Shown piece by piece: positions 1 through 64,000 of a stretch of DNA of 64,000 bases. Both the position numbers and the translations under genes were made by a program. The DNA is taken from NCBI GenBank assembly GCA_002269645.1, contig NIVC01000947.1, forward strand, positions 124,001 through 188,000. Reading direction: 5' to 3'. The DNA is from Macrostomum lignano. Its lineage: Eukaryota. A model generated the notes under the pieces. The model did not search any database. It had not been told where the DNA came from and saw nothing but the letters and a program-made list of their open reading frames with translations. Within the stretch, counting starts at the first letter, position 1; the number at the start of each line of letters is the position of its first letter.

Positions 1-945
1 CTTTTACAGATTCACCAACTCAAACTGTACACAGATTCACCAACTCACACTGTACAGATTCACCAACTCACACTATACAGATTTACCAACTCACACTGTA
101 CAGATTCACCAACTCACACTGTAAAGATTCACCCACTTGTACATTTACAGATTCACCCACTTGTACTTTTACAGATTCACCAACTCAAACTGTACACAGA
201 TTCACCAACTCACACTGTACAGATTCACCAACTCACACTGTACAGATTCACCAACTCACACTGTACAGATTCACCAACTCACACTGTACAGATTCACCAA
301 CTCACTATACAGATTCACCAACTCACACTGTACAGATTCACCAACTCACACTGTACAGATTCACCAACTCACACTGTACAGATTCACCAACTCACACTAT
401 ACAGATTCACCAACTCACACTATACAGATTCACCAGCTCACACTATACAGATTCACCAGCTCACACTGTACAGATTCACCAACTCACACTGTACAGATTC
501 ACCAACTCACACTGTACAGATTCACCAACTCACACTATACAGATTCACCAACTCACACTATACAGATTCACCAGCTCACACTATACAGATTCACCAACTC
601 ACACTATACAGATTCACCAGCTCACGCTGTACAGATTCACCAACTCACACTATACAGATTCACCAACTCACACTATACAGATTCACCAACTCACACTATA
701 CAGATTCACCAACTCACACTATACAGATTCACCAGCTCACGCTGTACAGATTCACCAACTCACACTATACAGATTCACCAACTCACACTATACAGATTCA
801 CCAGCTCACGCTGTACAGATTCACCAACTCACACTGTACTGATTCACCAACTCACACTATACAGATTCACCAGCTCACGCTGTACAGATTCACCAACTCA
901 CGCTGTACAGATTCACCAACTCACACTGTACTGATTCACCAACTT
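1..945. repeat. 23-bp minisatellite (TACAGATTCACCAACTCACACTG)n, about 40 copies, runs off the left edge
   Basis: Unit read directly, with G/A and A/G variants; explains the spurious 265-aa ORF 137..934. Confidence 0.95.
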
Positions 946-977
946 CACCAGGTGAAGCAGCAAACCCGCTCGCTCAC

Positions 978-1345
978 CTGTCAGTCAGCACTGTCGCCTG
1001 TCGGGGAGACGCTCCATTTTTACTCAGCGGCGGCAGCAGCAGAGGAGACTCCTCGAACTTCTCTTTGCGCTTCTGTCGGCCCTGCTGACCCTTCGATTGT
1101 CGCACCGACTGCGGCAGCTCATCAGTCAGCTGAATGTCTTCAAAGTCATCCTCGTACTCCACCTGATGATGCGGTTGCTCCTCCTCGGCCAGCGCCGCCG
1201 CCAGGGCTTCATCGTCTGGGGCCACTTGAGACTTTCGTTTGGCCAGAATTCGGTCGGCCAAGCTGCTGCTGTTGTTGCCGCGGCCGCCGCCAACGCCTGC
1301 ACGGCTACCGGCCGAAGCTGCCGACTCCAGGATGTTTCTAGCTGT
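978..1345 (-). CDS. Probable internal exon of an unidentified gene (acidic/basic low-complexity segment)
   Basis: Open frame (TARNILESAA...LADRILAKRK...EYEDDFEDIQL) bounded by CAACAG acceptor (1346-1347) and AG|GTGAGC donor (977); no recognisable domain. Confidence 0.35.
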
Positions 1346-2099
1346 CTGTTGATCGGTCAGCAATCAGGATGGGGGGATGCCCTGGTCTCAAGTGGCGGCT
1401 TCAGTAGCTGTCATCCATTTGACCACTTCGGGACGTCGGCACTCGGCATGAAATAGCGGGGGCGAGCCAGCAGAAGAGATCCGTCATCAAATACAATGCC
1501 ATTCTCTTCTGTCTCTTCCTTCCCCTTCCCCTGTCCGGTCCAGAATCCCATGACTAAGCCGGTTTCTAAGGGCAACGGCAAGACTTCTGGGCCTTCCGCG
1601 CTTCCCACCCAGTTCTTCGTCTCCCCCACCTCTGTGTCTCTCCTGCTCTCTTTCTCTCTTGCTTCCTCGTTCGCTCACAAGGGACTGAGCATGTCGCAGC
1701 TTCTTTGCCAACCTCACTCCCCCGTACCAACTAAAAATTGAGCCGTGTCTCTCGTTTTGTACCTCCCAACAAGCAGCATCTTCTGCTTCTATTGCCGCGA
1801 TTGTTCATCTCTGAGGGGACCTGCGACTGTTGCGTACCTTCCCGCCAAGGAAAAAATACAGGTCGAAAAGACTTCAAAAGACTTCAAAAGACAGCTACTG
1901 GATGAGAGAATAGATTCTCTTATCTATGGATTCCCTGCCTAGAGTTGTATCCTATGGTAACCGGCCTCTTCTACCGATAGGGTCTCTTCTTCAATTCATT
2001 AGCGACAGTGTATCAGTCAGTTGCTTCCCCTCTTTTAATCTGTAGGGCGGGCAAGCAGTCCGTAGTCCAAGATAAGCACGTGAATTTAAGGGTCTGTAA

Positions 2100-3080
2100 G
2101 ATGCACTCAGAGACATCTGTAAATGCATACTCGTAGAGACATGTATAAAATGCATAGAGGCATGTGTAAAATCTTATAAAGACATGTGCACAATGCATCG
2201 GAGTATCTGTAAAATGCATAGATACATCTGTAAAATGCATAGATACATCTGTAAAATGTATAGAGACATCTGTAAAAAGCATAGATACATCTGTAAAATG
2301 CATAGATGCATCTGTAAAATGCATAGATACATCTGTAAAATGCATAGATGCATCTGTAAAATGCATAGATGCATCTCCAAAATGCATAAATACATCTGTA
2401 AAATGCATAAATACATCTGTAAAATGCATAGATACATCTGTAAAATGCATAGATATATCTTTAAAATGCATAGATACATCTTTAAGATACATAGATACAT
2501 CTGTAAAATGCATAGATACATCTGTAAAATGCATAAATACATCTGTAAAATACATAGAGACATCTGTAAAATGTATAGAGACATCTGTAAAATACATAGA
2601 GACATCTGTAAAATGTATAGAGACATCTGTAAAATACATAGAGACATCTGTAAAATGTATAGAGACATCTGTAAAATACATAGAGACATCTGTAAAATGC
2701 ATAGATACATCTTTAAGATACATAGATACATCTGTAAAATACATAGAGACATCTGTAAAATGTATAGAGACATCTGTAAAATACATAGAGACATCTGTAA
2801 AATGCATAGATACATCTTTAAGATACATAGATACATCTGTAAAATACATAGAGACATCTGTAAAATGTATAGAGACATCTGTAAAATACATAGAGACATC
2901 TGTAAAATGTATAGAGACATCTGTAAAATACATAGAGACATCTGTAAAATGTATAGAGACATCTGTAAAATACATAGAGACATCTGTAAAATACATAGAG
3001 ACATCTGTAAAATGTATAGATACATCTGTAAAATGCATAGATACATCCATAAAATGCATAGATACATCTGAAAAATGCAC
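2100..3080. repeat. 21-bp minisatellite (AAAATGCATAGATACATCTGT)n, about 45 copies
   Basis: Unit read directly; length is a multiple of 3, which explains long repeat ORFs on both strands. Confidence 0.95.
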
Positions 3081-3475
3081 AGGTACACATCTTAGAGAGT
3101 TTTGGCCTGGTCCGAAGGCCGCTATTTTTAGCTATATCTACATGTAGTGTAGTACCTTGTATACGAGCTATGTTGACATTGATAATGCGGTTCGTATTCA
3201 GAATTTTAAAACCTCTTGAAAATATGAGCTATAAATAGCCTAGCCGTTCAAGCCTAGCCTAGCCGTGCTAAAACTGCTCAATTAGAATCAGATGACTTTC
3301 TGCTGGGCAGTAAATTATCCACATTTTGTTCCTTCTGTTAGTATGCCAACAATATTCACTTATTTAACTCTGATGTCACTATGAAAACTATTTATATGTA
3401 GTGCCACTTGACTTTTAAATCAATACTCAATTCTCTCAAACTCATACAAGCTAGACTATCAGTTGCTAAGCCGAA

Positions 3476-4336
3476 ATGACGACGCTGGAACTTCTCAGAG
3501 CGGCTCGAGACGGCCGCCTGTTCGATGTGAAGCGAAGCCTGCAATCGAGACTCTCAGTTGACTCCCTCGATGCCAGCAATCGGTCAGCACTTCACCGCGC
3601 GTCTAGCCGAGGCCACACGCTTGTGGTGCAGCTGCTGGTTGAGTCGCAGGCTCAAGTTGACAGTCAGAAGCTGGGCGGCTGGACTCCGCTGCACCTCGCC
3701 TGCCGGTACGGTCACGCCGATTCCGTCCGACTCTTGGTGATGTCGCAAGCCAGCTCCTCTGTGCAGGACAAAGACGGCATGACGCCGATCTTTGTAGCCG
3801 CTGAATGTGGCCACGCTGATGTGGTTCGACGCCTACTGGCAGCGGACGGCGCTGACTGCAGTCTGAGTCGGCGAGACACCGGCTGGACGCCGGCGCACGC
3901 GGCTGCCAAGTTCGGACACGCCGAGGTGCTGACAGAGCTGACCAGACACGCCGTTGCGGACCCGAACCTCCCGGACGTAGACGGTCGGACACCGCTTCAC
4001 GTCGCTGCTCAGTTCGGTCACGTCAGCGCCGTGTCGGCCCTGATCGCGGCCGGCGCGGAGCTCAATAGCAGAGACTCGACCGGCTGGTCGCCGCTGCATG
4101 CGGCAGCTTCGATGGGTCGCGTTGAAGTCGCCAAACTGCTGCTTGCCGAGGGCTGCCGGTCGGACGAGGCGGACAACAGCGGCGTAACAGCGGCCGAGGT
4201 TGCTGGCTGGTTCGGTCACGAGATCCTGGTGGACTTGCTGCTCAGTCAGCGCCTGTCTGGCTCAGCCAATGGAACTGACCACCGCGTTAACGGGCACTGC
4301 AACGCGATGCTGAGCGTGGGACATGTTCCCAGGTGA
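3476..4336 (+). CDS. Ankyrin-repeat protein (7 repeats plus N-cap, 286 aa if unspliced); possibly the N-terminal exon of an ANK-cGLR fusion
   Basis: Repeats SALHRASSRGH, TPLHLACRYGH, TPIFVAAECGH, TPAHAAAKFGH, TPLHVAAQFGH, SPLHAAASMGR, TAAEVAGWFGH at ~33-aa spacing. The stop TGA (4334-4336) overlaps a CAG|GTGATT donor-like site. Confidence 0.92.
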   Translation: MTTLELLRAARDGRLFDVKRSLQSRLSVDSLDASNRSALHRASSRGHTLVVQLLVESQAQVDSQKLGGWTPLHLACRYGHADSVRLLVMSQASSSVQDKDGMTPIFVAAECGHADVVRRLLAADGADCSLSRRDTGWTPAHAAAKFGHAEVLTELTRHAVADPNLPDVDGRTPLHVAAQFGHVSAVSALIAAGAELNSRDSTGWSPLHAAASMGRVEVAKLLLAEGCRSDEADNSGVTAAEVAGWFGHEILVDLLLSQRLSGSANGTDHRVNGHCNAMLSVGHVPR

Positions 4337-4461
4337 TTGTCGTTTTAAAATAGGTCAATACGCTTTAATTATTACGAAGGTTGGAGCTTGTGAAAGACCA
4401 CAACCCCCCCCTGACATCCTATAGTAGCCTCACAAAGTCGCACCACTGATACCAATCTCAG

Positions 4462-6777
4462 TTGTTCATCGCTCAGAAGAAACAATCACTGTGCACCAAT
4501 CTTGAACCCATTGGCAGCGATTCGGTGCTCAGCGCCAAGCTGAATGCTTCCCTGCAAGCTGCCGGTTTTGTCTCCGATCGAGCCGCCCTGCAAGTTGCCG
4601 TCTCCGAAGTTCTGCAGAGCATTTTACGACGCCGCTCAGATGAATATTTCACCAACATTGTAGGCAGCTACTCGGAGGGCTGGGGCAACAGCCTGACCTG
4701 CACGAGCGGCCGCACGGACCTCGACTCCGACATTGACATCACCGAGATTTTGCGGAACCGGCTGTTTCACATCCGCGGACGCTGCCAATGCAGAGTAGTA
4801 GAGTCGTCCGAGGAAACTGTCGACTACGAAGATGGACACGTCATTTGCACTGGCGCAGGTGAGTGACGAGGATTTTGATGGACGTTTTTCAAGAAAGAAA
4901 TCGAGGTCTCACAAGAAGCCGGCTTGCTATTATTCCACAAGGCTCTGGGTACGTACACCCCGAGCACACGGTTGCGTACGCAGACCGATTCCACTGACCC
5001 CTGAGCACGCTACCGCTCACACAGGGCGTGAAGCGGCATTGACCTTCAACCTCAGGTAGTGTTGCACGCTCTGTGCTGGTGATGTGCTCTGTCTGGAGAC
5101 CTAGACGGTCACTTCAATTGAACACCAATTCCCCCATGACGCACTCGGACTCTGAATCACCGATGGCACGCAAAACTTTTGGCCTTGTGTTGCTGAGTAT
5201 AAATCACCCTCACTCCATGTTGTTGCATTGATTTAATTGATGCCAGGGCAGGTCAAATGCCTTTTCTAGAATTAAAAAATTTCATCTAAGATACGCAATA
5301 GGTAAAAAACAAAAAGCATTCTCGCATTATTTCAGCATCGAACCCAGCTCAGGCCTGGGACGGTTCAGTGCTCAGACCGGCGAGCGATCGAGTCTGGGCC
5401 TTCCCCTGCTGCCGTTACCCTCCAATAGCCGTTCTCAAGAAGAATTACAAAACGCAAATCCGACTCCAAGTGCTGGATTCTTTACGCCGAGCACTGCCCA
5501 CCTGCCCGTGTCACCTCGTGGCGGCGGCCCCTCCAGGCCGAGGTGGCCAGCGCCTTCGGGTCAGCACGAACTTCCTGGAGCGAAGGCTCATGCGCAGCCT
5601 GACTAGCGAGCAGGGCCAGGTGTTCGTCATGCTCAAGTACATTATCAAACGGATCATCTCCCCGAAAATGGTCGGCTTAAAAACTTACCACGCAAAGACG
5701 CTGATATTCTACCTGTTGGACGAGACTCCGCCAGAGAATTGGCAGCCGAGCCAACTGGTGTCCTTGGTCAGAGCCGGGCTTCAAAGGCTCTGCTGCTCCA
5801 TGGAAGATCAGGGCTTGCACCCGCACCGCTGCGTGCGTCACTTCTTCCTGCGGGACGCTTGGCTGTACTTGAAGTCTGGACACGCCAAGAAACAAGCGCT
5901 AGTGAAATGCATCAGGGCTGCGATTGACCAGCTGCCCACCCTACTCAGTCAGTTCGAGTCAACTCTGCGTCCTCTACCTGCCGAGGCCGTCTTCACCTTT
6001 CACCCGTTCCTAATCATTCCAAATCTGACGCCGAGACCCATTGCGACTTCACGGTGTCCGGCATATCACGAGCTGTACGACACTGTGAGAGCACTATTTT
6101 CAATGCTCGATGACCACGGAGTTTCAGCTGAGTTCTGGGAGCTGATCAAGAGTCTGCCGAACAGTGCCAAGACAGCCCGGCTTTGCCTGACCGCCCTGGC
6201 TTTACTGAAGATTGGCAGAAACAATTCCGCCATTAAAACGCTGATGCAATTTTGCGACACTCAGAATGTTTACCGAGTGTCAAACGGTGCGCCGAGGTCG
6301 GCCCGTTCAGCTGCCGAAGTTTGGCGACACCTTGAAACCACCGACAATGCTTGGAAGTTTTGCTTCCGCTATAGCGAAAGACCCAATCTAAGTGGTTTCC
6401 TGCCAGACACAGTTGCCAGCCACTTTCCTGTCGTCATTGGGTACAACGAATGGTTCTACATCAACTTTATGGCACTAGCGAGATGTCTGTGTCTCCAGCT
6501 GAACATTGTCAGCGAGTCACTGGCTATGAAATGGTTCAAGCAGTATCTACAGCAGGATGACAGTGATGTTCAAGAACTGCTTCTGGTGCTTCAGTTCTGT
6601 CAGGATAAAGATCTGCTCATGCAGCTTATGCACTGCCACAGGACCGTGATCTGCCGTTACGAGGAGACCGTTGCTATGGTGGTGAAGCTGATGAAGACGC
6701 CTTCTGTAACATCCTTTGTCGAACAAATTGATGTTCGTCAGTCTGTGGGACGAGTGTTCGTCAGTCTGCGATCTTGA
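4462..6777 (+). CDS. Mab-21/cGAS-like nucleotidyltransferase (cGLR family); exons 4462-4858 and 5336-6777, 612 aa; start unresolved
   Basis: Catalytic motif VGSYSEG...DSDID in exon 1; phase-1 intron GCAG|GTGAGT...TTTCAG joins in frame; then DRVWAFPC, LKTYHAKTLIFYLLD and W...L...L..L...HFF motifs typical of the Mab-21 lobe. Confidence 0.88.
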
Positions 6778-7094
6778 AGTTTTTTCAAAGTGTCAATAAA
6801 CTTGTAACATGGAGTTGTCCATGCTGTTTCACATTTCTCTGTTGTTTGTAAATCTCAAATGATGTTTGGAAAATCATCGCATTCCACTTGCAAAATTATA
6901 TATTAAAATGCATATTATACTACTCTTAATGATAAGAATAGTAGCATAATCTTATAATGCCACTATAATGTTAAAAAGAAAATATACTTAAAAATGTTTT
7001 TATTAGTTGCTTCGCTTTCTCTGAATCACGGTCTATTTTAGATCGCAAAACAAGTTGAAAGCGTAAATAGCTAGAAAAAAATAGATATATATCT

Positions 7095-7393
<299 letters not shown>

Positions 7394-8220
7394 TATAAAT
7401 AGGGATGGAGAGAGCCGGAGAGGATAACGAGCGAGAGGGAGAGAAGAGAGAGGGAGAGAGAGGGAAATAAGAGAGGGAGATGGAGAGGGAGATAAGAGAG
7501 GAAAAGAATAGAGGGAGAAGGAGAAGGAGAAGGGGAGAGAGGTAGAAGTGGATGATAGGGTCAGCTGATAGAGAGTTTCCCAGCAGGCGAGATCCTGGTT
7601 TTCAAAGGGAGGGCTGTAAAAGTCAGTACAGCAAGAGCGCTCCAATCCGCTACCCCCAAGCCACGTGATGCCAGCCAGCAGTGGAAGGGCGCAGATGTTT
7701 ACAACCCAGTAATCCATAATTTTATTGAGCCTGGCAATTTTTATTGTTGTTAGGCCAAAGGCTTTCAATGAAGTTTCATTGTGAGCCTCACCCACGCTTT
7801 CCGTTCCAACAGAGAAAATGCCTATGCAGAGCTTGAGTAGCCCAGCCTCAGTTCTACCCTCAAACCCCACCCCATTTATACTTCACATATTTTTGCTTGC
7901 TCAGCCTGGGTCAGCATCGGCAGATGAGTACAGCTTGCCTGCTCTCACGGATTCACAGCACTACAACTCATAGCGACTCCGGGGGAGGGCGTCACAGAAC
8001 CCCGCATTGTCCATTAGTTGTACGCCAACTTACGCTCGTAACTTGAGTCTATTTTTAGAATTTTTCTTTCCAACACTATTGACTTCGCTTTCCCTTGGTC
8101 ATGGAGCTCTGAGGGTACCTATCTGGAGCTGGAGGAGGTGTGGCCTTTCTTTTGCCGACTTTTGCCACCTATAGGGCGTGGCATCCAACGCCCATGCAGA
8201 CAGGGATTAGGACGTCAAAT

Positions 8221-8541
8221 AAGAGACAGGATCACCCACCAAGAGACAGGGGCAACCCACCAAGAGACAGGGGTGATCACCAAGAGTCAGGGGTGACCAC
8301 CAAGAGACAGGGACAACCCACCAAGAGACAGGGGCGCCAACCAAGAGACAGGGGGCGCCAACAAGAGACAGGGGGCGCCCACCAAGAGACAGGGACAACC
8401 ACCGAGAGAAAGGGACAACCACCGAGAGAAAGGGACAACCCACCAAGAGAGGGAAGCTACCAAGAGACAGGGGGCGCCCACCAAGAGAGGGAAGACCACC
8501 AAGAGACAGGGGCGCCCAGCAAGAAACAGGGGCACCTACCA
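8221..8541. repeat. Degenerate 20-22-bp minisatellite (CACCAAGAGACAGGGGCGCC-like), about 16 copies
   Basis: Core CCAAGAGACAGG repeated with variable spacers; lies upstream of the tetraspanin gene. Confidence 0.85.
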
Positions 8542-8995
8542 AATGGCTCGAAGACACCAAATATTGACGGTCTTAGGGGCTGCTGTCCCCTCCAATAAAA
8601 AATTCCAGAGCACGCCGCTTCGGCCCCATACTACTTACTACCCACCAATCTGTGCATTCTGTTGTTATTATCGTTGCAGACAATGAGCAGAGAAATAAGC
8701 TAAGGCCACTCGGTTTCCACTCCAGATTGAATGATTTGAATCACCCTGCCCTGCGGAGCCCCCCTGGCCTCTCAGGTAAGAGTTTCTATTTGTTGACAGG
8801 CTTGGAGCGTATCCATGGGCGTTGAGTTGCATCGCTCAGAGTCCCAACCCCCCCTCCTCGTGACGCATCGCGCACACCAATTTATTTATTCAGCTCAGTC
8901 TAGAGGCGAAATTTCTGCTCCAAGCTTTTGGCATCATTTTTGACATTTGACACTGCAGAAGAAGAAAAACCAGCAAGAAGCAAAGCATTAGAAAC

Positions 8996-12791
<3,796 letters not shown>

Positions 12792-14049
12792 AACGCAAAT
12801 AAAAATGGAATATGGAGGACTAAATAAGCAACATCGGTTCAATTTCGATTTCAAAAATAGCAGCAGACTAAGTTGCTGTGTGCCAACTTGGTAGACAAAT
12901 GACAAAAAATTCATGTAATGGCGTGGGCTCACAGCTTCTTCATACGTTATTAACAGCTTATTCCTTTAAATTTTCTTGGACACATTATAAACCAATCGTT
13001 TATCATGTATAGCCCGCCTGGGTGGTTATAATATGTTTCAATACAGTTTTTATTGCAAACCCGAAGGACATTCTTTTTTATAATCATTGTTATTGAAAAC
13101 TATAATTTGCGTCCAGGTGGGAAATTACGAGTAATCAGTTTTAACAAAAATAAATATATACTTTTCTCTGAACTAAACAGCAGTTAAAATTTAAACAATC
13201 TGGTGTAATAAATACGCTGAATTTATAAAATTAAAAATATCAATGCGATCGAATTTCCGGCTCTGGCGCAAATTTAAATTAATTAAATATTGTTCTGATC
13301 GTTAATGATTTCTACACGTTTAAACACAGCTAATGTACCGCCTGTAACCGCCAAATTTATTTATTTTCGATCAGATTTGATGTCAGATCAAATTCGCATG
13401 ACGTCGCTGCCAGTTTTTACTGGTCGACAGAATTTTGGTAAATTATACAATCTCGTTCCATGTCTATCGAGCTATCGACGGCTGGCCTTTTCGCCTAATT
13501 GTCGGATAAGCTGTGTAGGTCAGCTTTTTGGAACGTAGAGAGAGAATTTGAATCTGCCATATCAGACCCACAAATATATTTATTTTATTGCATTCCATTG
13601 GCTCTTCTAATCAAATCTAAATAAACGACTGAGCACAAGGCATTTCAAAAAAACCCCAACATCTTTATTACATGTCGATCAAAAAGTGTATGAAGAGCAT
13701 TCTCGACGTTTGTTTGAACGTTAAGAAATATACCCAATCACTTTTGAAACAATTTGAACCAAAAAACTTGGAACATTTGTTACATTTCTGAGTTTATCAT
13801 TGCACTTCATCATATGCTCTTATTTTTTGGCACGTCTGACATTTTTAATCTCTGAAATTTTGACATGTCAGAACATCTTTGGCATGTTCGACATTTTGGC
13901 CGCATGCAGAAGAGGCTCTGCTTTATCTGCAGTCTTCTCACTTCCTTGACAATTGCTCCTCTTCTACCTCAATCCTCAATAACATAAAACCCAATCAAAC
14001 AGAATTTGATGTTGCAGTTGCTAATCCAGTGGCCGGGTTAGAAGTTTTT

Positions 14050-14359
14050 CTTCCACTCATCTTTTTTGCGTACAACAAAACGAACGATCGCATTGTGCGC
14101 ATGTCCCACCCACTGCCAAGCCTCTCTGTGAGTTGCCGTTGCTTAGGAAACGGCAGATCCAGTGAGTAGCGGACTGGAGCGGATCTCTGTATTGAAAAAA
14201 CCACGGCAGTGCATTTGCTGAAATTCAGCAGTGCACTGTTACTGCGGCTGCTCACATGCGCTCGTGCAATGGCAGCTTTTTTTATTGCATTCGCCATCCG
14301 CACATGGGCCATCCAGCCTCCTGCCAGAAAGACAGACAGACAGACAGACAGACAGACAC

Positions 14360-14414
<55 letters not shown>

Positions 14415-14423
14415 CACAGACAC

Positions 14424-14520
<97 letters not shown>

Positions 14521-15930
14521 TAGATAGACAGACAGACAGTGTACTCCTGCGTCTATATCGTACATGGAAGTGTTTCTGTGAATCAGTATGCCTTCTGCTG
14601 CCGTCCTGTCCTTGGTCTATGTTGCCATTGTTTAGATAGTTCGAAGATCCTCTGATAATCTTCTTAATTGGCAGATTTAACTGCAGATTCAGCCCTTCCA
14701 TGATTTGGTTGCATGATTGCATATTTTTGCAATGCTGTTGGCAATTCTTGGAAGGTGGATTCGTGGACCTTATTGAAGGCCTTTCGATACTCCTCATTCC
14801 AGCTAAATGAATTCTTTGAGCGTAAAGAGGTCTTAGCGTTGAGGTACATTCCGCGATCGAGTCTGTGAATGGTCTGTCTGATTCACTAAGCCCATGAATG
14901 CGCGTAACTCTGAAATATTATACAGCTCTGGAAATTGAGCAATGCCTGCTGTCATGCCAGGGATTACCAGATAACTGTTTCGTGATAGCAAAAATACGCG
15001 AACGTGGCATTTTCTTGACGAAGACAAGAAATATGAACTTCTTTATATTCAATGCAATTCCTCTCTCGTCACAATGATTAAGTTCACGAACAGCCTGAAT
15101 GTTGGCTGTAGGGGCGTCGACCCCAGGTAGCTTGTCGGGGAATACTCCCCGGGGAATTGGACTGGCGACTCCGGGGAGAAAAAAAATGCCATTAAAAAAG
15201 AAAATGATTCACAGAAAGCTGATTGAAACTCTGTCTATGCTTTTTTTACCGCATCACTGCTTATTTCAATGTATAATTTCAAACGCAACACACGTTTGGA
15301 TGTTTTTCTTCACTATGAGTCTTTCAATCAAGCCAATTGCACCTAGAAACCCATCAGGAAAAAAAAGCCTAACTGACTATTGTGTTGGTCTGCGTTGACG
15401 GCTTGACGCATTTGACGCAGGCACAGCGTTGGTCCTGCGTCAGTCACTGACGCATAGCGGGGTGTCATTCAATCACAAAATGCTCCCTATTAGACAAGGA
15501 TAAAATGGTGATTTTAAGAAATAAAATCTGCAAGAAATAAAAATTCCGATTATAAAAACAGTCTCATTCATGAATTATCCTCCGATCCTCGTCCAAAGCT
15601 TAAATCAGAGTTTAAAAAAGCCACTTAAAATCTAAGTTATCCTCCGTTTTTACTTATTTTTTCTTGATGACAGTCAAGAAGCCGGGGAATGACAGTAAAT
15701 TTCCCCGGGGTCCCCGATAAGAAAATCCCCCGTGGAATCGACATCCCTAGTTGGCTGTGATAGTCACACTTATGCAGTCGTCCACAATGTAGCGAGTATC
15801 TTTCAAACCTTGCAGAACAATTTCCAGTCTCCTGTTGTAATATTAAGAAATAGAGCGCCATGCTAGGAGGCGCCATTCGAAAACTATCGACCATAGAGAG
15901 TAATAAACTGCAGCCAGTTTTGAGCCAGTG
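14050..15930 (-). pseudogene. Degraded Ty3/Gypsy pol relic (RT to RNase H fragments)
   Basis: Frameshifted remnants in order: [45 protein letters not shown]...LAV; interrupted by other inserts and a microsatellite. Confidence 0.65.
14330..14538. repeat. (CAGA)n microsatellite
   Basis: Seen directly. Confidence 0.97.
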
Positions 15931-15943
15931 AAACACGTCCAAG

Positions 15944-16165
15944 TTGCCACCTTCTATATTCGAGATCGGCGAATGGGCACTCGTGAGGCGGCCCTTTGCT
16001 CGTGGCAAACTAAGCAGCCGCCTGTCCGAGCCCCATGTGATTTTGAGAATTACGAGCGCCCACCACCGTGATCCTCAGCCACGACTCCTGCTGACATGTC
16101 GACAACTGCGTGCCGTTACATGTCCTCTGCCCACGGAAGCGGCAGAGGACACAGAGCCTTTGTAG
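15944..16165 (+). pseudogene. Fragment resembling a Gypsy integrase C-terminal GPY/F region
   Basis: FEIGEWALVRRPFARGKLSSRLSEPHVILRI matches the F..G..VLVR.P...KL..R...P..V pattern. Confidence 0.5.
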
Positions 16166-16459
16166 CCTTAGCAACGTGGAAGCACAATAACCGGAGCGCT
16201 CCTGCACTGGTATGATGGTATAAATGCGCCACAATGAGTCATTGACGAACAAACTGAGAATAATGAACGCTTAGAAATTTATCTGTTGCGGACTTATAAT
16301 TATGGTGCTGCCAGTATTGTTTGAGTTTTTTATGCAAGTGGTTGCGTAAATTTTATTTCATTTACTTCTCAAGCAGTAATCGAATTTCGTTTTCGTTTTT
16401 TATTTTTTTGTATCGAGTTGGTCAGACGAGGTAGTGAATTGTTTTATTGTTTTGATGAT

Positions 16460-16924
16460 ACCAGCAAGCCTTTCGAACTGGACCTCCCATCGAAAGTGCG
16501 CTGCATGCAATTGTCCACAAGCTGGAGCGCGGCGTGCTCGTCAGTGGATACGCGCTCTCGCTCTTTCTCAATCGACATTGATGGTAACCTTCGATAATGT
16601 GCTTCTTGAAGCCCTGGAATTGCCATCTCGCACCTCCTCGGACACTCCGAGGTGGAGTCCTCTCCCAATCCTCTGAAGATTCGTCATGAACGATTCGCTC
16701 AGCAGTCCGTATCCGGAGTCGGTGCAGAAGATAGGCTTATGCGGACGATGTCACGTCACTGTGGCTGGACCATCGATCACCCGCGGTCCTACGAGACCCC
16801 CTCGATCCAAGCCTTCATCCACCGGACCAAACGCTGTGCACACAATTGCGGTCTCACGTTCTCTGAGTTTAAAACCATGGCTAAAGAAAATTTATATGGC
16901 AGCTTTGTTAAAACTCGTATATGA
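16460..16924 (+). pseudogene. Degraded non-LTR retrotransposon (LINE) reverse-transcriptase fragment
   Basis: QAFRTGPPIESALHAIVHKLE...YALSLFL / DIDG / FDNV across frameshifts, matching RT domains 2-3 (Q.GFR...T..AL...FLDI.GAFD.V). Confidence 0.7.
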
Positions 16925-17504
16925 ATGCGACGTTCCGAAACTATTTATTTTTTTCATAGGTTTAACAACCATTAAAAAATTCAAGGCATCTGAGTTTAAT
17001 TACGTCCAGTAAGAGTCCACATATAAATTGAAGTTTTAATGTAAACACGAATTGCGGCCCGAGGAACCGCCCGTCTTAATGGACAACGGGTTCGAAATAG
17101 TCTAGACCCTGGTTTTGTTATCGAATATTGGGCACTCTTGGAATATAGTTAGTAGCTATTGTGGTAGGACGGGGCTACCAACTGTGAAATTCTGGTACTA
17201 CCGCACGTTCCTGACATTGTGTGCGTCACTCTCCCCCGCCTCCTTCCTTCGATGACGAAATCTGTCGTCATCGCCCGTTCCCGTGTTTGACCCTTCCGGT
17301 GGCCTCCCTGGTCCTTCCCCTGGCCCAACTCCTGCCCCCCACCGTTGGTCCCATTTTGGTATTAACTTTGTTTTAATTCTTTTTTGGCTGTTTTTCGTGC
17401 GTTGACCCAACCCGGGAATCCCATCCACCGGTTGCCCCACCGGTTTACCCACCATGTGCCCACACCCCTTAAGCGTTCGATTTTTGCTCACTATATTATG
17501 CCAA

Positions 17505-17816
17505 CCCGCATAGCAAAATTACGTATCCAATAGAAAGTGGGACGTCTCGGATACGTAACTTTTTGTTTGCAGGAACATCCTTGATACGGATCCAATTTTT
17601 ATGATCCTCTAAAGAAGCTGGTTTCTACCAAAATGGTGGAATAAATAATCAATAAAATTACAAGCATTATCTGTTCACCGTTTTTGTAGAAACGATAGAG
17701 CTTCTTTAGAGGATCATAAAAATTGGATACGTATCAAGGAGTCGTTCCTGCAACCAAAAAAGTTACGTATTGGAGACGTCCCACTTTCTATTGCATACGC
17801 AATTTTGCTATGCGGG
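17505..17816. mobile_element. 312-bp palindromic MITE with CCC...GGG ends and 3-bp TSD (CAA)
   Basis: Near-perfect inverted symmetry over ~130 bp per arm (CCCGCATAGCAAAATT.../...AATTTTGCTATGCGGG); CAA at 17502-17504 and 17817-17819. Confidence 0.88.
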
Positions 17817-19073
17817 CAATTTGCGTGTCCTGTCATCTTTAAAAAAACCCACCCCTTTCCTTGCTTTTACCTGTTCGTCTCTGTTCCTGTTTGCTTATTT
17901 TGACAACCAATTACTAGTTTATTCCTTGAAGACTTTTAGTTTTCCTCTGTTTCAATCGCTATAATCGCTAATAATGAATAATAATTTTCCTGCGTTAATT
18001 TAGTTAATATCCAGCGTGACCAGTAAACTCTGTACCAGTACATGTATTTATTTTCATTAACTAATCGAAGCCCATAGCATTATCTTGAGTCATTTGCCCG
18101 TGGGGCGTAAAATGCAATTAATCGCAACTCCAAATTAACGAGCTCTGAGAAATCAACGTTTACTCTACTGTTGACTACAGAATACATGTATATCATAAAA
18201 TAGAGAGCTAAATAAGTTGGCCAGCTGAAACAGTGGTTTAGTAAGCAACTAAGCGAATCGACGTACATTGAATCGACGGTGTCTAAGGACCCAATTGGTC
18301 CTCAGACCGTGCCTAACGAAGACTTCTCATCTACGACAACGACTACCCTCCCCCCGAAACTGAGGACCCGGCAGACGGAGTATTCAGGAGAAAACCCGTT
18401 GAGATTCGATTTCGCGATTTTCCGAATTCATTCGTGCGAACTCAACACCGGCGGCATTTCAAATTTATCAATCCGCCCAATTTCTAAAATACCTGTAATG
18501 TATCTTTATATCTGTTTTAAAAGTAATCATATTTTGTACTTATTTCACATTGTGCATTATATGTATTTGTATTCTGAAGTGACGGTTGATTGGGTTGGGA
18601 GCTGGGTAAACTTGTGGAGGGTTTGTTTAACTTCGCTTAGTCACTTTGTTTGCAGCTTGCGATCTGCGTGTACTCAGTAAATCATTGTGTACTCTATGCG
18701 TACTGATCTACTCTGTTCCATGTGCATCATAGCGCTAGCTATTGCCTCGCCCCTTAATCTCTACCATTTTGTACTCTCTCCACTCACAGTGCCCCTGCAT
18801 CAGTGAAATTCAATACTTACAATATTTAAGCTTTTTCTCTCGGTATTTAACTCGTCAAGTTACTTTGGCTATTCTACAAAAATATCGCAAGTATTAACAT
18901 TCGTTATTAAGCAACAAATAGCTCCTGACTTGCGCGTCACGTCATATTCTATTTATAGTTTACTGTACTTTTTACTGTACGTATTTATATAAGTTGGCAT
19001 AACTGGTTTATAACGTACTTTGTTTTATTGCTCAATATTAATTAATATATAATAAATTGTCGCATCGTTATAA

Positions 19074-19680
19074 CCACTTCGCGCCCAAGCTTGGTTCTGT
19101 AAGATGGCTTAAAAGCCCAAAGGCCTGCAGAGCAGTCCATAGACAAATTTGTCTTTTTTGCTGAATCGAGTGCACACCCTAGAAGCCCAGAAGTAAAGTA
19201 TATCACATAGTTTTTCAGCTAGCTCCTGTTCAAACCTTCCTACCCACAAATGGCTTTTACGCGGCCGAATAGGACAGCTAAAAGTGACGCCTTGCGTAGA
19301 CTGGGACTCGATTCCGATTCGGAAGACGCTTTATCAAGCAATGACTCGACGGTTTTTGAGTCAGAAACGGAGTCGGAAGGCATGGATCCAGAAATTGATC
19401 CTGACTGAAGAGTTTCTCACCACAGTCTTGTCACATGGACTAATGAGCGAATGTGGTTGGCAGTCAGGGAGTTCCAGCAGGAGAGTGCAGAAAATGGCGA
19501 AAATACCACATATACACGGACGACTCCCAGCAACGGAAGCCCAGACTCGCCCAAGCAAACGATTCCGAATTTGAAACCTGACGTTCCAGCTAAGAAGACA
19601 GTATTTTGTTGCAGCCAATGTCCCGGAAATCCTGGTCTCTGTCCAGATCCATGCTAATTCATCCACGCTTTAATTCCCCT
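19074..19680 (+). pseudogene. Internally deleted piggyBac-like transposase relic
   Basis: Acidic N-terminus (ATG 19250; LGLDSDSEDALSS...ESETESE) followed closely by a C-terminal Cys-rich motif KKTVFCCSQCPGNPGLCPDPC*..H; catalytic core absent; right TIR not found. Confidence 0.6.
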
Positions 19681-21641
19681 TCAACATTTCCCATTTGAGT
19701 GAAAACACAATGGAAATGCATAATGGACGTCTTTAAATCAGTCATGGCCTGCACAGCAGGCCATACTGGGCACTTGCTTTAGTGATTGGGAGATGGTTTT
19801 TGATCCCATAGACATTTTTCAATCTCTGGGTTTCTGGGCCGTTTCGGTATGGCCTGCAGTGCAGGCCTTTGGCTTCCAAATGGATAAGAGTTCGCCGCGG
19901 GTCTCCCTAAAACACGCCCAGCACCGCCCTGCAGCGCTACACATTAAAACAAATTGGACTATAACTGAAGACACTTCAAAATGCGTTTTCTGTTAAGCTT
20001 CAAAGTTTTAATTAAATTTAGTTTTTTACTATGAAATATAAAATTCGAATAAGTGATATTAATAATATTAATAAAATAATAAGAATATAATATATTAATG
20101 AAAACGAGAATATAAAAATAATAATAATATTTATAATAATAATTAAAGATATTTATTCCATTACTCTTACAACAAATAGTTTTCTTTGCAATCAAATACT
20201 GCATTGACAAAAAATGTTATAATGTGTAGCGGTTCGGGGCGGTGCGGTGCGTGTTATAGGGAGACCCGTTCGCCGCTCTGATTCAGCATCGATTTAGAAC
20301 TCATATTATGGTCTTCTGCTATTCATTTCTTTTCATACCGTAAAAAATCCCAGACGCTCTTTCAAATACCATATTTAATACAAATATCGTAACTTGTATT
20401 CATTCATCATTTAAAAGTATCCAACCTTTTGAACAAGTATTAAATACATCAACTTATATTGGCCAAACAGGCTTTTTACCTGAGCCAAACTTACTACTAC
20501 TTCTAAATCTTGTTCTTTCTCCGCCCCCACCAGGCCCACCTCACTATTTTTTGACATGCCAGATCCTGATGCATTAAACATCTAACATATTGACATAACA
20601 ATATGCAAGAGACGAGGTGAGTACTAATGCCTGTAGCATTTTTTTAGTTTTATATGATTATACATGTGTTATCTTTTGTAGATAGCACTAATTTATTAAA
20701 CAAATATTAAAATTATAATTAACTGTTATATTATTTAGTCTAGACTGATTATTTTGTTACATTACATATTTATTAATTTTGGCCCAAGGCCCTAACTTAT
20801 CTGTTATCATATAGTCAGGAATAAGGATCATAATCATGTGTGCACTAGCCAAAAATTGCCTACCTAGTAAATTTTTTATGCTTATGGCTATGTGCCAAGT
20901 TTGCTAGACAAAGTGCCCCACTGTGCAGAGTGCAAAGAACTATCAAATCAATGTCAAAGTCAAATCAAGGGAATAATACAATGATTTTAAATTGGTTGGG
21001 CCTATTGAAATTGAAAAATCGTAACTTACAAGCTTTCATCCTACAAAATTGGTAGGCCTATAAGTGAGCCAGCCAAGTTGATTTTTGTTGATCTATCTCA
21101 GTGTATCTGTAAAGGTTAGATAGGATTGAAACCTTTGGGTGGGATTGGAATGAGAATTATTTTTTTTCTTGGGATCGGATCAGGATCAAGATTTTGGAAT
21201 TGGGATCAGGTCTTGTAGTTTGTAAATCTGGTGTAAGACCAAGATAGCCACATACCAAGATGGCCATAGTTAGGGTAGGGTTCATAGAAAATGACAATTG
21301 GTTTTCTATTGGATAGCTTCGGGTTGGGAGATGTGAGGTTGCAATGGGGGTTTAGACAAGTAGTCAAAATTTTATTAGTATATTGCAGGGTTAAAGACAA
21401 ATATGGTTATTAGTCTTAATTTCCTATTTATAGTAGGCCCTTAAAAGGTGTAAACATATTTCATATTAAATAAATATCTTCTTTTTATAAAATCAGGTGT
21501 AGCTTTTTTCAGTTTTTCTTATTGGTCAAGACTAATTTACTTGTTTAAAGGGATAAAAACTGGTTAAATTTCATGCCCTGTTCAAAATTCATCTGTTTCA
21601 TTCACTGACAGCAGTCTAAGCACTTAGATACAAAATCGCAG

Positions 21642-21829
21642 GCGCATATCCATGTGTGGTCTGTCTGCAGCCAGTTTGCGATGGACAAGAAACAATTGAA
21701 TATTCTTAATGCTTGAATTGGCAGCACCATGCATGTGATAGTTGCATCACAAGGATAAGTATTCTGCAATGAAAAATGTCAATGAGTTTTTCTGGCTTTG
21801 CAATCAATGCAATAGATGGGCTCCTGCAG
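21642..21829 (+). pseudogene. PHD-finger pseudo-exon
   Basis: YPCVVCLQPVCDGQETIEYS*CLNWQHHAC / DKYSAMKNVNEFFWLCNQC: C4HC3-like spacing with one stop, a lost Cys and one frameshift; flanked by GCAG acceptor and CAG|GTAAC donor. Confidence 0.65.
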
Positions 21830-22908
21830 GTAACATAGCAGTGTCTCAAGCTGCAGATGCTGCAGTGGTACATGTACAAGCCCCAAATTTTGGACTAGCC
21901 ATTGTTCCTCTGCCTGCTGAAAATCCTTTATGCACTGCAGCAAATTTGCATAGATATGAGATGCATGTATTTTTTAGCAAGTACTGATATCCAAGAAATG
22001 CAAGGCTTCAATACTAAGTCTGACAATTCTGAAATCTCATCAAAGTAAGCCAAACTTCTAAATACATATACAGATACAAGTACATATATGAGCTTGTAAC
22101 TGACATAAGTTAGAAAATAAGAAGAGAGAATATATATTGAATAGAAAATAGAGGAGAGAAAAGAGAGAAATGAGGAGAAAAGAAAGAAGAGAAAGGAGAG
22201 AAGAGAGTAAAAGGAAGAGAGAAAATATAAGTTTGTAGAGATAAGAGAGATGAAAGGAGATATATACCTATATAACATTTAGACATATCTAGATGTACTT
22301 AGGATGTCCCAACTTTGGTCTATTTGACAAATTCTGGGATATACAGATGCGTCTATTTGGGAAGTACCAGGGACATCCCAGGAAATAACCTTGAGACATT
22401 TCAGCCAAGATGTCCCACAGACATAGCTGCTTGACAGATGTCGATAGAAACAGTATTTATCATCTAGAGTCTGCATGGGACATAGGCATACTTACATTTA
22501 TGAATATGCAGCTGTTAAATATTGGTTTTTAAGTTCAATTTCAACATAAGTAATTTCTAACTAATTTGTCCAGTCCAACCTAGTAGTCCGTCTAGTAGTC
22601 GATTGACAATTATATCAATCATTATCGTGTCAATGACAACTTAACAGTTAATTTAAAGTACATGTAGTTAAAAATCAACATGCGCACATATACATGGGTG
22701 AGGAATGGATTAAATAAAGTATTCTCACAAAATGCAAAACGAGCGAGTCAGCTTATTAAATGGAATATAAGTCCCATTAATTGGAAACTGAAAAACACTA
22801 ATTAAATTCCAAGAAAATTTTATTCCAAATTAGTGATAGTAACTTATCTCAGTATACAAACAAATAGTTCACATGTGCAAAAGCTTCTTAGTATATTAAA
22901 TAAACATT

Positions 22909-25900
22909 AAAACACAAGAAACAGAAACAGATTTTTTGCGTTAATACACTTAGCTGAATGCTTTAGTTGTACACCAGCGTCATATAGGGCATCATCGTTG
23001 CCAGCATCGTCTGCAGCACCATCACTGTTATCTCGAAAATTGTCATTGAGCTGGCGACCTATTGACGTATTGAATACGACTGAGACTTGCGCGACATACG
23101 TTTGAGAATGCTGCCGATAAATGACCTAGCAATCATGGTTCCCCTATTGGAATAAGTTTTCAAACACTGTGGACAGTGCATCTAGTGCGCCATGGCAATC
23201 ATAAAGTGGCCTGGACGGTGCGTCATGACAATCTTCAAATCCTAAGGTGGTATGGACGATGTGTCATTCAAATCTTCAAATCCTAGGGTGCCATAGCACT
23301 CTAGGTTTAGGTGATATTGTGCATGACTCCAGTCTCTATCATGTTCATTCTGATGATGCATCACTCGTTTTTGAGAGATTTAAAGAGATTGAGAGAAAGT
23401 TGTGTGTTTTACCGCACTTGTGTTTTACTGCACTCTGTTCTGTACTGTACTTCTGCCCCCTTCTGTTGTAGTTGTATCTATTTCTTAATTCTTAGTCTAC
23501 TCGTCTTTTGACTTACAAAGTTACATTGTTGGTCTATTCAAAGAAAAATAAATAATGTAAATAGTGTGGCAATTGCATCAGTGAGTACTTAAAATAATTA
23601 CGAACACTGAAACCCTTTACTTCAATTTGGCTAATCGCTATTACTAAACACAAAATATTATATCAGTATGTACTACGTACAGTGTGCTTGAGTAACTGCT
23701 TAAGACATTCTCTGGACATAAGCAGTTGTACATGAGATGGATTCATCGTATGTGCACGTGCAATAGGAGTAAAATAGTGGGGGTAAATGTACGTGCAACT
23801 GCTTAAGGCAGAGGCGCAGTATATATAATTCAATATTTGGGGTGCATGCATGGCTGTCGCTGTCTGACAGACGCAAGCTTAAGACACAGACGTATGCTTA
23901 CATAACACTACAGTACTGGAGTTGTAAGTAACATCGGTACATGGGCAATACAGCAACCACAGGGCATCAGCAAAAGATTCAGCATGACAGCATGATCATA
24001 AGGGAGACTATGTTACTTGAAGACAGTCTTGAGTTGAAGGATATTTAATAGTAATAACTTGTGTCTAGTCTATATGATAATATGAATGTAGAGATGGATT
24101 GAAACTGGTTTTTCAATCTAGTTGGTCTCTTTAATAGTCCTAAATCCTCATGCTTCCTATGTGGCATCTCTATACTTCTCTTTCTCCAGACATACGAAAC
24201 TCTTCATCCCTAGACATGAGACATAATGAATGAATGAATGAAATGAAAAAAATAGAAGTTTGTCTATAGCCTTAGCCTTTGCAACTCTACTACTTCAGCA
24301 AGAGTCGCCCAGTCTCCGACTTCTTGCGCATTAGCACAGGCAGTTTTGCCTTCCGCTTCATTCCCCGTTGGCGGTAAACATTGTGCTGCCGCAGCCATAG
24401 ACGGGCTATTTTCTTTACTGTTACAGGCATTGACGACACGCTAGGCGGAATGTGCCAGGAAAGCCTCGTTCTGAGCTCTAATGTCTCATCCGCCTGAAGT
24501 GCGCCCTGCATTCGCTGCCGATCCATGCTGGTGTACAGGCTTTCGACAATGGCTTCGGGGCAGCCTTTTGCCAAAGCCCAGTCGAGCAAGGCGCAGAGAG
24601 CGTTGCTGAACATGCCATACAGCCTACGATCGCTGTACATTGCAGCAAGAAAGTTTTTCTCGCAAGGAAATATGGTGAGCGGACCAGTTCCCGCGTCAAT
24701 GGAGAACTTTCCCTGCTCGCTTGCATGACTGTTCATGGACAGCAGTCGGCCCTCGGGGCAATCGGCGCCAAAAATTATTCGGCGACAGTGCAAGGAGTCT
24801 GCGTCGGCACCCCAAACAATGCTACGAATCGTGTCACGCCAGACAGCATGCAATTCGTTGCTAGTCAAATCGCCAAACAGTTTCTCTAGAGACGGACGCG
24901 TTCTCGCAGCTTCAAAGGCCAAATGAAACGCCTGCTGACCATGTAGAACGAAGGCGTGTTCATGTCGCAGAAGGACTTGATAATTTGCACCGGTTTTGCG
25001 TACACGGCCACAAAGAGCGCCAATATAGCCCGTTATGTTAAAAGCTGTGTTCAACAGGTTTATTGGTCTCGACACAGCGACGGAGCTTCGCCGGCTTAAA
25101 GCGCTGATCAGCATGGTGACAAAACTGCGAGCCGAAGCCACCGCCGTTTGCAACGTCATCTCAGCAGCCGCACCCTCATCCTGCTGGTCCAAGTCATGGG
25201 GTTCGTCTTCGTCATCTTCGGCTTCCTCATCGGCAACTTTTGCCAGCTCTGTTAGCGTGAAGGGGAACGAAGCCGATGGGCTAAGCGAAACCTCGCGGAA
25301 AAGCCCTTTCTCAATGTCGTCCCATCTTGCTGACAGAAGTGGCAAACAGCCGGCAGACTCCCTGACTACTCTAGCGGCAGTCTCTGAAGATGTTCGTAAA
25401 GCTTGCTCTAGCGCTAGCAGGCTGCGACGCATCACATCCAGTTGCATTGACAAATTGGTCACTTCGTCAACGATTTGCCAAGCGGGCAGCTGAAGGTTTT
25501 GGCTGCGGAGCAAGAAACACAAGAAAACACAAGAAACAGAAACAGATTTTTTGCGTTAATACACTTAGCTGAATGCTTTAGTTGTACACCAGCGTCATAT
25601 AGGGCATCATCGTTGCCAGCATCGTCTGCAGCACCATCACTGTTATCTCGAAAATTGTCATTGAGCTGGCGACCTATTGACGTATTGAATACGACTGAGA
25701 CTTGCGCGACATACGTTTGAGAATGCTGCCGATAAATGACCTAGCAATCATGGTTCCCCTATTGGAATAAGTTTTCAAACACTGTGGACAGTGCATCTAG
25801 TGCGCCATGGCAATCATAAAGTGGCCTGGACGGTGCGTCATGACAATCTTCAAATCCTAAGGTGGTATGGACGATGTGTCATTCAAATCTTCAAATCCTA

Positions 25901-28127
25901 GGGTGCCATAGCACTCTAGGTTTAGGTGATATTGTGCATGACTCCAGTCTCTATCATGTTCATTCTGATGATGCATCACTCGTTTTTGAGAGATTTAAAG
26001 AGATTGAGAGAAAGTTGTGTGTTTTACCGCACTTGTGTTTTACTGCACTCTGTTCTGTACTGTACTTCTGCCCCCTTCTGTTGTAGTTGTATCTATTTCT
26101 TAATTCTTAGTCTACTCGTCTTTTGACTTACAAAGTTACATTGTTGGTCTATTCAAAGAAAAATAAATAATGTAAATAGTGTGGCAATTGCATCAGTGAG
26201 TACTTAAAATAATTACGAACACTGAAACCCTTTACTTCAATTTGGCTAATCGCTATTACTAAACACAAAATATTATATCAGTATGTACTACGTACAGTGT
26301 GCTTGAGTAACTGCTTAAGACATTCTCTGGACATAAGCAGTTGTACATGAGATGGATTCATCGTATGTGCACGTGCAATAGGAGTAAAATAGTGGGGGTA
26401 AATGTACGTGCAACTGCTTAAGGCAGAGGCGCAGTATATATAATTCAATATTTGGGGTGCATGCATGGCTGTCGCTGTCTGACAGACGCAAGCTTAAGAC
26501 ACAGACGTATGCTTACATAACACTACAGTACTGGAGTTGTAAGTAACATCGGTACATGGGCAATACAGCAACCACAGGGCATCAGCAAAAGATTCAGCAT
26601 GACAGCATGATCATAAGGGAGACTATGTTACTTGAAGACAGTCTTGAGTTGAAGGATATTTAATAGTAATAACTTGTGTCTAGTCTATATGATAATATGA
26701 ATGTAGAGATGGATTGAAACTGGTTTTTCAATCTAGTTGGTCTCTTTAATAGTCCTAAATCCTCATGCTTCCTATGTGGCATCTCTATACTTCTCTTTCT
26801 CCAGACATACGAAACTCTTCATCCCTAGACATGAGACATAATGAATGAATGAATGAAATGAAAAAAATAGAAGTTTGTCTATAGCCTTAGCCTTTGCAAC
26901 TCTACTACTTCAGCAAGAGTCGCCCAGTCTCCGACTTCTTGCGCATTAGCACAGGCAGTTTTGCCTTCCGCTTCATTCCCCGTTGGCGGTAAACATTGTG
27001 CTGCCGCAGCCATAGACGGGCTATTTTCTTTACTGTTACAGGCATTGACGACACGCTAGGCGGAATGTGCCAGGAAAGCCTCGTTCTGAGCTCTAATGTC
27101 TCATCCGCCTGAAGTGCGCCCTGCATTCGCTGCCGATCCATGCTGGTGTACAGGCTTTCGACAATGGCTTCGGGGCAGCCTTTTGCCAAAGCCCAGTCGA
27201 GCAAGGCGCAGAGAGCGTTGCTGAACATGCCATACAGCCTACGATCGCTGTACATTGCAGCAAGAAAGTTTTTCTCGCAAGGAAATATGGTGAGCGGACC
27301 AGTTCCCGCGTCAATGGAGAACTTTCCCTGCTCGCTTGCATGACTGTTCATGGACAGCAGTCGGCCCTCGGGGCAATCGGCGCCAAAAATTATTCGGCGA
27401 CAGTGCAAGGAGTCTGCGTCGGCACCCCAAACAATGCTACGAATCGTGTCACGCCAGACAGCATGCAATTCGTTGCTAGTCAAATCGCCAAACAGTTTCT
27501 CTAGAGACGGACGCGTTCTCGCAGCTTCAAAGGCCAAATGAAACGCCTGCTGACCATGTAGAACGAAGGCGTGTTCATGTCGCAGAAGGACTTGATAATT
27601 TGCACCGGTTTTGCGTACACGGCCACAAAGAGCGCCAATATAGCCCGTTATGTTAAAAGCTGTGTTCAACAGGTTTATTGGTCTCGACACAGCGACGGAG
27701 CTTCGCCGGCTTAAAGCGCTGATCAGCATGGTGACAAAACTGCGAGCCGAAGCCACCGCCGTTTGCAACGTCATCTCAGCAGCCGCACCCTCATCCTGCT
27801 GGTCCAAGTCATGGGGTTCGTCTTCGTCATCTTCGGCTTCCTCATCGGCAACTTTTGCCAGCTCTGTTAGCGTGAAGGGGAACGAAGCCGATGGGCTAAG
27901 CGAAACCTCGCGGAAAAGCCCTTTCTCAATGTCGTCCCATCTTGCTGACAGAAGTGGCAAACAGCCGGCAGACTCCCTGACTACTCTAGCGGCAGTCTCT
28001 GAAGATGTTCGTAAAGCTTGCTCTAGCGCTAGCAGGCTGCGACGCATCACATCCAGTTGCATTGACAAATTGGTCACTTCGTCAACGATTTGCCAAGCGG
28101 GCAGCTGAAGGTTTTGGCTGCGGAGCA
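22909..28127. repeat. Tandem duplication of 2604 bp (22909-25512 and 25524-28127) with an 11-nt junction insert
   Basis: Constant 2615-bp offset between identical ORF calls (e.g. 23247/25862, 24290/26905); breakpoints located by eye; full identity not verified base by base. Confidence 0.93.
24290..25512 (-). pseudogene. 5'-truncated duplicate of the transposase C-terminus (~407 codons)
   Basis: Same translation as the 3' part of 26905..28127; lacks both catalytic Asp motifs and a start. Confidence 0.85.
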
Positions 28128-31071
28128 TGACAGCACAGAACATGCGCAGCACATCGTATGCAACTAGGAGCTCTACGATGAACGGAACAGACTGGAGAAA
28201 CTCCAAGAATTCCCGGTCCATACGTCGTAAACTCGAACGATTTTGCGCTAATGTCTCCAACCAAATTGCCAGTTCGGTGACGGTCTTCTTCACCATTGCA
28301 AAACTGGATGATGTAAATCTGGTAGAACTGAACGACTGGGTTTTTAGAGCAGGCCGATTCTCCATCATCGCAGCTACTTGGTCGGCTGCCACCGTCAGCT
28401 TGCCCTGCTGAATCTTTCTGTGCAGCCAGTTCATTGCCTTCACAAGTCGTAAAACAGTTCCGCTCTGCTTTTTTACATCACGGAAAACAAGATCCAACCA
28501 ATGGGCTGGGTCCCAGACGACTCCAAAGAATTCTCCGTCAACATCAACACCATCCTGCTGCTCAACGCTCGCACTCGGCAACTCGCTATCGCTGAGGTCT
28601 GCCTGGATGGCCTGCTTCAATGTGACAGCAAAGCCTTCCACTTGGTACTGCCCATCAGCTGTAATGCCTGCACAACGGGACAGACTCGTTCCAGCATTAT
28701 GAGCTGCCTGAGATGCAGACCTGGTGTAGAGAAAGAGAAAGAAGATAATTATTACAAATTCTGGTTTCGTAACATGCAATTTAATATCGATTGATTTCTT
28801 TGGATTGATATACATGCAATAGGTAAATCGCTTACATAGCGAGAGCTTTTGCCTGACCCCCAGAGAGGCGATAATCCGCAGGGTGATAAACACCCGGCGC
28901 ACCAAAGCAGTAGGCCGTGCGAATGCCATTGGAGCTATAAGCACATGCCATCACAGCTTGATTTGTTGTGCGGCCTGGAGTGCTTTTGTCCATAGTAAGA
29001 CAGTAGAATGGTGGAAGCGAAGTTGATGGCAGCGGCTCATTTAAAGACTGCAGCACCTCCTCCATGAGCACCGTATCAGCTACCTGCCAAATCCGGACAC
29101 AGGCCTTACGTCCATGCTGCATTTCACCAACTGTCACACCAACAAAGTCCATGGCCGCGACGATAGTCTCGTAGTGAGTTGCAGCGCAGGCAATGTTGAT
29201 AATCGTGAGAGCTGATGTGACAAGGGCCGTTGCAGCCACTAGGTTCCGCTCCAACTGTGCTGCCTTCCGATCTGCTGCAAGTTGGGCCCTATGAAGTAAG
29301 AGTATGAATGACGGAAATAGAGTTCAATTACGAAATTGTCGTGTCATAACTCATAATGGCTAATGCCGCTAATATCGTGATTGGCTTGGTGCTCCGCATT
29401 TTATTTATCGTTATTACTAATACTACATAGAGTACTTTTACTGCCATATGTACCATGAGACATACAACTTACTTGATATGCAGTTCGCACGTGCTGTGCT
29501 GCTCAAGGCGATTGCGAAATTGTCGAAATCCACTGTCTGACTTCGATTCGTACTTGGCCATCTGTTCCTCTGAGAGGACGAGACCCACCCCATCCAAGCG
29601 ATTAGGCAGTGGTAATTCGGCCTGGTCCTGTAGGTGCGTAAAGCACAACGTACAACGCAGAAGAGCGGCACCAAATGTCCCAGAAGTCCCAGATGCACTT
29701 GACTTGCTGGGAAGCAAGGAGAAATGAGCCATCTCAGTCTGCAGAAAATTGTACGGTGGGCATATAAAATGTCATTAGATGATTTTATCTTTAGCAAAAT
29801 TACAGAATTCATTAATAATGATAGGACGAAAATCCATTGAATCATACAAGACTACTCACTTTCTCGAGAAGTTCTCTCAGCGATCTCACTTGCACATGCG
29901 ATGCACTTACAGACGTTCTCGTAGTCAATGGCGATTGGTCCTGGCCCTTGCATTTGCAGGAATTGCAGCTCATTGAACTGTGCCTCTCTGCGAGCTTGTC
30001 AACTTTTGCAGCCACTACTCTAATCCCTTGCAGAACTGCATCCAGAGTTGGCTCATTGGGAATCTCAGGATCTTCGCTGTGCAGCGCAGTCTCCGACGAT
30101 AGAAAACATTCTGCCAGTGTTCTTTGGCGCTGAAGACGGTGTTGCTGTGCTCTTTGAACCTGCACAACTGAAGCAGACGTAGATCCAGTCCCAGACTGCT
30201 CATCTGACTCGCACATCAGCTCGGCAGAGTCAAGTGGGGGAGGCGAACATCTAATCAGAGTCGGAGCCGAATCTTCGAGGTCTAGTTCCACTGTGACAGT
30301 CTTAGAAACTGTTGATATTGACATAGATGATCGCTCCTCTGGCACTTTTTCTTCAACAACTACACCCACTTCACTCGCAGGCTGTTCAACCATCTCAGGA
30401 ATCCCAGCCTCAGCCTCTGTGACTGTGGCTAACATGTCACCATTGTCATTGCTGTTGCTGGCACACTCTCCCGTGCTCAGCTGACTGCTCTCACCACTTC
30501 TCTTCCTTTTCTGCTTCTTGTTCAAACTCTTGCTCTTGTCCTTTTGCAAGCCGCCAGATTTGCAAGTTTGCAGTAGATCGATGACGAGTGGGTCTTTTTG
30601 ACTACGCCAATCTGGTGGGGCATTCCCAGCACAATGCCTACTGGTTTCAGCATGCTGCTTTCGTTGCCTTTCGCGGCTACTCTCGCAAAAGCGCAGTTGA
30701 AATCCAGGACCACCAGTGCCATCAATGAAGTGCTTGAGGCACACAACACAATATTTCTTTTCTTCCTTCTTGTTGCATTCACCCTCTCTCTCCTTTCTCT
30801 TCCTTGAATGTGTAGGCTGAGCAGATGCAGACGCAGACATGTCACTGCCACTGCACACAGCACTATTACTCTTCATCCCTATTCGATTTCTAAACGACGC
30901 CCAGACAGATTCTGCTGAAGCTGAAGCTCTTGGAGAAGCACTTGGACATCCTGGAGTCGGAGATGGAATGTCTACTTCATTGACTTCAACTGAATCAAGT
31001 CTGCCATCACTGCTACTAGTACTAGTAGTACCACTATCATTGGAGTCGCTGCTATTGAGTTCAGCCAACAT
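26905..31071 (-). CDS. Intact 4-exon DDE transposase (exons 31071-29860, 29738-29473, 29288-28836, 28720-26905), 1248 aa
   Basis: Three GT-AG introns join in frame (3747 nt). Motifs: CxxC..H..H fingers (YCVVCLKHF..HAETSRH; RCTLCF..HSTCELH), LTMDKST (D1), ITADGQY (D2), WDPAHWLDL (DxxH), AIVESLY (E). Confidence 0.85.
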
Positions 31072-31409
31072 TGCACCTCTTTTTATGTAAATGTAACACT
31101 TATTTAAACTGAAATGACAGGAAGGGAGTGTATAAATTAAGCAGAATATGTGGCCTTTAAATAATAAAAATAAATAAAATAAATGACCTTTTATCTATGC
31201 ATTACAATTACTGTTTCTTTACTAATTTGTATGAGTAAATTATACTATAAATTTTAGAAAACACTAATTAGAAAAACGGTGATCGAGTGACTGCCTAAAT
31301 GAGTCACAAAAATGGTCCCTTTCTAGGGCTTTATCGCCAGACGAGTCACATATATTTCCCACTTTGATCTGAGGATCAAATTTCACTATTTAAGTTCTTT
31401 AAATTTTAA

Positions 31410-31531
31410 GGTGCCACAATATCAGATATCACTTTGAAAATTGAAAGCGAAAAGTGCAGGAAAAGTGCATTAATTGGTTTAAATGAGCATATTACAATCC
31501 AAGCAATCAAAACCAAAGCCAAAGTGGCACA
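31410..31531. mobile_element. Possible ~120-bp MITE with TTAA flanks (Kolobok-like ends)
   Basis: TTAA|GGTGCCAC ... GTGGCACA|TTAA; short TIR with a terminal mismatch, could be chance. Confidence 0.3.
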
Positions 31532-31543
31532 TTAAGGTCTAAG

Positions 31544-34094
31544 CCCAGTGAAAAATGATTCATGGATTCCACGTGGGTTCCACGTGGCCATGTGGAATTT
31601 AAATGTTTCTTTAATTTTTGCAAATTAATGACTTAAAGATGACATAATGGTATGCAAAGTATTTTTTATGCATTATTTTTTTATTTTTACTGTCCTAATG
31701 TTGATGTGGATTTTACAAGGAATTCATGAGAAATAAGCGTATATTGATTCAACATGGAATCCACTTCGATAAAAAACTGTGATACACCTTATTTAGACGT
31801 TTTTATGAAATTACTAAAATTAATTATTATATTTATATGCTTTTAAGTAAAAATTATTATCTAAAAGCTAAATTATAATCGGAAAATAAGACACTGTTTG
31901 TTAAAATAGACAAAATAGAAGTTAACAATAAAAAACGTTTCGTACGTTTTAAAATTAAATTAATTTTATTTTATATTCGTCAATGTTTGGTCCAAGGCCT
32001 TGAAAGATAAAGTGCCTTGTTTATGGCTATTTAAGCACCTTAAAAATTTTAGTAGACCTAGCCTATAGGCAATAACTTACGAGTATAAGGCCATGGCCTC
32101 CATGGGATTAGAAATTAGATAAATCAGTATTTTATCATAGATAGGCCTAATACTTTTGGTAAAATCCATGATAAATTTATTTAGGCCTAGGCCCTATCCA
32201 ATTTCTAGGAATCCCATGGCCATGTCCATAGATTGGCTACTCATTTTTTAACTTAAATAGGCCTTTAGAAGTTCATAATTTCCTCTTAGTCCTATCTATC
32301 TATTTATATGTATGCTTATTAGGCCTATTTTAAGCTAGGCCTATAACTATCAATTTAGGTCCTTCTATTTTAATTAAGGTTGGGAGTTGGGACTAGCTTG
32401 ACTTTGTGAATTGTGACTAGTCAATCTAGTTAATCTGTTAAAAATCTATTAATTTATGATTTTCTTCAAAAAAGCCTATTAGCATCTTTTGGACTTGTTG
32501 CATTTTTAAAAACAGTATTATTAATTATAATAAATAATTCTGCATTTACACTTGCAACTTGCTTTTGGCATAGCTAGCCTAGCAGATCCCTAAGGTTGCT
32601 ATTATAAATAAATAATGATTATTGTAAATTTGATCTGATTTAGGCCAAGTCCAGAATTTAATAGCCATAGGCATAGGGCATAGCTATTTAGGCTTAGGCC
32701 TAATGTTAAATCATACTAGGCCAGCAAATATAAAAAAACATGCATTGCTTTGCCTAAATACTTTATAGTTTAAAATCAATTTTAAAATAAAAAATTAAAT
32801 TTATAGAAACATAGGAATATTAATTATTTTTGTATTTATTATTTTATTGGTTTATTGATTGACTTAGGTAGGGTTTTCTTTTTTGCTAGAGACAAAGTGC
32901 AAAATTATATCCTATGCTCACTTTCAGGGTTTTATGATTTTAAGGCTTAGAATGCAATTTCTCTTTTTTCTTATATAAAGGCAGTGCAAATAAGGCTTCA
33001 ACAGAAAAATAGGTAATGAAATCGCACCTAAACTGTATCCACTTTTTAATTTCAATTTTCAAGGTGCAATTTTAAAATTTAAGGCGCATATGCACACTTT
33101 GTGCTTAAAAAAATAAACCTAGAACTTAGGCCTAGTTAATTTTAAAATAAACTTTATTAAGTATTCATCCTTAAATTAGTTTTATGAATTATATCAATAT
33201 AATCTATCAATCTTAATTGGCAACAATTATTTTTCTATTTCATTTCAGCCTAACATTACATGGCCCATCCTCAAACTTGGATGTCACCTTGGTCTTTCCT
33301 TTGAAGAAGCATGCAAAGCTACTTGGAATTTGAATATAATATCTAGAATGCTACCTTTTGTAAAGCAATGGTAAGTTTTAGTTATAAACTGATTTTTTTC
33401 TGTTATCAAAATCTGTTATAAGATCAAAATCTATCAAAATCTATTACAAAATCTATCATCAATCTGTTATAAAATTCTGTAATTTAACCCCTTTCTTTTC
33501 TAAGGTTTCTCACCTGACCTGAAGAAGCAGCATTCTGGCAATTGGCAGCAGCATGTTTCTGACTGTTCTAATTCTGGTGCATTATATTATTGTTAATTAA
33601 TTAATGCTATTGACAATGTCAATTTCAAATTATATATTATATCATATGCGCAGCGCAACTTTAAAGATATCAATATCTATATCTGTGTGTTTATTCTTTG
33701 TGTGCCAGTGACTCACTACTGTATATAAATACACCTTACTTATTGAGACATCCTTTTTGAATATATTTTTGTGCAGAAATATTTTTTCGCTATAGCTAGT
33801 GTTTTTATCTGTGTTTCAGTTTCTTTTATATGGTATTGAGATCTGGGGTTCATATGAAGTTTTGAGATCTGATATTATTTTGAGATTTAGGATGCAACAA
33901 TTTATTATGGCAACCAGTATAATGGCTGTTTACTCAATGACAATGTGGATTCTATGTGAAATACATAATTACTTCCATGTGGATCTTCCATGTGGAATCC
34001 ATATTTCAATTCCACATGGATGGACGGAGACAAATGCACATATGGATTTCATATGAAAAATCCACATGGAATCCATATACTTTTTTTCACTGGG
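31544..34094. mobile_element. 2551-bp non-autonomous DNA element with CCC...GGG ends and 3-bp TSD (AAG), nested in the hAT-like element
   Basis: TIR CCCAGTGAAAAA / TTTTTCACTGGG; AAG at 31541-31543 and 34095-34097; subterminal CCAC(A/G)TGG repeats at both ends; AT-rich non-coding interior. Confidence 0.85.
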
Positions 34095-34968
34095 AAGGAT
34101 AATCAATCGAATCATTTGGGTCAATTCAGACAATTCTGAAACGAAAGGTCACACAGTGTGCCACCATTTCAAGATGATCTTTTAATTTAACATAGAAGGA
34201 TTAATTTTCAATAAATATTCATGCTGTACTAGCCATTAAAAAATTACAGTTAAAAGATATAAATGAGAGATGTTTTTGTATGCAACAAATATTAAGCTAA
34301 TTAATGAAATAACAATGACAACAGTTAATACAAAATGAAGAAACTCCGTGATGAACAACACAGAGTTCACGAACAAACAAAATTGTCTTTGCCTTATCCA
34401 CACACTTTTTCAGTAGTAGTTGTAGCACTTTGGCTCGGGTCGGGTTATCAAATCTGATAACTATTTAGCATGGTGTTTCGAAGAATATTTTCACATTTAA
34501 ATGTCAGCATAAATAAATGTACGCGCAACCAATCAAAAAGATAATTAAACAAAGCAGAAAATTTGTTGAGACTTTTAATAGAATTTAGTTTACTTTTTTA
34601 TTTCTTGCAACTGCGTTATAAGAGAACATTAAGAGCAATTAGCATTTGGCACTATGTTATAATGTTTATGAGGCAATAAAGAACATTTCTGCTACGATCT
34701 TTCAACTACAATTTCCAATTTTACGATTAACTTGCATGCATATTCTAGATGACACAGCAATCAATACATATGATAGGAGATATGCTATACTATAGCCCAT
34801 AGCAATATTATCAAAGTTATAGAAATTAGAAAAACAAGTTTTACTTACAGTTTGCTGAATTTCCACCGTGCTGCTGACTTTCTCCTGTGCATGCTTCTCA
34901 TCCTTGTTCAGCAGCGCTGTATGTAGCGCGTGATGTCCTCCTTGCATCTTACCTGTGAGCTGCTGTGC

Positions 34969-35009
34969 GTCATGGCGCATGGCGCGCGTAGCGCGCCATG
35001 CGCCATGAC
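34969..35009. other. Perfect 19-bp GC-rich hairpin with a 3-nt loop in the subterminal region of the hAT-like element
   Basis: GTCATGGCGCATGGCGCGC-GTA-GCGCGCCATGCGCCATGAC. Confidence 0.9.
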
Positions 35010-36077
35010 TATGAGGAAAAAGAAAAAGTGCGCCGGACGCCGTCCGCGAAAATACCACTTATTCCAATAGGGCATGGTTCCAAGTTGCCACTTCAAATTC
35101 TTTGAGTTGACAATTGCTCCTAAAGTTAGGAGATAGTTGGGGCGACATATAACAAATGTTTAAATTGGATCCAGTTTCATGTTACTGCAGAAGCCTTCTG
35201 CTCTAACAAAGACAAAAAATAATAAATGTTTACATTTTGATTTTCAATTTTGATTTAAGTTTTTCAGTTGCAATTCTTTTTTGTCAACCTTTGTCGAAAA
35301 ATAAACAGCAGCGCGCATATGTGCATGCTTATTATACATGTAAATACTCATTTGAAAAGCTGAGTCAAGCTAACTCAGCCACTGTCGATGGTAACTTGAG
35401 TTTTCCCTTCTGCCCCTCCATGCTAAATAGACACAGCACTAAGGGAAATGCCATGGAGAGAAGTAGTATGTACATAGCCTCTAACAGTTTCGTTGAGCAG
35501 TCAACATAACTATGGGAGAATTGTAGCTGCAAGAAATTAAGAGTTCAAACTTTTTAGTTCAAATTAGTTTTTAACAGAATTATATATTACGAGTGGAACT
35601 CCTCCTTTCGGAGGAGAAAGGGGAAGAACTCCCATCACCGGAATTCCATTCCCTGAAATCCATCAGCTGAATCTCATGACCTCTCTGTGAAACTGAAATC
35701 CATTCAAGTCTTCGTCCTGAAATTGACATCTATTAAAATCCCCTCTATCAAACTGTTAGATTTATTCAAACAGATGTATTTATTTTATATAAGCAGATAC
35801 ATAGACTTTAGTTTAACAGCTGCCCCAACCAAAATGTGCCAGTTCACCTGCCCTTTTAATAGCTGCAATTTGTGCCACTGTAAGTGCAAATTAATGGAAA
35901 TAATTAGAATAAAGCAAACATATTTATTTAGCACTTAAAGCTTTATTTTATTAGACGACACAATCCGACAGCAACTTATCAAAGTTAAAAAGCATTGAGA
36001 GCCATAAATCGGAGTACACTACAATAAAAAAGCCATCGGAAATGATCTTGGATCATTTCACTGAATAAAGCACAGCG

Positions 36078-36268
36078 CAGGTGCCGCGGAATAGGGGGGG
36101 GGCTGACATTGAGTGGGGGGGGGCATTGCCCCCCTCAAATACCGTTCAACAGCATAATTTTGCTCAAATTTTTGGTCACTGTCCAAGACAGGGTCTGGGC
36201 TTGAGTTTCGGAAACTTGGTCCTGCCCCCCCCCCCCCCCCCTGGCAAAAACTCGTTCCGCGGCGCCTG
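36078..36268. mobile_element. 191-bp hAT-type MITE
   Basis: TIR CAGGTGCCGCGGAA / TTCCGCGGCGCCTG (1 mismatch); 8-bp TSD GCACAGCG at 36070-36077 and 36269-36276. Confidence 0.9.
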
Positions 36269-36662
36269 GCACAGCGTCATTGAATAAAGCATAGATCAAG
36301 GCGTCTGTTGATTAAAATCGGAGCACAGCAAAAACAGCATTGGGGACACAAAAAGCGACTGACCAACACTGTAGCCAAGCTGAAGAACAAAAAAGGAGGT
36401 GCGATTTCCTGTAAGCCCTATTGCAAGAAGACAATAATTTTAAGTGTTACAGTTACAAAATTTCATGAGTTACTGAAATTAGTTATCTTTATTTTTAAGC
36501 ATTTGTCGAGTTAAATGTTTTAATTTTGAAAACCTATGAAATTCTTTTTTAATACAGATGCTCGTATACAGTAGATATTAAAATGAAATATATTACGTGT
36601 TACGATATATCAGATAGTCTTTCACTCACTCTTCCTTGGGCCACCGACCCCACAATCATGTG

Positions 36663-37067
36663 CTACTCGCGACGATCCTCGTCCTCGTCTACTTCTTCTT
36701 TCTTCTCTTCTTCTTCCTGGCTGCGAGGTCGTTTAGCAGGTGGCTTCAAGTCGTTCTCGACGTTGACAAACAACATTTTCTCCTGCTCCTGCACCAGGGT
36801 TTCCAGTTGGTCACATTCCCTCTTCTTGAGCTCTAGTTTGGCCTCTGTGTCGGCCAGTCGCTTCTTGTAGTCGTCCAGTTCTTGCTGTTGCTCTGCTACG
36901 ACTTCAGCGAGTGATGCCTTGCTCTTTGCTTCATGCAGTGATGTCTCGTGCTCCTCCCGTATCATTTCAGACGTCAATTTAAAAAATGTATTCAAGTGCT
37001 GCTCCATGGCTCTTTTCTGCTTCTCAAACTTTTCTAGGTTGCTGTCGGATTGTGTTTGATGAGCCAT
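36663..37067 (-). CDS. Orphan 134-aa coiled-coil ORF with a basic motif (KPPAKRPR) and acidic tail
   Basis: ATG-started, coding-like composition with heptad-like E/K/Q/L pattern inside AT-rich surroundings; no recognisable family. Confidence 0.5.
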   Translation of the reverse strand: MAHQTQSDSNLEKFEKQKRAMEQHLNTFFKLTSEMIREEHETSLHEAKSKASLAEVVAEQQQELDDYKKRLADTEAKLELKKRECDQLETLVQEQEKMLFVNVENDLKPPAKRPRSQEEEEKKEEVDEDEDRRE

Positions 37068-37935
37068 ATTATTCGGAAAAATGGAACTCTGGAATGAATG
37101 GATGCATAAATCGAAGAAATATTAATAACTGCAAGTTCCTGCTTTTCTTGTCTGCTAAAATCAATGCACAATGGCGTATATTTGACCACGCCTGCGGGCA
37201 TACAGCAGTTCATTAGTTGAATTTAAAAAACTTAGCAACTCAAGAACTTACTATAGAAAGAAATAAAGACAAAGACTTCATTGGCGGGTGCGCAGGATAC
37301 TCTCTAAAAGTGAGACGCCAATGTCGACAATTCCAGACAAACTTGCATAGCTAATCTAGAATGCTGTGTACGATTAAAATTTTTACTGGCAAAGGTATGA
37401 CCTAGTCATAGCTGTATTATTCCCCCTCAATCAGTTGGAATCCTGCGCACCCTGAGTAACATGAGGTGTTTTATTTATAAATTATAGAAAAACTACATTT
37501 GATTACACAGTGCACAGCAAGGAAACAGGAACAGTTAAAATAATTACGGAACAAAATGGAAGAGAAAAAAGTCTTCCTGTAAATGTCAAAGTAGGTTGTG
37601 GATTTTTTTAAATATCGGGGCTTTCCATTAACTCTTCCTAAATAAAGGACAGCTTTTTCCAAGCAAATAGTTGTAAGTCTGAGTAACCAAACTAAGATTT
37701 CTTTTATTCAAGTAATTTAATTTAAGAAGACATCATTGGGGGTGCGTAGGAAACGACCAAATTAAAGGGATAGTGCAAGGACAGCTCTTTATTTAGCTAA
37801 GTAAATGTTAATTTGGAATTCATGTGCATTTTATGTCTTACCATTACTTATGCTTGTTACTAATAGACTATGAATCGACCGGCTCGTTTGTATTCTGAAT
37901 CCTGCGCACCCCGAGTACAGTATGGCATACATTTG

Positions 37936-39002
37936 TGTAGTGAGTCGCTAGTTTAGTTAGGCGCCGCACTAGTCAGCTGTTGCCCTCGCCTTCTCCCCAG
38001 GTTTCTGTCTGCCGCTGGGCAGTTGCCTGTTCCCCCCCGCCTGTCCCCTGGCCTGTCCTCTGCTCGTTTGTCTGTCTGTCTGTTTGTCCTCGTTTGCCCC
38101 CTTTTGTCTCGTTTTCCCTTTTGCAGTGCCCAGACAGCTTGGTCTGGCCTGCCTCTGTTTCGTTCTCTGTCAGGCATCTCCAAATTTGGAGTGCCTTTCT
38201 GTTTTCCGGTCCCACGGTCACGAGTGCCTTCACTTGTGGGCCGTTTCCCCTTGTCATGTGAGTCAGTCACATGACAAGGCCCTCTTCCTTCTTTAGTCCA
38301 AAGTGCAATGATTTCATCATTGTACGCTGGGCTCGTGTTTATGGGGAGATCACGTGCGCCCGGACCCCCCTTGCCTCCTCTGAGGCAGGGCCCGCTTGTT
38401 TGTTGCTAAAAATAGCAACAGAGTCACTTATGACTCTCAGCGGGGGCCTTTCGTGCTATGGTGCAATCGATCCTCCCTATAAATGCGGCCCCTCTCATGG
38501 CTTGGCTCAGACAAGCGTTCCTACCGTTCCTCGCGTTCCTAGCTTTCCAAGCTTTCCTAGCGTTCCTTCCGTTTCGTTTCTAGCGAACTCTAAGTTGTGT
38601 GCCAAGTCTGCGCTTCAAGTGAACTCCAAACTCCCGACTTTGCGCGTGACTGCCTCTGATTGTTCCTGCTATCAATTAGCAGGCCAGCTCGGATCGCCCG
38701 AAGCTAGCACTTTCGCTCTCACCCCGCACCAGCCCGGCAGGGACTGCTGACGGTGGGCACCTCTGCGCGAGAACTGCTAAATCTGCACGAAGTGCGAGTC
38801 TCTTTCTCTCGTCTTAGTTATTTGCTTCTACGAGCTCAGCACCTCACCGAAGGCTGCGACTCTGCGAAGCTGGTGGCAGCACTACCAACGCTACTAGATC
38901 AACCCGGAGACTTCCCAGAGGAGCTCAAGCAACTGTACTTCACCGGGGCAGCGTTCCTATTGAAGGCCTCTAGACAACCACAGGCAAGACCCCTGTACTT
39001 CA
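37936..39002 (+). repeat. 5' LTR (1067 bp)
   Basis: TGTAGT...CTTCA; TATAAAT near 38478; matches the 3' LTR except for one C in a homopolymer as far as I can see. Confidence 0.96.
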
Positions 39003-39003
39003 C

Positions 39004-39025
39004 TGGTGGCAGCGGTGGGATTCGA
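39004..39025 (+). promoter_or_regulatory. Primer-binding site complementary to the 3' end of tRNA-Leu
   Basis: TGGTGGCAGCGGTGGGATTCGA, 1 nt after the LTR; reverse complement of the conserved metazoan tRNA-Leu(AAG/TAG) 3' end. Confidence 0.85.
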
Positions 39026-39134
39026 CGAGTCAACGACACGACTATCTGGGATCCGACAAGTCAAGATTCGACTACTACTACACCCAAGACAACCGCTCTT
39101 TCGAGTAAGAATTCGGCTATTCTACTAATTTGAA

Positions 39135-40303
39135 ATGTTTAACGAGAGAGAAGAGAGCCGGTGCAGCAGCCGGCTGGATCAGCACATCAGCAGTTCGAGA
39201 CCTGCAGCAGCATCGGCTGCCGCAGCAGCAGCGGTCAACGACCTTGGTCAGCAGATGCCGCGGCGAAGTGCGAGAAGCGAAGTGTCCGAAGACCCGCCAG
39301 ACGAGCTTCTGCCAGGTTTGGACGACCTCGGCCAGAACATCAGGCCCCAGGATGTGAGAACGATGATGGCAGCTCTGCAGCAGCAGATGGAGCGGCCGGT
39401 AAGCAAATCTGTTAAGATTGTAAAGTACACGCCCAGCCAGGACATCCACGTCTGGCTCGCCGCGTTCGAGCAGCGCTGCGAGATGGAGCGTATCGAAGAC
39501 CCGATCGAGATGAAGCAGCACCTCGTTGCGAGTCTAGATCTGGCAACCGCTTACCCGGCTCTGCTCAGTATGCACCTCCCACGCTATGCTGGCTACGAGG
39601 AGGTCAGGCAGCGACTGATCGAGAGATTCGCCCGCCACGGTGGCGCGGATGAATATCGAGAGCTGCTGAGGCGCCGTCAGCAAGGCAAGAACGAGTCAGC
39701 AGAAGAGTACGCTGATGCCCTGCGCACCTTGGGAGAGCGAGCGTACCCTCGAATGCACCCGAGGATCGAGAGCGGGAGCTGGCTGATCAGTTCCTAGCTG
39801 GCATCAGGACGACACCAGATCTGCGCGAGCGGCTCTATTGGGTCCGCCCGAACAATCTGCTGGCCGCTATTCGAGAACTCCATCGTCTGGAAGGCGCCAA
39901 GGAACTGGCGCAGCGCTCTGCTCAACCCCCGGTTCGCATGCTGAACGGGGAGCGCGACGGTGACCCGACGCCCGACGCCACCGCTCAAGCTCTCCTAGCT
40001 CTGACTGATCTGCTAGAGAAACAGCAGCGACTGCTAGACAACCTGGTGCAGCGTGACCAGCAGCAGAAAACGAGTCCGCCGGCGAAAGCCATGATCTGCT
40101 ATGGCTGTGGTCAGCCTGGTCATCGCAATGCACAGTGCCCGTTACGCCAGAACCAGGGAAACGGCGAGACGGAGAGCGCCCACGGCAACGCCCTCCGCAG
40201 AGCCCAAGCCCCGGCTACTTGGCAGACTCCGAACGCTCACCAGAAGAAGAGGATGTCGGCTGCGCAGACGCCAATGCCCAGTCCGACAGTCGCTCATCAG
40301 TAA
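39135..40303 (+). CDS. gag: Gag with CCHC knuckle; one 1-bp frameshift near 39755
   Basis: WLAAFEQRC capsid-like segment; frame resumes as PEDRERELADQFLAG; CYGCGQPGHRNAQC. Confidence 0.85.
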
Positions 40304-43300
40304 GTGAGGCTGAGTGCGGAGGTTTCGTGGACACCTCCGATGATCAAAAAATCCATGCGCGTGAGGCTGATCCGTACGTCACCGGCCGATTGGCGGGCCG
40401 AGAAGTCCCTTTCCTACTAGACAGCGGCAGTCGGAAAAACTTTCTTGGAGCGTCGACCTGGGCCAATGTTAGACGTCGGATGCCTCGTTGTATCATATCG
40501 CATGCTATCCCGGATTGCGTGACCATGTACGACGGTACGCAGCTACCCCTTGCGTGTAAGGTGATCATCCCGGTGGAGTTCGGTGATGTCGTCGCGGACA
40601 CCGAATTCCTGGTCACGGTCACCGATTGTGAAAATTTGCTTGGTATTAATTTCATGCGTGAACACTGCCAGAACTTGGACTTTGCTCAAGGAATGTTAAA
40701 GTTCAACAATGGCGCGTGCATTCCCGTTCGCTATTCGCGCCGTGAGCTTCAATCATGCCGGGTGTACACCTCCGAGAAGTGCACTCTGCCGCCGAGAAGT
40801 TCAGCGCTGTTGGCCGTCCAGTTGGATGTCGGCCACCCCGAGAACCGAGGATCGCCATCAATCGTCGAGCTGGTGAAGTCGAGACTGCACCCCAGCTGCA
40901 ACACTCTGGAAGCAGCTCCAGCTCTGATGACTATGCCTGAAGGTCGAGGCTACATCGAGGTCGTCAACACTGCTGACTGTGAGGTGTTCCTGCAGTCGGG
41001 CATCCGCGTTGGTGTTGCGACACCACTTAGAACTGCCGACCTGATGTACCTGGAAGAGACGCCGGAACCTGAAGTGCGACATTTGCCAAGGAGCCCTGAA
41101 GAGTCCAGCACAGCTTGGCTAGAGGAAGTCGAGATCAACAGCGAGCTGTCCGAAGATCAACGACAGAGAGTGCGAGATCTACTAGTTGAGTGTCAAGCAG
41201 CCTTCTCGAAGCATCTGCTAGACGCTGGCCTGACACACCTGGTGACCCACGAGATCATCCTGAAGGATCGGACACCAGTTGCGCTACCACCGCGCAGGAT
41301 CCCGCCTCATCTGAAGGACAAGCTAGACGCCCTGCTAGACGAGATGCTGGCGAAGCACATCATTCGCCCGGCTTATTCTAGCTACAACTCGCCAATGCTG
41401 ATAGTGCCCAAGAAGGACGGCAACATCAGGCTGGTGCATGACTTCAGAGCTCTCAACGACAAGTGTGTGTACCACCCGTACCCGCTGCCGCACATTCAGG
41501 AGACCTTCGCGAAGCTGCGTGGTGCCCAGTGGTACTCTAGCTTGGATCTCGCTCAAGGATTCTGGCAGATCCCGCTGCGCGACTGCGATCAGCACCTGAC
41601 GGCGTTCTCTGTGATTGACCGCGGACAATTCTGTTTCAATGTTCTACCGATGGGTCTCCACGATAGTCCAGGCAGCTTTCAGCGTTGCATCAATAAGCTC
41701 CTGGACGGCCTGACGCCAAAGACTGCGCTTGGCTACATGGATGACATCGTGGTGCACTCTGTGACCTTCGAGGAGCAGCTGGACAACCTGCGGACTGTAC
41801 TCCAGCGGATTATCGCAGCCAACCTCAAGGTCAAGCCGAAGAAGTGCCATTTGTTCCTCAAGGAGCTGCATTATCTAGGCCACGTCGTGACTCCCGACGG
41901 CCTGAAGACCTGTGAGGACAAGATTGCGCAGATCCGTGATTGGCCCGTGCCACAGTCCGTTACTCAACTGAGACAATTCCTAGGCCTCGCCAATTACTAC
42001 CACAAGTTTGTCAACGGCTACGCTGGATTTGCTGCGCCGCTACATGCCCTGACTCGAAAGGACATCGGCAGCCTGCGGCAGCATTGGACTGATGAGCACC
42101 AGGTAGCGTTCGACACGTTGAAGAAGAAGTTGTGTTCGACTGAAGTTCTCGCTCTGCCTGAGTTTAACTCAGATCCTAATGTGAAGTTTGTCCTAGACAC
42201 GGATGCCTCAGACATTCGCATAGGCGCTTGTCTTGGACAACGGCAATCCGACGGCGTCGAGCGCCCAATTGCATTCTTTAGCCGGAAGCTTCGTGATCCT
42301 GAGAAGCGCTACACGGTCACGAAGAAAGAGCTGCTTGCAATCGTGGACGCGATGCGACATTTCCGTCATTATTTAATCGGCAAGAAGTTTGAAGTTCGTT
42401 CTGACCATCGGGCCTTGCTGTGGCTGCTGAACCAGACGCAGGTCACAGGCATCTTGGGCCGTTGGATTGAGCGATTAAGCGAGTTCCGCTTCCAGCTTCA
42501 CCATCGCAAAGGCAAGGACCACGCCAACGCTGACGCCCTGTCAAGACGCCCGGAGACACCACCGGTTGACTTCGAGCACGGCCGACTGCTTGAGCATCCC
42601 GATTCTGCAGCCCGACACGATGATGACACCAGCTTGGAGCCGGACCTGGACACCACCGGAAGGCCACTGCAAGACCAGCCCTTTCGAAGAAGGTCCACAC
42701 TCGCAACAAGGAGGCCGAAACTGCCCTGGCCGAAGACCTGGAGGCCACTGCGCCAGCAGTCCTTCAGCACGACAACCATCGCTGCAGTCAACGCCTGGAG
42801 ACCGGTTTGGACACCAACCCGGAGGCCACTGACACCTCAGCCCTCCGCAGCGACGCCCACGCCGACTGCCGTTACTTGGAGATTCGCCCGGACAAACCCT
42901 CGGAGGCCACTGCTGACGTAGACCTCCTTGATGATGTCCAAGACTGCGGGTCTCGGAATCTGGAGACGCCCATGGACCACGACTCAGAGGCCACTGAACA
43001 AGCAGCCCTTCTGATGACAGCCCACAACGCGAATCCAGACCAGCAATGTAAGTTCAACTCCCCGGAGTTTTGCGCTGAGAGTTCTCGCCGTGTTGACAGA
43101 GGCCATACTCTCGCGACGGCTGCAAGGTCAACGCTCTGTCCCCCGAGCCGACAGACAGCTGCTCATCGCCTGTGCGGACAGTCGAGTCCCCCTTTGCGAC
43201 ACCGCCCAGTGCTGGAGAAGACTCACCCAATGACGACGATGATCGAGCCGACGGCTACGGCTGCTTGTGACGAGGCGTGCTTCACGTGTTGCGTCTCGCC

Positions 43301-46300
43301 CTACAGCCAAGAGTCGCCTGGGCTGTGCAGTGGAGGCAAGTGCACTGCTCCAGCTGCGGAAATTCCTGTCAAGAGAGCGACGATGAGAACTTCGAAACGA
43401 GATCAGCGATCGTACGCCGACGTTGTGAAACAAAGTCCCTCGGAGCGACCTAATCCTGACGCCGACAAGACGGAGTCGTGTGATCAACTGCGAGCCACAG
43501 AAGCGGAGACTGCGGGAGTCATGAACCCTCAGCCATGCCGCGCCGTGCTCACCGATTTTATGAGGTTGCCGATGACGCGGCAACAGTTTGTCGACGCGCA
43601 GCGCGCCGACCGAGCAATTGGCTATGTGCTCAACTTGGTCGAGAACAAAGCCCCGAAGCCTGAGTTCGACACCCGGTTGCGACTGACGAAGGAGCAGCGG
43701 AACCTGCTCGGATATTATGATAATCTGCTAGAGGACAACGGCCTGCTGATGATCGACCTGACCGACGGCCAGCAGTCCCCGAAGGTTGTCCTGCCTGAGT
43801 CTCTTGATGCCCAGGTGCTCCAGGAGCTCCACAGTTCGCCACTGTGTGGACACCTCGGCCAGACGAAGACGTTGAAGCGGCTACGTGAACGATTCTGGAG
43901 GCCCGGATTAGCCCGTGTCACCGAGAACTTTATCAGTAAGTGCCGCGCCTGTCTTGAAAGTAAATCCCGAAGACGAGACCGAGTACCTGTACAGAGCTTC
44001 CCTGTGTGCGAAGTTCTGGGAAGAGTACACTGCGATGTAGTAGGCCCTATCGCCCAGAAGAGCAAGAGCGGGAACTGCTACATCTTGACGCTATGCGACG
44101 CGACGTCGAAGTACCCGTTCGCCTATCCGATGAGGAACCAGAAAGCCAAGACGGTCATCAAGATCCTGCAGGAGCGCTTGATCCCTGACTTTGGTGTACC
44201 ATGCTGGATACACACTGATCAAGGAACCAATTTCACTGGCTCAGCGTTCAAGAAGTTCTGTGACCTGTTTGGCATCCGGCATACGACGACAACACCGTAC
44301 AACCCAGCTTCTAATGGGCAAGTCGAGAACCTCAACAAGCAGCTGAAGAGTGTCCTCACCTGCCTCCTCGAGCGCAACCATAACGACTGGGACACCTTCC
44401 TCCCAGCCTGCTTGATGGCGCTCCGCTCTAGTGTACACCCGGTGACAGGTTTCACGCCTCACTACCTGGTGTTTGGTCGAGACTTTCGACTACCAATCGA
44501 CAACGCGATCAAGAAGCTGCCGGAGTATGCCGATCTGCCTGACTATGTCAAGGACTTCCAGCGCCGCTTAGACGAAGCGACTGAGCTAGCTAAAGAACGC
44601 CTACATCTGCATCAGCAACTGCGCGACGAGCACTATTCGAACCTGCCCGCTGCCAAGAAGCTCCAACCTGGTGACCTGGTTTTCCTCAACAACCCGGTGC
44701 TCGAACCGGATGAAGCGGCGAAGTTCCATCGACCTCGCAAAGCGCTGTACGAGGTAGTCGAACCCAAGGGCGAGGTCGTCTACAAGATTCGCCGTAGAGT
44801 GCCAAACCCGCGGGCCAGGCGCGACGAGCTAGTAGTCCATCGCCGGAATCTGCTACTCGTCCCTGATGCCGACTACCAGCTGACTTCGGATCCAGAAGTC
44901 GACCAGGCCAAGAAGCGCTGCAGGTTGGCTGATGCCCCGGACGGTGCAGGACCCGCGACTCTGACACCGATTCCGGAGGACGATCCGGACGAGGACGATG
45001 ATGATGATGACGCATGGCCGGCCTTCCGGTGGCGCTTCCGGCCGTTGGCGATCCCGGATGTGCAGCCAGGAGGTGGACCGGTCACGACACCAGCGAACCA
45101 GGCAAGTGCATTTCGGCGTGAGCCACTGCCGTATGGTGATCGCCATGATGGTGTGCCTGGTTTGAATGCGTCTGCACATGTTGCTCCTTTTTCACCTGCC
45201 CACGCGTCCCCCTTTCCCGAACCTTTTTCTGCGGCGCAGTCTCCTGCGCCACCTTCTTGCACCACTCCGGTGGAAGCGTCTCCCATACCAGTAGTGGTAG
45301 GTAGGCCAGTTAGGGATCGGAGGCCGCCCGAGAGGCTTCTGATTAGCGATCCTAGGGCTAAAACGTACGTTAGTCGCACCGCCCGCATGCGTGTGCACAA
45401 ATTAAAACCTTGCAGCGCAGAAATGCACAAGCGACAGCACCAGCCGACTCCAAGCTCGTCATCCGAGAGTGACCAGGGCCGGCCCAGCCGGAGCCGCCGA
45501 AGGCCAGGCACCCCGTCCTCCCCGGAGGTCATGGGCATTCCGCGCCGGCCTCTCGCCACTCGCCAATTGGCCCAAGTGGAGGGCCGTGAGCATCCAGAGC
45601 GTCCGCCTCGACGCGGACGGGAGCACGGCCGGCGAAGCGACTCGCCGTCGCCAGAACCGCGGCGGAGCCGGCCAAGCCGCAGATCACAGGACACCGTCAG
45701 GGCTGAAGCCCCTGAAGTGATCGATCTAACGGCTGATTCCCCGCCGGAGGTCAGCAGTGTTCGCCGACTCATGGCCCAGCGGTTGGCCGCGGCTTTTGCC
45801 TACGTCCAACTGGAGCAGGAGGTCAGCCGAGGCCTCCAAGCGGTCCGCCGCCACATTGCTGATTCTTTTTCAGGAGCGGGACCAGAAGCCCTGGGTGCAG
45901 CCCGCCATCATGATCCTGGCGAAGCCACGGGTGCCGGACTCCGGAACGCGCCGCCGCCAGGGATCCATTATGCGCAGGCGGAGTCGCCGATGTCGATCGC
46001 CGACGGCGTTCCGCCGCCAAGTAGCGTCCACGGAGATCCAGACCCGCCGAACGACCCGTGGGACGGCCTTGGGGAAGCGTTGGGCCGCGAGCTGCCCCGC
46101 GCCCCGCCGCCCACGCCGGCGGACCCGCCACTACTGGTGCATGTCAGCACCCAGACCAGCGAGCTACCGGATGATGACGGACGAGCGGCGCTGCTGACTG
46201 CCGCCTCTTGCCTGGCGAGTAATCTGTTAGGCAGCGCAGCCCGCCACGGACACGTACCGGCTGTGCTCGCGGGCCCTATCTGGAACAGCCTGCCCCAGAC

Positions 46301-46481
46301 TACCGTCATTGAACGCATGACCATTATGGAAGAGGCTGTTCGCCTGAGCGGCTCTGATCTGCAGCCGCCGCTGCGCCCTTACGCCGCGCACCATGCCGCG
46401 CTGGTCGTGATGCGACACCTCGGCGGCAGCGAGGCAGAGCTGCCTGCGGTCCTGGCTCGCCCTCCGCTGGACTATCTGTAA
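40135..46481 (+). CDS. pol: Pol (protease, RT, RNase H, spacer, integrase, long C-terminal extension); one 1-bp frameshift near 42650
   Basis: LLDSGS; YMDD; DTDAS...DH...ADALSR; H..H..CRAC zinc finger; VHCD / IHTDQG / QVE DDE triad; GPY/F-like region. Confidence 0.93.
40156..40195 (+). promoter_or_regulatory. Programmed -1 ribosomal frameshift signal (G GGA AAC plus downstream stem)
   Basis: Slippery heptamer 40156-40162 in gag phase; pol is the -1 frame; stem CGGAGAGCG/CGCCCTCCG begins 7 nt downstream. Confidence 0.75.
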
Positions 46482-46963
46482 ACGGAAAGGGAGACACGCT
46501 TGATCTCGACTCTGCCTTAGCCGGCCCACTATTTATCCTAGGGACCGGTGCCCGCAGTTCCCCTTTTTTTTGTGTTGTTTGTTGATGCCGCGATGTTGGT
46601 GTTCTCCAGCACCTAGGTTTGTGCGAATTGGCCCCTTTAAGGTGTTTTAGGCCGGTAGTTATTCTATTCAGGACGCGGCCTTTGAGCCACCAGCGGCTCG
46701 CTCTGGGTGAGGAGCTAGCTCAGGAACGTAGAGCGCCTTTGTTTAGTGGATTGGCGCCCACACCGGTATTTAGGCGCCTTTCTGATAGCAGGCCGGTGCC
46801 CCTGCAGTATCGGGCGAGAACTCTGTGGCCTGCCCAGCCAAGCAATTACATAACAGCATTTTATGTTAGGACTCAACTTCCGTTCCTTTTTATTTGCCGT
46901 TTGCATTAAACCTGCATTTGATTTTAAATAAAGCGCGCGCCGCTTCACTCCGCCTCTTTATTT

Positions 46964-46975
46964 GAACGGGGAGAG
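46964..46975 (+). promoter_or_regulatory. Polypurine tract
   Basis: GAACGGGGAGAG immediately before the 3' LTR TG. Confidence 0.8.
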
Positions 46976-48043
46976 TGTAGTGAGTCGCTAGTTTAGTTAG
47001 GCGCCGCACTAGTCAGCTGTTGCCCTCGCCTTCTCCCCAGGTTTCTGTCTGCCGCTGGGCAGTTGCCTGTTCCCCCCCGCCTGTCCCCTGGCCTGTCCTC
47101 TGCTCGTTTGTCTGTCTGTCTGTTTGTCCTCGTTTGCCCCCTTTTGTCTCGTTTTCCCTTTTGCAGTGCCCAGACAGCTTGGTCTGGCCTGCCTCTGTTT
47201 CGTTCTCTGTCAGGCATCTCCAAATTTGGAGTGCCTTTCTGTTTTCCGGTCCCACGGTCACGAGTGCCTTCACTTGTGGGCCGTTTCCCCTTGTCATGTG
47301 AGTCAGTCACATGACAAGGCCCTCTTCCTTCTTTAGTCCAAAGTGCAATGATTTCATCATTGTACGCTGGGCTCGTGTTTATGGGGAGATCACGTGCGCC
47401 CGGACCCCCCCTTGCCTCCTCTGAGGCAGGGCCCGCTTGTTTGTTGCTAAAAATAGCAACAGAGTCACTTATGACTCTCAGCGGGGGCCTTTCGTGCTAT
47501 GGTGCAATCGATCCTCCCTATAAATGCGGCCCCTCTCATGGCTTGGCTCAGACAAGCGTTCCTACCGTTCCTCGCGTTCCTAGCTTTCCAAGCTTTCCTA
47601 GCGTTCCTTCCGTTTCGTTTCTAGCGAACTCTAAGTTGTGTGCCAAGTCTGCGCTTCAAGTGAACTCCAAACTCCCGACTTTGCGCGTGACTGCCTCTGA
47701 TTGTTCCTGCTATCAATTAGCAGGCCAGCTCGGATCGCCCGAAGCTAGCACTTTCGCTCTCACCCCGCACCAGCCCGGCAGGGACTGCTGACGGTGGGCA
47801 CCTCTGCGCGAGAACTGCTAAATCTGCACGAAGTGCGAGTCTCTTTCTCTCGTCTTAGTTATTTGCTTCTACGAGCTCAGCACCTCACCGAAGGCTGCGA
47901 CTCTGCGAAGCTGGTGGCAGCACTACCAACGCTACTAGATCAACCCGGAGACTTCCCAGAGGAGCTCAAGCAACTGTACTTCACCGGGGCAGCGTTCCTA
48001 TTGAAGGCCTCTAGACAACCACAGGCAAGACCCCTGTACTTCA
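46976..48043 (+). repeat. 3' LTR (1068 bp)
   Basis: Direct repeat of 37936-39002. Confidence 0.96.
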
Positions 48044-48339
48044 TTTGTTTGAAGCAATGCAATTAGCTACATTGTAAGGATAAATTGAACATTTAAATTG
48101 GGTTAATAGTATGGGTGAAAAATAAAATGCTTAACATAAATAACTTCGAATGGAACTTTGTTCATTAAAAACAATCTGAAAAGTAAATAGCTTATGGGCA
48201 TGGCAACTACCTTAATTGCTAAGCGCCTGAGCCTTCTTAGAAGCTCTCCTTATACTAAAATATAATAGCTATCTGTAATTCAATCAGCGCAATTCTGTCA
48301 GTCGAACAGTTCCGAGACTACTCTAGAATTTATGTTACA

Positions 48340-48550
48340 CAATTATCACTCACAATTTATCACTCTCATAATTTATCACTCTCATAATTTATCACTCTCA
48401 TAATTTATTACTCTCATAATTTATCGCTCTCATAATTTATCACTATTATTATAATTTGTCACTCTCATAAATATCACTTTCATAATTTGTCACTGTCTTA
48501 ATTTGTCACTCATAATTTATCACTCTCATAATTTGTAATACTGTCACTCT
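48340..48550. repeat. 16-bp minisatellite (ATTTATCACTCTCATA)n downstream of the Helitron ORF
   Basis: Seen directly, about 12 degenerate copies. Confidence 0.85.
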
Positions 48551-48632
48551 TCATACTAAATTTCTGTCATCCTGCCTAGGATTTTTCGATACAAATCAGT
48601 TCAGTAATAATTCAGTTCAGTCATTGCCCCAA

Positions 48633-51600
48633 TCAGTTCTGCTTGCCGATGAGCTGGCGCAGAACAATGTTTCTCGTCCGTCCGCCTGGAGCCCGAACTT
48701 GAACGCCATCGGCACTCCGCGCACGACTCAGAGCCACGTAGAGCTGGCCATGCTGAAAGCAGGCCGTCGCCAGGTCGACGGCGTAGGTGCTCAGCGTCTG
48801 GCCTTGGCTACGGTGGATGGTCATGGCGAAGCACAGCCGGATCGGGAACTGCAGGCGGCGGAAGGTGAAGGGCAGCTCGGTTGGACTCGGCTTCTGAGGG
48901 ATCCGCGGGATGAAAACCTGCCACCCGCGGTAGACGCCCGTGGCGACCTCCGCGAGCAGGACGTTGTCCCGCAGTTCGCGCAGCAGCAGCCGGGTCCCGT
49001 TGCACAGCAGCGGAGGGTCCAAGTTCCTGGTCATCATGACCGGCATGCCGACCTTCAGCTCTAGCCGGTGATGTGGCAGGCCGTTGGGGTCCAGCCGGTT
49101 CAGCAGCTCCGGCGGGAAGTTGGTCGCTGCCGTGTCGTCATTCGGAATCGAGTCGACCGACAGGTAGACCCGACTCTCGCCGGGGAAGAGCGCCAAGCAG
49201 GCGGCGTTGGCTTCGTCTACCGTCTTGTTGAGCGGTGATAAAATGCTCCGCTCCGCGAACATCTGGTCACGGTCGGGGCTGGGCTCAAACGACGGGTAGA
49301 CGTGTTGGATGAGCTGCTCAGTAGTTGTGTCATCAGGCATGAGAATCTCGCTAGGCAAGGAAACCATTCCCTCTTCATCCTCTGGCAGCTCGCCGTTGCC
49401 AACCTAGCAGATAGAGTGATATGCGAAAGTGCATTATAATGTAATATTTTTACTGATCCTATGGGTTCCTATGGGTTAATGTAAAAATACCATATTTAGT
49501 TTTTAAGTTTTAATATTTTGATTTGATAAATACGATATGTATTGACACGGCACAATACGAAGGAGCATCAAAAGAAATCAATCACCTGCATGAGAAAATC
49601 TGCGTAGCCCTGGAAAGCAGAACCGCTCTCCAACCGCAGATTTTTTGTCAGATGGTGCCTTCGGAAGTGCGGCCACAACTCCGACCGAGTCAAACAGGCC
49701 TCGATGGTGTTGGCATGCGTTCCTCCGGGAACCACAGCCAGCAGCTGGCGAAAGTCGCCAGCCAGCACCAGCAGCGCTCCTCCGAACGGCCGGTCGTTGC
49801 GCAGCAGATCCCGCAGAGACCGCTCGACCATCTCCAGGTCCTTGCGGTGCGTCATCGGCGCTTCGTCCCAAACAATGAGCCGCGTGTCCCGCAGCATCTC
49901 AGCCAGCTTGCTCCGTCGGCCGATGGAACAGAAGGCATTGTCGAGACGCACCGCGCTGACGGGAATCTTGAACCTGGGCAGGTTGAAACAGCATTTATAT
50001 GCAGAGACAATAATATAATTTGCAGAAGTACTGCATGTACATGTAAGCATGATCTTAAAAGAAAAAAACAGAAAATGGCTTATCCTCTAAAAATATTTGA
50101 TGTCATTCAAGTTATTATCAAGTTTAAATAAAAAAATCCAAGTTATTTTGACATTTTAATTTCTTAGTAAACAGTTTTTTAAAGATTTTGAAGACAACTC
50201 ACATGGAATGTGCGGTCCTTCCCCCGGGAAGAATGGTTGCCGCAATTCCAGACGACGCCACGGCAACAGCGATCTGACGCCTTGCTCGAACGCAGTTCAG
50301 CAGCAACGTCAGCAAGAACGTCTTTCCTGTTCCGCCGGGGGCATCGATAAAATGCAGTCCAGCGCCGCCGGTCTCCAGATTGGACTGCACGGCCTCAAAA
50401 ATCATTCGCTGCTCTTCAGTAAGCATGCCGATCTGGGCCTGGACTTCCGCGTGGATCTCAGCGGCTTCTTGCGGTGTCGGCAGGCAGTCGGAATGCTGGC
50501 GACTCTGAGAAAATAAATTCAACTTTCAGCGTTCAAGTTCAAGTGCGCTTTCGATATGGATTTCGGATAATACTAAATAAAGATTAAAGGAAATTCACCT
50601 GATCTGGCTGAACATGAGGCTCAGGCAGTCCGTAGGCAGGCAGCTCAGCGCCTCCCATGGTGTCCAGCAGTTTCTGCAGCTCTCGCAGAACCTCCGACTC
50701 GGCAGCCTCAGGGCTATAGCCTTGGTGCAGCAGATCACCGGCCAACTCGCCGGAGAACTCCTGCCACAGCTTTGCCGGGTCGCTGGAGTCGCCGTGCGAC
50801 AGAATGGCAGCGAAAAGGCGGCGCAGAGCCGCTGGCAGCCGCGTCTCCGAGGCTTCGCACAGGCACAGTCGCCAGTGCCTGTCGTCCTCCAGGAGTCCGC
50901 GGGCCTGGCAGGCGGCCTTGAAAGTCGGCAGCAGGACGCCGTCTACGGTGCGCAACGCCTCAAACGACGTCGGGCCGCGCACATTCACCAGCAGCAGGCG
51001 CAGGTAGAAACAGTCTCCCATCCGAGGGCTGACTGTATAGACGCGGCCGATGTTGCCAGTCGTCAGCACGCCAGCTGGCTGATCAGCAGCGACTCGGCCG
51101 CGACCTGCGCGATGCCACTGGTGCGCACTTCTGTCCCAGGTGAAGTGCCGGGGCACCTCCTGGTACAGCAGGCCTCGTGCAACGGCATCCTGGCGGCAGA
51201 GCTGCGAGATTAAGATTTTGATAAGAGAATTAAAAGTCACAGTTGTCATTTTAAAGTAAATTTTACCAATATGAGGTCTTAATTTTCAGAAATAACTTAC
51301 ATCAAAAAAGGCGGTCAACGTCGTGGGCTTAGGCTGAGCAGCAACAGCCTGAGCTGTCTCGGGCGTGAAGCAGACGCGCTGGTCGTCCTTCAGATGAACG
51401 GCCAGCCTGATGACAGCCGGATACCGACTGTGTACTTCAAAGCCCAATATGGTGTTAACCGCCTCCATAGGACCAATGTACCGGCCCAGAAGGTACTCCT
51501 TGATCTCATCGACCTCCTTGCGCTTCGCCGGCGCCGCCTTAGTCTGAGCTGACTGCTGGGGCTGCTGATCGCCACTGGCCTGAAGAGCCGCCGCATCGCT

Positions 51601-54600
51601 AGCCGTAGCAGCATGGCTGTTGGCCTTCGCAGCAGCAGCAGCAGCAGCTAGGTCCTTCCGGACTTGGAATGTCGCCATGTCGCTGCCCTTAGTTATGTAC
51701 TTGACGACGTACTTTATCGCCTTGACTGTCGCGCAGATCTCGACGTTCAGGTGACACCTAAACTCGCGCAGCAGCGCAGGGCAGTACGGCACTACCCAGC
51801 GGTTGTCAAAGTTGAAATTCGCCTTGTGACCTTCGCGCAGCTTTGCCACCTTCGTCACCGAGAAGCCGCCCATCTCGGTTGATCTGCGACGATAGTGCGG
51901 GTAGCCGTCCTCCTGAATCATGGTGACTGCCTGGAACTCTCTCGGATAGCGCTTGCTGCATGCGCCATTCTCCATGCACGATGCGGCTGGATTCAGCTGC
52001 ATTCCACAGGGACCATGCAGGAGATTCTCAGCGACCAGCTTGTGCAGGTCCGCGTCGGCAACGGGATCCGGGAGTTCTGCACTGATGATGGCGTCATACT
52101 GATCCGGCTTCAGCTTGACAGCCAACCAAAGCAGTGCGTGCACGTGGGGAAGACCTATTTGGAGTAGGATTTGGTTCATAACTTAAAAGTTTGTTTAATC
52201 CAGACATGATCAGCAAATATAACTAACATTTAATTGTCTCCAGGAATAGCGTTTTAACAATCTTGTTAGTACGGATATTAATTATGCAATAAATATTGGC
52301 ATGATAGTAGTTACCTCGCTTCTGGTACTCGAGAGCGCAGACTCGAGCCAGCGTGTCCCCAAACAGACTCTTGAGCCTGTCGAGGAAGGCCTTCTTCTTC
52401 AGCTCGAACACCCGGGCGGTGATGTCCGGCCGATCCACGGCAGTTTGGCCAGGCAGCAGCTCAGCAAGGATCTCAGGCCACTTCGGGTTACACGTCATCG
52501 TCAGGAACAGGTCTGGGCGGCCGAAGGCGTGCACATACGCCATGGCATCCTGCTGACGTTCCAGACGGTACCGAGGGCCACCAACGTAGCTAGACGTCAG
52601 GATGACGTGGTTCCCGATGTCGATCCCCATTGGGTCGATCTCACTCGGGTCCCCGTCATTCGCGTGGAGGGCGTCTCGCAATCCGCGCAGGCGCTCTGAC
52701 AGCAGATCCTTCTGGTGCAGCCGGATGTAGTTGAGCCTCTCTGACTCAATCTTGGCAGCCTGGTCGACCAGATACTGCTGGAACAGCCGGCCTCCATAGT
52801 GCAGGCTGTTGAACTGGCCTGGGCGCACCTGGATCATGAAGGCGTAATACTTCATGATAGTGATGCCACGATCCTGCTTGAGTCCGATGCTCCAGCCGTC
52901 CTTACCAAATGGGAACAGCAGGACGTACTCCAAGGGATCGTAGGAGCGGTGGGTGTCCCAGATGGTCTGGAGGCCTGTGAATAGAAAATGATCGATGGGC
53001 GAATTCGTCTTTTCTTAATGAAAATACAGCAATTACTACATCTGAACTACATGAACTGAATTAAACCTGAATATGCGAATTCACACAAAAGCAAGCGATA
53101 AAAATTTGCTTCAATATTTAAGGGATACATGTGGCATTAGCGATATATAATTGTACATCTGATTCTCATATAAAGAAGCGGAAAAGTCAGTCTCTTGGAA
53201 AATGATTTGATGCTTGTATTAACAAAAAAAAATAAGTTTAAAATACATTTCGGGATGCAGAACTCACCACCGCCCCTCAGACGCAAAATAACGTCCCGCC
53301 GTCGCGTCTGGGCTGCGCCTTCGGTATCGTCAAGGTCCGTCAGGATGCCGACTTCACTGCACTCGGGCAAATTGAAGCGTCTGGCATGCTCCCCTGATGG
53401 ACGGGCATCAGGGTTGATGACGACCTTGGCGCTTTGCAGCTGAGGGTCGTTGCGGAGCACGTCAACGGCGGACTTGAGGCTGCGCACGTAGCCGTTGCAC
53501 GCATGCAGCATGGCTTGCAGCTCTTCCAGCACACGACCATTCAGTCCGGTGGCCCACTGCAGCCGAGTTTGCAGCTCCTGGTCCACAAAAAAGACCTGGC
53601 AGAACCTGGCCTCATCCCCCGGATCCGGCAACAGGCTGCCGATCCGATGGTGCATCTGACCATGGAGGATGAAGCTCGGGTTCCAGCCGGGCTGCTCATG
53701 CTGCTTGGCACCCAGCGACGTCATGTGGAGCGCGCCATTGTACTTCCTTATGTCCTTCAGGAACTGCGAGCTGTCCGGGTGCTGGCCAGTCAGAAGCCGC
53801 TTCAGGACATCAGGGGGGTCACGGCGGGGCTCCAGGACGGTCTGAGTTGAATTAAAGTAAAAATTGAAGTTGAAAAGTTGAATTTATCACTTTATGGCAG
53901 TGGCTTGTTTGTGAACCCAACTTTCGATTACGTGTAGCATTTAGTGTATCGCCTTTAGCTTCTTAGATTTCAAAGAAATATTAGATTTCTTAGCTTTATG
54001 TGAAGTCGGGCTGTACCGGGTTTTATACAGTAAAATTAATTTTATACAAAGATCGGCATAAAAAGGCATCAATGAGGCACCAATTCGAGTACACTAAATA
54101 AAAAATGTCAACTCACCTTTCCAGCACGGCAGCAAATGCTAGCTGGCTCGTCCTTCCAGCGTAGCGCGCTGCAGTGCGGACATTGGCGGTCCATGCGACC
54201 GAGCACATGCGGCTGGTGTGCCAGCTCCAGCAGCCTGTGGCAATGAAAGAAAGAGCATTTTAATCATGGCTCCTTCTTGAAAATCCAGATCTACATTCAG
54301 AAAGTTTAATAGTCTCAGATAATGAGCAACCGCACATAAGGTGACCAGACATTTCGTCAAATATACCTTTTCGTTAAATAGTCAGTTTGTCATTTCGTCA
54401 AATAGTGTGGTAAATAGAAGTGTGCATGGAAAAGAAGTATAACGCTTGTTTAAAGGAAACTGTTTCTAAGAAAAACATATTTTAATTTAAAAAAACTTCT
54501 TTTCGAAGCAAATCCATTCTATCTTAGAAACCCATCGCTTAAAGCAAATCCGTTATTTCTTAGAAACCTTTCTTAGAATTATCTTAACTTAGCAGGAAAT

Positions 54601-55204
54601 TATGACTTACTTAGAAAACTATTTTAACTTAAGTTTAAAATAAAAAAGGGCTCTATTTTATCAATCGATTGACGAAATGACCAAATGACTGTTTGAATAG
54701 CGAAATAAAATATAAGAACCCCTTATACCTGTCTCGGCGCCAATCTGCCTGTGCGTGTAGACGGCCTTCGCGGTCGTCAGCAGACTCAGCTGCGCGATGC
54801 GCACTCTGGCGCTGCCGCTGCGCCTCCAAGCGACGCAGATGGACCGCCTCGTCCTCCGCTTTACGGCATTCAGCTGTGCGCAGTCGATCCGCCTCAAGGC
54901 GATGCTGGCGATCAACTTCGCCTTCAGCCTCACGGCATTCGGCTGTGCGCAGTCGATCCGCCTCAAGGCGATGCTGGCGCTCAACTTCGCCTTCAGTCTC
55001 ACGGCATTCGGCTGTGCGCAGTCGAGTCGCCTCAAGGCGATGCTGGCGCTCAACTTCGCCTTCAGCCTCACGGCATTCGGCTGTACGCAGTCGAGTCGCC
55101 TCAAGGCGATGCTGGCGCTCGTCGGGTGTCTCCGACGCCCTGCGCTTCTTGGCTGCCGATGCAGCGCGCGTTGAACGGGAAATATTTCCGCGTTTCGGTG
55201 GCAT
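48633..55204 (-). CDS. Helitron Rep-helicase, 9 exons (55204-54729, 54234-54117, 53841-53268, 52974-52315, 52154-51301, 51201-50599, 50504-50203, 49973-49586, 49403-48633), 1581 aa, intact; element ends not resolved
   Basis: Eight GT-AG introns all phase-compatible (4746 nt). CPHC...CC finger; Rep motifs FLTMTCNPKW, EYQKRGLPHVH, YVVKYITKG; PIF1 motifs GGTGKT, DEAPM, GDFRQL, TIHRSQGQT, GQLYVALSR. Confidence 0.94.
54790..55130 (-). repeat. 69-bp (23-aa) coding tandem repeats at the RepHel N-terminus (STPR-like)
   Basis: ERQHRLEA(T/D)RLRTAECRE(A/T)EGEV repeated 4-5 times. Confidence 0.85.
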
Positions 55205-55556
55205 TTAAGGAAATAGTAAATAGAAAAGGAAAAAAGAGCAAAAATATGCAAATAGCAAAATCAGCAAATCAGATTTGAGAAATCTGTTATATGAAAAGAA
55301 AAAAACCTGAATAGAAAATTCGCCTCTTTAAGAAGCGCCCATAGTGTACACGATTTTTCGTCAGTAAAATAATCAATAAAAAAGAGCCTCAAGAGCCCAC
55401 CAGTCTGTCCGCTCAGCCAATGCAAGGGGCTGACTAAACGCGCCGATAATAAAACCAATTGAATCTCGACACAGTATATCTGTTTACACAGTACAACTGC
55501 TATGTACACTCAGCCCAAGCCCAACCCCCCAGTCTGGGTGAATCATTAAATTGAAC

Positions 55557-55742
55557 TTAACCCCCCAACACGCGGGGGGTTTTATTTGCATTGAACCCAG
55601 AACACGCGCACCCACCACCCCTCAATACACAGCGGCCCGCGGGCGGAGGTTGGGGTGGCTATTTTTTCAAACTGGCTGCAGGTCCAGGCAGAGTGGCCAA
55701 AGAAGGTTATTGGGGGTTAAAAAAGCAGTTTTCTGCTTTTTT
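55557..55742. mobile_element. Possible HINE/DINE-like (Helentron-type) short element
   Basis: TTAACCCCCCAA forming a hairpin with adjacent GGGGGGTT; inverted TTGGGGGTTAA (55710-55720) followed by perfect stem AAAAAAGCAG-TTTT-CTGCTTTTTT. Confidence 0.45.
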
Positions 55743-56090
55743 AGGGATGTTAAAATGTGAAAATTAAAAATTAAAATAGCCTAAAGCCTGCTCCGGAAAA
55801 TTTGCAGTTTTCCCATATAAGTTTCGACGCTGACTTGGCAGAATTGTAGGAGTTCACTTAATGCATACATATAGACAGACAAACATCGCGTCAGTTTTAG
55901 TATTAGGAAGCAAGCAATACCAAAACTGTTGTATTTACAAATTTTAATAATACTGCCCTGGTTAATCATGATCAGGAAAAAAGTTTTATTTAAAAAAACC
56001 CTATTTGAATAAGGTATCATTTAAGTCATTATAATATAGTCATTATTTATTAAGTTATATTTTAATGAACACTAAGTCCTATAATATAAT

Positions 56091-59000
56091 TAGGGGTCGG
56101 ACGTGATCACGATCGTGATCACGATTTTGTGAATTCACGACCATTTTTTTCACGATTGTGATTTCTTTGAAACCCATTGATGAGGTCGTGAATTTTTGCT
56201 TACTTGTTTATATAAGTTATAACTTTTCTACTTGACTTACTGAAATAAAAACGTCAACACAAATGTGTAAAGCAGTACTATATTTAAATTTTGTTGACTT
56301 GACAAGTTGACAGTATTATCTGTTCTCTAATATGTAATGGTTTCTTTTCTTGTTTTGTTATTTTCTACACTTGTAACTTACAGCTACAAGCTCGTAATAC
56401 ATGTACATGGTAAATGAAGGAGAAAGAAAAGATGATGTTGACAATTTTCATGCTTGTAGTAGTACAGTGTTGTGTACTTTATTATTGGCAAACTTCAGAC
56501 AGGTGTTAATAATCGTGTACTGTAGTGATACATACTGTGTTGGGCACCAGTCCGTTAAAAAGCGTTAATCCATTAATAAGCGTTAATAAGCATTAAGATT
56601 TTTCATTAACGTTAACGGACTGTCGTTAAGATTTTTTTGAACTAACGGATTAACAAATGTGCATTAAAAATTTTGTGAATTAACAATAAATTCATTGTTA
56701 ACGGTAGTGTCTATGTCAATGACCAAAGACGCAAAGAAGGAACGAAAAATAGATGTCTTACAAGAAGTTTAAACATTACGAACGTATTTGAGCTTACCTA
56801 TATGCCTAAATATAATCTCTTTATTTATGAGGATGATCATACAGACATACATGTAATTAACAACTTCTTACAAATAAACTTTAAAATTATGAATTAAAAT
56901 AGTGTGAAACTTTATTTCTTGCGCGTGAGCATCGATCGCTTTGATTCACTTCTGTCCCTATCTTTCGCAACTTTCTGCTGTGCCTGCTAATGGTACTGAA
57001 AGAACCTTCATATGCATATTTAATTATGAATTTCTCGCTATTAGCTTTTAAGTTTCAAATAAAATAAGTTACTTTTTTACCATATGCTTTACTTTTAGTA
57101 GTATTATGTATGCAAGTTTTTAAAATGATTATTTATTACTTTTTTTAGCTTTCAAATTGCTTAGATGACCTCTGTGTTTCGCTAAAAAGATGGAATAGCA
57201 AAGACGTGCAATACAAAGTCTGATTTGGAAAAAACGTGCAAGATTTCCGTATTTTCTGTGTTAACTTTAATGGATTAACGCTTATTAAAGATTATCAGTT
57301 AACTCTCAGTTAACTTAACGAAATTAGGAGTTAAAAAGTTAAGATTTTTTGTTTTTTTTTTAAGATTGTTAAACGCTTTTGCTATTAACGGAAGTTAAGA
57401 TTTTCATTAACGGTGCCCAACACTGGATACATACATATACATGTATGACATTAAAAGAATGAAAAAATAGAACATACTCAAGCGTACAGAAATTGCTTAT
57501 GAAACACAATACGTGACAAACTGACAATACCATAGTAGTCGAACTGATTAATCATACATTCAGAATCAAATAGTTTCTCTATTCATGATCAGTTGTTTCA
57601 TTTCATATTAATTATTATGATTATTCATACCATCAGTTGGCCTCCATACAATTGAATCCAATTGATGTGGCCTTATGTTGGACAGGCTAAAAGCAATTTA
57701 CGAGAAGCTAATCTTCCGAGCATTAATGTTTATAAAAACTAGTTTGTCAATTGTATCTCCAAGTAGACGGTGGCGCTTGGGCTCAAAGATGTTTCCAACA
57801 CTGCTAAAGGCACGCTCACTTGGAATACTAGTAGGTGGTAGTGCAAGAAACTTTCGAACCAGAGCTGACATGGCAGCCAATGGAACTCGGTCTTTCCAGA
57901 ATTGAATTGGCTCTGCATCAAACGGAAGTTGAGGCTCTGAGAGGTAGGTCTCGATTTCTTCTGCAAGCTTGCTGATTGCACCTATGTCCCTGTTGGGAAT
58001 AGGCAGCTGCACTCTAGGCAGCACAGGCATCGATGCAGCAGTACAAGCAGCAGCTTTCTCAAACAGGGCTGACATGGAAAGATTCTGAGGCTCAGCTTGC
58101 CTGAAAGCTGAAAAGCAACATTTTTGCATCATGTGAAAATGTGCATGTAATTCTCTAAAATATTGTGGATAGATAGATATATTTTGTGTAGAGCTTTGCC
58201 TTGCTTTTAGTAGACCTACATGTATGAAATATGAGTACGAGACTATGAGTACAAAGTTACAAACATGCTTTTATGTTTGTTGAATGTAGCTAATTATACA
58301 TGTAATAAGGCAAACAAGCAATTAAGTATATGCTTGTACTCACATCTCAGTCTCAGCAGATATGTTAGACAAACCATCTAATGCTTCAGATTCGAATGCT
58401 TCAGCAGTACCATCAGAATCAGAACTTAGAGCCTCGGTGATGGCTTTGGCAAGCTCAGTTTTTGCATTGTCAAGCTGCTCTTCAATGAAAAAATGAAGCT
58501 TGAAGCGTGGGTCCAAAATGGTGGCAATGACATGCTTGTGGCTTGTTTTTTCATCGGAAAAACGTGTAGTCAAGCCATTTATCAAATCATCACGAAGGTA
58601 GCTAATTCTGAAGCAGTCAACTTGCTGAATATGATCAAGTGAGACGTGAACCAGTGGCAGAACAGAAGAGATGCTTGCTGTCTCTGCTGAGCTCCATCGT
58701 AAAAAGCTCAAATATTTCTAGAAGCTTGACAGACTTCTTGGAAATGCTGAGCTCATTGTCAGTTAGTGTTCCGATTGCCCTGTATCTAGAGTGGTAGACA
58801 CTGAGGGCTTCCTCTTGCTCAATGACTCTTCTCAACATTGACAATGTTGAGTTCCACCGAGTCTCTACATCCTGAATGAGGCTATGCGTAGGTAGCTGCA
58901 GCTGCTCTTGCAGTGTGCGAAGATTAGCCTGTGCTGTAACGGAATGGTGAAAATGTCCAGCAATGCCACGTGCTTTATTAAGTATGTTCTTCAGTCCTTG

Positions 59001-60744
59001 ATGGCTAGAGGTGGTACTCTTTACAACTAGGTGCAACTTGTGTGCAGCACAATGGGCTGAAGAAACTTGAAGAAGCTCGCCAGCAACCCTCATGTTGCTG
59101 GCCCCATCACGCAGGAGAAGGTGGACTCTGCTTAAGTCTATTCCCCAATCACTTAGCGTGGTGGAAAATATAGCGGAAATGTTTAGCCCAGTGTGGGCAT
59201 CATTGAATAGCTTGACATTAAGCAGAAATTGCTTCCGTTGAAAATCTTCTGTGATGGAGTGGATAGTGAATGACATAAGAGCCGAAGGCCCTTCACTCCA
59301 CAAGTCGCAGGTAACTGCCAAGCTTTGGCATTTGTCCACTTCAGCTTGGACACCTCCCTTCACTTCTTCATAGAGGGAATCAAGAAGATTGTGATAAAAA
59401 CAAGTGCTTTTAATGCGATACTGTGGACAAGCTTCCTGCAAAAATTGACAAAAGCCATCACCTTTAACCACAGAGAATGGCCGAGAATCAAGAGCAATAA
59501 ATTTAATTATGCTTCTGTCAATTGCAATGGAGCAAGGATGTGAATCCTTCCATACTTCAGTTTGTGCCTTTGCAAAAAATGTGCTTAGTTTTTGTTGCTT
59601 AAGTGGTGGACCAGCACTTGTAGCATTGTTCTTGCTCTTAAGCTTCTCATGCTCTGCATCAATCTTCTGCATTTCTTTAAATTTGCTGGGATGAAATGAC
59701 TCTAGATGGCGGCGCATACTACCAGTTGAACCAGTGTTTCGCAGCACTTGCTTCCCACAGGTTAGGCATGCAGCAGCATTTTCTCTTCCATCAACTTCAC
59801 GAAAGAAAGACCAAACAGTACTTCCTCGTGTTTGCTTTTGTTGAAAAGATGCCATAGCTGAAATGTTTTACAATTTAACTTTTTCTATTACTTTCTTTCT
59901 ATATTAAAAAGAATTCATGTAGTACATAAGTCATATATAAAATAATTATGTATTACAATTACAAATACAAAATACAAATTATAGAATACTATACAAGTGC
60001 TTAATAATTAATATATATAATGAAAAAAATTGTAGTCTACTATGAAATCTTTATATAATTAAATATACTTACCAAGTACCAACCTTCTAGCAGTATTTCT
60101 GTTAAGAAATCTACAAGTAATTAATAACCTATAAAAAATAAAAATTATATATTAGCAGTTTTTTAAAATAAAAAATATTTTTAAAAATGCATTTACTTAG
60201 TTTAGATTCTTTAGAATAGGCCTATATCTATATAAAGTCTATCCACATATACTGAATATTTATTTATATGAATATATAATATTTTAATAGATTCAAGGTT
60301 CAAAACAGATTCAATCAAAATTCTATATTTATATCCAAATATACTAAATCTCTAATATTTGTTTGAATGCTTGCTTGCATACTTTAACATCAATTCTTTG
60401 GTAGAAATACCTACAATAGCTAGATAGACAAGGTAACTACAATATAAAGTTTATAAACAACTTTAGCACATCTAAATGCTAATTTTTAACTTGTATTATA
60501 TTTATAAATAAATATAAAACATAAATTAGGAAACATAAATATATTATATAACTAATATTTATTAATATTATATATCATTGAAATTGTAACACAGTATCCA
60601 TTTTGGCATGAATTTGGTAGGAATATAATTTATATTTTGTATAACTAAAAATATAATATAAATTCACGATCACGATCACGCCCAACTCTGAAAATTTCAC
60701 GAAATTTCACGCCCTACCAAAATTTTTTGCTCGTCCGACCTCTA
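56091..60744 (-). mobile_element. Full-length hAT (BED-finger, Ac/ZBED-like) DNA transposon, 4654 bp
   Basis: TIR TAGGGGTCGGACG / CGTCCGACCTCTA (1 mismatch); 8-bp TSD AATATAAT (56083-56090, 60745-60752); subterminal (GA/T)TCACG repeats at both ends. Confidence 0.93.
57698..59855 (-). pseudogene. hAT transposase (exons 59855-58344 and 58100-57698) with one frameshift near 58690
   Basis: BED finger (VWSFF..CLTC..HLESFH), TCDLWS, RDGASNM, CAAH, ETRWNS, LDPRFK, FW...PTSIPSERAFS dimerisation domain; spliced length 1915 nt is not a multiple of 3. Confidence 0.88.
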
Positions 60745-61108
60745 AATATAATGAACATAGCCTATAGGTGCAGAAGGTGAAAAGCATAGGTTTATTTTGT
60801 GAAAATTGGGTTCAAATTGCAAGTTTCAACTGCTTTTTGCTATTTGCAACAGTTTTTTGGTTGGAGTTACAAATGTTGCAATCAGAAATTTGACAGGATC
60901 CGTTTCAAAACCATGATACACCACCGCCAAGATTGACAAATTTAAAACAAACAAAATCAAAATGGAGAACTTAATTTTATATTCGGTAGTTGCAGTATAG
61001 CATGGAATAGTAATGCAATGGACCACTTCGACCAGAGGTAGATAACATGATTTGGATAGATACGAAAAACTCAAATATAACCATAATCGATATTGATAAT
61101 GCTGACCT

Positions 61109-61354
61109 ATGCCTTTTTACTTTAACAAGGTAGATAGATTAAAAGTAACAATTCAACAAAGTGTGGGTTTTGATATTCCGGCTTTAGTATTTGCTCCATC
61201 AGGTTTCTATTATGTCGATGGTGAAATTAAGGAATACAAACATATAAAGTGCGATGCAATTATACACATGCCAGATGTAATTCTTGAGGAGATAAATAGA
61301 TTAATTAAGCCACAGGATAAAAAAGAAAAAAAAGAAAAAATAAACAAGCACTAA
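61109..61354 (+). CDS. Orphan 81-aa ORF with a basic tail
   Basis: ATG-started, protein-like composition; no recognisable family. Confidence 0.35.
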   Translation: MPFYFNKVDRLKVTIQQSVGFDIPALVFAPSGFYYVDGEIKEYKHIKCDAIIHMPDVILEEINRLIKPQDKKEKKEKINKH

Positions 61355-61449
61355 AAAGCACCATTCCACCACCCGGTTCCACCACCCGGATCGTAATGGC
61401 CGGTGTTGCCCGTTTGCAACAGCCACATTTTAAGAGCTTTTGTGCTCTT

Positions 61450-61944
61450 TCAGAAGCTTCTTGGGCTGGCTCCTGGCCGCTCTTCAACTTCAGCAGGGTC
61501 TGGTGGCTGCGGTATGTCGGCCTGGAAAAAGATAGCCACGTCGATCGGAGCTTCATCAGCCGCCGGCTTCGGCTCCTGCACTTCTTCAGGTTGCAATTTC
61601 GGCACTGGAGTGTCGTCCTTCGTAATGAGCTCTTCCTCCTCCTCAAGCTCCGGGAATTCTATCCCCAGTAGGGCTGTCATAAATTCTTCCTGCTCTCGTT
61701 TCAACTCTTCTTCACGCAATCTTGTTGCCTCCTCCAGGTCTACCTCTTCTAAATCAATAGTCAACCTTCCAGCCTCCTCATTTCCGTTTGGTTCTTCTCG
61801 TTGTTGAACTTTCGTAGGCTCCTTAGCCGATTCTTTTGCTTGTACAGAACGTATTCGCGGCGGCTCATTCTTATCGGGACTGCTCCTTCTTTTCCCCGAA
61901 TAAATTGTCTTTACTGGGTATACCCGTTCTGGGGCGTCCGCCAT
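61450..61944 (-). CDS. Orphan 164-aa acidic, largely disordered ORF
   Basis: ATG-started, E/P/K-rich coding bias; may continue by frameshift into 61305..61450. Confidence 0.5.
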   Translation of the reverse strand: MADAPERVYPVKTIYSGKRRSSPDKNEPPRIRSVQAKESAKEPTKVQQREEPNGNEEAGRLTIDLEEVDLEEATRLREEELKREQEEFMTALLGIEFPELEEEEELITKDDTPVPKLQPEEVQEPKPAADEAPIDVAIFFQADIPQPPDPAEVEERPGASPRSF

Positions 61945-62757
61945 AACGCTATTCGAGCTGGAAGAGCAGATAGGGGTTAAACAACTCCTTCACTCTCTGT
62001 ACATAGCTCATCTGACCTGGGTTTATGATTAATCTATTAGCTCCCGTCTATCTCGAACTGGTCTAACATCGATGGCTGGCTGTTCATTTATTATTTTGCA
62101 CTAGTAGATTATCTACTTGTACTGGCATAACTTGCACTGGCATAACATGCACTGGCACTGGAACATTATTTTGATTCTGCACTGGCACAAACTGCACTTC
62201 TTCATACTCACTTTCACTGTCGGCTATATGATACATACTCGGAGGATTAAGTAGTACATTTTCTCTAAGTTTCGGTCGCCTGGCACGACTGCTTTCTGGC
62301 TTTTCAGAGTGGTAAATTGTCTTCTACTAAGTTTAAAATGGTACTTTTAGTATTAAAAATACCCTCTCCATTGTACAAGTCTAGTGGCTCACCTATTACA
62401 TACTCTCTTATCTTGCGTGGATCTATTACGTGGCGCATTTTTGTCTATTTTTAGTAACAAAACTGAACACTGAAACACACTAAAGGTCAGACTCCACAGG
62501 TTCATGCTGTGGCTTGTTCGTATCTCTAAAGATTTTAGACTTGTCAGTCTTTGGACACAAAGGTGGTGGCTCCATCACTTTGTCTCAGAAGAACTATCTT
62601 GAAAGAGTTGGCACTTCTCTGTATAAATTTTATGCATTATAAAACATTTGCTAATGGTAAAAGCGGTGGGAACTGTTGTTTTTGAATAATGGCTAAAACA
62701 AATGATAGAAAACAAGTGATTCAGTTATTGTCCGTCATTAAAAATAAATAAAATCAA

Positions 62758-63420
62758 TCAGTTCCGATTAGTAATAGAAACTTTCCGTCTGAAAGTCGCC
62801 GCGTTACAGTCATCGCGTTCTTCGAATTGTGGCGTCAGAGGCGTCCTCAATATAGAGCTAAAGTCTTTGTCTGAGTTGGCAGCAGACTCAATGCTGGTTT
62901 TATACTGCAAAATTGTGTTGTATGCGTACAGCGCGAAACGAAGAGCCAGATAGTCGTTACAAAGTTTTTGGAAAGTTTTCATTCGCGAAAAAGTTGTCAC
63001 TGCACTTAAGAAGACTTTGAATTTCCTGATTGCTCATTCCTTTACTTTTAGAAAGAAAAACGCAATGGCGTCGGCATTTTTGGCACCAATTGCTGCCTTA
63101 ATCTCGTCGACATTTTCTTTGATGGAGCATAGCTCCGCGTATAAGTTAGCAGCAATGTCAGATGGGATTTCAGCCTTTATCAGCTCCTCCAGCTCTCGAT
63201 AAGACGATTAATGAATAGTTAATAGTCTTCACACTAATTGCCTCAGTGCGATGCTTAGAGAGCCATGCTTTCAAGTTGACAATGAATCTCACGGATTGTT
63301 TAGCTTTGCTTCATTTCTTCTTGTTGCTATTAGCTCCTTCGTCATCCTCAATCGTCTTATCGGCTTGATGAACGAGGCTTACTAAAGTATCATAGAAGGA
63401 ACCTCGTTTTTCTTTAGGAA
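62758..63420 (-). pseudogene. Degraded helical-looking ORF split over several frames
   Basis: Segments RGSFYDTLVSLVHQADK.., YRELEELIKAEIPSDIAANLYAELCSIKENVDEIKAAIG.., KLCNDYLALRFALYAYN..; TATA-like run near 63795 upstream. Confidence 0.35.
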
Positions 63421-64000
63421 GGCGATTTAGAATTAGAACAATTTAGAATTAGAATTAGAACGAATTAGAACCATATCCTGATAAGTATAGCTCTTCACGT
63501 GTTGTTCGTATCTGTCTTCTCTATGTGTCTTCAGCTTGATGTTTTCCTATAGGTAGTCTAGCGGTTTTGTGGCAGTCCGTTGACTTGAAGGCTATAACTA
63601 CTGACGACTATCGATACCCAGTTTCCCGGCTGGCGGCTATAATTCCCTTCTGGATCCTCACCTCTGTGATCGGATATCAGACCAAGAAAGAACACGAACA
63701 CAGTATGTTATCTGGTAGGTTAACCTAACGGAGCTCAAAGCTAACTCTCTAGCTAAACCGCGGGGTCGCGTTTTTCCGCGCTCCGCTCCGACTTATATAT
63801 ATTATTCTCGAAACCGAGGGGATGAAAAACTTAGCAACGGCAAGCAAGAGGATTTGTCCTGAACGAGGTCACAGCCTCAACTCTAGCACAGTCATAACTC
63901 ATAAGCCTTGAGCTAGTTGGTTGGTAGGCACACCAACCCCTTTTCTATGGTAGCAGGGGGCAGCCCTGAAACGCATTAGCTAAGTTAGGAAGTGTTCCCG

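What the first reader, a model, noticed from the sequence alone, without database searches (positions are those of the whole stretch)
3476..6777. Ankyrin ORF and cGAS-like enzyme form one reading frame split only by a single UGA
Seen: the ANK stop (4334-4336) overlaps a CAG|GTGATT donor, the same donor sequence used by Helitron exon 8 in this window. A CTGAC branch-like motif (4411-4415) precedes a TAGTAG acceptor (4422-4427). Splicing out 4333-4424 gives ...VP-S-SLTKSHH-TGA(4447-4449)-YQSQ-LFIAQ..., exactly in frame with the cGLR catalytic exon, i.e. a 910-codon ANK-cGLR fusion with one internal stop. Established: cGLRs are animal innate-immune sensors making cyclic dinucleotides, and accessory domains can set ligand specificity. 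Inference: this may be a switchable two-product immune locus (ANK-only sensor or decoy versus read-through ANK-cGLR enzyme), a fusion recently split into a two-gene unit, or simply a nonsense allele or sequencing error.
Basis: partly seen in the sequence, partly recalled or inferred. Interest (0 to 1): 0.85.

Follow-up and report, generated by a model that had tools for sequence, protein, structure and literature searches.

The report
Flatworm ankyrin-cGLR gene, one premature stop
The ankyrin ORF and the cGAS-like ORF are exons of one ordinary three-exon gene from a large, already catalogued flatworm (Macrostomum) family of ankyrin-cGLR fusions, and the one internal stop codon is most likely a recent knock-out mutation, not a programmed switch.

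Summary
The sequence observation is correct at every coordinate. The interpretation needs trimming.

**One gene, shown.** Homologues occur almost only in the flatworm Macrostomum lignano. They form a large family, and nearly all full-length members are ANK repeats + linker + Mab21/cGAS-like domain in one protein. I mapped ten M. lignano gene models onto their genomic DNA.
- Eight of the nine ANK-fusion loci have a phase-2 intron in the ANK-to-Mab21 linker.
- All ten have a phase-1 intron where the window has 4859-5335.

**The ANK "stop" is trivial.** A phase-2 GTRA donor always reads through as xxG-TRA. TGA 4334-4336 is simply part of the conserved donor.

**The open point is UGA 4447-4449.**
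- With the acceptor at 4425/4428 it lies in frame, seven to eight codons into exon 2. This gives a family-typical 92-95 nt intron, and with 4428 an exon 2 of 431 nt, as in the closest homologue.
- With the weak acceptor at 4518 it is intronic, giving a stop-free 879-aa protein.

**My lean (these sum to about 0.85; the remainder is unassigned):**
- young null allele or pseudogene, about 0.45
- UGA intronic, about 0.2
- fission via a spliced-leader AUG, about 0.1
- sequence error, about 0.08
- read-through or selenocysteine, about 0.02

No SECIS element, read-through context or downstream RNA structure was found. Li et al. 2023 already listed this family among predicted cGLRs. Low novelty.

The parts
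3476..4332 (+). Exon 1: start ATG, about 7-8 ankyrin repeats, and the first 27 aa of the linker. It ends with 2 nt of a split codon (phase 2).
   Evidence: Pfam Ank_2 E=2.1e-73. Collinear with the ANK domain of P0001/P0184 from the first Met. Exon 1 is 857 nt here and 884 nt in the closest homologue.
4333..4338 (+). Phase-2 splice donor GTGATT. TGA 4334-4336, the apparent ANK stop, is part of this donor.
   Evidence: The homologous phase-2 GTRA donors in 8 M. lignano loci all read through to xxG-TGA or xxG-TAA. M. lignano-trained PWM score is 6.1, at the low end of the M. lignano range of 6.0-10.4.
4333..4427 (+). Intron 1, short version: 92 nt to AG 4423-4424, or 95 nt to AG 4426-4427. It contains the CTGAC branch-like motif (4411-4415) and a C8 tract.
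   Evidence: GC 0.41 against 0.64 in exon 1. The length falls in the modal 69-130 nt class of M. lignano introns. With exon 2 starting at 4428, exon 2 is 431 nt, the same as exon 2 of the closest homologue P0184.
4428..4858 (+). Exon 2, favoured boundary (4425 also possible). It holds the variable linker leader, the N-terminal spine helix and the NTase motifs GSYSEGWGNS (4663-4692) and DSDIDI (4723-4740).
   Evidence: GC3 periodicity in the Mab21 frame over 4426-4518 is weak (GC1/2/3 = 0.42/0.39/0.61, Fisher p = 0.045).
4447..4449 (+). In-frame TGA in the non-conserved linker leader, 7-8 codons after the acceptor. Context is CAC TGA TAC.
   Evidence: No stop at this place in any M. lignano paralogue that I mapped or inspected.
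4446..4461 (+). A second well-formed acceptor: CTGAT branch-like motif plus CAATCTCAG, with the exon starting at 4462. It is out of phase for the cis donor. It is in frame with the Mab21 ORF if a spliced leader ending in AUG is added. AG 4475-4476 (exon start 4477) lies in the same frame.
   Evidence: PWM 7.8, the best acceptor in the region and comparable to the window's intron-2 acceptor at 8.0. The M. lignano SL ends in ATG.
4516..4517 (+). Alternative in-phase acceptor AG (GGCAG|CGA), with the exon starting at 4518. It would make intron 1 185 nt, place the UGA in the intron and give a stop-free 879-aa fusion.
   Evidence: it is the best stop-free donor/acceptor pair. It puts the intron 15 aa before the xGF motif, as in P0045. 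The acceptor is weak: PWM 1.7, below all 23 M. lignano acceptors, and pyrimidine fraction 0.53.
4859..5335 (+). Intron 2 (477 nt, phase 1, CAG|GTGAGT...TTTCAG).
   Evidence: A phase-1 intron lies at the same position, after GH....G, in all ten mapped M. lignano loci.
5336..6777 (+). Exon 3 (1442 nt including stop TGA 6775-6777). It holds the third catalytic Asp region RPASDRVWAF (5374-5403), the Mab21 C-lobe and a helical C-terminal extension of about 250 aa.
   Evidence: Pfam Mab-21_C E=3.8e-6. PDB profile hits are cGAS/cGLR only. The AF2 model and Foldseek agree. Exon 3 of P0027 is also 1442 nt.
6795..6800 (+). AATAAA polyadenylation signal, 18 nt after the stop.
   Evidence: There is no AATAAA or ATTAAA between 4337 and 4520, only TTTAAA at 4344.

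Best explanation
**What it is.** This is one three-exon gene: exon 1 3476-4332, exon 2 4425/4428-4858, exon 3 5336-6777, with AATAAA at 6795. It belongs to the Macrostomum family of ankyrin-repeat + Mab21/cGAS-like (predicted cGLR) fusion proteins. The window comes from a congener of M. lignano.

**Shown.**
- Domain order, start codon and both intron positions and phases match the M. lignano paralogues exon for exon.
- The TGA that closes the 'ANK ORF' is only the GTGA of the conserved phase-2 donor.
- The NTase motifs (GS...DxD...D) and every other codon of the roughly 900-codon frame are intact.

**Inferred.**
- The pre-mRNA is spliced 4332 to 4428 (or 4425), as in the closest paralogue. This leaves UGA 4447-4449 in frame in the fast-evolving linker.
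- This copy is therefore most likely a very young null allele or pseudogene (about 0.45). It would make at most a 293-294-aa ANK-only protein from a message that carries a downstream exon junction, and so is an expected target of nonsense-mediated decay.
- If the weak in-phase acceptor at 4518 is used instead (about 0.2), the UGA is intronic and the gene is an ordinary full-length 879-aa ANK-cGLR.

Either way the stops arise from normal gene structure or decay, not from recoding. The confidence given (0.75) is for that umbrella claim: null copy, intronic UGA or sequence error, as opposed to a functional two-product design.

**Expected function of an intact copy (inferred from family knowledge).** The ANK domain would bind a ligand or partner and control a cGAS-like nucleotidyltransferase that makes a nucleotide second messenger.
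For: **Family and architecture.**
- 12 of 13 hits are M. lignano proteins. The best, P0001, is a complete 936-aa ANK-Mab21 fusion (E=2e-142, 44% identity, 92% coverage).
- 70 cluster representatives score E<1e-30. In most, the Mab21 match starts at residues 240-1000 of proteins 820-1575 aa long. Those I read carry ANK repeats.
- The alignment is collinear from Met1 to the C-terminus.

**Gene structure.**
- Exact mapping of ten M. lignano models shows a phase-2 junction intron in 8 of 9 ANK-fusion loci. It lies 15 to 37 aa before the xGF motif wherever that motif is present.
- A phase-1 intron homologous to 4859-5335 occurs in all ten.
- The donors read AG|GTGA, GG|GTGA, TT|GTGA, CT|GTAA and so on. 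All give an immediate read-through stop.

**Acceptor choice.**
- The 92-95 nt intron is in the modal length class.
- Exon 2 from 4428 is 431 nt, equal to exon 2 of P0184.
- GC3 periodicity over 4426-4518 in the Mab21 frame is reached by only 0.8-5.8% of non-coding control windows.

**No recoding signals.**

**Fold.**
- PDB profile hits are exclusively cGAS or cGLR.
- The AF2 model has pLDDT 75.7 and pTM 0.78.
- All Foldseek hits with E <= 0.02 are MAB21L1, cGAS, Sp-cGLR1 or MB21D2, at probability 1.00.
Against: - No transcript data could be consulted, so the acceptor is not established.
- All three in-phase acceptors score poorly on an M. lignano-trained matrix: 4425 = 2.2, 4428 = 4.8, 4518 = 1.7, against an M. 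lignano range of 3.8-14.3.
- A random nonsense hit would fall in this short leader only about 1-3% of the time. In contrast, an intronic UGA or a functional domain split predicts that location.
- There are no further lesions in about 2.7 kb of coding sequence. A pseudogene would therefore have to be very young, under roughly 1% neutral divergence by my rough estimate.
- Codon-usage log-odds for 4450-4518 are intermediate between exon and intron values.
- The periodicity statistic is noisy in M. lignano controls.
- The leader shows no significant similarity to the leaders of the closest paralogues (p = 0.2-0.6).
Confidence: 0.75

Rival explanations
1. Ordinary intact fusion gene. Intron 1 runs 4333-4517 (185 nt) and uses the in-phase acceptor GGCAG|CGA. 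The UGA and the TAGTAG site lie inside the intron, and the product is a stop-free 879-aa ANK-cGLR. (This is a sub-variant of the umbrella explanation, listed separately because it changes the verdict on the UGA.)
For: - This is the best-scoring stop-free donor/acceptor pair and uses the conserved donor.
- It places the intron 15 aa before xGF, exactly as in P0045 and within the family range of -15 to -37.
- Exon 2 would be 341 nt, against 311-368 nt in seven paralogues.
- GC steps from 0.46 (4425-4517) to 0.57 (4518-4858).
- Detectable homology starts at query residues 22-26, which is position 4518.
- 4 of 23 M. lignano introns skip internal AGs that score as well as the one used.
- It explains why nothing else in the gene is broken.
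Against: - The acceptor is weaker than all 23 M. lignano acceptors (PWM 1.7, pyrimidine fraction 0.53) and has no good branch motif.
- It would have to beat two well-formed upstream acceptors, 4425/4428 and 4462, both of which give non-productive mRNAs.
- The GC3 periodicity of 4426-4518 leans towards coding.
- The closest subfamily has a long exon-2 leader (-37/-41), not a short one.
Confidence: 0.2
2. A fusion gene caught in fission. The stop in the linker ends an ANK-only protein. The Mab21 part is expressed separately by spliced-leader trans-splicing at 4461|4462 (or 4476|4477), and the leader's terminal AUG supplies an in-frame start codon. The locus would then behave as a two-cistron, operon-like unit.
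For: - The 35-nt M. lignano SL ends in ATG. About 30% of M. lignano genes are trans-spliced, and operon spacers peak near 100 bp.
- SL sequences are conserved across Macrostomum.
- Flatworm SL AUGs are documented initiator codons.
- Acceptor 4462 is the best in the region (PWM 7.8) and has its own CTGAT branch motif.
- Both 4462 and 4477 are in frame with the Mab21 ORF, which has no ATG of its own before 4640.
- The spacer from 4337 to 4461 is 125 nt.
- A genuine stand-alone Mab21 family member exists in M. lignano: P0196, with its own ATG and no ANK within 5 kb upstream.
- It explains both the location of the stop and the intact ORFs on each side.
Against: - The frame match has a 1-in-3 chance expectation.
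- The acceptor only partly fits the reported trans-splice motif [T/C]TNCAG.
- There is no AATAAA or ATTAAA for an upstream cistron, only TTTAAA at 4344.
- The upstream donor at 4333 would normally favour cis-splicing.
- No SL-bearing reads are available to me.
Confidence: 0.1
3. Assembly or base-calling error, or a heterozygous SNP captured in the assembly. The real codon at 4447 is a sense codon (CGA, TGG and others are one step away), and the gene is an intact 909-910-aa fusion.
For: - A single-base difference would restore a frame that is otherwise perfect over about 2.7 kb.
- The gene structure with the 4428 acceptor matches the closest paralogue.
Against: - Substitution errors are rare in polished assemblies. 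The usual errors are homopolymer indels, and none is needed here.
- This cannot be tested without reads.
Confidence: 0.08
4. One reading: programmed UGA read-through or selenocysteine insertion. This would give an ANK-only product by termination and a full ANK-cGLR by recoding.
For: - A single UGA lies in a linker between two intact domains.
- UGA is the leakiest of the three stop codons (general knowledge).
Against: - There is no SECIS or any other Rfam match, and the 3' UTR to the AATAAA is only about 20 nt.
- The context UGA-UAC is not a known read-through context.
- The 121 nt around and after the UGA fold no better than shuffles (z = -0.93).
- No mapped or inspected M. lignano paralogue has a stop in the leader.
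- The first 'stop' is a donor artefact.
Confidence: 0.02

Closest known systems
Macrostomum lignano ANK-Mab21 proteins, closest cluster A0A1I8J3D3 / PAA55664.1 (BOX15_Mlig031018g1; P0001/P0184)
   Same: - ANK domain of about 255 aa starting at the same Met, variable linker, Mab21 core and helical C-terminal extension.
- 44% identity over 92% of the Mab21 part.
- Shared subfamily motifs: CHLVAAAPP, EQGxVF, FYLLDETP, RDAWxYLK.
- Phase-2 junction intron and phase-1 intron at the same places.
- Exon 2 of 431 nt, identical in length to window 4428-4858.
   Different: - The window copy has an in-frame TGA seven codons into exon 2 (counting from 4428). The M. lignano copies are open throughout.
- Intron 1 is 1048 nt there and 92-95 nt (or 185 nt) here.
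- The linker sequences are not alignable.
- The species differs: a shared repeat is 81-84% identical to the M. lignano copies, while those copies are 93-95% identical to each other.
Animal cGAS-like receptors with appended ankyrin repeats (Li et al. 2023, 'cGLRs are a diverse family of pattern recognition receptors', bioRxiv 10.1101/2023.02.22.529553 / PMC9980059)
   Same: - ANK-cGLR is a listed minor domain architecture, for example in the coral S. pistillata.
- Their Table S3 of screened proteins includes M. lignano family members. These are PAA86972.1 and PAA45980.1. The latter is in the cluster of P0045, whose locus I mapped.
   Different: - No M. lignano enzyme is mentioned in their main text, so product and ligand remain unknown.
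[quoted passage not shown]
- The family here also has a helical extension of about 250 aa after the Mab21 domain.
Human cGAS, MAB21L1 and MB21D2; S. pistillata Sp-cGLR1 (PDB 6ct9, 5eom, 7lt1, 8gjy)
   Same: - Bilobed Mab21/NTase fold: Foldseek probability 1.00, TM up to 0.53 normalised to the target.
- The profile hits only these proteins.
- The GS...DxD...D pattern is present by sequence.
   Different: - Only 12-22% identity.
- The Pfam N-terminal Mab-21 model does not match.
- The GS-to-DxD spacing is about 20 residues, longer than the 9-13 I recall for cGAS-type enzymes.
- The NTase lobe of the model is low-confidence (pLDDT < 50 in 61-67, 85-100 and 114-133).
- There is an extra ANK N-terminus and a helical C-terminus.
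Flatworm spliced-leader trans-splicing with the SL 3'-terminal AUG as initiator (Cheng et al. 2006, cited in PMC9851317; M. lignano SL in PMC8629364)
   Same: - An acceptor with a branch motif lies 125 nt after the ANK read-through stop.
- The Mab21 ORF has no ATG of its own.
- It is in frame with an SL-donated AUG at 4462 and at 4477.
   Different: - There is no evidence of trans-splicing at this locus.
- There is no canonical poly(A) signal for an upstream cistron.
- A strong cis donor lies upstream.

Membership tests
Macrostomum ANK-Mab21 (predicted cGLR) gene family | N-terminal ankyrin-repeat domain followed on the same strand by the Mab21 domain, collinear with family members | tested here: met
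   ANK E=2e-73. The full-length alignment to P0001 and P0006 runs from Met1 to the C-terminus.
Macrostomum ANK-Mab21 (predicted cGLR) gene family | Family-specific conserved motifs: GSxxEGWGNS, DSDID, CHxVxAAPPG, LKTYHAKT, HFFxxDAxxYLK, DSAWKF | tested here: met
   All are present, and invariant columns are shared.
Macrostomum ANK-Mab21 (predicted cGLR) gene family | Conserved gene structure: a phase-2 intron in the linker and a phase-1 intron after the GH....G motif | tested here: met
   The junction intron is present in 8 of 9 fusion loci, and the second intron in all ten mapped loci. The window's donor phase and its second intron both match.
Macrostomum ANK-Mab21 (predicted cGLR) gene family | Uninterrupted reading frame across the junction | tested here: inconclusive
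   Interrupted by TGA 4447 with acceptor 4425/4428, but open with acceptor 4518. The acceptor actually used cannot be determined without RNA data.
cGAS-like receptor (cGLR) / Mab21 nucleotidyltransferase | Mab21/cGAS bilobed NTase fold | tested here: met
   Pfam Mab-21_C scores 27.4 bits against a cut-off of 24.1. The 15 PDB profile hits are all cGAS or cGLR, best E=3e-4. All Foldseek hits with E <= 0.02 are MAB21L1, cGAS or cGLR at probability 1.00 and TMt 0.4-0.53. The model is of medium quality (pLDDT 75.7).
cGAS-like receptor (cGLR) / Mab21 nucleotidyltransferase | Catalytic G[GS]...[DE]x[DE]...[DE] residues in place | tested here: inconclusive
   The pattern is present by sequence (GS at 4663, DID within 4723-4740, D in RPASD at 5374-5403) and is conserved in the family. 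I obtained no residue-level superposition on cGAS. The N-lobe of the model is low-confidence and the GS-to-DxD spacing is unusually long.
cGAS-like receptor (cGLR) / Mab21 nucleotidyltransferase | Ligand-activated synthesis of a nucleotide second messenger that signals to STING or another receptor | not testable with these tools
   This needs recombinant enzyme assays. M. lignano relatives were in the Li et al. screen list but are not reported in their main text.
Programmed stop-codon read-through / selenoprotein gene | SECIS element in the 3' UTR (for Sec) | tested here: not met
   Rfam at gathering thresholds and with E<=1 found no SECIS. The 3' UTR to the AATAAA is about 20 nt.
Programmed stop-codon read-through / selenoprotein gene | A read-through-promoting context or a downstream RNA structure | tested here: not met
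   The context is UGA UAC. The fold of 4440-4560 has z = -0.93.
Programmed stop-codon read-through / selenoprotein gene | The stop codon conserved at the same place in homologues | tested here: not met
   The exon-2 leaders of all mapped or inspected M. lignano paralogues are open. Orthologues from the window's own species or sister species were not available.
Flatworm SL trans-spliced operon | Downstream cistron begins at a 3' splice site about 100 nt after the upstream cistron, in frame with or followed by a start codon | tested here: met
   Acceptor 4462 has PWM 7.8. The spacer is 125 nt, and an SL AUG would be in frame. This holds at sequence level only.
Flatworm SL trans-spliced operon | Polyadenylation signal for the upstream cistron in the spacer | tested here: not met
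   There is no AATAAA or ATTAAA in 4337-4520, only TTTAAA at 4344.
Flatworm SL trans-spliced operon | SL-bearing transcripts mapping to the acceptor | not testable with these tools
   No RNA data from the source species are available. No SL RNA gene lies in the window.

The most novel reading that the evidence does not exclude
The locus is a domain-fusion immune gene in the act of splitting. A stop codon in the linker terminates a free ankyrin protein. A spliced leader trans-spliced at 4462 or 4477 donates the AUG for a free cGLR enzyme. One pre-mRNA would then yield sensor-like and enzyme modules separately. A related version has alternative 3' splice sites (4428 versus 4518) toggling between a truncated ANK-only product and the full fusion.
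Probability: 0.1. Interest if true: 0.6.

Novelty: new member of a known kind. Interest (0 to 1): 0.25.

Why it matters
As it stands this is an annotation result. It shows how to read the locus as one three-exon ANK-cGLR gene, and it shows that a stop overlapping a phase-2 GTRA donor is no evidence of a separate gene.

It also documents, with exact intron maps, that Macrostomum flatworms carry a large ANK-cGLR family with a conserved junction intron. This matters because most platyhelminths are reported to lack cGLRs beyond Mab21-like proteins.

If the minority reading were true (gene fission through a linker stop plus a spliced-leader AUG), it would be a neat natural example of how trans-splicing lets a fusion gene separate into two cistrons. 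It would also give a natural with-and-without-ANK comparison for cGLR regulation.

Tried and rejected
1. **Paralogues inside the window.** None found.
2. **Stop-free fusions through other donors.**
   - AGC|GTGGGA at 4316 to 4462 or 4477 works on paper, giving 892 or 887 aa.
   - The donor scores 1.7, against at least 6.0 for all M. lignano donors, and it breaks the conserved phase. Rejected.
   - Donors inside the last ANK repeat (4229 and others) were rejected for the same reason, and because they delete repeat sequence.
3. **Cis-splicing 4332 to 4462.** This causes a frameshift and a stop after about 25 codons. Rejected as the productive form.
4. **An internal ATG for a stand-alone Mab21 protein.** The first in-frame ATG (4640) would remove the N-terminal spine helix. 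Unlikely.
5. **Homology between the window's exon-2 leader and the leaders of P0001, P0184 and P0006.**
   - The 'SLC' match is not significant (p = 0.2-0.6).
   - It cannot decide whether the leader is coding.
6. **Codon-usage log-odds for 4450-4518.** The value is intermediate between exon and intron distributions. Uninformative.
7. **GC3 periodicity.** It leans towards coding, but the same statistic separates M. lignano leaders from intron tails poorly. I count it as weak evidence only.
8. **Looking for the window's own proteins or transcripts in the protein collections.**
   - The exact ANK ORF is absent.
   - No Mab21 hit exceeds 54% identity, and full-length matches are about 47% or less.
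   - No same-species evidence is therefore available.
9. **SL RNA gene in the window.** Absent.
10. **P0001 genomic locus.** Not on record. I used its NCBI cluster mate P0184 instead.

Full report
**1. The observation**

- The ANK ORF runs 3476-4336 and ends in TGA 4334-4336.
- That TGA overlaps CAG|GTGATT, with the donor G at 4333.
- CTGAC is at 4411-4415, and TATAG|TAG provides AGs ending at 4424 and 4427.
- Splicing 4332 to 4425 reads ...VP-S-SLTKSHH-TGA(4447-4449)-YQSQLFIAQ... in the frame of the downstream ORF.
- A second intron (4859-5335, CAG|GTGAGT...TTTCAG) joins the last exon (5336-6777).
- The whole is 910 codons with one internal stop.

Pfam finds strong ankyrin repeats in the first ORF (Ank_2 E=2e-73). 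In the second it finds only the C-terminal Mab-21 domain (27.4 bits, cut-off 24.1).

The frame match alone is weak evidence. It has a 1-in-3 chance expectation, and only 23 codons are open before detectable homology begins.

**2. Relatives**

A search with the Mab21 part found 13 proteins.
- 12 are from the flatworm Macrostomum lignano.
- The other sits on a 1-kb contig labelled as a bacterial MAG.
- The best hit, P0001, is a complete 936-aa protein with ANK repeats followed by the Mab21 domain.

An exhaustive HMMER scan gave 248 cluster representatives, 70 of them at E<1e-30. In most, the match starts several hundred residues into a protein of 820-1575 aa. Those I read carry ANK repeats.

The window's conceptual product is collinear with P0001 and P0006 from the first methionine to the C-terminus. 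It shares their subfamily motifs.

The 'Mab21-only' UniRef models P0003 and P0004 are truncations of 1102-aa and 1082-aa NCBI fusions. They begin at the first full codon of exon 2. One genuine stand-alone Mab21 member does exist: P0196, with its own ATG and no ANK within 5 kb upstream.

The window is not M. lignano itself. An interspersed repeat at 9108-9370 is 81-84% identical to four M. lignano copies, and those copies are 93-95% identical to each other. A congener is the likely source.

**3. Gene structure in M. lignano**

I fetched eleven loci from assembly GCA_002269645.1. I solved the exon structure of ten of them exactly, so that each reproduces its annotated protein. The exon structure of L007/P0042 was also solved, but its introns were not placed relative to the conserved motifs.

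Eight of the nine ANK-fusion loci have a phase-2 intron in the linker. The split codon lies before the xGF motif at these distances:

| Protein | Distance before xGF (aa) |
|---|---|
| P0045 | 15 |
| P0020 | 18 |
| P0017 | 19 |
| P0046 | 19 |
| P0191 | 22 |
| P0027 | 23 |
| P0184 (closest subfamily) | 37 |
| P0193 | comparable position (motif absent) |

P0028 lacks this intron. All ten loci have a phase-1 intron after GH....G, homologous to the window's 4859-5335.

The junction donors are AG|GTGAAA, GG|GTGAGT, TT|GTGAGC, CT|GTAAGA, TT|GTAAGC, CG|GTAAGC, CG|GTAAGA and GA|GTGAGT. Because the intron is in phase 2, each reads through as xxG-TGA or xxG-TAA. In P0027 the read-through is literally AGG TGA, as in the window.

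The 'ANK stop' is therefore an automatic consequence of a consensus donor in phase 2. It is no evidence for a separate ANK gene. This settles that the two ORFs are exons of one ancestral gene.

**4. Where is the acceptor?**

Only acceptors whose first exon base is at a position divisible by 3 are compatible with the conserved donor. These are 4425, 4428, 4518 and 4533.

- The intron length of 92-95 nt falls in the modal M. lignano class of 69-130 nt (15 of 23 introns).
- It has a perfect branch motif and a C-rich tract.
- Exon 2 from 4428 is 431 nt, the same as in P0184.
- The leader of 45 aa compares with 37-41 aa in the closest subfamily.
- GC at codon positions 1/2/3 over 4426-4518 is 0.42/0.39/0.61 (Fisher p = 0.045). 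Such a skew occurs in only 0.8-5.8% of non-coding control windows.

Evidence for 4518:
- It gives a stop-free 879-aa product and is the best stop-free pair.
- It places the intron at -15, as in P0045.
- Exon 2 would be 341 nt, against 311-368 nt in seven paralogues.
- GC steps from 0.46 to 0.57 exactly there.
- Detectable homology begins there.
- It explains why nothing else is broken.

Evidence against 4518:
- Its acceptor (PWM 1.7, pyrimidine fraction 0.53) is weaker than all 23 M. lignano acceptors.
- It would have to win over two well-formed upstream sites.

Uninformative or weak tests:
- Codon-usage log-odds for the leader are intermediate.
- The periodicity statistic is noisy in M. lignano controls.
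- The leader has no significant similarity to paralogue leaders.

I cannot decide this without RNA. I lean towards 4425/4428.

**5. Meaning of the UGA if it is in the mRNA**

No recoding signal is present.
- There is no SECIS or any Rfam match.
- The 3' UTR is about 20 nt long, with AATAAA at 6795.
- The context is UGA-UAC.
- There is no structure downstream of the UGA.
- No paralogue has a stop in the leader.

The simplest reading is a nonsense mutation in a fast-evolving linker. It must be very recent, because the other roughly 900 codons and the NTase motifs are intact. Such an mRNA would have an exon junction 411 nt downstream of the stop, so nonsense-mediated decay is expected (general knowledge). 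At most an ANK-only protein of 293-294 aa would result. An assembly error or a segregating SNP gives the same picture.

**6. A mechanistically concrete alternative**

Macrostomum uses spliced-leader trans-splicing.
- The 35-nt leader ends in ATG, about 30% of genes are trans-spliced, and operon spacers peak near 100 bp.
- The leader is conserved in the genus.
- Flatworm SL AUGs can act as initiators.

The best-scoring acceptor in the region is 4462 (PWM 7.8, with its own CTGAT branch motif). It is out of phase for cis-splicing. It is in frame with the Mab21 ORF for an SL-donated AUG, as is 4477. The Mab21 ORF has no ATG of its own before 4640.

A linker stop plus an SL acceptor would split the fusion cleanly into two products. 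Three points count against this:
- The frame match has a 1-in-3 chance expectation.
- The spacer holds no AATAAA or ATTAAA.
- The strong upstream donor favours cis-splicing.

I give it about 0.1.

**7. Is it a cGLR?**

A family profile hits only cGAS and cGLR chains in the PDB (best 8gjy, E=3e-4). An AlphaFold2 model of the Mab21 part has pLDDT 75.7 and pTM 0.78, with a weak N-lobe. By Foldseek, all hits with E <= 0.02 are MAB21L1, Sp-cGLR1, cGAS or MB21D2, at probability 1.00 and TM up to 0.53.

The GS...DxD...D pattern is present. I obtained no residue-level superposition, and the GS-to-DxD spacing is long. Fold membership is met; catalysis is untested.

**8. Novelty**

- ANK-cGLR fusions are a described minor architecture (Li et al. 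2023).
- That paper's list of screened proteins already contains M. lignano members of this family. One is PAA45980.1, from the cluster of P0045.
- None is discussed in their main text.

The window therefore holds a new, probably disabled, member of a known kind. What I add is the conserved exon map, the explanation of the donor-overlapping stop, and a concrete set of splice alternatives to test.

**9. Verdict**

| Reading | Probability |
|---|---|
| Young null allele or pseudogene | about 0.45 |
| UGA intronic | about 0.2 |
| SL-mediated fission | about 0.1 |
| Sequence error | about 0.08 |
| Recoding | about 0.02 |

Interest 0.25.

Noticed in passing
window 5-944 and 2134-3079: Two long minisatellites: a 23-bp unit with 40.7 copies and a 21-bp unit with 45 copies. 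They generate spurious ORFs of 265-355 aa on both strands, seen.
   Followed up: partly
window 7095-7402: A nearly perfect (ATAG)77 microsatellite, followed by a GA-rich low-complexity stretch at 7429-7542.
   Followed up: no
window 8221-8542; L009 7908-8548: A tandem array with a 20/41/61-bp period. It is about 77-79% identical to an array just downstream of the M. lignano stand-alone Mab21 gene P0196. It appears to be a satellite shared across Macrostomum species.
   Followed up: no
window 9108-9370; L001, L007, L008, L009: An interspersed repeat of about 260-280 bp present near four of the M. lignano ANK-Mab21 loci. It is 81-84% identical to the window's copy, while the M. lignano copies are 93-95% identical to each other. 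I used this as a species clue; the element itself is uncharacterised.
   Followed up: partly
window 39135-46481 (+): Long ORFs of a Ty3/gypsy-type LTR retrotransposon, carrying RT, RNase H, integrase zinc-binding and integrase core domains, in a GC-rich block (0.56-0.60). Its ends and LTRs were not examined.
   Followed up: no
window 48633-53724 (-): A Helitron-like helicase (Pif1 2B domain) broken into several ORFs, separated by what look like short GT...AG introns with T-rich CAG acceptors. The second CAGGTGATT of the window is at 49580-49588.
   Followed up: partly
window 58635-59855 (-): A 406-aa ORF with an N-terminal BED zinc finger (E=9e-10), possibly derived from a transposase.
   Followed up: no
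protein P0010: A 347-aa member of this flatworm family is deposited as a hypothetical protein of a 'Kangiellaceae bacterium' MAG, on a 1065-bp contig. It is probably eukaryotic (flatworm-like) DNA binned into a bacterial genome.
   Followed up: no
proteins P0014 and P0002: Some M. lignano models contain two Mab21 units in tandem, with ANK repeats between them. These may be real multi-cGLR fusions or merged neighbouring genes, which would suggest tandem arrays of the family.
   Followed up: no
L008 6472-6999 (P0184): The NCBI model of the closest homologue has an extra 3' exon that adds a hydrophobic tail of about 175 aa. This tail is absent from the UniRef model P0001. It may be an alternative end or an annotation read-on.
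   Followed up: no
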